DNA from: a virus | IMG/VR virus record: IMGVR_UViG_3300029585_000050 | DNA: 64,000 nucleotides | Strand: one strand, 5' to 3' | In this document: one piece after another, positions 1 to 64,000 of the stretch | Position numbering within the stretch: the stretch's first letter is position 1 | How the letters are laid out: each line of letters opens with the position of its first letter | Made by a program: the position numbers and the translations under genes | The notes under the pieces: model-generated | Databases searched by the model: none | What the model saw: the letters and a program-made list of their open reading frames with translations, nothing else | What the model was told of the DNA's origin: nothing

Positions 1-219
1 ATTTGTCGGATTAGTTGATAGTCGCACTGGCGCAATCATCATTACACAAGACTACACGACACCGTTTTTAAATCACATGAGTAACAATGAACCCAAGGGC
101 GTTCGTCTTCATGTACTATTAAATGAAGAAGATGTGAAAAAATATGCGTATGACCTATTGCGTTCCAATGATTAATAGTGTATGATTACATCATAGAATG
201 AAATCAGAGGAGAAAATGG

Positions 220-528
220 ATGTCTAACAAATTTGATAACTTAATTAACGCCTTAGAGGTTGCTTCGGAAAACATGAATACCGATGAGCGTGATATGGCC
301 TTGATTAAAGTGTTGTTAGTTTTATTGAAGAAGCATAAAGAGGAACTTGCTGACTCATTTGAAAATATCGACACTGTAGTTCGCTACATCATTCAATTCC
401 GTCAAACCGATATGACTGAATCTGGTGAAGATGATATGATGATGTGGCAACTAATGAATGGTTCGGGTGTAATTAGGTCTTATATCCGTGATGTTATCAA
501 TAACAATTGGACTGTTGCCGCATGGTAG
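220..528 (+). CDS. hypothetical protein
   Basis: ORF track; GAGGAG SD upstream. Confidence 0.7.
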   Translation: MSNKFDNLINALEVASENMNTDERDMALIKVLLVLLKKHKEELADSFENIDTVVRYIIQFRQTDMTESGEDDMMMWQLMNGSGVIRSYIRDVINNNWTVAAW

Positions 529-567
529 AAAAAGGGTACGAAATCCGAAAATTAGAGGGGGAATCGA

Positions 568-918
568 ATGCCGATTAGAGAAGAAATTAGTATCAGCTAC
601 CACTACTGTAAAAAATGTGGTGCCAAGGTTGAAACGGGTACGCAACACACCGACGCTGATTGTATCGCACATTTGAAGGTGGCGGCTGATAAGTGGAATG
701 CTTTGATGTCTATTGCTCGCTTTCGTCCACTTGGCTGCGCAGGTATCATCGAATCTCGCGATGATGGTTATGCACACCTTGGGCTTGAAATGTGGACTCA
801 GTTTGAGTATGATTCACCCAATGAAGAAACAAACATCAACGAAAAAGCTTCTCACGAAAGAGGTATCGAGTGGCTTGAGCGTTTTGTGAAAGTTGCAGGG
901 GAGAACTTAAAGAAATGA
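568..918 (+). CDS. hypothetical protein (N-terminal CxxC)
   Basis: ORF track; GAGGGG SD. Confidence 0.65.
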   Translation: MPIREEISISYHYCKKCGAKVETGTQHTDADCIAHLKVAADKWNALMSIARFRPLGCAGIIESRDDGYAHLGLEMWTQFEYDSPNEETNINEKASHERGIEWLERFVKVAGENLKK

Positions 919-1187
919 TTTCATGTACAGAAAATATACCATTGGTGAAATTTAACCAGTGGTATAAAATATTTTTGAATCACAACGGTCGCCTTAACGG
1001 AAACCCAAGTAAAAACTACAATGGTGAATCTGTATATGTCAATTATTCATTCGATGATATGGATGATTATTACGAATTCACGCAATCGTGGAAGCGTATG
1101 ACAACCACCATCGTTGAAGTAAACAACACGATGAATCGTTGGGTTCGTATCAAGCGTTTTTTCAAACGATGGTTGTTTTCGCTATGA
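915..1187 (+). CDS. hypothetical protein
   Basis: ORF track; ATGA overlap with previous gene. Confidence 0.65.
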   Translation: MISCTENIPLVKFNQWYKIFLNHNGRLNGNPSKNYNGESVYVNYSFDDMDDYYEFTQSWKRMTTTIVEVNNTMNRWVRIKRFFKRWLFSL

Positions 1188-1660
1188 TTATGTATTACCT
1201 ATTGTTAAACAATCATAAAAACCCTTATACACCGCCGCCTCGCAAAAAAGTGGCGGTGAAAAAGAAAAAGGTCTATACTTTCCGCAATACAAAAGTTGAT
1301 AAGCCAATGAACCCAGAATTGAAACGTATGGGGTTTGAATTTGTTAGCTCTTATGCTTATGGGTTAATCGGCGCGAGTAAATATAAGTTATTTTGGAAAA
1401 AGGTTTTACCTGAATTTTTATTCAACTTCTGGTTCCAACCCTACGCTGACTTGTATGTACAACGGCGTATGAATACACCAGAGATAATGATGTATGTCAC
1501 AAATTATCAAGGTCACATTGATACTCGATGCGCCGATGATATGAGATTTTTTCATAAACACGATGAGTACCAATCACCTATGTGGGTTCTTTATTCAACA
1601 GTTAATGGTGGTAAGTATGGTTTTCATGGTCGTAAGAAAAGAGGTATAAAAAATGTATAA
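1184..1660 (+). CDS. hypothetical protein
   Basis: ORF 1139..1660; start moved to ATG 1184 coupled to upstream stop. Confidence 0.6.
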   Translation: MIMYYLLLNNHKNPYTPPPRKKVAVKKKKVYTFRNTKVDKPMNPELKRMGFEFVSSYAYGLIGASKYKLFWKKVLPEFLFNFWFQPYADLYVQRRMNTPEIMMYVTNYQGHIDTRCADDMRFFHKHDEYQSPMWVLYSTVNGGKYGFHGRKKRGIKNV

Positions 1661-2069
1661 ATGTGTTATGCCTGCGGGTAAATATTTCGTTGGCGACCCG
1701 TCAATGGTTTTAAACAGCAATAGTTGGCAAGAAATTATCTTAGCCACCGACACATTCTGCGATGAAGATGCGGATTGGCGAAACCTTCCGATATGGGCGG
1801 CAGCTACGGCTCATGGCGACGGTGCCTATGACGGTAGTGATGGTTTTGAGTACCCTGTTTACCGTGGCCTTATTGGTGTTATGCCAGTTGAGGCAATGGA
1901 TGTTGAAGTTGATTTGGTTGAACATCATATGAACGGTCGTATTGTTGAATTCGATGAGGGGTTTATTTGTGAAGAGTTTCATGGTATCATCACCATCGGT
2001 GAAATCTCGATTGATACCGACCCTGAAAATGACGAAGAAGTTGAATTCCATTCAGGGTACGATTATTAA
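1653..2069 (+). CDS. hypothetical phage protein, acidic
   Basis: ORF track; GAGG SD; overlap-coupled. Confidence 0.7.
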   Translation: MYKCVMPAGKYFVGDPSMVLNSNSWQEIILATDTFCDEDADWRNLPIWAAATAHGDGAYDGSDGFEYPVYRGLIGVMPVEAMDVEVDLVEHHMNGRIVEFDEGFICEEFHGIITIGEISIDTDPENDEEVEFHSGYDY

Positions 2070-2078
2070 AGTTTAAAG

Positions 2079-2210
2079 GGGGCTTGCTAACAGGATAGCT
2101 AGGTAGAGGTTCGATTCCTCTTTAAAGTCTGGAATGACGCGGGTTCGATTCCCGATTACGTCCACTGGAATGCTGCGCAGCGTGGAGGGGTTCGATTCCC
2201 CATGGCTCCA
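2079..2210 (+). ncRNA. tRNA-like RNA with Ala-type acceptor and three T-arm hairpins
   Basis: GGGGCTT/TGGCTCC-A acceptor with G3.U70; three GGTTCGATTCC hairpins at about 2105-2121, 2140-2154 and 2187-2201. Confidence 0.5.
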
Positions 2211-2230
2211 TCAAATTATAAGGTAACATA

Positions 2231-2590
2231 ATGGCTAAATTGAAAATGATTGCGAATCTGGTTGATGTGGTTCGTAAACCATACGAAGAACTTAAACCGT
2301 ATGAAGTTTGGGTTTTCTATGTATCACACAATGCCTATAAATTCGGAAATGTGAATGGTTTCCTTTTTGGAATGTGTATGGATACGGCTTATGCTTTCTT
2401 GAGTATATACTATGGTAAAAACATAGACATGGATATAGACCAAATGAAAGAGCCTTACCGAAGTGACACGATTGAATACGTCAAGATGTGGGAAGAAGCT
2501 GAATTGAGTACCGAAATCTTTAACATGGATATGCCTGAACTTGTTGAGTTCGTAGGCTTACCACAACGACCATCCGACAACGAAGACTGA
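2231..2590 (+). CDS. hypothetical protein
   Basis: ORF track; AAGGT SD. Confidence 0.65.
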   Translation: MAKLKMIANLVDVVRKPYEELKPYEVWVFYVSHNAYKFGNVNGFLFGMCMDTAYAFLSIYYGKNIDMDIDQMKEPYRSDTIEYVKMWEEAELSTEIFNMDMPELVEFVGLPQRPSDNED

Positions 2591-2591
2591 T

Positions 2592-2816
2592 ATGAAATCT
2601 CAAGAAGAAATTGAAGCGTTGTCGGATGAACATTTAACTCGATTCGCCGCCAATATGGAAAATTCTATCAACCTACGCAAAAAACAGGTTGACGAAGCCG
2701 TCGCAGATGGTAGTATATGCGACAAATTTTATCTGGCTAATTATTTGTCGGACTCAGCGCGAGCCTTTGCTAATGCTTGTGCTGAAATCGGTATCCGCCG
2801 TCAGAATAAACAATAG
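2592..2816 (+). CDS. hypothetical protein
   Basis: ORF track; packed. Confidence 0.6.
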   Translation: MKSQEEIEALSDEHLTRFAANMENSINLRKKQVDEAVADGSICDKFYLANYLSDSARAFANACAEIGIRRQNKQ

Positions 2817-2824
2817 GTAATATT

Positions 2825-3322
2825 ATGAGTAACGAAAACATCATCGACGAAACATGGCCTGTTGGCCACCGCTTTGCTGTATCTTTAACTGTGAAAGAAA
2901 AAGGTGCCGCAGGGTATTTTATGAATCACATGAAGCCAAAGGGTGACAACGAAGAGTTGTACGGCTGCGATGTCGAAGCTATACACTTTAAAGATAGCGT
3001 TGGTAGCTATGAATCAGCTTATGAAATATTGGCTGATAGACAACATGAGCTAGGTAATCTAATAACCCAATTGGGTATGCGTGGTTCGGCGGCGGTTGAT
3101 AAGTTGATTCTATCGGAACGTATTCGATTTATAATGAACAATTGGAATCTTAGCTATGAAGATATTGCCGATAGATTAGCTATTCGAAATTCAGAAATCG
3201 GCACAATTGATTATAAATCATACAGCCAAAACTACGAAAATGTAGTACAATATGACCTTGGTCAATACCTAGTAGAAGTGGGTAATGCACTTATTGCAGC
3301 AAACCCAGTTGAAACTTTATAA
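2825..3322 (+). CDS. hypothetical protein
   Basis: ORF track; AGGT SD. Confidence 0.65.
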   Translation: MSNENIIDETWPVGHRFAVSLTVKEKGAAGYFMNHMKPKGDNEELYGCDVEAIHFKDSVGSYESAYEILADRQHELGNLITQLGMRGSAAVDKLILSERIRFIMNNWNLSYEDIADRLAIRNSEIGTIDYKSYSQNYENVVQYDLGQYLVEVGNALIAANPVETL

Positions 3323-3343
3323 CGAAAGTGAGGTGTAAAGAAT

Positions 3344-4384
3344 ATGAAAAAATATGGTAAAACTGGTCAATTTAACCAGATGGTAAAAGCAATGGTGATG
3401 GAAGAGCAATTCATTGGGTTAAACGATGAAGGCCAAGCCATGTACGACAAAAACAAAGTGCTTCCGTCCAAAGAAGTAACCGCCACTGTAAAACTTCATG
3501 GCACCAATGCGGGTGTTCGTGATAACTTCATCACAGACGGTGTACTCTCTTTCCAAAGTAAAGAGAATGTACTTTCCATTGAGAAAGATAACGCGGGTTT
3601 CACTTTCACTATGTCTACCAAGATTGATGCGTTGAAAGGTCTTATGGCTAAAGTGCGTGAACGTGCAGGCGATGCCGCCGAAAACCGTGATGTTATTTTA
3701 TTCGGTGAATTCGCGGGTGGTTCTATTCAGAAGAAAGTTGCCCTTAATGAATTACCTAAGCGTTTCTACATCTTCTCTATTGTTTTAGTCGGCAGTGACA
3801 ACAGTGACGAACAAAAGCTCAATATGCTTGATTATGCAGACATTTACGACGTTGACGCTGACATCTATAACTTATGGGATGAAACACGTTTCCCTGTTTA
3901 CCGTTGGACTATGGACTTAAACAACCCTAAGTACATTCAGAATGACATCATTGCAGTTGTTGAAGCTATTGAAGAAGAATGCCCAGTGGGTAAATACTTC
4001 GGTGTTTCTGGCATCGGCGAAGGCGTTGTATTACATTCAGGTAATCACAAGTCTAAAGTCAAAGGCGACAAACACGCGGGTAAGTCAAAGGTGAAGAAAA
4101 CCAACATCGTTGACATCGAGCGTATGAAGTCTATTCAGGATTTCGTTGAGAAGAAATGCGACATCGAGCGCCTTGACCAAGGGTATCAGGAAATGATTGA
4201 CCAAGGTAAACCGATGGAACGTAAAACCACTGGCGATTTCGTTCGTTGGGTTCTTTCCGATATTGTGACTGAAGAAAAACACACAATGGAAGAAAATGGC
4301 TTCGAGCCTCGTGACCTTGGTAGCCCAGTGGGTAAAATTTGCTCACGTTACTTCATCGACCGCTGTGAGTCATTAGATGACTGA
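3344..4384 (+). CDS. RNA ligase, Rnl2-like nucleotidyltransferase
   Basis: Motif I TVKLHGTNAG, III ILFGEFAG, IV GEGVVL, V KSKVK, followed by a C-terminal helical domain. Confidence 0.85.
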   Translation: MKKYGKTGQFNQMVKAMVMEEQFIGLNDEGQAMYDKNKVLPSKEVTATVKLHGTNAGVRDNFITDGVLSFQSKENVLSIEKDNAGFTFTMSTKIDALKGLMAKVRERAGDAAENRDVILFGEFAGGSIQKKVALNELPKRFYIFSIVLVGSDNSDEQKLNMLDYADIYDVDADIYNLWDETRFPVYRWTMDLNNPKYIQNDIIAVVEAIEEECPVGKYFGVSGIGEGVVLHSGNHKSKVKGDKHAGKSKVKKTNIVDIERMKSIQDFVEKKCDIERLDQGYQEMIDQGKPMERKTTGDFVRWVLSDIVTEEKHTMEENGFEPRDLGSPVGKICSRYFIDRCESLDD

Positions 4385-4658
4385 GTGGATTTTATCTAAA
4401 ATCGAATACGCATTGTATTGGTCAATGCGTATTCCACATTTACCTCGTCAATGGTGGTACAATCTTTATGTTCGTAAAGATAAATTTCATCATTCCTTAG
4501 ACCTTGATGTTCTATACATGATGGCCTTGAACGAAGATGATAGGAAAAAATACCTTGATAGGGTGACTATGCGCCGTAATTACGTTTATTCTGGCGACCT
4601 TTCTAAAATTAAGACCACCTTTGTAGGAAAAATCGTACAAAAAATCAGAGGCGATTAG
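4377..4658 (+). CDS. hypothetical protein
   Basis: ORF track; overlap-coupled. Confidence 0.6.
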   Translation: MTEWILSKIEYALYWSMRIPHLPRQWWYNLYVRKDKFHHSLDLDVLYMMALNEDDRKKYLDRVTMRRNYVYSGDLSKIKTTFVGKIVQKIRGD

Positions 4659-4710
4659 TGAATTCCCCTTCCATAAATAAGATTACACTTCAATCAATCA
4701 GGCAAATTAA

Positions 4711-5097
4711 ATGGACATAGTAACGTACACAGTATCGTTGGATGACCCTAAAGCAACCCTTGTTTATCAAATTGATTATGACGAAGTTCCGAGGGAACGC
4801 TTTTTCATCTTAAATGGTTTATGGAAAGGCGCAACCGCTAGACTAGCACACTTCGACGGCGACCCAGTAGCCGCCACTTTGAGTATCACCAGTAATGCAG
4901 CAATCGCCGCTGCAAGAAAAACAGGATGTAGTGACCGAGAAGGCATCATTGATGAGATGCGTAAGCAAATCGGTTATTCGAGACTAGACGGCTTGAGTGG
5001 AATAGAACTTATTGAATTTTCCATGGAACACCCAGAACACTGTCATTTTGAGGTTGAAGAGTTACAAAAAAGTACAGACCGTTGGTGGGAAGATTAA
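4711..5097 (+). CDS. hypothetical protein, DUF2528-like
   Basis: Pattern resembles DUF2528 phage proteins (recalled, not searched). Confidence 0.45.
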   Translation: MDIVTYTVSLDDPKATLVYQIDYDEVPRERFFILNGLWKGATARLAHFDGDPVAATLSITSNAAIAAARKTGCSDREGIIDEMRKQIGYSRLDGLSGIELIEFSMEHPEHCHFEVEELQKSTDRWWED

Positions 5098-5168
5098 AAT
5101 TATTTGAATTCTTATCCATAATCGGTTATAATCCGAGAAATTTTATTTAACATTATGTAGGTAATATT

Positions 5169-5429
5169 ATGAAATCATTTGAAGAAAGTACGATAGTCGT
5201 TGAAGGCCAAGATGCCTATGCGATGTACGGCTCCGAATATACAAACAAAATCGTCATCGTCGATTCAGAAAAAAACGACATCGTTTTAGTATTGAATGGC
5301 GACACCACCTATAGCCAAGTTCAGGCCATTATCCAACGCATCAATTCAATTCAAGAAGAAGCATTCACTGAAGGTCGTAAACACCAAGCTAATTTGATTA
5401 ATGAGTCGTTGAACTATGGAAAATCTTAA
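5169..5429 (+). CDS. hypothetical protein
   Basis: ORF track; AGGT SD. Confidence 0.65.
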   Translation: MKSFEESTIVVEGQDAYAMYGSEYTNKIVIVDSEKNDIVLVLNGDTTYSQVQAIIQRINSIQEEAFTEGRKHQANLINESLNYGKS

Positions 5430-5604
5430 AAAGCTCAACAAAGGCTTATTCTTTGAAGGTGTTAGCATTGGCTTTTTAATACAATGTGTGATTGACAGAT
5501 TAACAGGTGTTAAATCAGACCACGACATCATTTTTCCCATTTTTATACTCATTATCATGTGTATTCAAACTGGTGTGAAGTTAGCTGCTAGTGATGAACA
5601 GTAA
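5416..5604 (+). CDS. small membrane protein
   Basis: Two hydrophobic segments. Confidence 0.55.
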   Translation: MENLKKLNKGLFFEGVSIGFLIQCVIDRLTGVKSDHDIIFPIFILIIMCIQTGVKLAASDEQ

Positions 5605-5773
5605 CCACCAACCAGTGTTATTTGTTGAAGGCTTTCTGTTGGGTATTCTGGTACTAACATTAAATGACATGGAAAATGGTATAAAGCCGACGGATAATAT
5701 ACTTTTTGTGGTGGGTTTTCTCGTGTTTATCGTGTTACTCACCGTCATAAGAATTAAAAAATCAAGGTAAAAT

Positions 5774-6079
5774 ATGTCAATAATAAAAGTTGATTGGTGC
5801 TTAACCTGCAAAGTTAAGTCGAAGTCTGTCATGTGTAACAAATGCAATAGTGCGTATAGGTTGGATTTATTAAGGCGTGGTAAAGCTTCCAAGCATTACA
5901 CTCGCTTTAAATCAAAGGCTAAACATAAGCGACGAGATTATTCAAACATAGCATCATTGAAGAACCATAATTTCGACACCGTTTGGATACCAGAACCCCG
6001 TAAAGGCTCATTGGCAAATGAAAGAACCTATCACAATTATGTAAGTGCGAAAGTTTTTCTTAAAGAGGTAATGTTATGA
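5774..6079 (+). CDS. hypothetical protein (two CxxC, basic)
   Basis: ORF track; AAGGT SD. Confidence 0.6.
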   Translation: MSIIKVDWCLTCKVKSKSVMCNKCNSAYRLDLLRRGKASKHYTRFKSKAKHKRRDYSNIASLKNHNFDTVWIPEPRKGSLANERTYHNYVSAKVFLKEVML

Positions 6080-6342
6080 TGAAATGGTTTAAGAAACTTT
6101 TCCCAGACCTATTCTTGGCAGAAGAACCAAAAACACCAGAAAAACCAATAAAGATACCAGTGAGGGGTGAAGTTTGGTATAATAAGGGTGATGACTCACC
6201 ATGGCCTAAAAAGGATTCAACTGGTGTTACAATTGTTGATGTTAAAGATGGTTGGGTTAGATATGATTTCAATTTCAATATCTTCAAAGACCAACGCCTA
6301 AGCCTCAAGGATTTTTTGTACTGTTACAGATATTATGAATAA
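6076..6342 (+). CDS. hypothetical protein
   Basis: ORF track; GAGGT SD. Confidence 0.65.
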   Translation: MMKWFKKLFPDLFLAEEPKTPEKPIKIPVRGEVWYNKGDDSPWPKKDSTGVTIVDVKDGWVRYDFNFNIFKDQRLSLKDFLYCYRYYE

Positions 6343-6901
6343 AGGTCTTACCGTAAGACAGATAAACGACCGATATAAAGAGCTTCTAAGCCACGTTATG
6401 GGGCTAAACCCGCCTGTGAGGTGGAAGACTACCCCTAAACCCAATATCGTCGTCAACGCTCGTTTAACGCTCTCCCTTGGCCGTGCCCATAGTGCTGATG
6501 GTAAAGTTGAGGTCGGTGGTGCTTACATTGGGTGTATTTCACAAGAAGCATTCCACCAATTAGACCAAACCATCTTACATGAGTTGGCGCATTTAGCCGT
6601 GGGTGTTCACCATGGCCATAATTCCGTATGGAAAAGGGCGGCTAAGCGATTTGGTGTCATCAACCCCGCATCAACTACGCCTATCTGTGATGAATTGACC
6701 TTGAAGCTGTATAAATGGTCGGTGTATTGTATTACCGAGAGTGGTAAAGAATACTTCTACAACCGTTACAAGTCTTCACCGCCTCTTGACCTTTTACAGT
6801 ATGATGGCAATGACCCCGACCGTTTACGGGAATACACCGTCTATGACGAAAAAATAATAAAATTCGAAAAAAGACGTTTTACCCTTGACAACCAGAAATG
6901 A
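6335..6901 (+). CDS. SprT-like zinc metalloprotease
   Basis: RLTLSLGRA, TILHELAH (HExxH) and HHGHNSVWK motifs typical of the SprT family. Confidence 0.85.
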   Translation: MNKGLTVRQINDRYKELLSHVMGLNPPVRWKTTPKPNIVVNARLTLSLGRAHSADGKVEVGGAYIGCISQEAFHQLDQTILHELAHLAVGVHHGHNSVWKRAAKRFGVINPASTTPICDELTLKLYKWSVYCITESGKEYFYNRYKSSPPLDLLQYDGNDPDRLREYTVYDEKIIKFEKRRFTLDNQK

Positions 6902-6912
6902 GCATGTATTAT
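6885..6912 (+). promoter_or_regulatory. sigma70-type promoter
   Basis: TTGACA-16nt-TATTAT. Confidence 0.6.
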
Positions 6913-6946
6913 CACTTCAAATAAATTAATTTGAGGATGAACACAC

Positions 6947-7153
6947 ATGGTTGATTATAAAGAAGCAATCAATATGATGGCCGCTGAAATCGTTGTTTCA
7001 GAATGTGAAATTGAAGAGGCTCGTGAAAATATTGATAGTATTCGTCGTGGTGGTTTAGAAGTGCATAACCGTGAACATTACGAATCTGTAATTAGAATCA
7101 ATCGCGAACGTGTGTTAATGTTCAAGTCGGCCATTAATAAGTTGAGGAGCTAA
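6947..7153 (+). CDS. hypothetical protein
   Basis: ORF track; TGAGGA SD. Confidence 0.65.
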   Translation: MVDYKEAINMMAAEIVVSECEIEEARENIDSIRRGGLEVHNREHYESVIRINRERVLMFKSAINKLRS

Positions 7154-7157
7154 TATT

Positions 7158-7523
7158 ATGTCAGAAGAAAATCGTGTAGACCCTTATATTGAATTTCGTT
7201 TAAGCCGTGATGAAATCGGCAACTGTCGTTCGTGCGGTGAATCGTCGGAAGGTGTAGCTTTCCGTGGCCATTACACCGATGTTGACAATGACTATTCATC
7301 ACCCGTATCTCATTTCTATAGCCACTTAGATGAAAATGGCGAACCTACTGATGAAAGTTGGTGGCTTCGTATTCAACATGGTGTTGATTTCTTTTCGGGT
7401 GAAATCGGTGAAGAACCACCGAAGGTGAAAGATAAGGTATCTGAAATCCTTTGCCCTGTGTGCCGTGAGAAGCATAGTAAGGCTGTTTCAGAATTAATCG
7501 GTGGCATCTTTGAGCAAGAATAA
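7158..7523 (+). CDS. hypothetical protein (two CxxC)
   Basis: ORF track; GAGGAG SD. Confidence 0.65.
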   Translation: MSEENRVDPYIEFRLSRDEIGNCRSCGESSEGVAFRGHYTDVDNDYSSPVSHFYSHLDENGEPTDESWWLRIQHGVDFFSGEIGEEPPKVKDKVSEILCPVCREKHSKAVSELIGGIFEQE

Positions 7524-7779
7524 ATTGACAGAACTCGAAAGGGTTCAGCTAAAATTACGCGAAGCCGAGCAAGTAATCTCTGATATTAAGTTTGAGTTAA
7601 GTTTCTCGAATACACCAAAGGTTAGGAAACTAGCGAATGCATACGTTTCCCACGACGACGATAAAAATGTTGATAGTGATACATGGCCAGTGGTGAACAA
7701 GATTAAAGAATTAGGTGTCGAAGAATTCCTATGGGAATATCAAATTGACGACCCACGACCGAAGAGGACTACCCATTGA
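7501..7779 (+). CDS. hypothetical protein
   Basis: ORF track; start uncertain. Confidence 0.55.
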   Translation: MASLSKNKLTELERVQLKLREAEQVISDIKFELSFSNTPKVRKLANAYVSHDDDKNVDSDTWPVVNKIKELGVEEFLWEYQIDDPRPKRTTH

Positions 7780-8213
7780 AAATTGTAAATTCAATTCATC
7801 TTTATACAATTCACGCTGAATCCGATTTCGGTGAAAGTAAAACCATGACATTATCGCGTGGTTTAAATTCATGTGTGACGTTCCAGTTGTACACTGATTA
7901 TGCAAATACGACCATCATCTTAACTAACGATGAGTTATCGGCCTTGTATGGAACCGTTTGCGCCTTGCTTGATAGTGAATCACGAAAAATGAATTCCATG
8001 GTGCCAGACCAAGTTTTTGAGAACAATACTGGGGATAAGCTGACGTTTGGTTACACCAATATGGGCGAACCGTTTCGTGAAGGTATGGATGTCACCTTGG
8101 ACTTAAAAGACCAATATTCACACATCTATATGTTCTTTGAGAAGTATGAAGTTCGCAAGATTAAAGAAGTAATTGAAAAACTTCTTGATTTTAAACAAGA
8201 GGCGGTGGTATAA
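7776..8213 (+). CDS. hypothetical protein
   Basis: ORF track; GAGG SD, TTG start. Confidence 0.6.
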   Translation: MKIVNSIHLYTIHAESDFGESKTMTLSRGLNSCVTFQLYTDYANTTIILTNDELSALYGTVCALLDSESRKMNSMVPDQVFENNTGDKLTFGYTNMGEPFREGMDVTLDLKDQYSHIYMFFEKYEVRKIKEVIEKLLDFKQEAVV

Positions 8214-8445
8214 TCCGCCGTCTACAATATGCATTAAACTTTTGGAGCAATTAATAATGCCATTTGAAATTATGAAAGAGAAATCAACCAAAGCACGTTT
8301 ACTAAAATGGGCTTTACCGTATGCCAAGATGACGGACAGTTTCTTTGAAATCGTCACCATCGGTCAATACAACCCTAAACTCGAAGATGACGCTCAGTTT
8401 TTCTTAGATGACGAGCGTAAAATCAACGGGTCGGATGAAGGCTAA
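8173..8445 (+). CDS. hypothetical protein
   Basis: ORF track; true start probably internal. Confidence 0.45.
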   Translation: MKNFLILNKRRWYNPPSTICIKLLEQLIMPFEIMKEKSTKARLLKWALPYAKMTDSFFEIVTIGQYNPKLEDDAQFFLDDERKINGSDEG

Positions 8446-8447
8446 TT

Positions 8448-8777
8448 ATGGAATTGTTGAAACTCACACTTTTTGCGATTACTGTTATTGTAGCCAGATT
8501 GCTTGAGTTTTTTACATTACTATTACTTACATTTACCATGGTGAATATTATGCAACCAATATTTGGTTCACTTTTCACCATTGTGGCAACATTTGTTATG
8601 GTTTATGTTTTCATTGGTATTGGTGAGTATTGGTTTAGAAATTTTATGAAGCATTTCTATAACCTGATGATTCGCATTAATTTCATCCCTAATTTATCAA
8701 GCGTTGATGGCATGGAAGACCGCATTGAAGGTGGTATGACATTAAACGGTTTGTTAAAATGGATGAAACTGAAATAA
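8448..8777 (+). CDS. membrane protein
   Basis: Two long hydrophobic helices. Confidence 0.6.
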   Translation: MELLKLTLFAITVIVARLLEFFTLLLLTFTMVNIMQPIFGSLFTIVATFVMVYVFIGIGEYWFRNFMKHFYNLMIRINFIPNLSSVDGMEDRIEGGMTLNGLLKWMKLK

Positions 8778-8851
8778 ATTCAAACGTCATGTGTGATTAA
8801 ACAGCGGTCACATGTGATAATTTTTTAGCTGTATTAAAGAGGAATATTATT

Positions 8852-9115
8852 ATGCCAAAACAACGTGCCGCAGCCGCTAAAGGTCAAAAAGCAGTACCAG
8901 TAACAACTAAGTTCAAGCTTGGTGGTCGTAAGTCAACTACTTCGGCGCTTAGCCTTACCGATGATGAGCTTATCGCTCGCCTTGAAAAAGGTGGTAAAGA
9001 TGTGACTAAAATCATCGCCGTCCTTGATAGCCGTGGTGTTCAGTGGGCAACTAAAGCTCAACGTGCCGCAGCCGAAGCTGCTTCATCTGCTTCAGACGAA
9101 GCAGAGGCGGCGTAA
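8852..9115 (+). CDS. small Ala/Lys-rich protein
   Basis: AGAGGA SD; strongly biased codon usage. Confidence 0.7.
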   Translation: MPKQRAAAAKGQKAVPVTTKFKLGGRKSTTSALSLTDDELIARLEKGGKDVTKIIAVLDSRGVQWATKAQRAAAEAASSASDEAEAA

Positions 9116-9117
9116 TC

Positions 9118-9363
9118 ATGGGCGCGGCGAATTACCCTCGCGCCAAAGCAGTCGAATTGTTTCATAAGAAGCAGTTCGGCTTATTGCGTGAAGATGATTT
9201 GATGAACTTTCTACCAGATGGTATTTTTGTGGCCAGACTTAGTAATGCGCCACAATGTAGTCGATGGCGTTTGTATAGTGATATGGCAAAAACCTATATA
9301 CCTAATGCCGAAGCACCCACGGTTAGAACTTTGCTCATTGAGTATTACAGACGAGAGAGTTAA
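9118..9363 (+). CDS. hypothetical protein
   Basis: ORF track; packed. Confidence 0.55.
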   Translation: MGAANYPRAKAVELFHKKQFGLLREDDLMNFLPDGIFVARLSNAPQCSRWRLYSDMAKTYIPNAEAPTVRTLLIEYYRRES

Positions 9364-9371
9364 TCTTAATT

Positions 9372-9590
9372 TTGAAGAGTCAGCGAATATTGGCAATGGT
9401 TTGTACCATGTTGGAAATACCAAAGGACTCACCATTGCCATTAATAGAAAAAACCTACCAAGACGTATACAACACACCATTATCTGAAGGTTTAGATGTC
9501 TTCGATGATTATTATGATGATATGATAGACATGGAAGATTCCAGTGATGTATTACGATTTACCCACGACGTTATCAGGCAAGTACAATGA
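9372..9590 (+). CDS. hypothetical protein
   Basis: ORF track; start uncertain. Confidence 0.5.
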   Translation: MKSQRILAMVCTMLEIPKDSPLPLIEKTYQDVYNTPLSEGLDVFDDYYDDMIDMEDSSDVLRFTHDVIRQVQ

Positions 9591-9886
9591 ACTCAGCTTT
9601 AAAGCGTAACCTATCTATATTAGAGAAGTTCGACCATGGCGTTGAATTATCTGATGAAGAAAAGCTATACATACTCGAATCAATACAGATTGCACACTAC
9701 TTAGCCATAGACACTAAGCGTGATTCATTACATGGTGTAAAGGACTTCATTGAATGCCATCGCAATTTAGAAGATGAATTTGAACACTTTCGCGACACGT
9801 TTAATAGAGCGTGGTCGAATTACACCGAAACTGGCAACACCGAAAAAGTTGTCAATGCTGTGAAGGAATTTGTTCGTGAATATTAA
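9587..9886 (+). CDS. hypothetical protein
   Basis: ORF track; ATGA overlap. Confidence 0.6.
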   Translation: MNSALKRNLSILEKFDHGVELSDEEKLYILESIQIAHYLAIDTKRDSLHGVKDFIECHRNLEDEFEHFRDTFNRAWSNYTETGNTEKVVNAVKEFVREY

Positions 9887-10307
9887 ATCACTATTACTCA
9901 TTGCATTAATGGTATTCTTACCGAATGCCCATTCCCTTGACCTTGAATACAAAGGTCAAAAGATTGATGGTGTTTATCCGATGAAAGATATGTTTGTCGA
10001 GAATGAAATGAATCAATTAAGGGCATCAATCAAATACATCAATAAATTCATAATCGTTATTGATGGCACCGTCGGTAAATTCAGACCATCTTTCAACCAA
10101 TTGACAATTCAGCAAACTAACCCAGATAATAAGCGCCAATCATTACACATGAACGTTCAATATAAAAATGAAGACATACCATTTCTGATGAAAAAGAATA
10201 AAGGCGACAAGATTGTCTACGGTTGTAAAATCATTGAAATTGGCACTTACACTTCTTCTTTTAGAACAGAAAATTGTTTATTAATCACAGACGACGAGTA
10301 TTATTGA
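9870..10307 (+). CDS. secreted OB-fold protein, tRNA_anti-like
   Basis: Signal peptide; NQLRASIKYINKFIIVIDGTV resembles the tRNA_anti-like pattern. Confidence 0.4.
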   Translation: MFVNIKSLLLIALMVFLPNAHSLDLEYKGQKIDGVYPMKDMFVENEMNQLRASIKYINKFIIVIDGTVGKFRPSFNQLTIQQTNPDNKRQSLHMNVQYKNEDIPFLMKKNKGDKIVYGCKIIEIGTYTSSFRTENCLLITDDEYY

Positions 10308-10308
10308 T

Positions 10309-10716
10309 ATGGGCGCATGGTCACATAAAATAGATGGAAACGACACTTACGAAGATGTTGTTTATGTATTCGATGAAGGGGTAGACGCTACCCCAGAAGA
10401 ATTTGAAAGGCGCGTTGAACAAATAGGATATGATTGGGGTACTGAATACAAACATGAAGCCGCCCTGTACATTTGTTTCTATGCCATAGCCAATGGATTA
10501 CCAATCACTGAATGGCTTAGGAACTTTGCTAATCACGAGTTGAATGTCATGCTTACGGATGACCACCTAGAAGATTGGACAGACCCCAGAAAGCGTTGGT
10601 GTTACCTAACGTCTTTCCAACACATCCTTAACCTATACGACGTTGACGGTGAACCCGATGTGAAACTGGATAAGTCAAAAGGGATTATGGAGACAATTTT
10701 GGGTGATTTGGAATAA
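10309..10716 (+). CDS. hypothetical protein, DUF4259-like N-terminus
   Basis: Starts MGAWSHKIDGND. Confidence 0.4.
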   Translation: MGAWSHKIDGNDTYEDVVYVFDEGVDATPEEFERRVEQIGYDWGTEYKHEAALYICFYAIANGLPITEWLRNFANHELNVMLTDDHLEDWTDPRKRWCYLTSFQHILNLYDVDGEPDVKLDKSKGIMETILGDLE

Positions 10717-10786
10717 AAAGCTTTACACCCACTTTATTATCGTCTATCATCGCTTGAAACATTGAAAATAATCTGAGGAGATTTTT

Positions 10787-11080
10787 ATGCCTAGACCAGT
10801 ATGGGAAAAATTTGAATTCCATGAATCAGTTTACGAAAATCAACCGAATGCCGAATGCTATGATGTGGTTAGCGGTGATTTGGAAATTACGGTTAGTAAT
10901 GGTTTCATTGAATTAGATGGCGATTGGGCTTTTCGTTCGTCTATAACTGGTTGTGATTACATCAAGCTTAATGCCAACAATGCTGAAGATGCAATTAGTG
11001 AAGCATGGTGTAAAATAAGTGAATACCTTGAATCAACCTTGAAGAACTTAACTGCTATTCCAACGTGTGATGTGATATGA
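10787..11080 (+). CDS. hypothetical protein
   Basis: TCTGAGGAG leader. Confidence 0.65.
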   Translation: MPRPVWEKFEFHESVYENQPNAECYDVVSGDLEITVSNGFIELDGDWAFRSSITGCDYIKLNANNAEDAISEAWCKISEYLESTLKNLTAIPTCDVI

Positions 11081-11397
11081 AAGATAAATTAAAAAAGATT
11101 TCTGAAGTGACTGGCGCTAAATTCGCTGAAGTCGTTGATGGTAAAGCCGTCCACCTAATCGATTCTGTTGAAATCCCAGTGGAACACATGATTTACCAGA
11201 CACCACCTAAAGATGGAATCTACCGTCTTAGTGAAAACACATGTGATAATTACAACGGCTGTGAGGTTGGTAATCATTTGAAAGACTGTAGTGGCTATTC
11301 GTATAAAAAATGCGCGGTGTGGTCATTCTATCCGCCCGAAAAATTTAGTATTGACTTCAATGACTGTTTGAAATTAATGGATGGTAATAATGTCTGA
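11077..11397 (+). CDS. hypothetical protein
   Basis: ORF track; ATGA overlap. Confidence 0.6.
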   Translation: MKDKLKKISEVTGAKFAEVVDGKAVHLIDSVEIPVEHMIYQTPPKDGIYRLSENTCDNYNGCEVGNHLKDCSGYSYKKCAVWSFYPPEKFSIDFNDCLKLMDGNNV

Positions 11398-11776
11398 TAA
11401 CGATTCCTTACTAGAAGAAATCCATCTGGCGGGTGGGTACGAAAATTTCCTAAAAAGGGAAATAGACCGTATCCGCTCACACATGTTAGCACTCGATAGC
11501 TCTTCTGAGATATACGTCATTTATGCACAAAAAGCTGATGAATTTGAAGCGTTACTCAATAGCTATTACGATAAAAAATACACTTCTCGTATTAGAAAGT
11601 ACCTGAACGGTTTTCCCAAAGATATAATTGTTTCCGCAAGTTGTGATGGTTATATTAATTTACATCTCGGTGTCCAAGGGGATAATCATTATTACACAAC
11701 TTTCCTAGCCAACTTCGTCGATGAAGAAAGGGCTATGGTCTACCTTGAAGGTTTTAAAAAGGCATTAGAATTATGA
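11381..11776 (+). CDS. hypothetical protein
   Basis: ORF track. Confidence 0.6.
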   Translation: MVIMSDNDSLLEEIHLAGGYENFLKREIDRIRSHMLALDSSSEIYVIYAQKADEFEALLNSYYDKKYTSRIRKYLNGFPKDIIVSASCDGYINLHLGVQGDNHYYTTFLANFVDEERAMVYLEGFKKALEL

Positions 11777-12060
11777 ACTTATTTGCAAGTGACCCGAAAT
11801 TAACAAAGCTGTACGATGAACTTGATACATTAAAGCAGTTGTGTAAAGAAACTGAATTGGATAAAGATGATTGGCAGGCATGTAAAGTTGCGCGTAACAT
11901 CATCGCCGAGCGGGTTGACTCTTTAACTAAGGTGGATGGCATTGATTATAGTTGTTTCGACATTATATTCCATGATGGTGATTATGAAGAATATCATACT
12001 TACGTTCGGGGCATCAATAACCTTCTGGTTGACGTATCAACAATGATTCATGGTGAATGA
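11773..12060 (+). CDS. hypothetical protein
   Basis: ORF track; ATGA overlap. Confidence 0.6.
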   Translation: MNLFASDPKLTKLYDELDTLKQLCKETELDKDDWQACKVARNIIAERVDSLTKVDGIDYSCFDIIFHDGDYEEYHTYVRGINNLLVDVSTMIHGE

Positions 12061-12283
12061 TATGGACTTTTCTACAATTGAAATCACCGTATTTGTTGTT
12101 GGTTATATATCAGGTTCCATACTTGCTTGCGGTTATATCGGCGGTATTCGCGACGAAATGGACGGCATACTTGACCAATTTATTGTATTCTGTTGGCCTA
12201 TTGCATTGTTTTGTAAAATAATTTGGATGGCAGGCACCGCCTTGTACAAACTAGGTGAAAAGATGAAGAGTATCACCAGATGA
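12050..12283 (+). CDS. small membrane protein
   Basis: Two hydrophobic segments. Confidence 0.6.
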   Translation: MVNDMDFSTIEITVFVVGYISGSILACGYIGGIRDEMDGILDQFIVFCWPIALFCKIIWMAGTALYKLGEKMKSITR

Positions 12284-12714
12284 ATAATGTAGTGTTGTTT
12301 ACCCGCCATACATTGATACACATGCTTGGTTTTCTGGAAGTTGGAAAGAAATTCACCAACGACGATGATATGTTGGTCAACCTACCAATCACCCGTCGTA
12401 ATGTTACAGCATTGTTAGAAAAGCTAGACCACGTTGCCAACGGTGGTCATAGTCATTGTACATTGATTAAAAGAGATACAGTGCATTCTAAGTACCCTTT
12501 GACTGGCTTTGATGAGATAGCCATTAAATCTATTGAGGGCAATGATGCACAAAGTAGTTCATTTAACCTACAAGTTGCATTAAACGACGATGGTGAGTTT
12601 CTTTGTAACAAGCTTACAATGCATACAGAAGACGGCCAAATCGTCAATGTCGTCTTATTGGAAGATGATGAATATTACACCGACCGTGCCGCAGGCGACT
12701 TGTTTGACTTATGA
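12280..12714 (+). CDS. hypothetical protein
   Basis: ORF track; ATGA overlap. Confidence 0.6.
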   Translation: MNNVVLFTRHTLIHMLGFLEVGKKFTNDDDMLVNLPITRRNVTALLEKLDHVANGGHSHCTLIKRDTVHSKYPLTGFDEIAIKSIEGNDAQSSSFNLQVALNDDGEFLCNKLTMHTEDGQIVNVVLLEDDEYYTDRAAGDLFDL

Positions 12715-12986
12715 TAGAAGTGACGTTTAGAACAGAATCAACAGCCGATGATGACCGTGCAAGGTATATGTTGGCATTACTTGGTATTACGATGTACCGT
12801 GAGACAACGTTTTCTGATGAAGCGGTGCCATTTTATAAGATGACCCGATTCACATTTTATACAAAGAATGTAGAGCAGTTAAGAAGCTCCATGGAACACA
12901 TGTGTGAGAATTACGATGCTCTTTATGATTTACACCGATGTTACGAGACATTAGAGGTGGTGAATGATGCTAGACGCATTAACTGA
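12711..12986 (+). CDS. hypothetical protein
   Basis: ORF track; ATGA overlap. Confidence 0.6.
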   Translation: MIEVTFRTESTADDDRARYMLALLGITMYRETTFSDEAVPFYKMTRFTFYTKNVEQLRSSMEHMCENYDALYDLHRCYETLEVVNDARRIN

Positions 12987-13260
12987 TTGGATTAACGACA
13001 ATCGCTTCGACATTGAAGCATACACTGAATTGAATGGTGATTCATGTACCTATAACGATAGAAACCCATCTGGTGAACTTATTCGAGCAGATGAACTCTT
13101 AAATCATATTAAAGAGAATGACATCGTTTCAGTAAAAAGTGAATTGTTGGTTGAAGTGTTGCTTTCGACGCTGTATGGTTGTAACTCGAAAGACGAAGAT
13201 ATAATTCGTACAAAAATTAAACTGGCATTACCAGTGATAGCACAATTATCAAATAAATAA
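12964..13260 (+). CDS. hypothetical protein
   Basis: ORF track; GAGGTG SD. Confidence 0.6.
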   Translation: MMLDALTDWINDNRFDIEAYTELNGDSCTYNDRNPSGELIRADELLNHIKENDIVSVKSELLVEVLLSTLYGCNSKDEDIIRTKIKLALPVIAQLSNK

Positions 13261-13301
13261 AAATTATTTGATTTTTTTTTCATTTTATTTGTCTTTTTCT
13301 A

Positions 13302-13330
13302 TTGACAAGGATACCTTGTGGGTGTAATAT
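13302..13330 (+). promoter_or_regulatory. sigma70-type promoter
   Basis: TTGACA-17nt-TAATAT with an AT-rich UP region. Confidence 0.7.
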
Positions 13331-13369
13331 ACTCATATTGATTGAAATTGTTAAGGAGAAACAAACATT

Positions 13370-13636
13370 ATGAAAATTGCATTATTAATTGGTATGGTTA
13401 TGTTCAACGGTGGTCAAGAAGCTCAGTTGCAAGATGTATATGCTTACGACAGCTACAAATCTATGAAATCATGCGTTAAGATGGCGGAGAAGCTTTCTAA
13501 AAAGCCTGAGTACATGGGTTTACATATCCAGTGTTCAGATGTAGAAAGCGCGGAAGTACCAGAATACATCCGTGACATCCTTTCACATAAACTACCATCG
13601 TTTGAAAAGAAAGAGTCGGTTGTAGCCTCTCTATAA
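13370..13636 (+). CDS. hypothetical protein with signal-peptide-like N-terminus
   Basis: AAGGAG SD; hydrophobic N-terminus. Confidence 0.7.
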   Translation: MKIALLIGMVMFNGGQEAQLQDVYAYDSYKSMKSCVKMAEKLSKKPEYMGLHIQCSDVESAEVPEYIRDILSHKLPSFEKKESVVASL

Positions 13637-13779
13637 AAAAAGAGAAAAAACATATTGACTTTCGGTGTTGATTAGAGGATAATCAGCACCATTGTTTCGT
13701 TGAGGAACGGAATAAAAAAAAGTTTCAAAAAATTCAAATTTATGGTTTTATTTTTAGAAAGATGTACTATAATTTGAAA

Positions 13780-14084
13780 CAGAGGAAATCGAGGAAAATG
13801 TAAAGATTTCATGCGAAACGGCTCGGCAGGCATGTCGTGAATTGTAAAACCTGTATATAATGAGATAACCGTATAAGTGTCCTCCTCCCGCTTGGTTATC
13901 ACCGTGAATATGATGAGAACATTATGATGCAGTAATTCAAAGGGGACCTCCTCACCCCAATGCAAGACTGAACAAGCAGTCAGACATTGATGGTTTGCTT
14001 CCTATTAAAAAGCAATTTGACCCTCCTCACATTTTGTAATGGGAAGTCAAAACATCACTTTTCCCGTGTCTGACTGCTTTTTTA
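13780..14084 (+). ncRNA. candidate structured RNA with three CCUCCUC loops
   Basis: Hairpins 13864-13900, 13942-13958 and 13974-14079 each display CCTCCTC; ends in a T-tract; no + strand ORF; 5' end approximate. Confidence 0.6.
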
Positions 14085-14089
14085 ATTGT

Positions 14090-14165
14090 GGTCGGTTGTG
14101 GCATACCGTAGGGAACGACGGAACGGCTTAGGCTAGGTTGGGTTCAATTCCCAACACTGACCCCA
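14090..14165 (+). ncRNA. tRNA-like RNA lacking a canonical D-arm
   Basis: GGTCGGT/ACTGACC acceptor followed by CCA; T-arm GTTGGG-TTCAATT-CCCAAC. Confidence 0.5.
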
Positions 14166-14175
14166 AATTTATCAG

Positions 14176-14406
14176 GTGAATGTAATGATTGATACATACA
14201 AACCATTTAAGATACAAGATGATTGTGGTACGGGTGACGAATACGAATTCACATCAAACGACGTTATCTATCGTGACCATAATGTTTGTATGGTGGTGTT
14301 ACCTGAGTTATTAGATTGGGATGAAGATAAGCACGTCTTAATCAATATCCATACAGGCGAAGTATTGAGTAATAATCTTCAATTTTACTACGCCAAACAA
14401 AATTGA
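14176..14406 (+). CDS. hypothetical protein
   Basis: ORF track. Confidence 0.55.
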   Translation: MNVMIDTYKPFKIQDDCGTGDEYEFTSNDVIYRDHNVCMVVLPELLDWDEDKHVLINIHTGEVLSNNLQFYYAKQN

Positions 14407-14484
14407 CGCGGTGTAGAGCAGTCTGGTCAGCTCGTGTGGCTCATAACCACAAGGTCGGGGGTTCGAATCCCTCCATCGCTACCA
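14407..14484 (+). tRNA. tRNA-Met(CAU), initiator-like
   Basis: Full cloverleaf, loop CTCATAA, C1/U72 mismatch, A11-U24 pair, encoded CCA. Confidence 0.92.
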
Positions 14485-14566
14485 ATTTTTCGCGAAAAAG
14501 CTGTGGGTACGTTGGCGCTCACCATGGTTCGTAAGAACAGCAGGTCAGTACGGCAAGTCACACAAT

Positions 14567-14666
14567 CAATGTGTTTTCAAAACTGTCACTATAATGCTTC
14601 ATTAACTGTCGTTACGGGAGCATAGTTTCGACAGGCAATGTATAGGACAGTTTTGAAAGCATATTG
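14567..14666 (+). ncRNA. candidate rod-like hairpin RNA
   Basis: 21 contiguous bp (14567-14587 with 14646-14666) plus inner stems. Confidence 0.5.
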
Positions 14667-14821
14667 CTTAATATCATGAGATAGGCTAACTATTCAAGAG
14701 ATAGACACTTGATGAAAAGCCCCTCCCGCTACAAGGCGGTGAAGCACCTATCGAGTCGTTGCTAAGACATGTCTAAGTCGGCGATGCCTCTCAGCTAAGT
14801 GGATGATGCTGTAAATCAATT

Positions 14822-15113
14822 AATTCAATATAGAAAGGGGTATGGCGCTAATTATATGTCGGTCTTAATATCGCCGAATTTCGTTGGTGCAAATATACGA
14901 AATCCCTGAAACCCAAGTTAGCTAATGTACAATACCGCATATCTTTAATTAAGTTGTATCATTGTAAGTACGCGAGTTAGGTACGGAGTAGACCGTAGAA
15001 ACCTTGAAGAAATAAATGATGATGCATGGAATTTCTGAGTGAGTACAACCACTGGTGGAATAAAGAAGCACCCCACACGGGCATGAACGTCATATCTCTT
15101 TCTATATTGAATT
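14822..15113 (+). ncRNA. candidate 292-nt multibranch RNA
   Basis: 26 contiguous bp closing stem (14822-14847 with 15088-15113) and internal hairpins; no ORF. Confidence 0.6.
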
Positions 15114-15184
15114 TCACTAAAACTTCAAGTTTCAACATCCGTTGAAAGTAACCAAATAGTGAAACTTTTCACTGGCGGTGAACC

Positions 15185-15607
15185 ATGGCTGATAAACCAA
15201 TTCGAGAAGTACCAATAAGTATTGAATCCCTTTTCAATTTTGAACCACCTTCGTACAAAGAAGGCGTTGATTACTTCTATTATCACATTGATGATATGAC
15301 TGATGAGAAATTAGAAGTCGTCAAAGATGGCAAGATGGTTTTCGTCGTTTATGATGACTACGACCAAGCTTACGATTTCTATGGCCATATCTGTGATAGA
15401 TTTGATAATGAGATAGACAGAAGCTATCTCTGTATCATGGAGCAATGGGATAACCATTCATACGGTGAAATGAAAGCCAAATACACGTTGGAATTAGAAG
15501 AACCAGTCACAATTGAATGGCAATGCCCCGCCGCCAAAGAAGGTATTAACTTGAGTGGTAACGCACTAAATTCTATTGTTAGATTAAAAAGAGGCGATGA
15601 TAAATGA
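15185..15607 (+). CDS. hypothetical protein
   Basis: ORF track. Confidence 0.65.
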   Translation: MADKPIREVPISIESLFNFEPPSYKEGVDYFYYHIDDMTDEKLEVVKDGKMVFVVYDDYDQAYDFYGHICDRFDNEIDRSYLCIMEQWDNHSYGEMKAKYTLELEEPVTIEWQCPAAKEGINLSGNALNSIVRLKRGDDK

Positions 15608-16017
15608 TTAATAACCTATTCAATGTGAAATTATGTGCTGCTACTGGCATGGGTAAAACCACCGCCCTTGTTCGTTTACTGGCACTGGAATCAAGAAAGC
15701 GTAAGGTATTTTTCATCACCGACGAATACACTTATGATTATTTCTATGCCAAGTTAAAGAATGATGAAATTTTGAACATCGGTAGCCCGTTGTATAATTT
15801 GGATAACATTGTTTACCTTGAAACTAAGCAAATGATGGATATGGCATCATTGGACTTCGATACCATCGGTGAGTTCGCCATTTACGATGACACCATGTGT
15901 GGCCATACCCAAGAAGAAATCAACTTCATTGAATCACTAAAGCCGCATCACTATTGTCGTGGTGTTTACACTGGGCACCAGTTGTCTAGGGCGGGTGAAG
16001 TAACAGTTAAAGCATAA
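15604..16017 (+). CDS. short P-loop NTPase-like protein
   Basis: Walker A-like AATGMGKTT. Confidence 0.5.
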   Translation: MINNLFNVKLCAATGMGKTTALVRLLALESRKRKVFFITDEYTYDYFYAKLKNDEILNIGSPLYNLDNIVYLETKQMMDMASLDFDTIGEFAIYDDTMCGHTQEEINFIESLKPHHYCRGVYTGHQLSRAGEVTVKA

Positions 16018-16652
16018 TGAAAAATATGTTTAATTTCGAAGAGGTAAAAGACTTCGATAACCACATCAACATCTCAATACCCAACTATAACGGTTTAATC
16101 GATATAGTCACAGCCTTGAGTTACGAGTACATGAACCCTATGGGCACTTGTATCGACCTTGGATGTAGTACAGGTAAGTTTCTCAATTCGTTGACGAAAC
16201 TGGAAGGTGGTCGGTACATTGGTTGCGATATTGTGACTATGGCCGATGATTATGACTTTGAATTTATTCAGGGTGATTGTCTTGATGTTTTAAAAGGTGT
16301 TGAAGAGACTGATATAATCTTCAGTATCTTTACGTTACAATTCCTTGGTAAGCATAAGCGTAAGCTTGTACTCGAAGAATTGAAACGTAAAATAGATGGC
16401 GGCTCGGCTGTCATCATTGCCGAAAAAGTCTATAGCTCGACTTCTAAAGTTCAAGCTGTGATGACTAGGGAACATATCAAGCAGAAACGTGAAAACTTCA
16501 CAAGCGATGAAATACTCGATAAGGACACCAGTCTGAGTGGGGTTATGTTCTGCAATAATATTGAAGAAATGACGGCTGAACTGGATTTCCTTGGAAACTG
16601 GGAACCAATCTGGCAAAGCTATAACTTTAGAGCTTGGATAGTTTATAAATGA
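16017..16652 (+). CDS. CmoA-like SAM-dependent protein (carboxy-SAM synthase family)
   Basis: FDNHINISIPNY, IDLGCSTG, FTLQFL, AEKV and W-x-x-YNF motifs align with CmoA. Confidence 0.8.
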   Translation: MKNMFNFEEVKDFDNHINISIPNYNGLIDIVTALSYEYMNPMGTCIDLGCSTGKFLNSLTKLEGGRYIGCDIVTMADDYDFEFIQGDCLDVLKGVEETDIIFSIFTLQFLGKHKRKLVLEELKRKIDGGSAVIIAEKVYSSTSKVQAVMTREHIKQKRENFTSDEILDKDTSLSGVMFCNNIEEMTAELDFLGNWEPIWQSYNFRAWIVYK

Positions 16653-17698
16653 ATCAGCTAGAAAGTAATGGTCTTACCATGGTGGATTTGTTCTGTGGCG
16701 CGGGTGTTGGCGCGATGGGGTTCAAATACGCGGGTTATGACATCATCGACGGTATTGACAATATGCCTTACGCCGTTGACACCTATAATATTAATGTGGG
16801 TGAACATGCTAGGCTAGGTGACATTAAAATGATACCAAGTAGCGATATTCCCTACGCCGACGTTTATGTATCAACACCACCTTGTAAATCGTTTTCGGCG
16901 CATGGTAAGAACCTTGGTCGTGATGACCCTGAGAATGGTTCTTTGTTCGAGCATACTATTCGCATCATCCAAGATAATCAGCCAAAAGCTTTTATCATTG
17001 AGAATGTGAAAGGACTTACTTACAAGAAGCATAGTGATTTCTTTGAGTGGGTTATAAAAGAGTTTGCCGAAAGTGGATACCGTGTATCATGGAAATTATC
17101 TGATTGCTATGAATATGGTGTGCCACAAAAAAGGGATAGGGTTTTTATCGTTGGTGTTCGTAAGGACATCGGTGGTTTCTTCGATTTCCCTTTTCCAGAT
17201 GGTCAACTTCGTACTGTACGAGATGCCATCGGTGATTTACCCGAACCATGTGATTCAATTAAGAATCATCATGGGTACGGTGTAAGACCAGATGAAGCCC
17301 CGTTTGTGGATAAAATACCAATCGGTGGCAACTGGAAAGACCTTTGTGAAGAAGACCAGAAGACCTTTATGAAAGGTGGTTACAAGAATCGTCACAAAGG
17401 CGGTAATACAGGTTTCTTGCGTAAAATCTCTATGGATGAGCCTGCTAAAACGATTACCTCTCAAATGAAAGGTAAAAGTAATGCACAATTGCTTGACTTA
17501 AAAGATAAGTTCGGTGATACTCATGAATCACAGAGTCGAAGATTCACTGTTCGTGAGTGTTTGAGACTGCAAACTGTGCCAGATGAATTCTATTTCCCTG
17601 AAGACATCGCACTGGCTAAGCAGTACGAGCGTTGTAGTGGTATACCTTCATTGGTTGCATACAAGCTTGGTGTCGAATTGGCAAAAATGTTGAAATAA
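16649..17698 (+). CDS. C5 cytosine DNA methyltransferase family protein
   Basis: Motif I DLFCGAG, IV PPCKSFS, VI IENVKGL, VIII GVPQKRDRVF, IX RRFTVRECLRLQ; motif X atypical. Confidence 0.92.
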   Translation: MNQLESNGLTMVDLFCGAGVGAMGFKYAGYDIIDGIDNMPYAVDTYNINVGEHARLGDIKMIPSSDIPYADVYVSTPPCKSFSAHGKNLGRDDPENGSLFEHTIRIIQDNQPKAFIIENVKGLTYKKHSDFFEWVIKEFAESGYRVSWKLSDCYEYGVPQKRDRVFIVGVRKDIGGFFDFPFPDGQLRTVRDAIGDLPEPCDSIKNHHGYGVRPDEAPFVDKIPIGGNWKDLCEEDQKTFMKGGYKNRHKGGNTGFLRKISMDEPAKTITSQMKGKSNAQLLDLKDKFGDTHESQSRRFTVRECLRLQTVPDEFYFPEDIALAKQYERCSGIPSLVAYKLGVELAKMLK

Positions 17699-17701
17699 TA
17701 C

Positions 17702-17729
17702 TTGATTTTTTGTCACAGAAGACTATAAT
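17702..17729 (+). promoter_or_regulatory. sigma70-type promoter
   Basis: TTGATT-16nt-TATAAT. Confidence 0.55.
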
Positions 17730-17779
17730 TCAGAACTCTAAAACGAGCAATTACGCTTAATCCTACATAGGAGAATATT

Positions 17780-18454
17780 ATGAAGAAACTTTTAACTGGT
17801 GCTGTCGCAGCTATGGCGGTACTATCATCAACACAATCGGTTGCATTTGAGCAGTCGGTGGACGTACTAGCGGGTGCATCGTCAAACTATGTATTCCGTG
17901 GTATTCAATTAGACGGTGACGGTACACCATTTGCAGCTTTAGATTACACCGCTGAAGGTTTTCTAGTTGGTACTTACCTAACTACATCACCTCTTGAAGA
18001 CGGTGAAGCTGAATATGACTTTTATGTCGGTTATGGCGGCACAGTAGGTGCATTTGAATTGGGCGCTACGGCGACTCAGTACAATTACACTAATTACGAC
18101 GGTGACGAAACTGAAATCGTTCTATCTGCAAGCGTTGCAGGCTTTTCGGCTGAATTAATCAATGGGAAAGCTCAGTTTGAAGGCACAGACAATGACTACA
18201 TTGGCGGTTCGCTTTCTTACGACCTGAACGCGGGTGGCGTAGATTACGGTGTTCAAGTGGGTACACTTGATTATGACTTAACTGTTGCAGACGGCGGTCT
18301 TGCTGACTACTCTTGGGTAGAATTAAGCTTCGCTATGCCAGTATGGGTTTTAGATACTCGCCTAGCGGTGGGTACACAGTTTGATATTGAAGATGACATC
18401 GAAGAAGATGAATATATCAACTTTACAGTGAGTAAGTCATTTAACTTACTATAA
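17780..18454 (+). CDS. TorF/Gcw_chp-like outer-membrane beta-barrel protein
   Basis: Signal peptide; SNYVFRGI and EYDFYVGY motifs; alternating beta strands; aromatic near the C-terminus. Confidence 0.75.
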   Translation: MKKLLTGAVAAMAVLSSTQSVAFEQSVDVLAGASSNYVFRGIQLDGDGTPFAALDYTAEGFLVGTYLTTSPLEDGEAEYDFYVGYGGTVGAFELGATATQYNYTNYDGDETEIVLSASVAGFSAELINGKAQFEGTDNDYIGGSLSYDLNAGGVDYGVQVGTLDYDLTVADGGLADYSWVELSFAMPVWVLDTRLAVGTQFDIEDDIEEDEYINFTVSKSFNLL

Positions 18455-18478
18455 CTGAATAATGGGCTTTGTCCGTTA

Positions 18479-18546
18479 TGTCTGGCCATAAATGAGCATC
18501 CTTCTACATAAAATCGGAAAAAAAACGCTCTTTAAATTCCCAGACA
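18479..18546 (+). ncRNA. Y-RNA-like element 1
   Basis: TGTCTGG/CCAGACA closing stem, GGCCATA, GAGC/GCTC stem, GCATCCTTCTA at 18496-18506. Confidence 0.6.
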
Positions 18547-18567
18547 CCCTTATACATTTTTTGAAAT

Positions 18568-27389: not shown

Positions 27390-27854
27390 ATGAGCGTAGA
27401 TGCATTGATTGCCTTGTCTATCGTGTCTTACATTGTTGCTATTTTTGCTGCATTAGGTGCGTGGGGCTTTTTTAACGAATATATTGACAAGATAAAAACC
27501 CATTCCCCACCCAATGAAACGGTTAAAGTTCTTAGACGTGCATTGATTTCTCTTGTCATCCTTATACCGACATTTTCATTCTCGACTTATAACCTTTACA
27601 GAGTCTATACGGGTGAAGCATTCATTGATGAGTGTAAGCAACTAGCGAAAGATTATTATTTAATCACTAGCTACCAGAAAGACATTGGTTGTGTGATGAA
27701 GATGAATACGGGTGACTGGGAAAAATTCGATGAGTGGGATGCCAGACGACACCGCACCGAATACTTGTTGAAAAAGCATAAAAACGATTTCATGGAAAAT
27801 GAATACAACGCGGCTAAAGACCGTGTTCAAGAAACCAATTTATTTGGCGAATAA
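27390..27854 (+). CDS. membrane protein
   Basis: Two TM helices; GAGG SD. Confidence 0.65.
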   Translation: MSVDALIALSIVSYIVAIFAALGAWGFFNEYIDKIKTHSPPNETVKVLRRALISLVILIPTFSFSTYNLYRVYTGEAFIDECKQLAKDYYLITSYQKDIGCVMKMNTGDWEKFDEWDARRHRTEYLLKKHKNDFMENEYNAAKDRVQETNLFGE

Positions 27855-27869
27855 AAATAAATTATTTTC

Positions 27870-27940
27870 TTGCAATTTTTTTCATACTTTAGTATATTAG
27901 ATGCATGGGGTGGTTATCCCGAAACAAAAAGTCTGAGGAG
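27870..27940 (+). promoter_or_regulatory. early promoter with GTCTGAGGAG leader
   Basis: TTGCAA-17nt-TATATT; GTCTGAGGAG at 27931-27940. Confidence 0.65.
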
Positions 27941-27948
27941 GCTAAAGT

Positions 27949-28302
27949 ATGAAACAACCAAAGTTAAGTAAAGAAGAATTCCGAGCGCAAGAAAAAAAGC
28001 TTGAAGCTATCCAACCTCTTGCACAAAAAGCAATCAAAGAATTAGGTCTAATAGGCGCTGTCGTCCAATCAGGATTCAGTGGTCGCCCTTCATTAGATGT
28101 CATCATTAACCGTGAAGACAACGGTCGTGCATGGAATGACGAATGGCGTGAGCTTATGAATGTTCTTTGCGGTAAGCTAAGTGACCTTGGTCTACTATGG
28201 GCGGCAGAATATGATGGCTTTAATCAACTAATCACTAAAGACGAGAATGGAGAGCCTTGGATGCTCTTTAACGGTTCTTGTGTATCACTAAAGGCGGCAT
28301 AA
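27949..28302 (+). CDS. hypothetical protein
   Basis: Promoter and strong SD upstream. Confidence 0.7.
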   Translation: MKQPKLSKEEFRAQEKKLEAIQPLAQKAIKELGLIGAVVQSGFSGRPSLDVIINREDNGRAWNDEWRELMNVLCGKLSDLGLLWAAEYDGFNQLITKDENGEPWMLFNGSCVSLKAA

Positions 28303-28304
28303 TC

Positions 28305-28529
28305 ATGGATAGAGCAGAAGCACAACGTTACGTTTACGCCATGGGTTATGTTATGATTCGTGGTAAGTTCAATGTCACTATCGCACAAAACTACGAAGAC
28401 CGTTTCGATAAAAAAGTTGTAATCAAAGATATGGTTGATGAGCCTTTATCGAAAGAAGTTCTTGATGCGGCGATGGAAAAGATTGACGACATGTACCGCG
28501 TTGTCGGTATTGACGGAAATTTAAAATAA
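28305..28529 (+). CDS. hypothetical protein
   Basis: ORF 28278..28529; start moved. Confidence 0.6.
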   Translation: MDRAEAQRYVYAMGYVMIRGKFNVTIAQNYEDRFDKKVVIKDMVDEPLSKEVLDAAMEKIDDMYRVVGIDGNLK

Positions 28530-28532
28530 AGC

Positions 28533-28611
28533 TTGCAATGACATTGAAGCTTTAGTATATTATTAATCATAGGGCGAAGGGCGAAACATTCAATTAAATT
28601 AGTCTGAGGAG
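28533..28611 (+). promoter_or_regulatory. early promoter with GTCTGAGGAG leader
   Basis: TTGCAA-17nt-TATATT; GTCTGAGGAG at 28602-28611. Confidence 0.65.
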
Positions 28612-28619
28612 ACACTATT

Positions 28620-28889
28620 ATGAATATTTCAAAAAATGCTATACATGATGCAATCACTGATTTCACTGACGGTCAATCTGATTACGACCTATTGGACTAT
28701 GGCCTCACCGCCGACCGTGCAGTGGCAATCTTAAACCTAACCCCAGACAGCGACATGGACGCGCTTGTTGATGGCCTTACCGACATTTACGACGGTATGA
28801 CACCACACGACATCGTTCACAGCACTGGTGTTCCATCTGACCGTGCTGACGACATCTATGCATTAGTTTCGCACTTCTTGAGTAAATAA
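28620..28889 (+). CDS. acidic protein with internal two-fold repeat
   Basis: DAITDFTDG..GLTADRA and DGLTDIYDG..GVPSDRA. Confidence 0.7.
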   Translation: MNISKNAIHDAITDFTDGQSDYDLLDYGLTADRAVAILNLTPDSDMDALVDGLTDIYDGMTPHDIVHSTGVPSDRADDIYALVSHFLSK

Positions 28890-28891
28890 CC

Positions 28892-29116
28892 ATGGTTATT
28901 GAAACAGACATGTCACCAATCGAGCTTCTTACTTGGCAACTTCAACGCATCGTCTTTGAAGTTGACCTAAGACGCGGTGATGTTATTGCATGGCCAGATG
29001 ACGAAGAAGACAGAGAATCCCTAGAGAAAATTGAAAAGGCTTTAGCTGAATATAAAGTGGTCTTCGAACAACTTGGTCAAATGGAAATATACAACAAAGA
29101 AACGATGTTTCTTTAA
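28892..29116 (+). CDS. hypothetical protein
   Basis: ORF track. Confidence 0.6.
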   Translation: MVIETDMSPIELLTWQLQRIVFEVDLRRGDVIAWPDDEEDRESLEKIEKALAEYKVVFEQLGQMEIYNKETMFL

Positions 29117-29140
29117 CTATACATCTTGGAAAGATGATTT

Positions 29141-29341
29141 ATGACCAAGGAACAACGTAATTATTTTAACAATATGGTGGCAGCGAAACATAGCGTTTCT
29201 AATATCATCGCTGCCATAAGAGATGCCGAAAAAGACAATGACGACCAAGGCATTATCGACTTCATGCGCCAAATCGACTTACCAACTCGAATTAAACGCT
29301 ATCGTTACTACCAGAAATGTTATTATAAATCAGTGACTTAG
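29141..29341 (+). CDS. hypothetical protein
   Basis: ORF track. Confidence 0.55.
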   Translation: MTKEQRNYFNNMVAAKHSVSNIIAAIRDAEKDNDDQGIIDFMRQIDLPTRIKRYRYYQKCYYKSVT

Positions 29342-29403
29342 AAATCATTTTGAAAAAAAGTTGAAAAAAAAGTTTTATTTTTTGATTTTTTGGATATAAT
29401 TAC

Positions 29404-29411
29404 TATAAATA
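29404..29411 (+). promoter_or_regulatory. T4-type late promoter-like motif
   Basis: TATAAATA in an intergenic region. Confidence 0.4.
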
Positions 29412-29457
29412 AAATTATCAACAATAAATGTTGAGTCAATTAAACAAGGTATTACAT

Positions 29458-29550
29458 ATGACTTTTATTACTAACACAACAACCAATTGGAATGGCGGAA
29501 ATACGTCAGGCACAGTTGTGGGTAATAATACGGGTAATACAACCTCATAA
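29458..29550 (+). CDS. 30-aa Thr/Asn/Gly-rich micropeptide
   Basis: AAGGT SD; MTFITNTTTNWNGGNTSGTVVGNNTGNTTS; below ORF-track cutoff. Confidence 0.45.
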   Translation: MTFITNTTTNWNGGNTSGTVVGNNTGNTTS

Positions 29551-29695
29551 AGTTCGATTGGCGTGATGCTAGTCGCGCCGAATAAAGAACACACTTCTTT
29601 GGCGCTTCAAGCCACAAAAAAAAATTAAAATTTACATTGAAATAATAGACAAATGATATATAATTCAAAGTCTTATTATTGAAAAAACTTTTAAA

Positions 29696-29771
29696 GCTAG
29701 TGTAGCTCAGCAGGTAGAGCAGCGCACTTGTAATGCGCAGGTCGCAGGTTCGATTCCTGTCACTAGCTCCA
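29696..29771 (+). tRNA. tRNA-Thr(UGU) copy 1
   Basis: Cloverleaf, GCGCA-CTTGTAA-TGCGC, encoded CCA. Confidence 0.95.
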
Positions 29772-29786
29772 TTTTAAAAGTTTTGT

Positions 29787-29862
29787 GCTAGTGTAGCTCA
29801 GCAGGCAGAGCAACTGACTTGTAATCAGTAGGTCGCAGGTTCGATTCCTGTCACTAGCTCCA
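29787..29862 (+). tRNA. tRNA-Thr(UGU) copy 2
   Basis: Cloverleaf, ACTGA-CTTGTAA-TCAGT, encoded CCA. Confidence 0.95.
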
Positions 29863-29923
29863 TTATTATACTGTTATGTAACAGTGGAAATTGAATGTAA
29901 CACTACCGATGTTACATACGATT

Positions 29924-30025
29924 TTGGATGAACGAGAAACTATATTTGTAGTCGGCTAATTACCGAAATGAGATATAGTTGACAAGCAGCGAAAAGATAC
30001 CGCCGTAGCTAGTATGCTCATCCAA
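29924..30025 (+). ncRNA. candidate multibranch RNA between tRNAs
   Basis: TTGGATGA/TCATCCAA closing stem; 10-bp inner stem 29938-29947 with 29971-29980. Confidence 0.4.
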
Positions 30026-30068
30026 TCATAAAGGAGTGTTCACCTTTTAAAAAACGAGCCAAATTTAA

Positions 30069-30359
30069 TGCCCTTTAGCTTAGCGGTAGAGCAGCGGACT
30101 GTAAACTTAAATAGCAGCCTTAGTCAGAAATGATTAATGGAAAAAGACCTTAAATTCATGGAAACCTTCGTCTATATGACATGGCAATCGTGAGCGAAGC
30201 CCTTATGGGAACGTGCAGAGACTATAATAGGTCAACCTTAACAAGTTATGTTGAAGGTTATGGGATAGTCCAGACCACAAACAGTCATTTGATTGGTAGT
30301 GAAAACTATAGTGGTAAGTAATCCGAAGGTCGGTGGTTCGACCCCACCAAGGGCAGCCA
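30069..30359 (+). tRNA. tRNA-Asn(GUU) interrupted by a group I intron (exons 30069-30102 and 30319-30359)
   Basis: Spliced cloverleaf TGCCCTT/AAGGGCA, G73, CCA; loop CT-GT^T-AA. Confidence 0.85.
30103..30318 (+). ncRNA. group I intron (216 nt, IC3-like, no ORF)
   Basis: U.G at the 5' splice site with IGS GCAG; P AAATTCATGGAAAC, Q GGCAATCGTGAGC, R GTGCAGAGACTA, S GATAGTCC; terminal G. Confidence 0.88.
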
Positions 30360-30429
30360 TTAATTTATACATCGTGGTTCGAGTCCAAGTTTGTATTTTG
30401 ATAAATACTCTTTTTCAAGGGTATTTAAA

Positions 30430-31317
30430 ATGTACTACACGGTGTATAAAATAATAAATGAAATCAATGGTATGATTTACATTGGTGTTCATAAAACGGA
30501 TGACCCATACGATAATTATATGGGTTCAGGCGTAGGTCTTAAAGAAGACCAAGTTAAATATGGTATAGGTAACTTCAAAAAAGAAATACTTTACCTCATG
30601 GATAATGAAGAGGATATGTATAAAAAAGAAGAAGAGCTTGTTGATGCCGATTTTGTGAAATCCGATAAAACTTATAATAGGGTTGTCGGTGGTGATTGGT
30701 GTGAATCCAATCGGAATGGTTCTAATATTTACGGTAAAAATGGCCAACTTGGATATGGTGGCGAAAACCTTGTAAAAATTAGAGATGAGTATGGTAGTAT
30801 ATCGAATTACCTTAAAATAAATGGTGGTTATGATGAATACCGTACAAAGATTTCAAATAGTTTGAAGAATTATATCGAAGACAATGGTCATTGGTGGACT
30901 GGTCGAAGACATAATGATGAAACTAAAAATAAAATTTCACAGAAATCCAAATTACACCAAAGTGGTGATGGTAATTCACAACACGGTACAATGTGGATTT
31001 ACAATTTAGAAGAAGAGATTAATAAGAAAATACCATGCAGTGAAGATTTACCCTCTGGTTGGGTGAAAGGTAGAATTTTAGATTTCAAATTAAAAAAGAA
31101 GAAAATAGAAGAAGCCAATAATAAATCACGCTGTAAAGAAGAGAAGAAAAAGACAAAAATTGAAACTTATACCAATTATTGGAATATCTACAAAGATGTT
31201 AGTTTTGATGAATTTGTTAATATAACTGGATATGATAAAACCCGACCCAACCTTCTACAGAACTTTAAAAGATATGTTGTGGATTACAAACCGCAGAATG
31301 GTAAAAAACGCGGCTAA
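30430..31317 (+). mobile_element. free-standing GIY-YIG (Seg-like) homing endonuclease with NUMOD3-like motif
   Basis: YTVYKIIN..IYIGVH..YMGSG; WTGRRHNDETKNKISQ; start moved from 30391 to ATG 30430. Confidence 0.9.
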
Positions 31318-31474
31318 TTTTATTTAATAAATACCAAATGTTGCCCTTAGAGGTCTTAAAGAAATAACCATCCGAGGCTATGGCTTAGCTATCCGCAAAC
31401 TGAAAGCCCGATGCCAGAAAATACATGTCACTATCTGGCATCGGGTGATGGTACTTAACATTAGGTATAATAAA

Positions 31475-31627
31475 ATGAAAAAGAAAGCTTTAATATTGAT
31501 TGCCCTATTAACAATAGGAGGCATCGCATATTCTCAGCATGAATGTTTAGGTCAATACACCAGACATTATAATTCAGATTCTGGTCGATGGTGGCACCAA
31601 CACGTCGGCTACTGGCACTGGGAATAA
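31475..31627 (+). CDS. small secreted His/Trp-rich protein
   Basis: ORF 31445..31627; signal peptide from MKKKALIL. Confidence 0.55.
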   Translation: MKKKALILIALLTIGGIAYSQHECLGQYTRHYNSDSGRWWHQHVGYWHWE

Positions 31628-31642
31628 ACATTAGGTAATATT

Positions 31643-32170
31643 ATGATTTTAGACATTCGAAACGATTTGGATGAGCAACAGCAACGAAAACTGACTCAAA
31701 TAATCGGTTTGTTGATGACTCGTTATCAAATATCCAGTGGCCATGCTAGAAAAAATGGCGATGAGAATGCACAATGGTACTACGATGGTATCATCACTGG
31801 TTTAAATAACGCTGACAAAATTGTATCGAATGTCTTTGATGATTACTGTATTTTCGATGGTGAGTACGAACAGTATTTACCACCATCGGCTGCAATAGAC
31901 GTTGAATCTCTTGATGATATTGAAATCCCTAAGCCAGATGTGAACCCGTGTATTTGTAAGGGTAACTGGCGAAATATCGTCAAAGAATCAGAACCATTTC
32001 TCGACAGAATATTCGTCGATAATAATGGCCAAAGATTCAGGTTTTATGGCATTGTTCACGGCAGTGATGACTATTACTACGGTATGTATAGATTGGCTGA
32101 TGGCCAAAGTGTTTTACTCTCTTGTGTCGGTGACTTAGAAACACATGGGTATACGTTGCTAGAATCATGA
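31643..32170 (+). CDS. hypothetical protein
   Basis: AGGT SD. Confidence 0.65.
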   Translation: MILDIRNDLDEQQQRKLTQIIGLLMTRYQISSGHARKNGDENAQWYYDGIITGLNNADKIVSNVFDDYCIFDGEYEQYLPPSAAIDVESLDDIEIPKPDVNPCICKGNWRNIVKESEPFLDRIFVDNNGQRFRFYGIVHGSDDYYYGMYRLADGQSVLLSCVGDLETHGYTLLES

Positions 32171-32871
32171 ACAAAAAATATTACAATCATAGAATGACAA
32201 TTGGTTTTTTCACAGATATTTCGGTGAACGGTATTCCAGTTTGTATAGTTGAAAGGGATGATGATTACAGCACACCTCGCAAAATCGTGAATGCTGAATT
32301 TGTCAAAGCTTATTTGGATAACCCAACCGATGTTGGTCGTGACCTGATGGCGGTGTTGGCTGATAGTTACAACAAGACCGAGTTCGTTTCCGATAAATCA
32401 AAGAAACGGTATCAGAAAAAGTTAAACTTTGTTTCTATGTTTTTATTTGATGAAATACTTAAAAAGATTCAGGACGGCGATATAAAAGTTGAACAATGTG
32501 AATACATCTTTGACCTGTTTAACCTTGTAGAAGAATTTGGTTTGAGTGATTTAAGTGTATTTGCTAATGCAACTAATAATATTTACATGCTTTTCGATTT
32601 ATGTAGACGATATACCGAATCCATTAACCGTGAGAAAAGTCTTCATAACTTAGACATTGCATTTTATACGATTTCATCTGGGGCAGTACGTTCGCAAGAA
32701 GATATTAAAAAAGAGATAGAATCATTCTGTAGACACAGAAGTCGTTATAAAGAATTGGGATACTTTTTAGATAAGCATGGTGTTCTTGATGAAACTAGGG
32801 AATCATGTTTACATGACAACGCTATAAATGTATTGAAGGATATTTTTTACACACAAGTCGTACAATATTGA
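32167..32871 (+). CDS. hypothetical protein
   Basis: ATGA overlap. Confidence 0.65.
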   Translation: MNKKYYNHRMTIGFFTDISVNGIPVCIVERDDDYSTPRKIVNAEFVKAYLDNPTDVGRDLMAVLADSYNKTEFVSDKSKKRYQKKLNFVSMFLFDEILKKIQDGDIKVEQCEYIFDLFNLVEEFGLSDLSVFANATNNIYMLFDLCRRYTESINREKSLHNLDIAFYTISSGAVRSQEDIKKEIESFCRHRSRYKELGYFLDKHGVLDETRESCLHDNAINVLKDIFYTQVVQY

Positions 32872-33052
32872 TGAATAATATCGAAGAAATAGAAAAGAAA
32901 TTCCTTGAATCATTGAAAGCGATGATGGAACTACCTAAAGAAGAGCGTTACGAGTTGATTAGAAACGCCAAACCATCTGGCCTTGGCGAAGCACTGGCTT
33001 ACAATTTCGACGGAACACCTTATAAAGGGGTGAATTAACTAAACTTAGGAGA

Positions 33053-33457
33053 ATGGTGACGAAAATGCCTTGGATTAAACCTAGCGAAAGGATGAAGAAA
33101 GCGGTTGGACGTGATGATTTGGGAACTATCCATTTCACCCCAATGTACACGCACCTTCACGACATGCGCGATGAAGGTAAGACGGCAGAAGAAATCGCCA
33201 CTATCATTGAAGATGAACTGATTCGTGTTTTAATTGCACACGAAAATGGTGAGACTAAACCTTATATTGAGGATTTAGATGATGACTGTCCTAAATGTAG
33301 TGGCTTCTTCGGTGATTCTAAGCTTAAAGACCACTTGCCAGATTGTGAATGCAATGATGACGTTGATGTTTCTACACCAGAATGGTTTAAGCGTGAAGAA
33401 GATTACATCTTTGGTCAAATGGAGAAAGCACTAGATGCCTTTAAGTCTGAGTCCTAA
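33053..33457 (+). CDS. hypothetical protein
   Basis: AGGAG SD. Confidence 0.65.
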   Translation: MVTKMPWIKPSERMKKAVGRDDLGTIHFTPMYTHLHDMRDEGKTAEEIATIIEDELIRVLIAHENGETKPYIEDLDDDCPKCSGFFGDSKLKDHLPDCECNDDVDVSTPEWFKREEDYIFGQMEKALDAFKSES

Positions 33458-33725
33458 CGCTTTGAATAGGGAATACGTCAAGAGTGATTACATTCTCGAT
33501 GAATTCCCAGACTATGTTTTTCATGTGAATTACAACCGAATGGAATATGTAGTTGTTGAACGAGGGTTGAACGAACAAAAACGTCATAACGTGATTATTC
33601 GTAGCAACTTTCATAAAAAACATCATGAATGGAACCACATCACTTCTGGCGACAGAAAAGATGTAGCCAATGTAGTGAAGAGTTTAATTAACTTGGATGA
33701 GATGATTAAACATTCATTACCTTAA
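33435..33725 (+). CDS. hypothetical protein
   Basis: ORF track; start uncertain. Confidence 0.55.
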   Translation: MPLSLSPNALNREYVKSDYILDEFPDYVFHVNYNRMEYVVVERGLNEQKRHNVIIRSNFHKKHHEWNHITSGDRKDVANVVKSLINLDEMIKHSLP

Positions 33726-33728
33726 TTT

Positions 33729-33804
33729 GCGGGTGTAGCTCAGCAGGCAGAGCGCGACCTTGCCAAGGTCGAGGTCACGAGTTCGAACCTCGTTACCCGC
33801 TCCA
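33729..33804 (+). tRNA. tRNA-Gly(GCC)
   Basis: Cloverleaf, CGACC-TTGCCAA-GGTCG, U73, encoded CCA. Confidence 0.95.
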
Positions 33805-33825
33805 AGTTTTTTAATAGGTGTTATT

Positions 33826-34182
33826 ATGATAACAAATGAACAACGTGGTCGTATTTTAAAGCATTGTGGTTTTAATGATTCACACTTGAATGGTTTAATC
33901 TCGAATTATACTGAAAGTGAATTACCGAATGGACTTTATACAACATGCACACTTGATGAAGATGGTAAAGATGTTTTTGTCATGGAATTTGAAAAAGGTA
34001 AAGATTCATTTTTTGTGCCCGTTGAAGATATGGAAATAAACTTCAATGAAAAAGATGAAGCTCGTTTCTTGGCCGATATTTACACAAGTATGTCGGTTAA
34101 TGTTAATAGTAAATATTTAAGTCATTCTAGCGAAAAAATAGATATGGATGGCTTGTCTGAATTATTTAAAACATTCGAGTAA
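33826..34182 (+). CDS. hypothetical protein
   Basis: ORF 33760..34182 overlaps the tRNA; start moved to 33826 (AGGTG SD). Confidence 0.65.
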   Translation: MITNEQRGRILKHCGFNDSHLNGLISNYTESELPNGLYTTCTLDEDGKDVFVMEFEKGKDSFFVPVEDMEINFNEKDEARFLADIYTSMSVNVNSKYLSHSSEKIDMDGLSELFKTFE

Positions 34183-34234
34183 ATTATAGTTGCATTTTAT
34201 TTGAATGTTACTATAATCACAATTATAGGAAAAT

Positions 34235-34342
34235 ACACGCATAGCTTATGTTGGTTAAAGCGGGTGGCGAACGCATAGATGTCTCGCGTCTATGGCTTAC
34301 ATGGTTGCTGCCTAAGCGTCGGTTCAATTCCGATGGCGTGTA
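34235..34342 (+). ncRNA. tRNA-like RNA with 38-nt insertion in the anticodon loop
   Basis: Acceptor, D-arm GCTT/AAGC and T-arm GTCGG-TTCAATT-CCGAT intact; promoter TTGCAT 34190 / TATAAT 34212. Confidence 0.6.
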
Positions 34343-34457
34343 TTGGCCTACCTTATCCAAGCGTCGAAGGTTAAATCCTTTGTAATCCGCACGGATGTCG
34401 ATAGACTAGACGAAGAAATAAGTCCATATGGGTTGTGAAGCCCACTAATATTATTAA

Positions 34458-34534
34458 GCGGGTGTATATCTCAGTTGGTAGAGTTCCGTCTTTCCACGTC
34501 GGCGGCGCGAGTTCGAGTCTCGCTACCCGCTCCA
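34458..34534 (+). tRNA. tRNA-Gly(UCC), atypical D-arm
   Basis: GCGGGTG/TACCCGC, U73, CCA; loop TTTCCAC; two extra nt before the D stem and a U.U in the anticodon stem. Confidence 0.75.
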
Positions 34535-34550
34535 ATCAAAGAGAAAAATC

Positions 34551-34766
34551 ATGTTTCTAGGAATTTATATTAGTGTTGCTGCCCTTATCCTTTATATCGG
34601 CTACCTTTATATAAAAACACCCAATGTTGGAACTATAGACCCCTATATGATTGCAGTTATCATATTTGGCGCAATAGCATGGCCAATCATTGTTTTAGGT
34701 GTGCTTCTATTATCCCTTTGGGTTCAATACGACTTGATTACAAACCCATATAATATTAAACGATAA
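34551..34766 (+). CDS. small membrane protein
   Basis: Two TM helices. Confidence 0.6.
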   Translation: MFLGIYISVAALILYIGYLYIKTPNVGTIDPYMIAVIIFGAIAWPIIVLGVLLLSLWVQYDLITNPYNIKR

Positions 34767-34773
34767 CGCTTTT

Positions 34774-34941
34774 GATGTGATGTATCGACAAACGAAGGTA
34801 TTTAAGTGTACAGTGAGGCATAGCGGATAGTTACCGAACTACTCTCACGATAGGCTGCGAATATCCCCTAATGGATGGAGTAACTAACCTTAATTCAGTA
34901 AAATGAACCATTAGGTTGCAGACGTACTTATACATCACATC
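34774..34941 (+). ncRNA. candidate 168-nt structured RNA
   Basis: Perfect 12-bp closing stem GATGTGATGTAT/ATACATCACATC with inner stems. Confidence 0.45.
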
Positions 34942-34958
34942 ACCCTACAGGTAATACT

Positions 34959-35438
34959 ATGAAATACACCAAAAAAGAAACCATCGAAGTCGTCTTAGAC
35001 GTTGCCCCGTGTTTGGAATGCGGTAGCGAATCTATTGCCATCGAAGATTGTGGGTATAACTCATTCAATGTCGGCGGCGGTCGTTGCGCGGTGTGTGGAC
35101 ATGAATCGACATCCGATTGTTCAGTTGACCCTGATGTCGAAGAACTTATCGACATCTGGAATCGTGCTAACTCAATTGAATTATTAATTAAGCAACAAGA
35201 AACCATCATTGAGAATGCACAAAAAGAAATAGTTGAATTGAAAGCCCGTAACGGCAACGATAATTTAGCATTGAAAATCACTGGCGCTAAAGATGGTATG
35301 ATGTGGTATGCCAATAAAATCGGTGAAACCGTGCCTTATCTTGGTAAGTCTTTCCACGAATATCGTAGCCGTGAAGACAGCGGGTACATTAATTTTGTAA
35401 GAATCGAGGACTGTGAAGTCGTCAGAGTAGGTGAATAA
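34959..35438 (+). CDS. Lar-like zinc-ribbon protein with C-terminal extension
   Basis: PCLECGS..RCAVCG..IDIWNRA pattern. Confidence 0.5.
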   Translation: MKYTKKETIEVVLDVAPCLECGSESIAIEDCGYNSFNVGGGRCAVCGHESTSDCSVDPDVEELIDIWNRANSIELLIKQQETIIENAQKEIVELKARNGNDNLALKITGAKDGMMWYANKIGETVPYLGKSFHEYRSREDSGYINFVRIEDCEVVRVGE

Positions 35439-35731
35439 TGAGTAAAACATTACATAACAGTACCACAGACGGTGCTAGAAAGAACGTGAGCGACCTTAAA
35501 ACCTATGGTGACGCTGATACCTTCAAATTGATTTGTAAGGCTTCCAGTGAGTCTGAGGGATGGATGAAGTCTACTAAGGCAATGGAAATAGACGGCGTTG
35601 GTGTTGTGGTACAGGTAACAACACAACAAGGCGACAATGTAGCCGAGGCATTAACATTTGTGCCAAATGCTCAAATAATTGAAATAGACGGCGATAAAGA
35701 GAATGGCCGTAAAATAGTGAGAAGAGAATAA
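35438..35731 (+). CDS. hypothetical phage protein
   Basis: TAATG coupling; GTAGGTG SD. Confidence 0.7.
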   Translation: MSKTLHNSTTDGARKNVSDLKTYGDADTFKLICKASSESEGWMKSTKAMEIDGVGVVVQVTTQQGDNVAEALTFVPNAQIIEIDGDKENGRKIVRRE

Positions 35732-35961
35732 TGTCTAACGAAGACGAAAACCGTGATTTCTGTGAATCAATCGGTATCAATAAACAATATCGCCTTGAAT
35801 GGCAAGACCTTATGCACCGTTGTTCGGTGCAAACTATGTTGGTGGAAATGATTCAGCGAGGGTGGACTATTGAGCCGCCTAAAGAAGATGACGAACCAGA
35901 AAACTAATTGCATTCTTTAATAAATATCGGCATAATTGAATTTTTAATAATTGAGGCCGAT

Positions 35962-36243
35962 ATGAAATCATTAACCACCATCGCAAAAGAAGTAATTTCA
36001 GAATCAGACAAAGTTAAAGTCTACAAAACCGTGAAGCTTGACCCTAAAGCCTATCGTGCTGCCGAACGCTATATGATTGGTATGTATGAAGACCCAGTGA
36101 AAGAGGAACAAGCTGAACGTATGATGAATCTTGTGGCTAAAAATAAGCAAGAAGGTTTAACTAAAGCTGAAAAGAAAGAATTAGACAGCGTGACTAAAAT
36201 GTTCAGGGCTGACGAAATTGAATATAAAGGGCTTCGTGACTAA
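35962..36243 (+). CDS. hypothetical protein
   Basis: ORF 35908..36243; start moved to 35962 (TGAGG SD). Confidence 0.65.
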   Translation: MKSLTTIAKEVISESDKVKVYKTVKLDPKAYRAAERYMIGMYEDPVKEEQAERMMNLVAKNKQEGLTKAEKKELDSVTKMFRADEIEYKGLRD

Positions 36244-36278
36244 TTAACACGTCCATGCCCTTGTTCTAAGGGCATATT

Positions 36279-36578
36279 ATGGCATCATACACAGACGAAA
36301 TCGTTTCACTCACGAAACAAATCAATGACATTTTAGACGAACTCGACTTATACCCACGTTTAAGTATCATGGGTAATAATGGTGATTTTCTATACGTTGG
36401 TGATGGATGTTTAGAATCATTTCAACCTGAATTCAAATATTCATATTCCACACCGAACGGTATCACATACGAAGTTGATATGGGTTCATTACGCTTCGCT
36501 ATCATTTCCAGAATTTTCCTTGGCGGTAAACTAAACGTCGATTGGAAAGAATACTTTAAACATAGAAAAGGTAAGTAA
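36279..36578 (+). CDS. hypothetical protein
   Basis: ORF track. Confidence 0.6.
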   Translation: MASYTDEIVSLTKQINDILDELDLYPRLSIMGNNGDFLYVGDGCLESFQPEFKYSYSTPNGITYEVDMGSLRFAIISRIFLGGKLNVDWKEYFKHRKGK

Positions 36579-36582
36579 TATT

Positions 36583-36840
36583 ATGGGCATCCTTGTAACC
36601 AAATTTTATAAACACGACCGTAAAGAGCATGAAAACCCATATGAGTATATGGTTTCATGGCACCGTGATGGACGTGAATGCCGCCACTTCGCAACCATTG
36701 ATATGTTCGGTCGAAGCATCGATTTCTGTTGCACCAAATACCCATTGACTACCGCTGACATGAAAGCTATCACGGCCAAGATGGATGAAATCTATGAAGA
36801 ATACAAAGAAATGAACCCTTGTGCGGGTATTTTGATATAA
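36583..36840 (+). CDS. hypothetical protein
   Basis: AAGGT SD. Confidence 0.6.
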   Translation: MGILVTKFYKHDRKEHENPYEYMVSWHRDGRECRHFATIDMFGRSIDFCCTKYPLTTADMKAITAKMDEIYEEYKEMNPCAGILI

Positions 36841-37472
36841 TGTTGCATAATGTAGATGTCATTGTGACAATCGGTAAGATTGGTGACACGTCGAAACTTG
36901 CTAATGACTTCGCTCATATCACTGAATTGGATGATGTGGAATGGCTTTCTAGTGTTCTTATGGTTTCCATGGACGAAGCAAAGGCAATCAATGACCAATT
37001 GACCGCCACCAAGAATGTACCGACTTTCACTTTGGAAATACCAATGTCGTATATTCAATTGGCCAGATACACGGCTAAGCGTCGATGCGAAAACTTACAT
37101 AACTATTGGAAGTTTCCGAACGTCGTGAGACATAAAGACCGATACAATGATAAAGCCAATAGTCGGGCGTTTGATGCCGCCTTGGGTGATGACGAATACA
37201 AAATTAAGAAGCTATTCGCCAAGCTTGGTATTGGCCATGAGACTGATATGGCAACCATCATTTCTGACCACTTCACCGAATTACTCAACGGTATAACGAC
37301 TGACCGAAGAGAACAAGAGCGTAAGTTTGCAATGAAAGCATACTGTTACCTAAACACGGCTTTGATTGAAACCGAAGGCGGTGATGACCGAAACGGTAAA
37401 AACCTTAAAGACCGAATCGAAAACGTGGTTGATGGCTATAATAAAATCATCACAGGTAAGAAAAATGATTGA
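36840..37472 (+). CDS. two-domain hypothetical protein; C-terminal domain paralogous to the next gene
   Basis: ORF 36819..37472; start moved. Confidence 0.65.
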   Translation: MLHNVDVIVTIGKIGDTSKLANDFAHITELDDVEWLSSVLMVSMDEAKAINDQLTATKNVPTFTLEIPMSYIQLARYTAKRRCENLHNYWKFPNVVRHKDRYNDKANSRAFDAALGDDEYKIKKLFAKLGIGHETDMATIISDHFTELLNGITTDRREQERKFAMKAYCYLNTALIETEGGDDRNGKNLKDRIENVVDGYNKIITGKKND

Positions 37473-37737
37473 TGAATATAATATCAAGGCGGTGTTCGAC
37501 AAGCACGGTATCGACAATGATGAATTGATACTAGACCTTAATGAACACTTCGACCGATTTGCCACCGCCTACATGGTCGGCGTTGATGAACAAGAAAAAG
37601 GTTTCGCTGTAGAGGCTTCTTCTTATCTTTACACGGCTTTAGTGCAAACACGAACGGGTAAAGACAAAGATGGTAATACATTGGAAGACCGAATTCGCGA
37701 AATAGCTGAAGCTTACTCAATAATGGCAGAAGACTAA
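37465..37737 (+). CDS. hypothetical protein, paralog of the upstream C-terminal domain
   Basis: ORF 37366..37737; start moved to 37465. Confidence 0.65.
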   Translation: MIDEYNIKAVFDKHGIDNDELILDLNEHFDRFATAYMVGVDEQEKGFAVEASSYLYTALVQTRTGKDKDGNTLEDRIREIAEAYSIMAED

Positions 37738-37952
37738 TGGAACCATTTGTAATTTATTTCACCATAGCAATTCTATCAATGCTGTACACGATTGTCGCGG
37801 GGTTGTACGCTGTCACCACACACTACGACCGATGTTATACAGGTAAAGCCATTTCGCCTGCGCAGGCAACGGTACTTGGTGCTATATGGCCATTGATTTT
37901 GTTATTCCAACCTTTCAAATTTATCTATGATAAGTTAGGTAGAGATGTCTGA
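37737..37952 (+). CDS. small membrane protein
   Basis: Two TM helices. Confidence 0.6.
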   Translation: MEPFVIYFTIAILSMLYTIVAGLYAVTTHYDRCYTGKAISPAQATVLGAIWPLILLFQPFKFIYDKLGRDV

Positions 37953-38193
37953 ATCATTAATGTGCCCCAAGTGCGGCAATAAAACCTTATCATTGTGTGA
38001 CCATTTCTATGTGTGTTCGACATGTGAGTCTACATATCCCTCTTATGATGACAGTGCCGTCTTCTGGGATTTAGATGAAATGAAACGTATCATTGAAGAT
38101 GAAAGACGTTACACGGTTCCCAATAATTTAGAAACCTATGACGATTTCGTCGAATGGTTAAACGACCCAGATGTGAAACCAGATGGACATTGA
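37945..38193 (+). CDS. zinc-ribbon protein
   Basis: CPKCG..VCSTC. Confidence 0.6.
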   Translation: MSESLMCPKCGNKTLSLCDHFYVCSTCESTYPSYDDSAVFWDLDEMKRIIEDERRYTVPNNLETYDDFVEWLNDPDVKPDGH

Positions 38194-38401
38194 ATCAATA
38201 GAAAAAATACAAATAAGCAAGGACGAAAAGCTTTTAATCAGAGTTGACGTTACACACTTAGCTGCCAGTGAGCAGATGGGATACCTGAAGGATGTTTACA
38301 AATTCTTCTCAACTAAGCTAGGTGTCGGTGACTCGAAAATATTAGTAGTACCATCGGTGATTACCGTTGAGGCTTTGGAGATAGATGATGATTCCGAATA
38401 A
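38183..38401 (+). CDS. small protein, paralog of 55475..55693
   Basis: Shared I.K..IS.DE.L.I.VD and KI..VPS pattern. Confidence 0.6.
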   Translation: MDIESIEKIQISKDEKLLIRVDVTHLAASEQMGYLKDVYKFFSTKLGVGDSKILVVPSVITVEALEIDDDSE

Positions 38402-38858
38402 AGAATACGAAGTACAACCGCGCAGCGTTGAGCCTGTTACCGATATTTTAAACAACGATGTTTATTACACAGACTGTTATATGTCTGGTTTCAAGTTATA
38501 CGTTCCTTACTCGAAGCATGTGCATGATGTAATAGAAATGGACATTGGTGTCAAGGGTATCAACTGTAAATGCGATGCCTACGTCCGAGATGGCTACGCC
38601 TTTGTTTCCCCAGTGGATATGCGAAAGAAAATAAAAGAAGGCATGGAAACCATTGTCAAAGATGACTGCGCCCACGAAGACGAGTGGGATGACACGTTAT
38701 CCGAATTCCGTTATTTTCTTCTTGACGACATCGAAAACTTTTTATATCCTTCGCAGAATGATATGCATGTGGCACAGACGTTAAACGTCAATGACGTACT
38801 TGATGTTTTAAAGTCCACTATTTTAAGTTTAGAAAACTGGAAAGACGATGATGCTTGA
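38385..38858 (+). CDS. hypothetical protein
   Basis: GGAG SD. Confidence 0.6.
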   Translation: MMIPNKEYEVQPRSVEPVTDILNNDVYYTDCYMSGFKLYVPYSKHVHDVIEMDIGVKGINCKCDAYVRDGYAFVSPVDMRKKIKEGMETIVKDDCAHEDEWDDTLSEFRYFLLDDIENFLYPSQNDMHVAQTLNVNDVLDVLKSTILSLENWKDDDA

Positions 38859-39105
38859 ATTTTTTATTGCCTCCACTATTATTTTATACCTAGCTATTGC
38901 AGCCATTTCGTATATGCTTGACGAAGTGGGTAAAAATGTTAGTGGGTTTTTCTCACCGTTCGGTATCAAGAATGGTCAAGAGAAAACCAACCTCCGACGT
39001 ATTATCGAAGCTTTACTTTGGCTACCGATAATGTTGGTCGGTGTTTACCTATGGTTGTTGGGGTACACTGTAATCTTTTTCTCATGGTTAGGTAAGAAGG
39101 GATGA
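38848..39105 (+). CDS. small membrane protein
   Basis: Two TM helices. Confidence 0.6.
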   Translation: MMLEFFIASTIILYLAIAAISYMLDEVGKNVSGFFSPFGIKNGQEKTNLRRIIEALLWLPIMLVGVYLWLLGYTVIFFSWLGKKG

Positions 39106-39395
39106 AGGGTATCATCGTTGACCTTAGTGAACATAAAGGCCGTGTCTTCGCAGGCCACTTCAACGCCATTGCCTTTGCCACACACCATAAGCTTAGCTCG
39201 ATGGAAGGCGGGATTATACGATTCCCCAGTGACACCAAGATGATTACTACATCATTCTTGAAAGGCTTTCTTGAACATATTCTTATTCGATTTAAGACAT
39301 CCGAAGACTTTTATGACAACTTTTCTATAGCAGCGCCACAAGAATTTGTCGTTAAAATTTCAGACTTCATCGAAGATTATTACATGGAATCTTAA
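39102..39395 (+). CDS. STAS-like (DUF4325-like) protein
   Basis: RVFAG and ITTSFLKGFL pattern. Confidence 0.45.
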   Translation: MKGIIVDLSEHKGRVFAGHFNAIAFATHHKLSSMEGGIIRFPSDTKMITTSFLKGFLEHILIRFKTSEDFYDNFSIAAPQEFVVKISDFIEDYYMES

Positions 39396-39613
39396 TGGAA
39401 GCTTTATTTCTTGTTTTAGATGTGATGTATTCGTACATGGTTTTAACTGCCTTAATGACGGTATTGTCTATGTTGGAAGAGTTGTATGATATGATGGTGG
39501 GTCGAAGTAAGACGACGTTGACAACAAAAGAGCATTTTATCATTGGCCTTAAATGGCCAATTGAATTCCCAAAGAGTGTGATTAGGGAATGGAGAAACCA
39601 TAACCATGAGTAA
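39395..39613 (+). CDS. small membrane protein
   Basis: Hydrophobic N-terminus; TAATG coupling. Confidence 0.55.
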   Translation: MEALFLVLDVMYSYMVLTALMTVLSMLEELYDMMVGRSKTTLTTKEHFIIGLKWPIEFPKSVIREWRNHNHE

Positions 39614-40736
39614 AGCAATCTACGCATTATCAGGCGACCCTGTTACATTCGGTCACATAAACATCATAGAACGCGCCTCAGACGCTTTTGACGAGCTTAT
39701 CGTGGGGATTGGCTGTAATCCCGCAAAGAAGTATATGTTTACGCTAGAAGAGCGTCTACGGCTCGCTACAAACGCTGTGAAGCACCTAGATAACGTAACC
39801 GTCACCGCATTCAGTGGTTTATTGGTGGATTTTGCCTTTGAGCAGGGTGCCGACATCATTGTCAAAGGTGTACGGGATGCCACCGACTTCGCCTACGAAT
39901 TCAATCTTCACCAAGTTGGCGACACACAGGGTATGGATATTGACACCCATATTCTTTTCACTGACCCTAAAATGGGGCATATTAGTTCCAGTACGGTGAA
40001 AGGTGTACAATTGGAACATGGTGATATTAGCAATTACGTTCCATTGGAAGTGAAAGCCGCCTTAGAACAGCGTGTATCCAATCAGTTCATTATTGGTGTC
40101 ACTGGCCAAATAGCGGCGGGTAAATCAACACTATGTGATGAATTATCCAATAGCGTGAGCCTTGACCCCGATGAAATTGGTATCACGAACATCGACATGG
40201 ATGCATTAGGCCATGAAATATTAGGTGGAGAAGAGCCGACACCTTCTGACATCACCGCCCGTGAAGAAATCATTAAGCGGTTTGGCGAACAGGTGAAGGG
40301 CGACGGCGGCACCATTGATAGAAAACTATTAGCGCCGATGGTATTCGGTAACACGAATGCCATGGAAGAGCTAAACAAAATACTGGCCAAACCATTGAAG
40401 CTTAAACTTCGTCGAGCCTTACATGGTGTTGAAGGTATTGTTTTATTGAACAGTGCTTTAATCGTCGAAGGTAGCAATATGTTAAAGCTTTGTAATAATC
40501 GGGTAATTGTCGTCACCGTCGATGAAGAAGAACAGCTTCGCCGATTGACTGAAGTTCGTGGTCATTCAAGAGAAGATGCTGAAGCTAGAATACGTTCACA
40601 GTTACCCGCACACGAAAAAATAGAAAAAATCAACAAACGGATTGAGGATGATTCATACGGGTTCGTGCATCTATTCAATTCACAAACCGATTCAGTTGAT
40701 TTATTGTATGAAAAATTATTGGATTATTTACCATAA
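39606..40736 (+). CDS. coaD-coaE: bifunctional phosphopantetheine adenylyltransferase / dephospho-CoA kinase
   Basis: N-terminal GDPVTFGHINIIERAS, MFTLEER, IVKGVR..DF.YE, ISSSTVK; C-terminal IIGVTGQIAAGKST, IDMD.LGH, IDRK.LA..VF, RIRSQ. Confidence 0.9.
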   Translation: MSKAIYALSGDPVTFGHINIIERASDAFDELIVGIGCNPAKKYMFTLEERLRLATNAVKHLDNVTVTAFSGLLVDFAFEQGADIIVKGVRDATDFAYEFNLHQVGDTQGMDIDTHILFTDPKMGHISSSTVKGVQLEHGDISNYVPLEVKAALEQRVSNQFIIGVTGQIAAGKSTLCDELSNSVSLDPDEIGITNIDMDALGHEILGGEEPTPSDITAREEIIKRFGEQVKGDGGTIDRKLLAPMVFGNTNAMEELNKILAKPLKLKLRRALHGVEGIVLLNSALIVEGSNMLKLCNNRVIVVTVDEEEQLRRLTEVRGHSREDAEARIRSQLPAHEKIEKINKRIEDDSYGFVHLFNSQTDSVDLLYEKLLDYLP

Positions 40737-40783
40737 AGGGGTTGTAAGTATATCACTTTATGCTATAATCAGTTTTAATTACC

Positions 40784-40861
40784 ACTCGCATTGTAGCTCA
40801 GCAACAGAGCGTCGGCATAAGTCGGAGGTCTTTGGTGTAAGTCCATACGTGTTAGCCGAGT
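40784..40861 (+). pseudogene. degenerate tRNA or tRNA-like RNA
   Basis: D-arm GCTC/GAGC and AGGTC variable loop present; 4-nt anticodon loop, non-TTC T-loop, broken acceptor. Confidence 0.45.
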
Positions 40862-40997
40862 AAAGCAAGTGAAAGTCAGACCATGGGTATACACATCCTG
40901 TCTATTAGCTTGGGTAATTATTTTTTTTTACTAGTTATTTACATTTTAGATTTGAAAATTTGATTGACCTATTGTTAAACCAAATAGGAGAATCAAA

Positions 40998-41276
40998 ATG
41001 AATATAACAGTAAACTTTAAAGCCGAAATGAAATTCGACCACATGGCTCGTACCCTTCATCCAGAAGATTTAGGTCTTAGGGAATCTGGGTGGGTTATAG
41101 TGGGTGAAGTTCACGAAGACTATTATGAATGGGTCAACTTCTTTGTTGCCATACATCCTGATTTCGGTTGGGTATATGGTGATTATGAACACGAACTTCA
41201 TGGTATGTCTAAAAAGGCTTTAGACCATTTTATGACTAATCACCCTGCTTCCGAGTGGGATTATTACGATATATGA
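40998..41276 (+). CDS. hypothetical protein
   Basis: AGGAG SD. Confidence 0.7.
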   Translation: MNITVNFKAEMKFDHMARTLHPEDLGLRESGWVIVGEVHEDYYEWVNFFVAIHPDFGWVYGDYEHELHGMSKKALDHFMTNHPASEWDYYDI

Positions 41277-41387
41277 TGGACTTGGGTGAGGTAAAGCAAC
41301 GGCTCGCTTCTCACCGACGCTGTAAAAAGCTTAGCCGACGTGGGGCTTCGGCTCCACATACTTTTCATTTTTCGAGGAACCCATTTC

Positions 41388-41957
41388 ATGATACCAGATT
41401 ACACGTTTATCGCAGGCTACCTAAGAGGCAAAGGCCATGCCGTTGAGTTAGGTGCATTCGACAATCAAATAGAATTCGAATTTGACATTGATTACCAAAC
41501 ATTAGACGAAACTCAACCAGATAATCAAAATTTATCTGATGAAGAAATGGACATCCAATGTTTAATTGCCGATAAAATTATTCAATTGAACATCACCAGT
41601 TTCACATCAATCAAATATTTGGGTGAATACAGTTACAGCGTTCTTGGTTGTATTGAGCCAATGGACGACAAAGAACTTTACACATTTGTTGAAAATAACA
41701 CATCCACCACAATTTGCGAATACATCAAAATATTACAGAAGCAATGTAAAGAATCCTCCCCTTGGAATGATGTTCGTAAATTAGAACCAACCGTTGGCCA
41801 TAAGGTAATTGTTGAATGCTATGACGAAGCCAACCCTTCCGATTCATGGAAATCCATTTTTTGGTATTGTGGCGATAAAAAATGGTCTAAGACCGCAAGC
41901 CTGAAACCAATAAATTTCGGTGGTCACATTTCCGCCATTCACTGGAAAGAATTATAA
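41388..41957 (+). CDS. hypothetical protein
   Basis: ORF 41340..41957; start moved (GAGG SD). Confidence 0.55.
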   Translation: MIPDYTFIAGYLRGKGHAVELGAFDNQIEFEFDIDYQTLDETQPDNQNLSDEEMDIQCLIADKIIQLNITSFTSIKYLGEYSYSVLGCIEPMDDKELYTFVENNTSTTICEYIKILQKQCKESSPWNDVRKLEPTVGHKVIVECYDEANPSDSWKSIFWYCGDKKWSKTASLKPINFGGHISAIHWKEL

Positions 41958-42169
41958 TGTCTTGGTCAATGCAGATAACATTATATGACGGAAACAAGAA
42001 ATACATCACTTGTGAACAAATTAATGTGGACAGGCATTACAGTTGTAAAGTAATTCATAAACAAATTTTGGCGATTAAAAAAGACTTTCAATATTTCGCA
42101 TATGGTGCTATCTTTCCAGAACTTGAAACACCACATTTAATCAGTAAAGATGATATAAGAGGAGAATAA
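41957..42169 (+). CDS. hypothetical protein
   Basis: TAATG coupling. Confidence 0.55.
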   Translation: MSWSMQITLYDGNKKYITCEQINVDRHYSCKVIHKQILAIKKDFQYFAYGAIFPELETPHLISKDDIRGE

Positions 42170-42173
42170 TTCT

Positions 42174-43586
42174 ATGCAATTTAAACCAGTAAGCCGTGCA
42201 AACGTAACCACACCAATGATTCACTTTTATAAAGGTGAAGCCGACGAACGTCTACAGAAGTTCATTGATGACGGTATGTTTAATACTGAAGTGGTGGGTT
42301 CAGCATTTGTTGATTATTATGATGAACACCAAGTATCAAACCGTGCAATCTATGTGAACATCGGCGACCGTGATGAATTCAAAGCACACACTGGCAACAT
42401 CGACAAAGTAGCTAAAGGGATTGTCGCTTTATTCAACGACAAGTGTACCGAGATAACTTTATGCCTTTCATGTCTTAATTCAGACCTTGATGCCGAAGAC
42501 CTTATTACAGCATTAGCAATTGCTGATTACGAATATGACGTTGAATTCAATGACAATGACGATAAGCGCACAATTTTTTATGTAGAAGATGTCAATGGTC
42601 AATTTGAGGATGTCGTTCACCGTGGTTTAGCTACTGCAAATGGCGTGAACTTCACTCGCTACCTTGGTGACTTACCCGCCAATATCTGTACACCAACCGA
42701 ACTAGCTTCAATAGCATCCAACGAATTGTCCGTTTACAAAAACGTCAAAGTTAATGTGTTAGATGAAGTGAAATGTCGTGAACTTGGTATGAATCTTTTA
42801 ACCAGTGTATCGGACGGTTCTGACGAAGAAGGCAAAGTTATCATTGTGACTTATGATGGTACTGATGAAGAAGAAGCCCTAACACTTGGTTTAGTCGGTA
42901 AAGCCGTGACATTCGACAGTGGTGGTATCAGTATCAAGCCTAGTTCTAAAATGGAAGAAATGAAATACGATATGTGTGGTGGCGCTACTGTATTAGGTAC
43001 AATTCGTGCCTTAGCCGAAGCACAAGTGCCAGTGAATGTTATTGGTATCGTCGGTGCCGTAGAAAACATGCCTAATGGTCGTGCAACAAAGCCTAGTTCT
43101 GTAGTGACTGGTATGTCTGGTCGTACAGTTGAAATCACGAACACTGACGCGGAAGGCCGTCTTGTATTGGCTGACCTATTGACTTACATCGGTGAAATCC
43201 ATGACTGTGATACAGTTATTGACTTGGCCACATTGACTGGTGCATGTTGTGTTGCTCTTGGCGACCACGCGGCGGGTGTATTCTCTCACGATGACCAATT
43301 GGCTCAACAATTAGTTGAAGCGGGTGAAGCAGTGAATGACCGTGCTTGGCGCTTACCAATGTGGGAAGAATACAACAAACAGTTGAAAAGTAAATTCGCT
43401 GATGTGAATAACAGCGCAGGCGGCGGGGCGGGTGCCAGTACGGCGGCTTGCTTCTTAGGTCGTTTCGCCGCTGACTATGATTACACACATGCCCACATGG
43501 ACATCGCGGGTGTAGCATGGGATAAAATGGCCACAGGCCGTCCAGTGAAACTGTTATTGAACTACATCGCAGAACAACGGGTGTAA
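42174..43586 (+). CDS. pepA: leucyl aminopeptidase, M17 family
   Basis: LVGKAVTFDSGGISIK, MKYDMCGGA, VENMPNG, NTDAEGRLVLAD, IDLATLTGA, HMDIAG. Confidence 0.93.
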   Translation: MQFKPVSRANVTTPMIHFYKGEADERLQKFIDDGMFNTEVVGSAFVDYYDEHQVSNRAIYVNIGDRDEFKAHTGNIDKVAKGIVALFNDKCTEITLCLSCLNSDLDAEDLITALAIADYEYDVEFNDNDDKRTIFYVEDVNGQFEDVVHRGLATANGVNFTRYLGDLPANICTPTELASIASNELSVYKNVKVNVLDEVKCRELGMNLLTSVSDGSDEEGKVIIVTYDGTDEEEALTLGLVGKAVTFDSGGISIKPSSKMEEMKYDMCGGATVLGTIRALAEAQVPVNVIGIVGAVENMPNGRATKPSSVVTGMSGRTVEITNTDAEGRLVLADLLTYIGEIHDCDTVIDLATLTGACCVALGDHAAGVFSHDDQLAQQLVEAGEAVNDRAWRLPMWEEYNKQLKSKFADVNNSAGGGAGASTAACFLGRFAADYDYTHAHMDIAGVAWDKMATGRPVKLLLNYIAEQRV

Positions 43587-43590
43587 TCCG

Positions 43591-43905
43591 ATGACTAATA
43601 GTAGAATGCACCTTTGGAATGACTGCTTAGACGAGCTTATTAAAATCTTAGATAAGAAGCCAAGTAAAGTTACATTCTATGCAGAAGGTTTAGATGATGA
43701 CGGCAATGATGTCGAAAGAAGTGTCGTCATCGACCTTCTACCTGATGTAAAATTGAACAATAAAATTGCCAGTATGGATATGAAGATTTCATTGTTGGAA
43801 AAAGAAGCAGCCGAGTCTAAGAAGAAAGACGAAAGGATTGCGGAATTAGAAAAGCAATTGAAAGCACAACAGCAACTTCTATTCATGGGTAGAACCGAGG
43901 TTTAA
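43591..43905 (+). CDS. hypothetical protein with C-terminal coiled coil
   Basis: ORF track. Confidence 0.6.
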   Translation: MTNSRMHLWNDCLDELIKILDKKPSKVTFYAEGLDDDGNDVERSVVIDLLPDVKLNNKIASMDMKISLLEKEAAESKKKDERIAELEKQLKAQQQLLFMGRTEV

Positions 43906-43908
43906 ATT

Positions 43909-44226
43909 ATGCGTAAAGCGTCTATTGAAGAGTTATATTTAACTCACCTTCCAGTTGAATTCATGGGTTTCACGCCAAAGTATTTTGTTATGGATACCGA
44001 TGGTGTTCAATGGATTTGTCATAATGAACCAAAGTTCGACGGGTATGATTGGGTATTCCAAGAATTCTATGAAATCGGAATCGACGACGAAGATTTAAAA
44101 CATACACCAAAATGTGTGATAGGTTTATCCCCACAAGAATGCATATTTGAAATTGAGGGGTCTGATAGAATCATTGATACCACATCGGGTGAATACAATA
44201 GTGTACAATGGCCACACCTACAATAA
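43909..44226 (+). CDS. hypothetical protein
   Basis: GAGGT SD. Confidence 0.6.
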   Translation: MRKASIEELYLTHLPVEFMGFTPKYFVMDTDGVQWICHNEPKFDGYDWVFQEFYEIGIDDEDLKHTPKCVIGLSPQECIFEIEGSDRIIDTTSGEYNSVQWPHLQ

Positions 44227-44240
44227 TGTTGGGGAACTAT

Positions 44241-45380
44241 ATGTTAAAAGCAATTGATTACGATGATAGCCATGCTGAATTTGAAAGAGGTATAACGGCT
44301 TTCATTGCAGACAAAATTACACCTTACTATGACGAATGGGAAAAACGTGGATACGTTGACCGTGAAATCTGGCGTGAGATGGGTTCAATGGGTATGCTAT
44401 GCCCGAATGTTTCACACGAGTACGGCGGCTTTGACGATTTCAGCTACAACATTGTCGTCAATGAAGCTTTATGCCGTAACTATGCAACATCGCTTGCTGT
44501 AGGTAACGCTATTCACTCTGACATCGTTGCAACCTACATTGAGACATATGGCACCAAAGAGCAAAAGGAAACATGGCTACCGTCCATGGTTTCTGGCGAC
44601 GTGTTGGCCAGTCTTGGTATGACAGAACCTAATGCGGGTTCAGATTTAGGTGCTGTATCAACCAAAGGCGTTTACGACGGTGATGATATAGTCATTTCTG
44701 GTCAAAAGGTATTCATCACAAATGGTTACTTGGCCGATATGATGCTTACCGCAGTCAGAACAGAGGGTGAAGGCTATGGTGGCGTAAGTTTAGTAATCAT
44801 CGACTTGAATGATGACAACGTTTCACGAACCCTATTGGATAAGATTGGTCTTAAATCACAAGACACCGCTGAAATTTATTTGGAAGAGGTGCGTGTACCT
44901 AAATCGAATATCCTTGGGCAAGCGGGTCATGGCTTCTACATGATGATGAATGAATTACCACGCGAACGTCTTTCCTTGTGCATCGGTGCCGTGGCATCTG
45001 CCCGTCAAATCCTGAATGACACCATCGTCTACGTTAAAGAGCGTGAAGCGTTCGGTCGTCCTATCGCAAAATTCCAAAACACCCAGTTTGAATTGGCTGA
45101 TATGGATTCTTCATTAATGGCGGCTGAAACATTTACCCGTCACTGTGCGGCATTGGATTTAAAGGGTAAGCTAACTACTGAGATGGCATCACGTCTTAAA
45201 GTGTTCACCACTGACCTTCAATGCGATGTCACTGACCGTTGTTTACAGTTACATGGTGGTTATGGCTTCATGCGCGAATATAATGTCGCACGGGCTTATT
45301 GTGACGGTCGTGTGCAGAAGATTTACGGCGGAACCAATGAAATCATGAAAGTTTTAATTGCTCGTGAGTTGTTGAAATGA
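44241..45380 (+). CDS. acyl-CoA dehydrogenase
   Basis: GMTEPNAGSDL, ISGQKVFITNG, KIGLKSQDTAEI, REAFGRPI.KFQ, LQLHGGYG, IYGGTNEI; start moved from 44208 to 44241. Confidence 0.95.
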   Translation: MLKAIDYDDSHAEFERGITAFIADKITPYYDEWEKRGYVDREIWREMGSMGMLCPNVSHEYGGFDDFSYNIVVNEALCRNYATSLAVGNAIHSDIVATYIETYGTKEQKETWLPSMVSGDVLASLGMTEPNAGSDLGAVSTKGVYDGDDIVISGQKVFITNGYLADMMLTAVRTEGEGYGGVSLVIIDLNDDNVSRTLLDKIGLKSQDTAEIYLEEVRVPKSNILGQAGHGFYMMMNELPRERLSLCIGAVASARQILNDTIVYVKEREAFGRPIAKFQNTQFELADMDSSLMAAETFTRHCAALDLKGKLTTEMASRLKVFTTDLQCDVTDRCLQLHGGYGFMREYNVARAYCDGRVQKIYGGTNEIMKVLIARELLK

Positions 45381-45844
45381 GTGCGCCGTCGTATGCTATC
45401 TATTACAAAGATGGTGAACAAGTTGGTAGGGGATTCATTAACGTCGGGCTATACTATGACGAAGAGCGCCTTTACCACCAGATTAATGCCCATGGTATTG
45501 ACTACGATGAAGTGTTTGCATACGACACCACCTTCACCCGCGAATTCATTGATGAGCGTTTAGGGTTACTGTTTGCTTTCGAGAAATGTCGAATTTATGC
45601 AGAGAGTGAAACACGAAAATCATTTAGTTCTAAATTGGTTGACGGCGAACGTTACTATTACCTGAAAAACAAATACGAAGAACCTACGCCAATTAAGGTT
45701 CCACTTATTAAAAAGGTGATGCCTGATATTATGGCTAGTGATATATGTTCAGTGCAACCAATGACGGGTGACGTTGCCGAAATCAACCGTATTTCTTTCA
45801 ACGCAGCGAAGAATGTTTACGAAGATGACAATGGAAAAAATTGA
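45377..45844 (+). CDS. hypothetical protein with C-terminal gp23 Gol-region-like segment
   Basis: PLIKKVMPDIMASDICSVQPMTG. Confidence 0.6.
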   Translation: MSAPSYAIYYKDGEQVGRGFINVGLYYDEERLYHQINAHGIDYDEVFAYDTTFTREFIDERLGLLFAFEKCRIYAESETRKSFSSKLVDGERYYYLKNKYEEPTPIKVPLIKKVMPDIMASDICSVQPMTGDVAEINRISFNAAKNVYEDDNGKN

Positions 45845-45847
45845 AAA

Positions 45848-46126
45848 ATGCATAGACTTTACCCAGATGATTATGATACAATCAGCCGTTCTTTAAAATA
45901 CACCGAACCTCAATTAGAAGTTATCAAGAACGTCAACTTCGCAGGGTGGGGAGCAAGGCAATTTAAGGTTGATGACCCCGAACGATATTACACTGTGACT
46001 GGCATTAGTGAACAAATTAACGACATCATCGAAGAAGGTTTTGATGTTGGTTATGTTTACTTCTTTGAAGTGAGAGGTGGTTTACCAACAATGCAAAGAA
46101 AAGCTGTAACTTTGAGAAATGTATAA
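45848..46126 (+). CDS. hypothetical protein
   Basis: ORF track. Confidence 0.6.
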   Translation: MHRLYPDDYDTISRSLKYTEPQLEVIKNVNFAGWGARQFKVDDPERYYTVTGISEQINDIIEEGFDVGYVYFFEVRGGLPTMQRKAVTLRNV

Positions 46127-46653
46127 TGATTGCATGGCATAAGTGTTCAAGAATAACACAAGATTACCCATTAAAAGCTAGTGGGTATTACGAGAAAGTG
46201 GAAGACGGTAAGCCTACTGGCATCATCGTCAAAGACTTCACTGCTTACCCCGATTGTGAAACATATGATTGGGCGCACATTGAAAAAATAACCAGTGGCA
46301 ACACCGAAAAGGTCGCAGTGATTGAAAACCAAATTAAAAGCGAAGAAGTAGAAGATATGACTAATACATTAAAGACCGACTCATTAGAAGTAACATTGAG
46401 CGGTGATTCTGTAGTCATCACACCGTCAATTGAAACCAAAATCGAAACAGTCACCCAAGAAGTCTTATATGACATCTGGAAAGTTGACTATGAATGGACT
46501 GGTGACGATGAAACGGTTTATTGGGCTAAGTCTAAAAAAGAGGCTAAAGGGTTTAAAGAATTCTTAGAGAAGAAATTCACTGGTCACAAAGTAACCATCA
46601 AAGCAATCACTAAATTATCAATTTGCCAAGTAGAGAAGATTGAAATTGACTAA
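46126..46653 (+). CDS. hypothetical protein
   Basis: TAATG coupling. Confidence 0.6.
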   Translation: MIAWHKCSRITQDYPLKASGYYEKVEDGKPTGIIVKDFTAYPDCETYDWAHIEKITSGNTEKVAVIENQIKSEEVEDMTNTLKTDSLEVTLSGDSVVITPSIETKIETVTQEVLYDIWKVDYEWTGDDETVYWAKSKKEAKGFKEFLEKKFTGHKVTIKAITKLSICQVEKIEID

Positions 46654-47812
46654 ACTACGTTGGATAGTACAAGAGAACCTTTATAACGAACAGGGTTATG
46701 CTCGTTTCATTGAGGCGTTGATTCGTCTTGAGTGCGATTACATGGTTGTTAAAGTTGTTCCATTCGTGAATAAAGTTTTGCCTGAAGGATTTGATTCATG
46801 GTCAGACGACTACGAAAGTGCTATTGACCCAATCACCGACGACAGTTACCCAATGTTTGTTTGTGGGGCGACGACGCTTACTAATATCACATTGGAACGA
46901 GGTTGGGTGCCGGGTAGTTTTATTAACGATAACCTACATTATTCTAAGTGGAAAGAGAATTGGGGCGATAACCTATTGAACCCAGATTCTAAAGTGGGTG
47001 TCGCGGGTGACTTCTTGGATATACCACGGGGCGATTATTTCGTAAGGCCAACTGAGGATACTAAATCATTCAGTGGCACCGTCTTCACTGGCGACCAATT
47101 CAAACAATGGGCTATTGGTATTAGTGACGTTGTTGAGACAGAATATTCACCGTTACATCATAATACAGAAATTGTGGTTTCTTCGATGAAGACCATTTAC
47201 AACGAATGTCGTTTGTTCATTGTCGATGGTGAAGTGGTGACGGCTAGTATGTATAAGGCGGGTAATCGCGTCCAAGGAAACCCAGACGTTGACCAACGCT
47301 ATTTGGATTTCGCTAAAGAGATGACAGACATCTGGGCACCCGCCGAAGGTTTCGTCATGGATGTGGCTGATACCCCAAATGGACTAAAGATAATTGAGGT
47401 GAATAACCTTAATTCCGCAGGCTTCTATGCTTGCGACACCTATAAAATAGTAAACGCCATCGAAGAATGGTGGGAAAGGAAATGCAGTAAAATGAACAAC
47501 AATGATGAACTTATTAATTTCGTTGAAGAGTTAAGAGCCGTTCTACCATGTTACCAGACTCGCGAAACGGAAACATACCGTCGTCTTGCCATCATCAATG
47601 GCTTAAATTGCACAAAGAACGATACCATTATCATTTCTAAGAATTCATTATTTAAGAAAGCGGCTAACACCGTCTTAGAAACAGAATTGGTGAACAACTT
47701 AGATACCATCATCTATTCCGATGTTGTCGATGACGATGAAGTGGTAATTGGAACACCAAATGATGCGGAAGCACGTATCGTTAAAATTACAACCGACTAC
47801 GAACCATGGTAA
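46640..47812 (+). CDS. ATP-grasp protein (R2K/DUF4343-like) with C-terminal extension
   Basis: FVRP.EDTKSFSG, ECRLFIVDG, FVMDVA, KIIEVNN.NSAGFY. Confidence 0.75.
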   Translation: MKLTKLRWIVQENLYNEQGYARFIEALIRLECDYMVVKVVPFVNKVLPEGFDSWSDDYESAIDPITDDSYPMFVCGATTLTNITLERGWVPGSFINDNLHYSKWKENWGDNLLNPDSKVGVAGDFLDIPRGDYFVRPTEDTKSFSGTVFTGDQFKQWAIGISDVVETEYSPLHHNTEIVVSSMKTIYNECRLFIVDGEVVTASMYKAGNRVQGNPDVDQRYLDFAKEMTDIWAPAEGFVMDVADTPNGLKIIEVNNLNSAGFYACDTYKIVNAIEEWWERKCSKMNNNDELINFVEELRAVLPCYQTRETETYRRLAIINGLNCTKNDTIIISKNSLFKKAANTVLETELVNNLDTIIYSDVVDDDEVVIGTPNDAEARIVKITTDYEPW

Positions 47813-47818
47813 AATGAA

Positions 47819-48145
47819 ATGCCTTATTGGAAACTTGTACAACTGGTCGAAGCTGCTAAAGACCTTTCTGTGATGAACACGGTTAAACTTCGTGTCTCAC
47901 CGAATGATTACTTATCAATCATCACCTACATGAATGGTGTCGCTGTTGAGTTAGGTGCCCAATTGCACCAGTATTCAATTGAAGATGAACCAAAGGGTGA
48001 AATTCAAAAGGGCGACAGTGCTTCTAGCTACGGTGATGTGTATGTTGACCAAGGGTATCAGGCGGATATGTGCGATGTTTTCCAAGGTACAGTGAGTATA
48101 CCAATCGACGACGGTCAGTATTTACAATTCCATTATAGTATGTGA
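47819..48145 (+). CDS. hypothetical protein
   Basis: ORF track. Confidence 0.6.
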   Translation: MPYWKLVQLVEAAKDLSVMNTVKLRVSPNDYLSIITYMNGVAVELGAQLHQYSIEDEPKGEIQKGDSASSYGDVYVDQGYQADMCDVFQGTVSIPIDDGQYLQFHYSM

Positions 48146-48152
48146 GGAGACT

Positions 48153-48896
48153 ATGAGATATTACAACCCTGAAAGCGAAGACTATCAAGCTGAACTAAAA
48201 GAGAAGTTGGTAGAACCATGGCAAGAAGACCTATTGAAAATCAACCCCGATTATGTTTTCTGGGGAATCCATGAAGATTATATGTCGGGTGGTAAAGGTT
48301 GGAATTCACCATTAGAGGCTGATTCTTGGTCTGATATGACCTTAGACCTCGATGAATTGAACGAGGTTGTTAATTTCTATTTTGAATTACATCGTGAATC
48401 CAAGGATTGCCCCGACTGCAATAACGGGTGGTCTGACCGAGCATGGGAATTAAACCAATCATTTTATGATAGAAGTGATATGGCTTGGACTAATAACCTA
48501 TGCCAAGAAGCAGTTAATATATTGTGGAATAGAAAGAATTCCAGTGTCAGAAGACAATTTCCAGACGAAATACCGACCGCCGATGAAGTGAATCAGTGGA
48601 ATAAGGATTCAGATAGACTTTTCGGCGGTATTGATAAGTATGAAGCGGTTACGGCTCAATGCGAAGTCGAAGGCGTTGACACGACATGTCAATCATGTAA
48701 TGGCCGTGCATTCCACTATGTCGGTGATAAATGTGAGGTTAGCCTTACATTATGGATACTTCACCCACGCAAAGGGTGTTCAAGGGGTTTCGAGATTAGA
48801 AACATTGAACAGAAAGATTTACCAGAAATTTACAAGTTTTTGAATGAAGCGGCTGAACGCAACGCCAATCGTTTCTCAAGGATACCAACGCAATGA
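48153..48896 (+). CDS. hypothetical protein with CxxC pairs
   Basis: GTGAGGAG SD; CPDCNNG and CQSCNG. Confidence 0.7.
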   Translation: MRYYNPESEDYQAELKEKLVEPWQEDLLKINPDYVFWGIHEDYMSGGKGWNSPLEADSWSDMTLDLDELNEVVNFYFELHRESKDCPDCNNGWSDRAWELNQSFYDRSDMAWTNNLCQEAVNILWNRKNSSVRRQFPDEIPTADEVNQWNKDSDRLFGGIDKYEAVTAQCEVEGVDTTCQSCNGRAFHYVGDKCEVSLTLWILHPRKGCSRGFEIRNIEQKDLPEIYKFLNEAAERNANRFSRIPTQ

Positions 48897-49321
48897 AATA
48901 TGAATTGAATGAAAAAGGTGTATACAATTTTGCCTTAAACGAAATTGATTTGTCCGATGAAACTATCATGGATAGAATTGAAGCAGTCATCGGTGATAAA
49001 AGAGCTTATTCGTTCACGTTAGTTGGTCATAGTGGCGACACATCGTGCCTAATCGCTGAACCATTCCCGCCGATTGAAGATACAATCACTGAATTACAGG
49101 AATATATCGGTATGGACTATTCTGAACAATCGGAAACCTGTAATGAACTAATTAACCTTTATTACAGCAATGGTGATTATCGTTCAGATGATTTCAAACA
49201 AGCATTGGTTTATGAAATCAATATGCAATTGGATTTCTATAAAAAGAATTCAAGGGTAGTGATTGAAGAAGAAGTTATCCCAGAAAGAACCATCGAAAGC
49301 AAAACACTTGAATGGGTTTAA
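48893..49321 (+). CDS. hypothetical protein
   Basis: ATGA overlap. Confidence 0.6.
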   Translation: MKYELNEKGVYNFALNEIDLSDETIMDRIEAVIGDKRAYSFTLVGHSGDTSCLIAEPFPPIEDTITELQEYIGMDYSEQSETCNELINLYYSNGDYRSDDFKQALVYEINMQLDFYKKNSRVVIEEEVIPERTIESKTLEWV

Positions 49322-49779
49322 TGATGTCTGATAAATTCCGTGAAGAATTTGAGAAAGTTGTCAAGAGAACTAATAAGAGTTTAAGACGTTCTAAAATATG
49401 GCCTGAACGATACGACACCGAATATGTCAATTCTTTATGGGAAGGGTGGAAAATGGCCGCTGAACATTATAATGGTTGTGAAACCGAAAACAATGTACTA
49501 GAATTGGAACATTACCTATCTACCATCAAACAAACAGATGGTTCTGAGAATGATTACCCAGTTAGTGCAGCAATGTTTCAGCGTATGATGAAGCATGTGT
49601 TATTGCAATCACTTTTTCCAATTGAAGAAATCACAGACAAACATAACGTCACTGTCAAAGATGTGAATAACTGGATTGAGGTTAAATCACCATCTATAGA
49701 TGAGCGACGTGTTATATTTTTTGATTGCAAAGAATCTTTACAAAAGAATATCCAAAGGTATAGACAAAATGAAACGTAA
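49321..49779 (+). CDS. hypothetical protein
   Basis: ORF 49312..49779; start moved. Confidence 0.6.
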   Translation: MMSDKFREEFEKVVKRTNKSLRRSKIWPERYDTEYVNSLWEGWKMAAEHYNGCETENNVLELEHYLSTIKQTDGSENDYPVSAAMFQRMMKHVLLQSLFPIEEITDKHNVTVKDVNNWIEVKSPSIDERRVIFFDCKESLQKNIQRYRQNET

Positions 49780-49938
49780 AGTATTGACTGACCCGAATAA
49801 AACACAACAAAGCCTGCTTAACCTTCGTGATGAATTGAATTGCGATGACCCAAAGCAACGTGAAATTTATTTTAAAATCAACAGTTGTCTGTTTTCAGAA
49901 TACCCACATCAAACAGAAGAAAGTAAGGTAAGTGAATC

Positions 49939-50313
49939 GTGATTAAATCTTTATGTGTTGCTATTGCGCTTACAGTGCTTTCATTAAGTGCTAATGCTGA
50001 ATTTGAACTAGATTTCGATATTAAAAAAGAATGCTTTTTAGGTGTTTCTGATGTAACTAGAAAAAAAGATAAATTGGGTCAAGTTAGAATAGCTCAATAC
50101 GGAAATCTTTGTAAAAGAGTGCGCTATATTTACATACGCCACAGGTTTTGGGATACGCATTATCATACACCTTTTAAAAACAAAATACATGAAGTTACTG
50201 ACAGAGATGCACCAAAATTCTTCTGTAAAAATCTACGACCAGAAGGTTATAAAAAATATGTGACTAATGTCAATGGCATAGTTAAAGAATACGATAAATC
50301 CAGTTGCAAATAA
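49939..50313 (+). CDS. secreted hypothetical protein
   Basis: Signal peptide ending in ANA. Confidence 0.65.
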   Translation: MIKSLCVAIALTVLSLSANAEFELDFDIKKECFLGVSDVTRKKDKLGQVRIAQYGNLCKRVRYIYIRHRFWDTHYHTPFKNKIHEVTDRDAPKFFCKNLRPEGYKKYVTNVNGIVKEYDKSSCK

Positions 50314-50338
50314 TACTTATATAAAGGAAAAGAAATAA

Positions 50339-50740
50339 ATGTCTCGTGAATTTTTAGAAGAAACTATTCAAGAAAAAGGTCTTACCACTGCGCCTAGAAT
50401 AACACCAACCGACATCGAAAATTGTATCGTCGATGAAAAATACCATGTTTTCGAAGGCACCACATTCACAGCTTGCCTACTTACTTTAAGAAATGGCTAC
50501 AATGTAATTGGTGAGTCGGCTTGTGCATCACCAGAGAACTTCGATGCGGAATTGGGTCGAAGCTTAGCTAGAAGCTCGGCTGTGAACAAAATTTGGGCAC
50601 TTGAAGGTTATTTACTGAAAGAGAAGCTTTATCGCGAGAAAAAGAAAAACATCTTCTATATTGACTTACCAGATAACATTTCGCCCCAAGAAGCTCAGAT
50701 GTTGGTTTCTAATGCAATGGAAGAACTTAAAAGTAAATGA
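50339..50740 (+). CDS. Phage_gp49_66 family protein with C-terminal extension
   Basis: PRIT..DIE, T.CLLTLRNGY.V.GESACASPENFDAELGR..A, IW.LEGYLL. Confidence 0.8.
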   Translation: MSREFLEETIQEKGLTTAPRITPTDIENCIVDEKYHVFEGTTFTACLLTLRNGYNVIGESACASPENFDAELGRSLARSSAVNKIWALEGYLLKEKLYREKKKNIFYIDLPDNISPQEAQMLVSNAMEELKSK

Positions 50741-51153
50741 GTAAAGAAATAGAATTAATACAATCCCACGGTGAAGACGGTCATAGTCTTTATGGATACT
50801 ACCTTGGTACATCATACGAAGGCGACGAAAGTTTTTTTCAACACCTTTTAGATGATGGTGACATGAATGTCAAAGATATTATTAATAATGTCATTGCCAA
50901 CGTCAATGAAGCCATCACTGATTACAACAAGCGCCAAGCTAATGCCTTTGAAAAAGGTTCTATTATTCGACACGGTAAAGGTGAGACTGCCTTGATGCAA
51001 GTTGATACGTGCGTGAAGGATGACGAAGGTAATCACCGATACTATGGAACCCATTGCATGGGTGGACTATGTGGTGCTTATCACCTAGATTGTAAATCCG
51101 CCACTGACGATGACTTTTCTATTTGGGAAGAGAATGACAGTTGGAGAAGTTAA
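50737..51153 (+). CDS. hypothetical protein; C-terminal domain shared with 51505..51939
   Basis: ATGA overlap; internal paralogy. Confidence 0.65.
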   Translation: MSKEIELIQSHGEDGHSLYGYYLGTSYEGDESFFQHLLDDGDMNVKDIINNVIANVNEAITDYNKRQANAFEKGSIIRHGKGETALMQVDTCVKDDEGNHRYYGTHCMGGLCGAYHLDCKSATDDDFSIWEENDSWRS

Positions 51154-51318
51154 GTGATTATTTGTGTATGTCATAACATTAGCACCAACACCATTTCACC
51201 AGAAGGCATAAGTCGTAAAAAGTATGAGAAGATAATGAACAATCTTCAATGCGGTACATGTAAAGACGAATGGAAGAAGTTGGTATCGGACAATATTATT
51301 AATGAAGGTGATGAGTAA
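51154..51318 (+). CDS. Bfd-like [2Fe-2S] ferredoxin-type protein (54 aa)
   Basis: GTG start, GGAG SD; IICVCHNIS..QCGTC (CxC..CxxC); below ORF-track cutoff. Confidence 0.65.
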   Translation: MIICVCHNISTNTISPEGISRKKYEKIMNNLQCGTCKDEWKKLVSDNIINEGDE

Positions 51319-51500
51319 TGGCCAAACCATTAATGAAATATGACCCAAGTAACCGCCAAGAAAAACCGTGGCCTTCAGAAGCATCACAATGGAGAGAATA
51401 CCACGGTGATGTGGCATGGTTGTTTAACCCATACACTGGTGACAAGCGCGACCCTCGCGACATTGGCACCGACACTTACGGACTTTTGATAAGAGCTTAA
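51318..51500 (+). CDS. hypothetical protein
   Basis: TAATG coupling. Confidence 0.6.
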   Translation: MAKPLMKYDPSNRQEKPWPSEASQWREYHGDVAWLFNPYTGDKRDPRDIGTDTYGLLIRA

Positions 51501-51504
51501 TACA

Positions 51505-51939
51505 ATGTCTTGCACATGTGATATATGCGGAAACCCTTATAAAATCGATTTGACCTTACCAGACAAGTTCTGGAAGCTCGTTTCGCCCACTGGTAACAGT
51601 AAAGGTAACGTTTGTGGCGTGTGTATAATGAAAAAGTTAGAATCTTTTGAACAATACGGGTACATGACGGTCAATGATATGGTTGTCGGTGATGCCCACG
51701 AAGAAAGAAACCGTTTAATAAAGAACGGTACACTTGCTCGATATGGAATTGGGCCGACTTCGTTGATGCTTATAACTGAAGGTATAAATTCACCAGACGG
51801 TAATCATACATATCATGGTATTCAATGCCGTGGTACTAGGCATACAGCGAAACATAACGAGCTACGTCCGCCATCGAAGAAAGACTTAGCCACATGGGAA
51901 GAATACACCCATTATAGAGAACCCCAAAAAGAATTATGA
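51505..51939 (+). CDS. zinc-finger protein plus shared C-terminal domain
   Basis: CDICG..VCGVC. Confidence 0.65.
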   Translation: MSCTCDICGNPYKIDLTLPDKFWKLVSPTGNSKGNVCGVCIMKKLESFEQYGYMTVNDMVVGDAHEERNRLIKNGTLARYGIGPTSLMLITEGINSPDGNHTYHGIQCRGTRHTAKHNELRPPSKKDLATWEEYTHYREPQKEL

Positions 51940-52005
51940 CCATGCGCGTTGTCGGCGGTCGTGAGTTCATAGCTCACCATGGTCAACCTATTCAGGCTAA
52001 TAAAA

Positions 52006-52236
52006 ATGACAAAGAAGATGTATACCGAATGTGCTTACCATGATTTCATTTCGATTTCTTTACAGCAAGCCATTCAAATCGTAAAAAACCGTGAATATAT
52101 CATGACTGAATCAGCCAGTGAATTATTACCATTGATTAATGAATTGGAAGAAGAGGTTTTGAAATCATTCGAACGTAAAAACAAAATTGCCGTCCGTGTT
52201 GGTAGTAAGAGAGAAAACGACGACGAGGAAAAGTAA
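52006..52236 (+). CDS. hypothetical protein
   Basis: ORF 51979..52236; start moved. Confidence 0.5.
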   Translation: MTKKMYTECAYHDFISISLQQAIQIVKNREYIMTESASELLPLINELEEEVLKSFERKNKIAVRVGSKRENDDEEK

Positions 52237-52655
52237 TGGGCACATACACAGGTCTACGTGGTAGCATTAGACTCAATCAGTCTGGTGTTGCACAGAATCT
52301 TAACAAAGCAATTAACGAAGGCGCTGATAGCATTTGGAAATCAGTTTATAAGAATACTGGGAATCCTATTATCCGCGAATGGTGTAAACAAGGGCGCTGT
52401 GACTTCATTCCACGCGGTGCTGTGCATTACATGCCTGATGAATGGGGTGACAACCATTATTCGTGCCAAGACGGAGTTTTTAATTTCACTTGTTCTTTGA
52501 AAAATTACTCAGGTGAAATTGAATTCTTCATTGAAAATATAATACCACTCATTTCAGAAGACTATTACTTGGAACGTTTATTCGAAGAATACTACGATTA
52601 CGACCAAGCCACTGAAATCATACAAGAAGGAGACATCGAAGCTTTGATGTTCTAA
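52236..52655 (+). CDS. hypothetical phage protein
   Basis: GAGG SD; TAATG coupling. Confidence 0.65.
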   Translation: MGTYTGLRGSIRLNQSGVAQNLNKAINEGADSIWKSVYKNTGNPIIREWCKQGRCDFIPRGAVHYMPDEWGDNHYSCQDGVFNFTCSLKNYSGEIEFFIENIIPLISEDYYLERLFEEYYDYDQATEIIQEGDIEALMF

Positions 52656-53027
52656 ATGCCTATGGATTTTCCAGAATTTACAACACACCCTGTATCCGTC
52701 AACGAAAGTAAAGTTTTCATAAATCAATCTGCGTTTCTGGATATACATTTACTCGAACTTATTCATTTCCAGAGAAATAATGAAGAAACCAGAGATGCAA
52801 TCGTAAGCTTAATGACTGGTTATTTCAAATTATATTTTCCATTTGATTATTGTTTTTCGCATGTTGACTGTGGTAGTGGTAACAACGATGAAAATGTCAT
52901 CAATAAAAATTCGATAGTGATTGACATTTATTACACTAACAAGGAAAACACAGTATTGTGTACCAGAATGAGCCTAGCCAAGATGAACAATGGTAGATGG
53001 GGTTGGCATTACACCGACATCAAATAA
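52656..53027 (+). CDS. hypothetical protein
   Basis: ORF track. Confidence 0.6.
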   Translation: MPMDFPEFTTHPVSVNESKVFINQSAFLDIHLLELIHFQRNNEETRDAIVSLMTGYFKLYFPFDYCFSHVDCGSGNNDENVINKNSIVIDIYYTNKENTVLCTRMSLAKMNNGRWGWHYTDIK

Positions 53028-53035
53028 CTCGAAAT

Positions 53036-53058
53036 AACCCGCTTAATTGCGGGTTTTT
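53036..53058 (+). terminator. intrinsic terminator
   Basis: AACCCGC-TTAATT-GCGGGTT plus T-tract. Confidence 0.75.
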
Positions 53059-53219
53059 AGGTAAGAGCGGGTACGAATGGATGTATGCGTTGCCATAGAC
53101 CATGGTACGGCGATTAGGATGATACGCTATAATCTTGATTAGTGAGGTTCGCGACCTCGATTGCGTCGAGCTTCTACTTGGTCAACAGAAGTCGATGTGA
53201 TATTTTAACTGGAATCGTA

Positions 53220-53777
53220 ATGCTAAAGAAAAACTTAAATCAGCGTGAAATAAAGACTCTGAATGACATCACAGATATTGCCAAGCTGATTTCAAGAGAC
53301 TTTGATTTGAAAGGCAATGGTGACAACCTTTATTGCCGTTGTCCATTCCATGATGAACGCACTGAATCTTTTTGTGTTGTTCAAAAGAAAAACTTTTTTT
53401 ATTGCTTTGGTTGTGGTGCCAGTGGAAATGCACTAGACTGGTTATATGAACGTTTCAGACGTTCGCACCTTAATCCCAAAGGGAAAGCATTAACTGAATT
53501 ATTGAACTTCAATAATATAAGCGTTAAGGAATTAAAGAAACTGGCTAAGGAAAAATACCCAGATGGTTTGGGGTATTATGGTAACTATTCTCGAACCCGT
53601 AAAGGTAAAATAGTACAAAATAAGAACAATAAAGCCAGAAGCCAACGCATTAGAAGCAATATTTCCAAATTAAGAAGTGACCCAAAATTCCTAAGCAATG
53701 CATTAGCTGATAGATACCACCCCAATCATTATGAAGCTAAAATGGTGAGTGAATACGATGACGAAATCCCCTTCTAA
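53220..53777 (+). CDS. stand-alone CHC2 zinc-finger (DnaG N-terminal-like) protein
   Basis: CRCPFHDERTESF..FYCFGCGASGNALDW; no TOPRIM domain; start moved from 53142. Confidence 0.85.
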   Translation: MLKKNLNQREIKTLNDITDIAKLISRDFDLKGNGDNLYCRCPFHDERTESFCVVQKKNFFYCFGCGASGNALDWLYERFRRSHLNPKGKALTELLNFNNISVKELKKLAKEKYPDGLGYYGNYSRTRKGKIVQNKNNKARSQRIRSNISKLRSDPKFLSNALADRYHPNHYEAKMVSEYDDEIPF

Positions 53778-53955
53778 AACCAATGAAGAAATATTCTTAA
53801 TGTTCACAATGTACATTAATCGATTGAAATATGGTGTCAATTATATACCTAGTATGAGCGATATTCGACTATTTAAGCAATTTCGATACCCGCCATTAAC
53901 ACAAGAACAATCTCAGTACATATTAAGGCAATATGGCCATGAAGAAACTAAGTGA
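53749..53955 (+). CDS. hypothetical protein
   Basis: ORF track. Confidence 0.45.
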   Translation: MNTMTKSPSKTNEEIFLMFTMYINRLKYGVNYIPSMSDIRLFKQFRYPPLTQEQSQYILRQYGHEETK

Positions 53956-54361
53956 TAAAGAAGTAAGCAAAATGAAAAGTCCAATGCAACCAGTGTATTG
54001 CGACAAAGACGGTGTTATTCGTTTCAAAGAGAACGAAATTGTTAGGCGATTGTTGGATGAAGGTGGAATAAACCTCAATGACATCGCTTGTTGGGATGTT
54101 TCACAAGAAGACCGTGAACAGTTTGGTCAATTGATTGGTTATTCTGTGAGCGGTTACGGTACTCTAAGTTATGTCAGTAATGAGACATGCGAAGCGGGTG
54201 ATAAGTTGGCGGAAGATTTAACGTTGGGTGTAGAAAGCGACCCTCGTGATGCACTTATTTTATCGCAACGTGAACAATTGGATGTACTCAAAGAAACGAT
54301 AACCACTGCCGCCACCACCTTATTCAACATTCACCCAGATGATTTAACAGGGGAATACTAA
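53933..54361 (+). CDS. hypothetical phage protein
   Basis: ORF track. Confidence 0.65.
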   Translation: MAMKKLSDKEVSKMKSPMQPVYCDKDGVIRFKENEIVRRLLDEGGINLNDIACWDVSQEDREQFGQLIGYSVSGYGTLSYVSNETCEAGDKLAEDLTLGVESDPRDALILSQREQLDVLKETITTAATTLFNIHPDDLTGEY

Positions 54362-54957
54362 TGGGATTAGACGTAAGAGTTTATGAGAATGTCGTGGAAG
54401 TCACCGATGAGTCTATTATAGAGAAGGTGATAGACAAAGAGTACAATTATGTCGATGATGAGTATTACGACGATTATTTCTATAGAAATATGGACAATGA
54501 TGATGATTCATACTTCTATTTCTTGAGGGCTGAACCCATTAGAAATGGTGGCCTTTATATCAAAGGGGAATACCACCATATTTTTAGTCGTTCATACGGT
54601 GGCTACAACCAATGGCGTGAGCGCCTAGCTAAAATCATGGGATACCCTGAAGTCGAATACAGTATGTATGAAGGTAGTAGCATTACAACAAAAAGCCATG
54701 CCGCCAGTGCATGGGGCTTCGGTGACTTAGATATGAGTGATAAACCATTCTACGAGATGATTAATTTCACCGATTGTGATGGCATCTTAGGTAGTGTCGT
54801 GTGTAAAAAGTTATACCAAGATTTTGTGGATAATGAACATATCGCTAAACAATGGTCTGAACACACTGGCGATGAATATTTCTTGAAAGGTTATAATGAA
54901 TTTATGCACGGCTTTGAAATAGCAGCAAGAACTAACGGTCTTATGGAGTTTGGATAA
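54361..54957 (+). CDS. hypothetical phage protein
   Basis: TAATG coupling. Confidence 0.7.
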   Translation: MGLDVRVYENVVEVTDESIIEKVIDKEYNYVDDEYYDDYFYRNMDNDDDSYFYFLRAEPIRNGGLYIKGEYHHIFSRSYGGYNQWRERLAKIMGYPEVEYSMYEGSSITTKSHAASAWGFGDLDMSDKPFYEMINFTDCDGILGSVVCKKLYQDFVDNEHIAKQWSEHTGDEYFLKGYNEFMHGFEIAARTNGLMEFG

Positions 54958-55451
54958 TGAAAATGGCACGTTTACTAGAAATGAAAGTGACTGATGTACC
55001 ACTATTTAATGGTGAGGTGGCATATCAATATCTTAAACAACCAATGCCAATTTCGGCATTTGATGGTGAAATGAATTTTATAGAAGGCTATGGCACTGAA
55101 GAAATACAGCATCGTTATTTACCAGTGGCTGATTTTTTCCAAAATGTTCCAGAATACGAAAGTGATGCGTTTGATGCAATCGGTTGGCACAAACTGGAAG
55201 AACAAAACCCAATGTCAAATCATGCGACTTACCATACAGCTATCGCAATGACACCAGAAACCGAACACCTTCTTCGTCTACCAATGCAATCTTTATTGGA
55301 TGACTTGGCCAATGCTCAAAGCAATTCAACGAACGAAAAGAAGAAACGCGAAAAAGCTGAAAATGACTTGGAAGATGCCATAAATGCATTAGACGAATAT
55401 AAATCTTTAGGTTTATTCCAAAAGATTATCAGGCATTTTAAGAAACAATAA
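54957..55451 (+). CDS. hypothetical protein with coiled coil
   Basis: TAATG coupling. Confidence 0.65.
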   Translation: MKMARLLEMKVTDVPLFNGEVAYQYLKQPMPISAFDGEMNFIEGYGTEEIQHRYLPVADFFQNVPEYESDAFDAIGWHKLEEQNPMSNHATYHTAIAMTPETEHLLRLPMQSLLDDLANAQSNSTNEKKKREKAENDLEDAINALDEYKSLGLFQKIIRHFKKQ

Positions 55452-55474
55452 TAAATAAAATAACAGGGTATACT

Positions 55475-55693
55475 ATGTCAGAGAAATTCGATATAGAAGA
55501 TGTAAAGAAACTGTCAATTAGTGATGACGAAGCATTAGTTATTTCAGTTGACATCGGTGAATTGTCTAGGCATAAAGCCAATGAATACATGCATAAAGTT
55601 ATGAAAATGTTCAAAGAAGGTTTACCAGACACTAAAATTTTCATTGTACCTAGTACAACCGAATTAACAGTAATCAATAACACTCAAGAATAG
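55475..55693 (+). CDS. small protein resembling a T4 gp20 portal segment
   Basis: VISVDIGELSRHKANEYMHKVMKMFK. Confidence 0.6.
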   Translation: MSEKFDIEDVKKLSISDDEALVISVDIGELSRHKANEYMHKVMKMFKEGLPDTKIFIVPSTTELTVINNTQE

Positions 55694-55701
55694 GTATTAT
55701 T

Positions 55702-56136
55702 ATGAGCAAAGCAAAAACCACACAAAAACAAACGGTCGCTGTATCTAAGACCGCATTCACTGCAATTGAAGCCGCTGTAAAGGCTAAAGTTGACATCACG
55801 GTAACTAACCAGAAAAATTCAGTTATTGTAAAAGCGCCTAAAGCGCCAACTAAGGCAACAACTGCATTGAAGAACCAAATAGCTGACCTTGAAGATAAAG
55901 TTGTTATTCTTGAAGCCGCTGCTAAAACAGAAGCACAGAATGCTGAATCTCGTCTAGCTAAAGAAACTACACTTGTTGCTGAATTACAAGAAGATGTTCT
56001 TTACAACGTAAAAGTTGCCACTGACGCTGAAAAAGCTTCCGAGTTACTTAAAGCTAAGCTTGAAGTATTTGAAGGCATGGGTTTCTTCGCCCGTCTTTGC
56101 TTTTTATTCACTGGTTCAGTGAAAGCAGAAGACTAA
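55702..56136 (+). CDS. Ala/Lys/Glu-rich coiled-coil protein
   Basis: AGGT SD; biased codons. Confidence 0.7.
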   Translation: MSKAKTTQKQTVAVSKTAFTAIEAAVKAKVDITVTNQKNSVIVKAPKAPTKATTALKNQIADLEDKVVILEAAAKTEAQNAESRLAKETTLVAELQEDVLYNVKVATDAEKASELLKAKLEVFEGMGFFARLCFLFTGSVKAED

Positions 56137-56201
56137 TCCTTTCAGGGGCTTCAACTCAGAAGCCCCGATTCTATCAAACCATTTAATCATGTGAGGTTGA
56201 A

Positions 56202-56504
56202 ATGGGCTTATTTTCATTGGGTAATTACACCAATATGACACCCCGCGAACGTGCCGAAATGGCCATATCTAATTTAGAGTTGTATCTAAAAAATGAAGAT
56301 TGCGACTATCTTTTGACATTCGCCTTGACTGGTGTTAATGAAGCTATGGAATTAACTAAGTTAATGAACGAATCTCGTGAAGAATCATTTGTTGATGGTA
56401 TGAGTGAAGATGAGCATGAGAAGGCATCCATGGAACTATTCAAAAAGAAAAGACATGAATGGCAAGAAAATAAAATAAACGGCATTGGTGAAGAATGTGA
56501 ATAG
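56202..56504 (+). CDS. hypothetical protein
   Basis: GTGAGGT SD. Confidence 0.65.
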   Translation: MGLFSLGNYTNMTPRERAEMAISNLELYLKNEDCDYLLTFALTGVNEAMELTKLMNESREESFVDGMSEDEHEKASMELFKKKRHEWQENKINGIGEECE

Positions 56505-56784
56505 AACTTATTACCTGAAGAACAAAAACAACAGAAATATAGCCGACTTGGAAGTAAGCGACGAAGATATTTCTTGCTACATAGACATTAACCTGTACAC
56601 TTCATATCTACTATCATTAGATGATTATTCCCGTGCCATGTTCACGAAGGAAATCAATCAGTTAAATGACATTCGTAGTGCATACTTCGAAACCAACTAT
56701 AATAATAAAACCACCCATCAAATCGTCCTAGACCACATTCAGAATATTTGTGATATATTCGGTCTTCACCACACTTCAGATTAA
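56485..56784 (+). CDS. hypothetical protein
   Basis: ORF track. Confidence 0.55.
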   Translation: MVKNVNRTYYLKNKNNRNIADLEVSDEDISCYIDINLYTSYLLSLDDYSRAMFTKEINQLNDIRSAYFETNYNNKTTHQIVLDHIQNICDIFGLHHTSD

Positions 56785-56812
56785 AAAAAAATCAAAAAAC
56801 ATTCAAAAAACC

Positions 56813-56870
56813 TTGCACTAAAACCCCAATATGCTATTATATCTGTGTTGGGAAAATAAAGTCTGAGGAG
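56813..56870 (+). promoter_or_regulatory. early promoter with GTCTGAGGAG leader
   Basis: A-tracts, TTGCAC-16nt-TATTAT with extended -10; GTCTGAGGAG at 56861-56870. Confidence 0.65.
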
Positions 56871-56879
56871 ACAAAAAGA

Positions 56880-57161
56880 ATGATTGCTGTAAACGACGAA
56901 TTAAGAAACAACTTCAAAGCTGCCGCCATTTCTGCAATGCTTGACCACAAAAAGGCACTTTACAAAGGCGACATTGCTTGGAACATAAACAACCAGTTTG
57001 ACGAATCACACATCGATAGCGCCTTGGTAAACATCCACGACGACGAAAAACTTGATAACGTGATTGAAGTTCTTGGCGGTGAAGTGAAAGATGCCCCTAG
57101 CGTTTTCCACATGTTATCTTCTTTCGAAGTTGAAGCATTAGCCGCTGCTTGGTACGACTAA
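56880..57161 (+). CDS. hypothetical protein
   Basis: Promoter and strong SD upstream. Confidence 0.7.
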   Translation: MIAVNDELRNNFKAAAISAMLDHKKALYKGDIAWNINNQFDESHIDSALVNIHDDEKLDNVIEVLGGEVKDAPSVFHMLSSFEVEALAAAWYD

Positions 57162-57180
57162 TAATCAAACCTAAAAATAA

Positions 57181-57206
57181 AAAAGCGCATTTATTGCGCT
57201 TTTTTT
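57181..57206 (+). terminator. intrinsic terminator
   Basis: AAAAGCGCA-TTTAT-TGCGCTTTT plus T-tract. Confidence 0.8.
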
Positions 57207-57292
57207 GTATTTAACCTATTGTAAATGCAAAATTACCATGCTAAACTTCGCAGCAATTAAAAATTAACCACAGAAACGAGGAAAAACTTATT

Positions 57293-58930
57293 ATGAGTAA
57301 ACCACAGTTAAAAACGCGAAAAGATAATACGCAGTTAATGATTATCGGCGGTATTGTAACTGTAGTTGCTCTGATTGGTATGGTGGCTTTCAAACTGTTA
57401 TCAGATTCAAAGACACTATCGTTATCAGATGCGGCTAACATTGAACACACAGTTAATATCGGCGTTGATGATTGGGCGGGGTATTTCTACCTATGTTCAA
57501 ACAAAACACGCCAATTCGCCATCGAAGACGGTATTCTTATTCAATGTGAACACGAAGAAAACGGCATAGACTTCGATGAACGTTTCCAAAAATTACGCGA
57601 CGGTGAACTTCAATTAGCTGCTATGACGGCTGATACCTATGTTCGCGTCAGTGATGACCACCGTACACAATTCTCAAGCGTCGTCGGCGTTATTGATGAA
57701 TCATTCGGCGGTGATGCTATCCTAATGCGTAAAGACCTAGTAATCGATGGAACGACACCAACCGAGTCATTTAAGCAGGCATCTCGTTTATCATTAGGTT
57801 TCACTGACGAAAGCCCATCAAGCATGATTGTCACCAGTTGGAAAAGTGACTTCGGTATTCAACTCGATGACCAAACTCGATACACTGTTGTTGAAACTGA
57901 AGGTTCAAAGGACGCATGTGATAAATTAATACGCGGCGAAATCGATGCGGCGGCATGTTGGGAGCCACATGTAACAAAGGCATTGGATACAGGTAAATTC
58001 GTCAAGGTTATTGGCTCAGATGAAACCAAAAACCTTATAGTTGACATCTTAGTTGGTAATAACGACTTCATTAATAAAGGTGATGTACTTGAGCGCGTGT
58101 TGAAAGCATACGGTAAGTCTATGGACTTCTACGGCACCAACCCAGATGAACTAGATGATGACATGAGTGATTACACCAACCTTAAAGGTAAGCAACTAGA
58201 ATCACTTATGAATGGTATTAAATGGACTACATTAGTTGACAATGGTACAAACTGGCTTGGCATCACCTACGGCGGTGGCCTTAAAGGTAACATCCAGTTG
58301 TTCGACACATTCAAGATTGTGACTAACCTTTTAATCAGCAATGATGAAATTTCATCCAGTCCATTCCAGAACGAAGACCCATTCACTGCCATCAACTCGA
58401 CACCGATTTCTCGTGTGTTCGCGGTGGGTGAATCAGGTAACATCGGTTATCCATTCATTGTACCAACAAAAGTTGAGAATATGGGTATCAGTCGTCCATT
58501 CAAGAAAGCATCGGCGGCACGTTGGATGAAAATGAAGCCAGTGGGTTCTGTTGACATCCCTAAGATTAAATTCAAGTCGGGTAAAGATGAATTTCAACCT
58601 GCCATGGAAGAGCAAGAAGCATTCACTCGCATCGTTGATATTTTGCTGAAATACCCTAACTATCGCCTTAAAATCGAAGGTCATACAAGTTGTGGTACAG
58701 TAGATTGTAAGTACGATGACGTTGACGCAGGCATGGATTTATCGAAAGCTCGTGCGGTGGCTGTGCATAAAGTGTTGGTTGACCAACTAGGTGTACACAA
58801 AAACCGTGTTATGACTACGGGTTATGGTAGCTCTAAACCAGTTAAACGCCGCCTTGTCGATGGTAAGTTCGAATCGAAACGCGCATGGTTAAAGCGTTGG
58901 GCACGAGTTGAAATTATTTTAGTAAGATAG
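57293..58930 (+). CDS. membrane-anchored NMT1/TauA-like substrate-binding domain fused to a C-terminal OmpA-like domain
   Basis: N-terminal TM helix; IGVDDWAGY, IDESFGGDAI, CWEPHVT; IEGHT..LSKARAVAV..L, GYGSSKPV, RVEI. Confidence 0.8.
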   Translation: MSKPQLKTRKDNTQLMIIGGIVTVVALIGMVAFKLLSDSKTLSLSDAANIEHTVNIGVDDWAGYFYLCSNKTRQFAIEDGILIQCEHEENGIDFDERFQKLRDGELQLAAMTADTYVRVSDDHRTQFSSVVGVIDESFGGDAILMRKDLVIDGTTPTESFKQASRLSLGFTDESPSSMIVTSWKSDFGIQLDDQTRYTVVETEGSKDACDKLIRGEIDAAACWEPHVTKALDTGKFVKVIGSDETKNLIVDILVGNNDFINKGDVLERVLKAYGKSMDFYGTNPDELDDDMSDYTNLKGKQLESLMNGIKWTTLVDNGTNWLGITYGGGLKGNIQLFDTFKIVTNLLISNDEISSSPFQNEDPFTAINSTPISRVFAVGESGNIGYPFIVPTKVENMGISRPFKKASAARWMKMKPVGSVDIPKIKFKSGKDEFQPAMEEQEAFTRIVDILLKYPNYRLKIEGHTSCGTVDCKYDDVDAGMDLSKARAVAVHKVLVDQLGVHKNRVMTTGYGSSKPVKRRLVDGKFESKRAWLKRWARVEIILVR

Positions 58931-58959
58931 TTGACATTAACATAGGCGGTATGTAATAT
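58931..58959 (+). promoter_or_regulatory. sigma70-type promoter
   Basis: TTGACA-17nt-TAATAT. Confidence 0.55.
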
Positions 58960-58992
58960 GCCGTCTAAGCAAACAAATTAAGAGGAAAAAAT

Positions 58993-60084
58993 ATGGAAGC
59001 ACAAATTGATTTAGACCGCATGACTAAAGAAGTCATCAAGGTTGAGGTGATTAAACGCTCGTTTAAAAGCTTACTGACCCTTGTACCATTAATGCTTGGT
59101 GTATTGGGTATTGGCTCATGGGCAATTCTTGATACTGGCCTTTGGCACCTTGGTATCGGCGTTGGCTTATTAGTAGTGGCGGTACTGGGCTATGTCTGGA
59201 ACTACACACAACGCTATTATGTTTTCCAAAACGACTACCTTGAAGAATTACACTGGGAAGTTGCCTTTGAAAACGAATGGAAACTTGAAGAATTCAAAGA
59301 AGTCTTCGAGGAATTCGACATCGAAGAAGCATACGACCAAGTGAACCTTCTTAAAGCGAAAAGTGAAGCATTCTATGAAGTATTGGAATCTCGTTTCGAA
59401 GAAGGCGAACTCACACACTCACGTTACCGTTCAGTCGCTGACCAAACTTACAAGTCGGTTCTTTATAACCTGAACGAAATCACAATTAAGCTAAAAGCAA
59501 TCGAAGGCATAGACATCGACCGCTTACATTCTCAAATCAATAGCACATATGACGAACCTAAGCTGAAAAGTCTTAAAGAACGTCTGGCTATCTATGAAGG
59601 CGCACACGAAGAAATCAGAAAGTTATTAGACTTGAATGACAAAGCTATGACTGAACTTGACGGCTTCACCGTTATGATTTCTAATGCAAACGTTGACCGC
59701 TTCGACCCAGAAGAAGAGTTACATAAGGCACTAGAACGTATCTCAGGTATGACTAGCCAAGAAATCGTTGCCGAATTCGACGACGAAGAAGAAGGCTTTG
59801 AAGGCTTACATGATGCTATGGAAGTATTAGCTGATACAATTGCCGAAGAAGTTTCTGTTGAAAAATATCTTGACGAACCATCGCATGAACAGGTAGACTT
59901 ATCACAAATGGATTATGAATCACATGATGAACCTGTTATCACTCGTCGCTACGATGACGACACAGCATCGTACCGTGTGCCTGAACCAGAACCAGTTTCG
60001 TATGATACATCTAGCTATGAAGAAACGACGAGTTATGACAACTCATCATCTTATGACTCGTATGATTCATCAGATGACTACTAA
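58993..60084 (+). CDS. two-TM coiled-coil protein with acidic Ser/Tyr/Asp tail
   Basis: Two N-terminal TM helices, helical core, low-complexity C-terminus. Confidence 0.7.
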   Translation: MEAQIDLDRMTKEVIKVEVIKRSFKSLLTLVPLMLGVLGIGSWAILDTGLWHLGIGVGLLVVAVLGYVWNYTQRYYVFQNDYLEELHWEVAFENEWKLEEFKEVFEEFDIEEAYDQVNLLKAKSEAFYEVLESRFEEGELTHSRYRSVADQTYKSVLYNLNEITIKLKAIEGIDIDRLHSQINSTYDEPKLKSLKERLAIYEGAHEEIRKLLDLNDKAMTELDGFTVMISNANVDRFDPEEELHKALERISGMTSQEIVAEFDDEEEGFEGLHDAMEVLADTIAEEVSVEKYLDEPSHEQVDLSQMDYESHDEPVITRRYDDDTASYRVPEPEPVSYDTSSYEETTSYDNSSSYDSYDSSDDY

Positions 60085-60125
60085 TTAAACAATTTTAAAT
60101 TAACCCCAAAAAGAGGAAATACATT

Positions 60126-61142
60126 ATGAAAAACTTGTTTAAATCACTGGCAGTATCTGCCGCACTAACCCTAAGCGCATTTGCTACTGCAAGTGATAAG
60201 CCTACCCTAATCGGTTGGTCACACTTTGTAACATGGGAATCGCTTGGTGTTGCCCAATCTGAAGGCATCGTTGATAAGTACAATGAAAAGTACGGCACCA
60301 ACGTTGAATTCAAATACATCGGTGACTACATCGACTCAATCACACTTTACACTGACCGTGACCTTGCGGGTGTAGCGACGACAACCATGGACATCCTTGC
60401 TTTTGCGGGTGTTGGTAAGCGTCATTCAGAAGTGTTGCGTGTAACTGACTACTCTAACAGCGCCGACGCAGTTATGATTAAAGGTTACTCTGACCTAAAC
60501 GACGCTTTGGACAATGGTGCCACTGTAAACCTTATTGAGTTTTCAGTATCACACTACCTTTTAGCAAGCTGTGTTGAAGCAGTGGGCGGCGACATCGACG
60601 ATTTAGTATTAGAAAATGCTAAAACTGACGCGGTTATCCCTTCTACACTTAAAGCTAAGTCTCAATTCGTTGGTGTAACTTGGAACCCATTACTTGAAAC
60701 TGTTAAAGGTATTTCGGGTGCTAAGGTTGCTTGTGACTCTTCATCAATCAAAGGTGAAATCCTTGATACGGTTGTTGTAGGTGACGAAGTAACTGCCGCT
60801 GAGAAGAAAACTATCTTAGCTTCAATTAACGAAGTTCTTTCATTAATGGCCAAGCGCGATGGTGAAACGTTGAAAGCAGTTGCTGAACAAGCGGGTACTT
60901 CTACTAAAAGCATTAACATGATGCTTGATGGCGTGGAAATTTTCGACACCACCGCTAAAGAAGCAAAGTTTGTTAATGATAGCGCGAACCTACGTCGCAT
61001 CATGGACAAAGTTACGACTTTCAGCTTCAACGCAGGCGTATGGGATGCTGTTGATAGCAAAGACGAGTTAGGTATCAAGTTTGCAGATGGTTCTGTACTA
61101 GGCGACCCTAACAACATCGTGTTGACTTTCCCTGCACGATAA
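60126..61142 (+). CDS. ABC transporter substrate-binding protein (NitT/TauT-like)
   Basis: Signal peptide; YIDSITLY, TDYSNSADAV, SVSHYLL, VTWNP, GEILD. Confidence 0.8.
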   Translation: MKNLFKSLAVSAALTLSAFATASDKPTLIGWSHFVTWESLGVAQSEGIVDKYNEKYGTNVEFKYIGDYIDSITLYTDRDLAGVATTTMDILAFAGVGKRHSEVLRVTDYSNSADAVMIKGYSDLNDALDNGATVNLIEFSVSHYLLASCVEAVGGDIDDLVLENAKTDAVIPSTLKAKSQFVGVTWNPLLETVKGISGAKVACDSSSIKGEILDTVVVGDEVTAAEKKTILASINEVLSLMAKRDGETLKAVAEQAGTSTKSINMMLDGVEIFDTTAKEAKFVNDSANLRRIMDKVTTFSFNAGVWDAVDSKDELGIKFADGSVLGDPNNIVLTFPAR

Positions 61143-61155
61143 GGTTAAATCCCTT

Positions 61156-61179
61156 GGGCTTAGTAATAAAGCTAAGCCC
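61156..61179 (+). promoter_or_regulatory. intergenic stem-loop between binding-protein and permease genes
   Basis: GGGCTTAG-TAATAAAG-CTAAGCCC. Confidence 0.55.
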
Positions 61180-61207
61180 TAAACTTATTTTAACTGTCTG
61201 AGGAGAT

Positions 61208-62146
61208 ATGAACATGAGAAAAATTATTTTAGGAATGATACCGTTTTTGTTAATCATCATTGGTTATCATTTCTTAGCAGACGCACGTCACGAACAAAAG
61301 AAGCTGAAAGGTGAAGAAGAGCTAATCACACCTTACTACAGTAAAATTTTCAAGGCTGCAAACGAATACACGTTTGAAAAGACTGCCACCGTATTTTCGC
61401 CATTCATGTCCAATAAAGAAGTGGCCACCATCAAGAAAGAACAGCGTAAAGCATGTTTAGAACAAATCGGCGATACAATGTCGAAACGTGATGCGAAGAA
61501 GCATTGTAAATCACAGGCTTACCAAGAAAGCCGTTTATGGAACGATATTAAAGCCAGTGGATTCCGCATGATAGTCGGCATCACTATTGCTGTTGTCATT
61601 GCATTCCCATTAGGTTTGATTTTGGGATTATTTAAGACTAGCCGTGAATTGTTATCACCATTCATTGTATTCTTGTCAATTATTCCACCATTGTCGTTAC
61701 TGCCTGCATTCCTTTTAACATTGGGTACAGGTGAGATTGCCAAGATTGCTTTAATCGTGGTCGGCTTGGTGTTCTTATTGACCCGCGACATCGAACGTGA
61801 AGTGTTGGCATTCCCTACCGAATTGAAAATCAAGGCTATGACATTGGGTGCATCGAATTTTGATATGATATTCCGCATCATTGCCCCACAAATGATGCCA
61901 ATTGTATTGAACATGGTTTGTTTACAACTTGGTGCGGCATGGTTGTTCTTATTAGCCAGTGAGGCTATGGCGGCTCAGTCTGGACTAGGTTACACTATTT
62001 ACCTATCACAGCGTTACTTGGCAATGGATGTAATCATCTTCTATGTTATGGTAATCACATTCCTTGGCTTTTTGTTGAATAAGTCAATAAAAATGTTGAA
62101 TGTTAAGTTGTTCCCGTGGTACGCTGCAATCAATGGAGGTAAATAA
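61208..62146 (+). CDS. ABC transporter permease (NitT/TauT family)
   Basis: Multiple TM helices; IPPLSLLP, A.TLGAS, AWLFLLASE, GLGY. Confidence 0.88.
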   Translation: MNMRKIILGMIPFLLIIIGYHFLADARHEQKKLKGEEELITPYYSKIFKAANEYTFEKTATVFSPFMSNKEVATIKKEQRKACLEQIGDTMSKRDAKKHCKSQAYQESRLWNDIKASGFRMIVGITIAVVIAFPLGLILGLFKTSRELLSPFIVFLSIIPPLSLLPAFLLTLGTGEIAKIALIVVGLVFLLTRDIEREVLAFPTELKIKAMTLGASNFDMIFRIIAPQMMPIVLNMVCLQLGAAWLFLLASEAMAAQSGLGYTIYLSQRYLAMDVIIFYVMVITFLGFLLNKSIKMLNVKLFPWYAAINGGK

Positions 62147-62147
62147 T

Positions 62148-63017
62148 ATGATTTTACATATCGAAGACCTTTATAAGACATACGACGGTAATGTTATCCT
62201 TGATGACATCGACCTGAAAGTACAAGAAGGTGAATTTGTTACGGTGGTCGGGCCGTCTGGTTGCGGTAAATCTTCACTTCTACGTCTTATTTTAGGGCAA
62301 GAACAAAAAGACAAGGGCGGTATTCTTAACGTCAACGGTAAGCCAGTTAGCAAGCCAGACATTGACCGTGGTATCGTATTTCAAAAATACACACTAATGG
62401 CAAACATGACCATTTTAGATAATGTATTGCTTGGAAAGAAACTGAGTAATTCAATTATCAACTGGTGGAGAAACAAAGCAGAATACAAAGCAGAAGCTGT
62501 TGAATTCTTAACCACCGTTGGCCTTGGTGAACACTTGCACAAATACCCACATCAATTAAGTGGTGGTATGCAGCAACGTGTGGCCGTTGTACAGGCTATG
62601 ATTATGAAGCCTAAGATTTTATTAATGGATGAGCCTTTCGGTGCCCTAGACCCCGGCACCCGCGAAGACATCCAACTTTTCTTAATCGAGCAACAAGCGA
62701 AACACAACATGACCGTTTTCTTTGTTACCCATGATTTAGAAGAGGCCGTTTTCTTAGGTAGCCGTAACATCGTATTATCGAAATATTATGAAGATAATCG
62801 AAATTTATTGTTGACAGACGATAAACACGGCGCTAAGATTGTCGCCGACCATTCCATAAAGCATTTGGATGACTGCACAGCAGACGAAAAACGCTCTAAG
62901 GAATTCGGGGAACTAATCGCTGATATTCGTAAAGAAGGTTTCGACCCTAATCATTTACAACATATCGACGAATTTAGTTTAAAGCATGAACACAGTTTTC
63001 AAACTATTTTAGATTAA
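62148..63017 (+). CDS. ABC transporter ATP-binding protein (NitT/TauT family)
   Basis: Walker A GPSGCGKS, LSGGMQQR, LLMDEPFGALD, FVTHD; start moved from 62100. Confidence 0.95.
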   Translation: MILHIEDLYKTYDGNVILDDIDLKVQEGEFVTVVGPSGCGKSSLLRLILGQEQKDKGGILNVNGKPVSKPDIDRGIVFQKYTLMANMTILDNVLLGKKLSNSIINWWRNKAEYKAEAVEFLTTVGLGEHLHKYPHQLSGGMQQRVAVVQAMIMKPKILLMDEPFGALDPGTREDIQLFLIEQQAKHNMTVFFVTHDLEEAVFLGSRNIVLSKYYEDNRNLLLTDDKHGAKIVADHSIKHLDDCTADEKRSKEFGELIADIRKEGFDPNHLQHIDEFSLKHEHSFQTILD

Positions 63018-63044
63018 ATTAAACCTTACAAGAGGAAATATATT

Positions 63045-64000
63045 ATGACAGACCAAGTAATTCCAACGACTACTGATATGGTAGTAGCTGAAATGAACCA
63101 AAAGACTAGCCTAGAAGGTCAACTTACTGAAGCTGAACAAGCTCGTGTAAATGAACTGGCTAACTCTATCGACATGAGCAATAGCACTGCTATTATCACT
63201 TTCGGTTCTGAAACACAAAAAGGTCTTAGCAATCACGCTGACTCAATGCTTAACGGTGTTAAGAATAAAGACCTTGGTGCCACTGGCGAAACTATGAATA
63301 ACCTAATGGTTGAAATTCGTGGCCTTGGCGTATCCGACCTTGACCCAGATGCACAACAAGGTTTCATCGGTAAACTTTTACGTCTTGCGACACCAGTACA
63401 AAAGTTTGTACAAAAGTATGAAGGCGCATCTTCTCAAATTGAAGCAATGGTTTCTAGCCTTCAAAAAGAGCAAGAAGTTCTTTACCGTGACATCCAAGCT
63501 CTTGACACAATGTACGACGAAGCATTGGACTTCTTCGATGACTTGGCATACTACATCCGTGCGGCTGAAGCTAAGCACAAAGACGTTCAAGAAAACGTAA
63601 TTCCACAAATGCAAGCTGAAGCTGAAGCTATCGAAGACGAAAGCAAGAAAATCGCTGCATTGTCTGAAGTTAAAGACATGGGTGATAAGCTTCTTGACTT
63701 AGAGCGTCGCGCACACGACATGAAATTGACTCGCCAAGTTGTTATGCAGTTGATTCCACAAACCCGCATGATTCAGCAAACTGATAAAGGTCTATGTACC
63801 AAAATCAACTCAATCATCGCTAACACTATCCCAGTGTGGAAAGTTCAAATGGCTCAAGCTGTTACAGTTTTCAACCAAAAGAAAGCTACTGAAGCTATCC
63901 AAAATGTAACTGACGCGACAAATGACATGATGATGCAATTATCTGACGCGACTCGTGAAGGCAACCGCTCTGCTCGTGAGCAACTTGAGCAAGGCATCGT
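63045..64000 (+). CDS. toxic anion resistance protein TelA family (truncated at window edge)
   Basis: AGAGGA SD; reading open to the edge: MTDQVIP..IITFGSETQKGLS..MLNGVKNKDLG..TIPVWKVQMAQA; absent from the ORF track because there is no stop. Confidence 0.85.
   Translation, partial: MTDQVIPTTTDMVVAEMNQKTSLEGQLTEAEQARVNELANSIDMSNSTAIITFGSETQKGLSNHADSMLNGVKNKDLGATGETMNNLMVEIRGLGVSDLDPDAQQGFIGKLLRLATPVQKFVQKYEGASSQIEAMVSSLQKEQEVLYRDIQALDTMYDEALDFFDDLAYYIRAAEAKHKDVQENVIPQMQAEAEAIEDESKKIAALSEVKDMGDKLLDLERRAHDMKLTRQVVMQLIPQTRMIQQTDKGLCTKINSIIANTIPVWKVQMAQAVTVFNQKKATEAIQNVTDATNDMMMQLSDATREGNRSAREQLEQGI

Follow-up and report, generated by a model that had tools for sequence, protein, structure and literature searches.

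A candidate structured phage RNA with three anti-Shine-Dalgarno loops that complement a ribosome-binding tag of the same phage

Locus and anatomy of the candidate RNA

The 64-kb window, by which we mean the whole stretch of DNA analysed, has a G+C content of 39%, carries its ORFs almost entirely on the + strand and reads as an accessory region of an uncultured phage. Its genes include those for an RNA ligase 2, a C5 methylase, an M17 peptidase and an acyl-CoA dehydrogenase, and it encodes five tRNAs. Deposited phages hold no close relative of the window: blastn in distant mode gave no match among 50,697 phage records, tblastn with the 697-aa protein encoded at 18861 and with the RNA ligase returned relatives that were all less than 37% identical, and a search of IMG/VR by way of neighbouring proteins found none. 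The host looks gammaproteobacterial judging from borrowed genes, a weak clue that draws on the M17 peptidase, whose nearest cellular homologues are gammaproteobacterial (40–54%).

Between an 88-aa gene that ends at 13636 and a 140-aa gene that starts at 15185 lies a 1.5-kb island almost without ORFs, in which the sole credible coding sequence is a 73-aa ORF (14185–14406). The first part of this island is the candidate non-coding RNA described here, which spans ~305 nt of the + strand (13780–14084), and the island additionally holds a tRNA-like element, a tRNA-Met (14407–14484) and two further conserved folded stretches. The ORFs neighbouring the RNA gave no credible family match in Pfam (E ≤ 0.1) or PHROGs (E ≤ 0.01). 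In an alignment, the tRNA-Met downstream of the RNA displays a C1:A72 mismatch together with A11:U24, both of which are features of initiator tRNAs, and we take it to be initiator-type.

The RNA contains 91 consensus base pairs arranged in 12 helices and presents an anti-Shine-Dalgarno (anti-SD) motif, CCUCCUC, in three loops. When we re-read the sequence, the three loops, a pair of GAGGA motifs, an ATG-TAA and a long rod with its T-tract all lay where the original prediction for this locus had placed them. Upstream, a sigma-70-type promoter-like site, P1 (TTGACT, 17 nt, GATAAT; 13655–13683, + strand), has hexamers that are identical in relatives and a spacer that varies, and it overlaps a terminator-like hairpin of the 88-aa gene (13664–13690, + strand) in which an A-U pair becomes G.U in relatives. 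A second site, P2, consists of a −10-like box, ACTATAAT (13766–13773, + strand; −10 at 13768–73), that lies behind an A/T-rich stretch without a good −35 and is likely to be the proximal promoter of the RNA. Because this box sits 7 nt upstream of a rise in conservation at ~13781, where near-invariance begins, the 5′ end of the RNA is probably near 13780.

The RNA opens with a 5′ hairpin (13785–13810) built on a GAAAUC/GAUUUC stem, which is invariant in relatives except for a 1-nt indel and an adjacent A-to-G change in the loop. That loop holds one GAGGA (13791–95) and an AUG-UAA (13798–13803) spaced 2–3 nt apart, and another GAGGA occurs at 13782. Two small hairpins follow, and then a multibranch domain (13838–13939) that encloses hairpin 1 (13864–13900), whose loop UCCUCCUCC (DNA TCCTCCTCC, 13880–88) overlaps a complete copy of CCUCCUCCC, the 9-mer of the bacterial cuckoo RNAs discussed below (13881–89), with the last C of the 9-mer in the closing pair. 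Hairpin 2 (13942–13958) is a 17-nt mini-hairpin in which a 4-bp GGGG/CCCC stem carries the loop ACCUCCUCA (DNA ACCTCCTCA, 13946–54), the first base of which is a G in one relative (L124). The third loop, CCCUCCUCAC (DNA CCCTCCTCAC, 14020–29), forms the tip of a 106-nt rod (13974–14079) that runs into a T6 tract (14078–83), the whole feature reaching from 13974 to 14083. The perfect lower stem of the rod (12 bp plus) and the T6 together look like an intrinsic terminator. The promoter-like sites at 13655–83, the −10 box at 13768–73 and the stem with T6 might delimit a separate small RNA gene.

Directly after the T-tract comes the tRNA-like element (14090–14165, + strand), in which we recognised by eye a 7-bp acceptor stem (GGTCGGT/ACTGACC), a T arm (TTGGG-TTCAATT-CCCAA) and a 3′ CCA. 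The element received no ARAGORN call and matched no Rfam tRNA model; of the Rfam families, only the tRNA-like mascRNA model matched it, and weakly (17.6 bits, E = 1.5). Lying between the RNA and the genes downstream, it could possibly serve as a signal for processing by RNase P/Z. Since no promoter of their own is visible for the tRNA-like element, the 73-aa ORF and the tRNA-Met, the rod may be an inefficient terminator and the RNA a piece of some longer precursor, and this layout makes read-through past the rod, followed by processing, likely.

Folding, strand specificity and conservation

The + strand of 13780–14084 folds with an energy of −83.1 kcal/mol (z = −3.13), which none of 100 shuffled sequences equalled, whereas the − strand reaches a z of only −1.45. 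The fold is specific to the + strand because its G.U pairs, about ten in number, would turn into C-A mismatches in the − strand. We found no conserved reading frame in the interval on either strand, and no sizeable ORF on the + strand; a 97-aa ORF with a TTG start on the − strand (13672–13965) was considered and rejected, as it is not preserved in the relative L123. The motif CCTCCTC occurs four times on both strands of the 64-kb window, three of them within the RNA, and on the + strand it occurs nowhere else, three copies comparing with 0.2 expected under a second-order Markov model. The shorter CTCCT is otherwise depleted on the + strand, with one copy outside the RNA against 8 expected. All three motifs fall in hairpin loops, of 9, 9 and 10 nt, in the MFE, centroid and RNAalifold structures alike, and over the ensemble they are unpaired with probabilities of 0.64–0.99 in three sequences, compared with a mean of 0.40 for the RNA, so the loop exposure proposed originally is borne out by each of these methods.

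Metagenome contigs ~90% identical to the locus are present in seawater and hydrothermal-vent samples. Three relatives were obtained by way of the 73-aa ORF: L123 from an NCBI metagenome (90.5% identical to the window), L124 from Logan (89%) and L125 from JGI (99.9%). We treat L125 as the same phage because of its 99.9% identity, which leaves three distinct sequences in the comparison (the window, L123 and L124), at most 11% apart. The RNA is 92.6% identical to L123 and 92.5% identical to L124 and is thus kept better than the flanking genes, the values between the window and L123 being 86.2% for the 88-aa gene and 85.6% for the 73-aa ORF; the promoter spacer stands at 87.4% (84–87% across relatives) and the tRNA-Met at 94.9%. 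RNAalifold on the alignment gave 93 pairs, or 91 once two spurious terminal pairs were dropped, and all 91 are standard pairs in all three sequences with no broken pair. Two of them show compensatory changes, 13867/13897 in the outer stem of hairpin 1 (A-U to G-C) and 14002/14042 in the rod (C-G to U-A), and a further three show one-sided changes into or out of G.U (13840/13937, 13874/13894 and 13996/14049). The other substitutions and all indels are confined to loops, bulges and linkers. The covariation in related phages for which the original prediction had called is seen in two compensatory pairs, with every pair kept among three close sequences. The shuffle control for covariation was weak (45 of 500), and at 92.6% identity chance would leave three 7-mers invariant in roughly one case out of five. 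Given the three close sequences and this weak control, the argument for the loops draws on how many there are, where they sit and what they complement rather than on their conservation.

More distant homologues of the neighbouring ORFs did not extend the family. A 68% homologue of the 73-aa ORF lies on a contig that stops 95 nt upstream of it, and those 95 nt are unlike the tRNA mimic; homologues at 34–41% are embedded in dense gene arrays where no such RNA occurs; and a 56% homologue of the 140-aa ORF is on a contig of only 871 nt. Pattern scans behaved similarly. Three spaced CCTCCTC motifs gave at least 120 matches in IMG/VR, where 124 of the 125 listed fell in long ORFs and the remaining one was the antisense of a ribosome-binding site (RBS), and a scan with the hairpin-2 17-mer pattern gave two chance matches. 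A stricter three-loop pattern gave two matches in IMG/VR, both antisense to coding sequence, and at least 120 in metagenomes, those listed being antisense to coding sequence except for one in a CRISPR array and one at a contig end; the window's own contig is absent among the metagenome matches listed, and scans of this kind are weak evidence of absence. Taken together, sequence statistics, folding, strand asymmetry, conservation and compensatory pairs support the original proposal of a non-coding RNA on the + strand, and we consider it very likely that 13780–14084 encodes a real structured RNA.

The UGAGGAG tag and competing readings of the loops

The complement of the loops is itself over-represented in the window. 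TGAGGAG occurs eight times on the + strand against 0.7 expected, and all eight copies lie 3–9 nt before an ATG that opens an ORF, in agreement with the earlier suggestion that the loops complement the SD of this phage's own genes. The shorter GAGGAG occurs 13 times on the + strand against 1.8 expected, 12 of these being placed 3–9 nt before an ORF-opening ATG, and the canonical TAAGGAG occurs once against 1.2 expected. Loops 2 and 3 are the sole + strand sites of CTCCTCA, the exact complement of TGAGGAG. The best predicted target is the RBS UGAGGAGG (27934–27941, + strand) of a 117-aa gene at 27949, which could form 8 bp with loops 2 and 3, and another UGAGGAG RBS (24987–24993, + strand) lies behind a promoter and precedes a gene at 25002; further UGAGGAG sites are at 7143, 10774, 28605, 48143, 56864 and 61199, all on the + strand. 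Most tagged sites follow TTGCA/TATTAT (sigma-70-type) promoters within a repeated leader, AAAGUCUGAGGAGAC / GUCUGAGGAGAC, and the leaders at 24988 and 56865 are nearly identical. Because some tagged leaders are near-copies of one cassette, the eight TGAGGAG are not eight independent events, and their excess may stem partly from copied promoter-leader cassettes. At two leaders the tag is unchanged in relatives (a sister assembly), although adjacent bases have been substituted.

Predicted duplex energies bear on whether the loops prefer this tag. With the tagged leader UGAGGAGA / GUCUGAGGAGACA the loops reach −10.5 to −12.0 kcal/mol, compared with −9.2 kcal/mol for ACCUCCUUA, the standard 16S tail assumed for the host; with UGAGGAGG of the gene at 27949 the values are −12.8 to −14.5 and −12.1 kcal/mol, and with the canonical UAAGGAGG they are −10.0 to −11.7 and −13.5 kcal/mol. 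Of the functions proposed originally, the SD-binding repressor alone gains positive, if indirect, support: under this assumption of a standard host tail the loops surpass the 16S anti-SD on UGAGGAGA by 1.3–2.8 kcal/mol, whereas on the canonical UAAGGAGG they do worse. Specifically, the standard 16S tail CCUCCUUA needs a G.U pair on UGAGGAG, while loops 2 and 3 hold CUCCUCA, and, judging from the duplex energies, the single C that the loops carry where the universal anti-SD has U favours the phage tag, again if the host tail is standard. A crude duplex ranking of 136 ORF starts placed tagged genes in the top ten, a noisy result with no clean separation. The seed is only 7–8 nt, and any anti-SD-like loop complements purine-rich SDs.

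Because the loops complement the UGAGGAG tag, we propose that the RNA silences translation of the tagged genes. Transcription would start from the ACTATAAT promoter ~10 nt upstream of the RNA, perhaps also from the stronger P1 at 13655, and would end at the intrinsic terminator at about 14079–84. The loops UCCUCCUCC, ACCUCCUCA and CCCUCCUCAC, being predicted to be single-stranded, would pair with SD regions and exclude 30S subunits, and the preferred targets would probably be the phage's own UGAGGAG messages, eight of them in the window; host messages with GAGGAG-type sites are also possible targets. As the stable RNA accumulated, the tagged gene class would be progressively shut off, in the manner of a timer or a dosage brake. 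Blocking of ribosome-binding sites in trans by the three loops is to us the most likely mechanism, with about an even chance of being right, and more tentatively we regard messages of the phage itself that bear the UGAGGAG tag as the best candidates for its targets. A broader and more doubtful speculation is that the phage keeps a private translation code, in which the UGAGGAG tag would sit within a GUCU-GAGG-AGAC mini-hairpin and the loops would out-compete the ribosome's anti-SD on the tag only. The RNA, joined by the tRNA mimic and the initiator-type tRNA-Met, would then make up a phage module that re-times translation initiation in the course of infection and needs neither a protein repressor nor a nuclease.

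Several other readings of the loops deserve consideration. The RNA could belong to a polycistronic stable-RNA precursor and have a structural or protein-binding role in it; the precursor would be composed of the RNA, the tRNA-like element, the 73-aa ORF, the tRNA-Met and further RNAs up to 15184, and the CU-rich loops would serve a phage or host protein that binds pyrimidine-rich RNA instead of acting as pairing seeds. Such a precursor would suit a near-ORF-free 1.5-kb island that holds a tRNA-like element, a tRNA and two conserved folded stretches, in which the downstream genes have no visible promoter and the tRNA-like element that immediately follows the T-tract could mark a site of RNase P/Z cleavage; the T4 tRNA cluster, with its stable RNAs C and D of unknown function, offers a comparable context. 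We nevertheless regard this reading as unlikely, as Pfam and PHROGs revealed no adjacent RNA-binding protein gene and as it leaves unexplained both the complementarity of the loops to an over-represented tag and their better-than-canonical-SD match. The layout of promoter, long structured leader, terminator and promoterless genes also resembles that of a riboswitch or attenuator, and the RNA might act in cis by controlling read-through into the tRNA-like element, the 73-aa ORF and the tRNA-Met, with either the loops or the 5′ SD-AUG-UAA sensing ribosome or initiation capacity. Such a sensor would fit the conserved 5′ hairpin loop, in which an SD-like GAGGA precedes AUG-UAA, and the initiator features of the downstream tRNA-Met, but an alternative antiterminator pairing is not evident, the lower stem of 12 bp plus is very stable and shows no change in the relatives, known attenuators do not feature three identical exposed loops and the GAGGA-AUG spacing is only 2–3 nt, all of which makes a cis-acting leader quite improbable.

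The loops share CCUCCU, the core of the universal anti-SD, and present it multivalently, as might a decoy of the 16S rRNA 3′ end that soaks up a nuclease cleaving close to the anti-SD, a modification or maturation enzyme or a ribosomal protein. They depart from the 16S tail, however, with C for U exactly where the match to the phage tag improves, and they have neither a helix 45-like context nor a candidate partner gene, so that we think a decoy very unlikely. A slimmer chance still attaches to readings that centre on the RNA's own GGA sites, namely that the loops pair with the 5′ GAGGA in a compact or self-masked fold, that the GGA sites titrate a CsrA-type protein or that the loops titrate GGA-loop small RNAs. 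The 5′ end does carry two conserved GAGGA, of which the second lies in an open loop (unpaired with probability 0.83–0.91), and a GAGGAA-loop duplex would yield −7.7 to −8.1 kcal/mol, but this 5-bp pairing is weaker than that with the tagged leaders. CsrB/RsmZ-type sponges carry many GGA sites, and as this RNA has only two, of which one is clearly unpaired, a sponge of this type finds no support. Least credible of all is a functionless chance cluster of motifs in a decaying intergenic region: the small size of the family would be compatible with it, but not three copies against 0.2 expected, all in hairpin loops, nor conservation above that of the flanking genes with two compensatory pairs and none of 91 broken.

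Comparison with known anti-Shine-Dalgarno RNAs

For the proposed silencing of UGAGGAG-tagged messages, the closest published analogues are the cuckoo RNAs, a family that includes RSs0680a-d, or CcsR1-4, of Rhodobacter sphaeroides and alpha-r14, or SmelC397/NfeR1, of Sinorhizobium (Rfam RF02344). Cuckoo RNAs have 2–4 adjacent hairpins that each carry CCUCCUCCC in the loop on highly variable stems, they are confined to Rhodobacterales, Rhizobiales and one unclassified alphaproteobacterium, and the matcher rules allow simple hairpins of 24–50 nt with a helix of at least 6 bp, linkers of at most 10 nt and no multiloop; according to the authors, covariance models do poorly on the family (PMC4615179). 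In NfeR1, three aSD motifs redundantly silence mRNAs at the RBS (PMC10746234), and the CcsR RNAs lie behind a DUF1127 gene (CcaF1) whose product binds them (PMC8034643). The phage RNA likewise exposes one anti-SD motif in several hairpins on differing stems, and it shares with NfeR1 the number of three motifs. Loop 1 matches the full CCUCCUCCC, and loops 2 and 3 read CCUCCUCAC, which agrees at 8 of 9 positions, the last C lying in the closing pair.

The architecture nevertheless differs from that set out for cuckoo RNAs. Only hairpin 1 (37 nt) is of the permitted size, yet it lies inside a multibranch domain; the RNA is 305 nt long, with a 17-nt mini-hairpin of 4 bp and a 106-nt rod under loop 3; and its linkers measure 41 nt between hairpins 1 and 2 and 15 nt from hairpin 2 to the rod. 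An Rfam cmscan of 13600–14700 with 4227 families (E ≤ 10) gave chance-level matches only and none of the ar14/CcsR type (RF02344), and at the gathering score the whole window matched only tRNAs. No DUF1127 gene, the typical neighbour of cuckoo RNAs (CIN1 locus), was found among the ten neighbouring ORFs, and the RNA is phage-borne with a weak clue to a gammaproteobacterial host, whereas cuckoo RNAs are alphaproteobacterial. Since architecture, Rfam, taxon and synteny, and host clue all speak against membership, we consider the phage RNA a functional analogue of the cuckoo RNAs and not a member of the family, and the likeness is probably one of convergence rather than descent. The literature searched contained no description of cuckoo-type RNAs in phages. 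If the proposed mode of action is right, the cuckoo design would have arisen a second time, probably independently, outside Alphaproteobacteria.

Among phage-borne RNAs, SprX (RsaOR) of S. aureus converting phages uses a C-rich loop to block the spoVG RBS (PMC4005690). Both RNAs thus carry a C-rich loop, and RBS pairing is known for SprX and predicted here. SprX belongs to a temperate phage and has one functional loop and a host target, whereas the present RNA has three loops and its best-matching targets are the phage's own genes; the two have no common sequence or structure. The original prediction had turned instead to RNAIII of Staphylococcus, which exposes UCCC in three hairpin loops, and the comparison is apt as regards C-rich loop seeds, although it missed the nearer cuckoo/CcsR/NfeR1 group. 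C-rich loops also occur in the 6C small RNA of Mycobacterium (PMC6486639). RNAIII and 6C direct C-rich loop seeds of multi-hairpin RNAs against SD regions, as proposed here, but they are host-encoded, their motifs and architectures are different and their sequences are unrelated to the phage RNA.

To our knowledge, nearly every phage small RNA described so far belongs to a temperate phage of a model host and has host genes as its targets. The reading favoured here would, if true, have a large, apparently lytic marine phage using a multi-loop anti-SD RNA against its own RBS signature. Because effector and tag share one phage genome, this hypothesis is directly testable, and the pairing of tag and loop predicts the effect of compensatory changes in loop and leader. 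The T4 endoribonuclease RegB cuts GGAG in the ribosome-binding sites of early messages, and the logic proposed here would be the same: phage messages of one class are marked by their SD signature for shut-off by the phage itself. RegB is a protein nuclease and the effector proposed here is a base-pairing RNA, which, if confirmed, would constitute an RNA counterpart to protein systems such as RegB/RegA of T4.

A palindrome around the TGAGGAG tag

Seven of the window's eight TGAGGAG leaders enclose the tag, a ribosome-binding site complementary to the loops of the anti-SD RNA, in a 12-nt palindrome, NUCU-GAGG-AGAN (7139-7150, 10771-10782, 24984-24995, 27931-27942, 28602-28613, 56861-56872 and 61196-61207), which reads GUCUGAGGAGAC in three of the seven. 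This palindrome can fold as a 4-bp mini-hairpin with GAGG in its loop, and the closing pairs vary between leaders (G-C, A-U, G·U and U·G) while pairing is kept throughout. The mini-hairpin might serve for recognition or processing, or as a means of presenting the SD. Outside the RNA, CTCCT occurs once on the coding strand (the whole + strand of the window) vs approximately 8 times expected under a second-order Markov model, a depletion that suggests that phage messages avoid anti-SD-like words.

One of the tagged genes is a 310-aa gene at 61214, the relative of which has a BPD_transp_1 permease domain in its record. This gene lies in an apparent transporter operon of the phage (57293-64000), which includes an OmpA-domain/NMT1-like binding protein (57293-58930).

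Conserved and variable elements flanking the RNA

Upstream of the RNA, a terminator-like hairpin of the 88-aa gene (13664-13690) overlaps the -10 box of P1, the sigma-70-type promoter-like site. One of its A-U pairs is changed to G·U in relatives, so the helix is preserved at the RNA level. Further 3′ in the nearly ORF-free island that holds the RNA, a 100-nt stretch (14568-14667) containing a promoter-like box, ACTATAAT (14588-95), is missing from both the metagenomic relative L123 and a vent metagenome contig, with GAATTT in its place, and the predicted start of the next non-coding unit thus differs among relatives. Beyond it, a long helix closes a 292-nt stretch (14822-15113) that is 95% identical to L123 vs only 68% for the sequence just 3′ of it (15114-15200), a pattern that would fit a second conserved RNA in the island.

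tRNA and tRNA-like neighbors

Directly 3′ of the RNA's terminator, we found a tRNA-like element (14090-14165) with an acceptor stem (GGTCGGT/ACTGACC), a T arm (TTGGG-TTCAATT-CCCAA) and a 3′ CCA, for which ARAGORN made no call and Rfam gave mascRNA as a weak match. The L123 copy is 100% identical. In L124, a second environmental relative, the D-arm region is 11 nt shorter and the 3′-terminal 7 nt, CCA included, are absent, so that the acceptor and T-arm core alone remains there.

Among the hallmarks of bacterial initiator tRNAs are a C1:A72 mismatch and an A11:U24 pair; initiators additionally have three G-C pairs in the anticodon stem. Both of these features are present in a tRNA-Met(CAT) at 14407-14484, whose anticodon stem has only two G-C pairs vs the three of initiators, and they thus mark it as a putative phage-encoded initiator-type tRNA, 320 nt from the anti-SD RNA.

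Follow-up and report, generated by a model that had tools for sequence, protein, structure and literature searches.

The viral DNA analysed here (64,000 nucleotides in its full length, referred to below as the window) carries a CmoA-family gene followed by a gene for a C5-cytosine DNA transferase, and the two form a real, translationally coupled cassette. Both lie on the + strand and share an ATGA overlap; that the genes overlap had already been noted in an initial annotation of this DNA. The transferase belongs to what we call class C, defined by a motif X of the form x-R-C-S-G-[IV]-P. Systems of this kind are known, since the CmoA-CmoX(-CmoY) genes of Synechococcus phage S-B43 write 5-carboxymethylcytosine (5cxmC) (Yang et al., Nat Commun 2025, PMC12783734), and this is the phage work to which the initial annotation had alluded. 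The transferase of the window, however, represents a separate lineage and is not CmoX as published. Judging from its sequence and from its genomic company, it is probably a convergently evolved carboxymethyltransferase that does without the Arg350 of CmoX and is supplied with carboxy-SAM (Cx-SAM) by the phage's own synthase.

The cassette and its CmoA-family protein

The genes of the region and the positions referred to in the text are the following:

15185..15607, + strand: small upstream open reading frame (ORF) without assigned function, in the overlapping gene string
15604..16017, + strand: small upstream ORF with a P-loop-like GMGKT, in the overlapping gene string
16017..16652, + strand: CmoA-family gene, putative carboxy-SAM synthase, 211 aa (TIGR00740, phrog_4752, PDB CmoA matches, kept motifs)
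16524..16526, + strand: codon of Asp170, in the column of E. coli CmoA Arg199 (from alignments)
16649..17698, + strand: class C C5-cytosine DNA transferase, putative DNA carboxymethyltransferase, 349 aa (PF00145, 216 bits)
16883..16885, + strand: codon of the catalytic Cys79 (motif IV, STPPC), column invariant in 48 homologues
17621..17647, + strand: motif X variant QYERCSGIP, residues 325-333, Asn304/Arg350 column deleted
17630-17632, + strand: codon of the invariant Arg328, within the motif X variant
17702..17729, + strand: promoter-like site (TTGATT, 16 nt spacer, TATAAT), a consensus match only

The gene string extends upstream, where a TAATG overlap leads from ORF 15604..16017 into the CmoA-family ORF. 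We considered the two small upstream ORFs as members of the module and set them aside. They match no Pfam or PHROG family, and since neither of them, the P-loop protein included, has a homologue across approximately 200 related loci, they probably lie outside the conserved module. At the other end, the promoter-like site sits directly 3′ of the transferase gene and marks the end of the cassette, in a region where such sites are no more numerous than in shuffled sequence. Relatives of the cassette were retrieved via alignment-based searches, since megablast against GenBank phages gave no match to it and a search of IMG/VR by single-protein patterns gave no close relatives.

With respect to the first gene, its protein fails the curated cut-offs for CmoA: the TIGR00740 match (E 1.4e-19) scores 70.8 bits, below the equivalog cut-off of 193.3, and the PRK15451 match scores 57.9 bits against a cut-off of 285. 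It matches phrog_4752 at E 3e-36, and CmoA is the closest among its solved relatives, well apart from other class I methyltransferases. A single-sequence search of the PDB gave 4IWN and 4GEK at E 1e-14, with FtsJ next at 5e-3, and a search with the family profile gave the CmoA entries 1IM8, 4GEK and 4IWN at E 1e-33, with the next methyltransferase at 1e-10. The protein retains the CmoA motifs SIPNY, DLGCSTG, FTLQF and AEK as well as Lys169, and it has the same residues as E. coli CmoA at the cofactor contacts Tyr39, Asp62, Gly64, Ser66, Asp89, Asp117 and Phe137 (as listed in PMC3663124). These contacts and FTLQF are kept in nearly all members of the family. The gene product is, by this family membership, a putative Cx-SAM synthase. 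It shares its fold, the motifs S-[IV]-P-x-Y, FTLQF and [SA]-E-K, and Lys198 (E. coli numbering) with E. coli CmoA (4GEK, 4IWN) and H. influenzae YecO (1IM8), but those enzymes make Cx-SAM for cmo5U34 in tRNA, whereas the partner of the window protein is a DNA transferase and not CmoB. In comparison to SpCmoA, it belongs to a shorter subfamily (211 versus 231 aa) and is only approximately 27–30% identical; furthermore, the column occupied by Arg34 in E. coli CmoA and by Lys in SpCmoA contains Ile in the window protein.

In E. coli CmoA, Arg199 is the sole residue that touches the carboxylate of Cx-SAM (PMC3663124, PMC4482062). The residue that forms this salt bridge is absent from the window protein, where Asp170 stands opposite Arg199 (ILDKDTSL versus ISQKRSML). 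Three routes agree on this assignment, namely pairwise HMMER, a MAFFT alignment that includes the actual E. coli protein, and the family profile against 4GEK/1IM8. The initial annotation had thus identified the Asp correctly by eye, but the hint at another cofactor that it drew from it does not follow. SpCmoA, an experimentally active Cx-SAM synthase (PMC12783734), has Glu in this column, and 79 of the 82 family members in the MAFFT alignment have Asp or Glu. Since an active enzyme also lacks Arg199, this residue does not define activity in phage enzymes, and its change to an acidic residue, being common to SpCmoA, provides no argument for a different cofactor.

The transferase and its motif X

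The matches to PF00145 (216 bits) and TIGR00675 (192 bits) place the second protein in the C5 DNA methyltransferase family. All its catalytic motifs are present, with motif I, STPPC (Cys79), ENV and QKRDR intact, and it has the C5-methyltransferase fold. The AlphaFold model (pLDDT 92.9) is closest in Foldseek to M.HaeIII (TM 0.75/0.80) and M.HhaI, while SpCmoX (8YF3) follows at rank 13 (TM 0.67/0.70). Motifs I, IV, VI, VIII and IX are shared with the best matches in structure and sequence, M.HaeIII, M.HhaI and the C5 methyltransferases of the phi3T/SPbeta type; these SAM-dependent 5mC enzymes, however, all keep the G-N of motif X.

In the window enzyme, the canonical G-N-[AS]-V of motif X is absent, and the sequence reads QYERCSGIP. 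The loss of Asn described in the initial annotation is evident from two alignments: the HMMER alignment with M.HaeIII has a one-residue gap at the motif X Asn, and the profile-profile alignment with Arg350-type CmoX shows a deletion of precisely the Asn304/Arg350 column. The Arg that was said to have been gained is present as R328, but it does not take the place of the Asn. It lies three positions upstream of that site and pairs with HhaI Gln301 and SpCmoX Arg347, not with Arg350; SpCmoX carries R347 as well as R350. In the model, a helix (322-327) precedes the loop 328-333, and a further helix begins at 334. Because the QYERCSGIP-type motif is invariant over more than 100 homologue clusters, it is no chance feature. 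Loss of Asn and Arg at −3 co-occur within the transferase family, and in relatives with Asn, position −3 is taken by Met, Gly or Ile. Motif IV is more variable over the wider class C family, where GGFPC, ATPTC and other forms are found.

The initial annotation had reasoned that a basic residue substituted for the Asn lets a C5 methyltransferase use Cx-SAM, and a precedent for this exists in M.MpeI N374K (PMC12783734, PMC12015181). Likewise, M.MedI with Lys at the Asn site (N377K) shows carboxymethyl transfer approximately 360-fold above the Asn form (PMC12783734, PMC12015181). In the natural enzyme SpCmoX, whose structure is PDB 8YF3, Arg350 replaces HhaI Asn304 and binds the carboxymethyl group, and the R350N mutant is inactive (PMC12783734). 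Hence, a charge at the exact site matters in these other enzymes. The same motif X Asn, beside the transferred group, is altered in the two engineered enzymes and in that of the window. However, M.MpeI N374K and M.MedI N377K carry Lys at this position, whereas the window enzyme has lost the position altogether and its sole new basic residue lies three residues upstream, so that the published rationale is not directly transferable. As another supplier of the missing charge, we considered the Lys that follows the catalytic Cys (PCK, the HhaI Gln82 position), and rejected it because this position varies between K, Q, T and L among CmoA-linked class C enzymes.

Association of class C transferases with CmoA

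In a search that started from the transferase and was blind to CmoA, 18 of the 19 class C loci had a CmoA match no more than 6 kb away; the 84 canonical G-N relatives had none. The difference persists when the sequences are clustered at 70% identity (13/15 versus 0/8, Fisher p ~9e-5), with the canonical controls drawn largely from a single clade, the SPbeta-like prophages. The converse search of IMG/VR, starting from CmoA, found an adjacent C5 transferase in 75 of the 80 loci with a CmoA relative. Motif X of these CmoA-adjacent transferases is of the G-R type in 69 ORFs, G-M in six and unreadable in two, and G-N does not occur: none of the 75 with a readable motif X retains Asn. Two further class C proteins retrieved by protein search, one from Bacillus cereus-group assemblies and one metagenomic, have a CmoA-family gene directly upstream (E 1e-51 and 1e-53), and pairs of CmoA and class C are present in genomes and plasmids of Bacillota.

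In the CmoA tree, the partners of class C enzymes occupy at least five separately supported positions. One of these is the clade containing E. coli CmoA (support 100/100), in which several class C partners keep Arg199. The CmoA clade of the window itself also pairs with G-R (Arg350-type) transferases, which fits a cofactor bearing a carboxylate, and at one locus (L011) a single fusion protein beside CmoA combines a G-R domain with one of class C.

Class C enzymes also occur without CmoA, as in the whole records of the Vibrio phages ICP1 1992_Ind_M4 and 1.161.O and in a metagenomic viral contig, L101, that is an estimated 67% complete. A CmoA of the host can explain these cases, and use of SAM would also fit. 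No CmoA was found beside the Asn-keeping relatives P0117 and P0199 or beside P0179 and P0170, which have Gly without the deletion, on contigs of only 3–7 kb. Taken from the linkage of the class C motif X to CmoA, a non-methyl cytosine modification is the best reading; the proposal of the initial annotation is thus supported in part, though not by its argument that Arg replaces Asn.

Proposed mechanism, alternatives and wider reading

In the mechanism that we propose, the CmoA-family enzyme would convert SAM and prephenate to Cx-SAM, as its family membership suggests. The transferase would flip the target cytosine out of the helix, Cys79 would attack C6, and the carboxymethyl group of Cx-SAM would be moved to C5, giving 5cxmC at recognition sites in the phage DNA. 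The HaeIII-like lineage would thereby solve cofactor recognition otherwise than the SpCmoX lineage does: with the motif X Asn, a neighbour of the transferred group, deleted and the small Ser-Gly remaining in the loop, R328 at the C-terminus of the helix before this loop may take over the carboxylate contact of SpCmoX Arg350.

The likeness to S-B43 is considerable in that a phage CmoA homologue adjoins a C5 transferase without the motif X Asn, the Arg199 column is acidic in both CmoAs, the two genes are co-oriented and tightly packed, and the predicted outcome is 5cxmC and protection from restriction. The transferase, however, is of another lineage than SpCmoX (22–27% identity) and nearer to M.HaeIII; it lacks Arg350 and the large insertions of SpCmoX and has STPPC for SPPC. 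Since Yang et al. used SPPC and R350 as a search filter (PMC12783734), an enzyme such as this one would escape their search. A further difference is that the CmoY ligase is absent from the 64-kb window, where SpCmoY as phmmer query matches none of the ORFs, so that the end product may be plain 5cxmC. An R2K ATP-grasp gene at 46640-47812 was considered as the ligase of the cassette and rejected, because it has no counterpart in related loci and hence no link to the cassette. By analogy with SpCmoX, 5cxmC would probably block host restriction enzymes, which would give the cassette an anti-restriction use. The window otherwise shows extreme avoidance of palindromic sites, and the cassette would be one anti-restriction measure beside it. 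Six palindromes that remain common in the window, namely GGCC, GCGC, CGCG, AGCT, TGCA and TCGA, are candidate recognition sites of the transferase.

It is conceivable, but in our view unlikely, that the transferase is an ordinary SAM-dependent 5mC enzyme with a tolerated variant of motif X, and that the CmoA-like enzyme serves another role, either providing Cx-SAM for tRNA cmo5U34 or draining the SAM of the host. Yang et al. suggest that phage CmoA might, as a side role, deplete SAM (PMC12783734), and a tRNA role would be in keeping with the five tRNA genes of the window, which include tRNA-Thr(UGU) with a cmo5U-type anticodon; the annotation of its larger ORFs, however, shows no CmoB. The proximity to M.HaeIII and M.HhaI in fold and sequence, the lack of a basic residue at the Asn304 position and the two Vibrio phages that have class C without a phage CmoA would suit a 5mC enzyme as well. 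Yet this explanation accounts neither for the linkage to CmoA of 18/19 class C against 0/84 canonical loci nor for the absence of Asn from all CmoA-adjacent C5 enzymes. It also leaves the pairs of CmoA and class C in Bacillota genomes and plasmids unexplained, as Bacillota make mo5U and are not known to make cmo5U.

Slightly more doubtful still is the idea that the product of the CmoA-like enzyme is not Cx-SAM but another SAM derivative, made for instance from a different co-substrate, such that another group is installed at C5. The Asp in the Arg199 column would invite this idea if proven SpCmoA did not likewise lack Arg199, and the low identity to SpCmoA, the score under the CmoA cut-off and the Ile in the Arg34/Lys column have to be set against the signature motifs of CmoA that are kept. 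The CmoA clade of the window also pairs with G-M transferases, which have a hydrophobic Met at the Asn site, and one CmoA relative adjoins a PF05175 methyltransferase in a sugar-modification cluster; however, the same clade pairs with carboxylate-binding G-R transferases, and elsewhere class C pairs with canonical, Arg199-bearing CmoAs. The transferase might, thirdly, be promiscuous and use both SAM and Cx-SAM, leaving a mixture of 5mC and 5cxmC in a ratio set by the cofactor pools. Wild-type M.MedI, which keeps the Asn, does use SAM and, weakly, Cx-SAM, and M.HhaI engineered to carry a small residue at N304 can use bulkier SAM analogues; the class C loop likewise has small residues and no charge at the exact site. 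We nonetheless regard this as the least probable of the three, since an invariant R328 points to a contact under selection rather than to simple relief of steric hindrance, and SpCmoX is strictly specific for Cx-SAM (PMC12783734).

Returning to the Arg350-less carboxymethyltransferase as the preferred reading, we are evenly divided over a broader claim, namely that class C is a second natural family of DNA carboxymethyltransferases that arose by convergence, in which a displaced Arg and a shorter loop serve to bind Cx-SAM in the absence of Arg350, and which is widespread beyond cyanophages. If this is true, the same cofactor pocket has been rewired convergently, and the range of the family comprises large marine phages such as the present one, Vibrio phages (among them an isolate of ICP1) that would rely on Cx-SAM from the host, and those plasmids and prophages of Bacillota that bring in a CmoA of their own. 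5cxmC would then also occur in bacterial and plasmid DNA. Natural 5cxmC was first described in December 2025, with candidates set by SPPC and Arg350 (PMC12783734). Should the window enzyme be active with Cx-SAM, this signature would not be necessary and the modification would be commoner than reported, extending to mobile elements of Bacillota and to Vibrio phages. On the broader claim, CmoX as defined by its published sequence features would leave out much of the diversity found in nature, and a third type, with G-M in motif X, would escape it too. An active enzyme would also provide a second natural scaffold for the carboxymethyl labelling of DNA, HaeIII-like, compact and probably of other sequence specificity, in a field where engineered carboxymethyl-labelling enzymes already serve methylome sequencing.

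Gene layout around the CmoA-transferase pair

The pair closes a run of four plus-strand ORFs (15185-17698) with overlapping stops and starts, the last two of which are the CmoA-like gene and the C5 transferase.

Features of the cassette and its downstream flank
15604..16017, + strand: upstream ORF, overlapping the CmoA-like gene in TAATG
16017..16652, + strand: CmoA-family gene, 211 aa, overlapping the next ORF in ATGA
16649..17698, + strand: C5-cytosine DNA methyltransferase homologue, 349 aa, in ATGA overlap with the CmoA-like gene
17702-17729: promoter-like site directly after the transferase gene (consensus match only)
17780-18454: next gene after the cassette, 224-aa protein with a PF09694 (Gcw_chp) match

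The N-terminus of the 17780-18454 product is hydrophobic and signal-peptide-like; PF09694 has no known function and is an unusual family for a phage. Nearly all genes of the window lie on the plus strand. Five of them are for tRNAs, and others encode an RNA ligase and a primase zinc finger; auxiliary metabolic genes are numerous, with a string of them at 39606-47812. The 64 kb around the cassette look like part of a large phage. A megablast search of GenBank phages with the window found no near relative.

Auxiliary metabolic and other genes of the window
39606-40736: fused pantetheine-phosphate adenylyltransferase-like and dephospho-CoA kinase protein
42174-43586: M17 leucyl aminopeptidase
44208-45380: acyl-CoA dehydrogenase
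46640-47812: R2K-clade ATP-grasp ligase
57293-63998: OmpA-like, ABC transporter and TelA genes

A transferase class lacking the motif X asparagine

As a homologue of C5-cytosine DNA methyltransferases, the transferase is complete: it matches PF00145 at 216 bits and has motif I, STPPC (with Cys79), ENV and QKRDR. Its AlphaFold model (pLDDT 92.9) is nearest to M.HaeIII and M.HhaI (TM 0.75-0.80), and SpCmoX of Synechococcus phage S-B43 (8YF3) ranks 13th (TM 0.67/0.70). The initial annotation had read its motif X, QYERCSGIP, as having lost the Asn and gained an Arg. The loss stands, but the Arg does not take the place of the Asn. By numbering of the S-B43 record, the published Arg350 of SpCmoX is the Arg of V-G-R-M-V-P-P, a placement with which the R350N primer in the supplement of Yang et al. 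agrees (PMC12783734). Three residues ahead of it, within T-E-R, is another Arg (R347), and both MAFFT and a profile-profile alignment pair the E-R of the window enzyme with SpCmoX E346-R347. In the profile-profile run, 48 sequences carrying the motif x-R-C-S-G-[IV]-P (class C) were compared with 23 Arg350-type sequences, and exactly the Arg350/Asn304 column is deleted in class C.

The model places R328 at the end of helix 322-327, just ahead of the short C-S-G-I-P loop. Since this residue is invariant, co-occurs with the loss of the Asn and adjoins the shortened loop, we propose that it would take over the carboxylate contact of Arg350; relatives keeping the motif X Asn have Met, Gly or Ile at this position. 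In enzymes outside class C, much depends on a positive charge at precisely the Asn site: the R350N mutant of SpCmoX is inactive (PMC12783734), and M.MedI N377K uses carboxy-SAM (Cx-SAM) about 360 times better than the wild type (PMC12015181). The Lys after the catalytic Cys was also considered as a substitute charge, but is ruled out because it is not conserved across class C. The first ~70 residues of the methyltransferase gp83 of Bacillus phage phi18-2 (L016:2498-3751) resemble the target-recognition region of the window enzyme (IP-x-GGNW-x-DL...TITA); after them comes an enzyme with all of motifs I-X and the canonical G-N.

Linkage to CmoA was searched in opposite directions, once seeded with CmoA and once with the transferase, blind to CmoA. 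The CmoA family comprises 86 protein clusters and at least 537 IMG/VR loci; among the best 80 of these loci, 75 have an adjacent C5 transferase, and motif X is of the Arg350 type (G-R) in 69 ORFs, carries Met at the Asn site (G-M) in 6, is unreadable in 2 partial ORFs and is canonical (G-N) in none. The transferase-seeded search covered 110 viral and genomic loci, scored with our own CmoA and transferase HMMs. A CmoA match lay at most 6 kb away in 18 of 19 class C loci versus 0 of 84 canonical relatives (Y-R-I-V-G-N-G, SPbeta/phi3T type); with sequences clustered at 70% identity, the figures are 13/15 and 0/8 (Fisher p ~9e-5). Most of the controls belong to a single clade, so the count overstates independence. 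The CmoA gene can be upstream, downstream or one gene apart, and the linkage has therefore outlasted rearrangement. Two further class C proteins, picked from the protein search for their long contigs (one from Bacillus cereus-group assemblies, one metagenomic), each have a CmoA-family gene directly upstream (E 1e-51 and 1e-53). L006, whose pair is the most similar to that of the window (62% and 57% identity), shows the identical arrangement on a 477-kb contig. At L011:2871-5129, a 752-aa fusion of an Arg350-type domain (L-Y-E-R-S-G-R-G-I-V) and a class C domain (Q-Y-E-R-C-S-G-I-P) lies beside CmoA, and in L097, L098 and L107 a single CmoA is accompanied by two transferases, one G-M and one class C.

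Among the C5 transferases next to CmoA genes, the G-M enzymes make up a third class, with motif X x-N-G-M-[TS]-V, in which Met replaces Asn and no Arg is nearby. Their motif IV is often PC[QS]DIS. The CmoAs beside them fall in the same clade as that of the window, and at some loci a class C enzyme is present too.

Loci with G-M transferases
L009:4124-5017; L010:2220-3134; L017-L019; L021; L057; L094; L097:4147-5091; L098:5082-6002; L107:5079-6017

The Arg199 column and the likely cofactor

The CmoA-like protein matches PHROG 4752 at 3e-36 and the NCBIfam CmoA model TIGR00740 at E 1.4e-19 (70.8 bits, below the cut-off of 193). Among solved structures it best matches those of E. coli CmoA (4IWN, 4GEK) and H. 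influenzae YecO, and a 47-homologue profile finds these three at E ~1e-33, the next methyltransferase following at 1e-10. Alignment with the E. coli sequence from NC_000913.3 shows that it conserves the cofactor contacts given by Byrne et al. (PMC3663124): Tyr39, Asp62, Gly64, Ser66, Asp89, Asp117 and Phe137 (E. coli numbering) as well as the FTLQF motif.

In E. coli CmoA, Arg199 is the only residue contacting the carboxylate of Cx-SAM (PMC4482062). The alignment pairs it with Asp170, which bears out the Asp noticed initially by eye. This loss had been taken as a hint that the cofactor could be a different SAM derivative. The column is Glu in SpCmoA of phage S-B43, an enzyme shown to make Cx-SAM at about ten times the rate of E. 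coli CmoA (PMC12783734), and 79 of the 82 family members have Asp or Glu there, so the substitution is no argument for another cofactor. As the E. coli enzyme binds its product tightly (PMC4482062), one may speculate that loss of Arg199 allows quicker product release in enzymes feeding genome-wide modification. In the maximum-likelihood tree of CmoA, the proteins paired with class C transferases are spread over at least five well-supported positions; ten of these proteins fall inside the 100/100 clade holding E. coli CmoA, and several of the ten keep Arg199. The window's own clade (100/99 support) pairs with all three transferase classes, including G-R enzymes with the published carboxylate-binding signature. 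Both placements speak for Cx-SAM as the cofactor in common.

Relation to CmoX, further contexts and site avoidance

CmoA-CmoX-CmoY systems as a kind have already been described (Yang et al. 2025, PMC12783734). Unlike published CmoX, the window transferase lacks two defining features, Arg350 and SPPC, and comes from a different, HaeIII-like lineage, which the published search filter would have excluded; it is therefore not classed here as a CmoX as published. That it works like one is nevertheless the likeliest reading, and a fairly probable one. Searched for among the ORFs of the 64-kb window, neither a CmoY-like ligase nor a further transferase or CmoA was found.

Class C enzymes 46-48% identical to that of the window, annotated as methylase or hypothetical, occur in Vibrio phage 1.161.O (L001:3995-5017) and ICP1 isolate 1992_Ind_M4 (L002:3995-5014), and no CmoA was found anywhere in these two records. 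The hosts of both are Gammaproteobacteria, which according to the literature possess CmoA. SpCmoX functions in E. coli on host Cx-SAM (PMC12783734), and a supply from the host would be compatible with carboxymethylation in these phages, without proving it.

In Bacillota, CmoA and class C pairs occur in Bacillus sp. M6-12, an Aneurinibacillus plasmid and Bacillus cereus-group assemblies (L177, L195, L213-L215), the last adjoining a relaxase-like gene; L177 and L195 carry an additional divergent transferase downstream of the pair. Another pair, on a metagenomic contig (L216), has chromosome-like neighbours. In Erwinia phage Yoloswag (gp16-gp17, L005:2938-4596), an Arg199-keeping CmoA homologue precedes a PP-loop protein (SGGIDS) that looks like a CmoY-type AMP-forming ligase, with no C5 transferase adjacent. 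At L007:5001-6352 (and L008), a 53%-identical CmoA relative lies beside a PF05175 (MTS) methyltransferase in place of the C5 enzyme, among glycosyltransferases, a carbamoyltransferase, a DegT aminotransferase, an epimerase and a radical SAM enzyme; here the cofactor may be used on a sugar or other non-DNA substrate.

The whole window (1-64000) shows extreme avoidance of palindromic sites: GATC is absent (~200 expected), CCGG occurs twice (~93 expected), CCWGG, GWGCWC and CYCGRG are absent, GGWCC and CCNGG occur twice each and GGNCC four times, and 36 of the 64 hexamer palindromes are missing altogether. Site avoidance appears to be the main anti-restriction strategy of this phage. GGCC, GCGC, CGCG, AGCT, TGCA and TCGA are still frequent, and these remaining palindromes are candidate targets of the transferase.

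Follow-up and report, generated by a model that had tools for sequence, protein, structure and literature searches.

The major capsid protein of T4, gp23 (PF07068), adopts the full HK97 fold over about 400-520 aa. In the Gol/Lit/EF-Tu exclusion system, which belongs to the e14 prophage, the Gol peptide of gp23 binds domains II/III of EF-Tu-GDP. Counter-defence by competition or mimicry is known from other phage proteins: DSAD1 acts in this way against DSR2, and Ocr and Arn act as DNA mimics; to our knowledge, these three are not homologous fragments of the trigger itself. The protein described here would follow the same proposed logic, a small accessory protein occupying the site meant for the trigger, an activity that we infer in its case. 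The function of Gol resides within a 20-residue core in the most conserved region of gp23, 13 core residues are needed for Lit activation, and the free peptide activates Lit rather than blocking it (PMC3014915). Lit and CapRel sense the capsid by short motifs; Avs7, Avs8 and Avs10 instead wrap the whole fold (10.64898/2026.01.04.697583) and, since they need it, should not be decoyed by a peptide. In the unexpanded head the first ordered residue of gp23 is L106, and the part preceding it probably contacts the scaffold (PMC9546572).

The gene under study lies in a 64,000-nt stretch of viral DNA, analysed as a whole and hereafter called the window. The DNA is that of a large phage, and around the gene small genes and tRNAs are arrayed on a single strand. 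The gene encodes 155 residues in three parts:

45377..45844, + strand: 155-aa accessory gene of the PHROG 12830 family, consisting of head domain, helical stalk and gp23 Gol-like motif (ORF; called gene in the JGI contig)
45377..45547, + strand: head domain, residues 1-57, hairpin, helix, hairpin, with MSxPS, FxNxGW and YG/Y motifs (AF2 pLDDT 90-98; head-only members)
45539..45691, + strand: variable stalk, residues 55-105, in which the long helix (55-82) precedes a hairpin insert and a linker of low confidence (AF2 secondary structure)
45692..45799, + strand: gp23-derived segment, residues 106-141, equivalent to T4 gp23 94-129, that is, Gol peptide 94-122 and the start of the next strand (homology; pLDDT about 55-62)
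45722..45763, + strand: conserved core, residues 116-129, equivalent to T4 P104-M117, P..(I/M)A.(D/E)I.(G/S)VQPM (61% mean pairwise identity, 28 members)

The start of the ORF overlaps the stop of an acyl-CoA dehydrogenase gene (ATGA), its stop is separated by 3 nt from the start of the next gene, and a sigma-70 scan of this region of the window scored at shuffle level. The dehydrogenase (44208-45380, +) is found among phage genes, as are a full-length leucyl aminopeptidase scoring above the NCBIfam cut-off (42174-43586, +) and, two genes downstream of the 155-aa gene, an R2K-clade ATP-grasp protein (46640-47812, +). Five tRNA genes (Met, two Thr-TGT, Gly-GCC and Gly-TCC) lie between 14407 and 34534.

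The first-pass annotation had recognised a Gol-like segment at 45698-45775, and this proved to be real. The Pfam Gp23 profile matches residues 104-144 with an E-value of 1.1e-6 (28.8 bits, cut-off 24.4), over profile positions 5-45 of 376 only, and a capsid HMM of our own, built from 74 full-length gp23, detects the segment at E 1.5e-11 over all window ORFs. The motif scores 44.6, the best of 200 shuffles 5.5, so that the similarity, whose lack of significance would have undone the proposal, is well beyond chance. The T4 Gol sequence given in the first-pass annotation is consistent with the solved gp23 chains. The 24-residue segment corresponds to residues 108-131, encoded at 45698-45769 (+), the end noted earlier adding two codons, and aligns without gaps to T4 gp23 93-124 of the solved structures with 9 identities. 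The match was said to cover just this region; it is indeed derived from gp23, but it extends about 10 residues more, to about 45799-45808. Identity is higher to non-T4 gp23 types (16/36) than to the T4 type (9/36); the gp23 reference set is the output of a metagenome scan, nearly all of it true gp23 genes. A PSSM comparison between a T4-type and a jumbo-type origin, based on just 2 distinct jumbo-type motifs, carried no information. The Merlin and Aeh1 members share 12-13 of 18 residues with T4 Gol. On sequence grounds the 155-aa protein is homologous to gp23 94-122, and Gol-like working is a candidate function only.

The whole protein belongs to a catalogued family. PHROG 12830 (Aeh1p187, phiAS5 ORF311, Merlin284) has the same three-part layout and matches residues 1-136 over positions 1-125 of 128 with an E-value of 3.4e-22, covering head, stalk and motif; the head alone matches at E 1.9e-14. 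The query is a distant full-length homologue, with 28-35% identity and a hairpin insert in the stalk. Full-length homologues occur in the Aeromonas phages Aeh1, phiAS5, PX29 and Ah1, the Citrobacter phages Merlin, Moon, CF1, Ursula and Ci1 and the Vibrio phage D479, with about 25 additional metagenomic proteins; their database entries read either 'major head protein' or 'hypothetical'. A 1400-aa repeat protein (P0003) was rejected as a spurious match. The gene is located in tRNA clusters in Aeh1, D479 and Ci1 and between arn and asiA in Merlin and Ursula. No T4 late promoter was found within 800 nt upstream of any member, and early-type promoters lie 1-2.7 kb upstream in six; judged from these promoters, the product is probably made early, before the capsid protein, unlike gp23 in T4, which is late. 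In Cronobacter phage S13 an 88-aa head-only member (L096:1501-1767) occupies the locus at which Ci1 has its motif-bearing gene and so offers a natural control; RefSeq calls it 'major head protein', although there is no capsid-derived sequence in it. The member from Aeromonas phage Ahp1_CNU-2021 (P0017, L132) carries an extra domain of about 130 residues past the motif. In literature searches covering mimics and truncated decoys of the capsid as well as the Aeh1 paralogue, none of the papers listed dealt with such proteins, judging by title or abstract.

The N-terminus had been described as unrelated. This holds with respect to gp23, to which it shows no kinship, but it is itself a conserved folded domain of about 57 residues travelling with the motif, and it is not arbitrary, because the same head also occurs alone in other phages. 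These stand-alone forms are PHROG 5175 and 13244, from KVP40-like, Marfa/CC31-like and Aeromonas phage 31-like phages, together with the S13 protein. Their head domain is the same as that of the query by profile and predicted fold, and, unlike the query, the representatives examined have no stalk-plus-motif; the motif was likewise not present in the KVP40-like and Marfa/CC31-like representatives that were translated. Two AF2 models concur on a confident head of about 57 residues, a long helix and a motif of lower confidence (pLDDT about 60), and nothing in either monomer model suggests that the motif packs on the head. In fold searches the best Foldseek hit for the head had an E-value of 0.68, and the best VIA match among PDB structures reached Z 4.2 (rmsd 2.7, 57 aligned); neither assigned the head to a solved fold. 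Atlas feature matches of 0.76-0.89 to small viral proteins, partly with Gp23, serve as leads only. Gol-like motifs are also found on unrelated heads (P0015, L015); kinship of the query head to that of P0015 was unsupported (probability 0.4%).

Among 38 non-redundant head carriers the motif is present in 29, weak in 2 and absent in 7, a ratio biased upward because carriers were collected with full-length queries; among isolates, head-only records outnumber fused ones. Mean pairwise identity among 28 motif bearers is 61% for the 14-residue core, 41% for the head and 14% for the stalk, while the part equivalent to T4 94-103 is less conserved (20%). Pooled over five independent pairs, dN/dS comes to 0.17 in the motif and 0.23 in both head and stalk; the motif value, which derives from few differences (9 non-synonymous and 14 synonymous), is near that of the rest of the gene. 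The motifs have no excess of DNA identity to the carrier's own gp23 over other gp23 genes, and gene conversion is therefore not the cause of their conservation. In T4 numbering, the kept residues are P104, A108, D/E110, I/L111, G/S113, V114, Q115, P116 and M117, with mostly basic residues at 100-101; they are those invariant in all gp23, and this best-kept part falls inside the 29-residue T4 Gol peptide. It was earlier suggested to check whether homologues keep exactly this segment. Largely they do, the Gol core being the best-conserved part and under purifying selection, with several members ending 3-14 residues past that core and nine within 13 residues of it. Two family members (P0029 and P0008) carry two tandem copies.

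Unlike the T4 Gol region, the motif belongs to a small accessory protein, at whose end it stands, instead of to the capsid protein, and its residues differ as well. Position 109 is aromatic in 31 of 34 capsids and in none of 28 mini-proteins, jumbo-type capsids likewise having no aromatic residue there; C112 is mostly replaced by another hydrophobic residue; and the turn past M117 is mostly lost. The motif is also optional, being lost or decayed in several lineages: the closest relative of the query (P0002) has a decayed copy in which VQPM is gone, and on the head tree the motif-less members require at least 3 and up to 6 label changes, a tree of 66 columns with no root, on which gains and losses cannot be ordered.

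A terminal motif that is unpacked, conserved, sometimes duplicated and optional seems to behave like a ligand for another protein. Our best reading, held tentatively, is that the protein imitates nascent capsid protein so as to bind a host factor by which the Gol region is recognised. The mini-protein would be made ahead of the capsid protein, and its motif would serve as ligand for a partner recognising the 104-117 stretch in nascent, unassembled gp23, most likely a host reader of the Gol region such as EF-Tu, a Lit-like sensor or another sensor of short motifs. It would occupy this partner without triggering, so that capsid-triggered defence is dampened; the constant loss of the aromatic F109 is a candidate silencing change. 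The head may have a function of its own, the motif being an addition that is retained with hosts possessing the partner. A silent decoy is favoured because an active copy made early would harm the phage in a Lit host. The position beside arn and asiA in Moonviruses fits counter-defence. The decoy or antagonist role proposed in the first-pass annotation thus gains from the conservation of the core and its placement in an accessory region, but the conserved residues are not specific to EF-Tu and the motif is often lost. As these residues are kept in every gp23, motif conservation does not single out EF-Tu, and as they start the ordered capsid core, a capsid partner fits equally well. When the Merlin member (27-row alignment) was modelled in complex with E. 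coli EF-Tu and GDP, three runs scored 0.01, 0.34 and 0.00, which weighs neither way.

Other capsid- and portal-like pieces are found in the window. A 272-aa reduced gp23-like protein (25895-26713, +; Pfam E 1.1e-5) has its own degenerate VQP motif and is colinear with the jumbo-type capsid core, with 24% identity over 155 columns; tblastn gave no match to it among phage isolates. Two 72-aa paralogues of PHROG 23805 (55475-55693 and 38183-38401, +) are 41% identical, the former weakly matching a conserved stretch of the T4 portal at a Pfam E-value of 4.5e-4, under the cut-off. The tail of a gp49_66 protein (50339-50740) is similar to them by eye and has no portal match. Two more paralogous small-gene pairs occur at 36819-37472 / 37366-37737 and 50737-51153 / 51505-51939. 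In five isolates carrying the PHROG 12830 family, no portal fragments like those of the window were found. The other capsid and portal fragments have no known link to EF-Tu, which weakens the first-pass interpretation. It is rather unlikely, in our estimate, that T4-like phages pre-make, on small carrier domains, non-activating copies of the capsid motif read by host sensors, with this family, as the form present in cultured phages, blocking Lit-type or other capsid-motif sensing by competition and the portal and capsid fragments of the window belonging to the same decoy arsenal.

A close rival to a host-factor mimic is a partner in capsid assembly. The motif might bind phage head-assembly components in trans, such as the groove of folding gp23 that is the native 106-117 site, the scaffold or the chaperonin, and so modulate the phage's own assembly, bring the head domain to proheads or poison a co-infecting T4-like phage. 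We regard this as possible, if doubtful. It accounts for the capsid-invariant nature of the kept residues; the segment spans both the N-terminal region of gp23 that presumably touches the scaffold and the residues at which its ordered part begins (PMC9546572), and the reduced gp23 and portal-fragment proteins of the window suggest a general use of head-protein pieces. However, the motif does not follow the carrier's own gp23, the gene has no late promoter and is remote from the head genes, and of the two halves it is the one presumed to touch the scaffold (94-103) that is conserved less well.

The two readings that follow are less likely than a host-factor or an assembly partner. The motif could have been captured from a capsid protein and now, selected only weakly or at intervals, be a passenger on a working head domain, as the repeated label changes on the head tree, the decay in P0002 and the common head-only forms would allow. 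This is improbable in our view: VQP, A108, D/E110 and I/L111 persist among members whose heads share only about 40% identity and whose stalks diverge far more, the motif has a low dN/dS, and gene conversion offers no explanation. At least as improbable is that the motif serves the mini-protein itself, in self-association or stability, with no outside partner tied to its capsid origin. The long, amphipathic-looking stalk and the similar dN/dS along the whole gene are consistent with such a role, but the head folds confidently and exists with no motif, the motif is of low confidence and makes no head contact in the monomer models, and similar motifs sit on unrelated heads. Finally, the RefSeq and PHROG label 'major head protein' implies a major head gene that has been truncated or broken, a reading that can be dismissed for the family: at 155 aa the protein is far short of a full HK97 fold, its gp23 match spans only about 40 residues, its stop position and head are conserved, it lies in an accessory-gene array in the window and remote from gp23 in all complete carriers, no gp23 continuation follows the ORF in the window, where the capsid HMM run over all ORFs detected no full gp23, and intact gp23 and gp24-like genes are present elsewhere in 9/9 complete carrier genomes tested.

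The family is thus an old module, neither a capsid remnant nor a copy of the carrier's own gp23, and it is selected and catalogued but mislabelled. The label 'major head protein' of PHROG 12830, borne even by the motif-less S13 protein, is an artefact of a 40-residue match and, at minimum, needs correcting. The cultured carriers (Merlin, Moon, Aeh1 and PX29) and motif-less controls such as S13 make the decoy question directly testable. Should the mimic prove silent, the phage would have made a counter-defence out of the very trigger; its natural variants, for example at position 109, would form a series separating EF-Tu binding from Lit activation, and this would bear on the long-standing question of why gp23 should bind EF-Tu in the first place.
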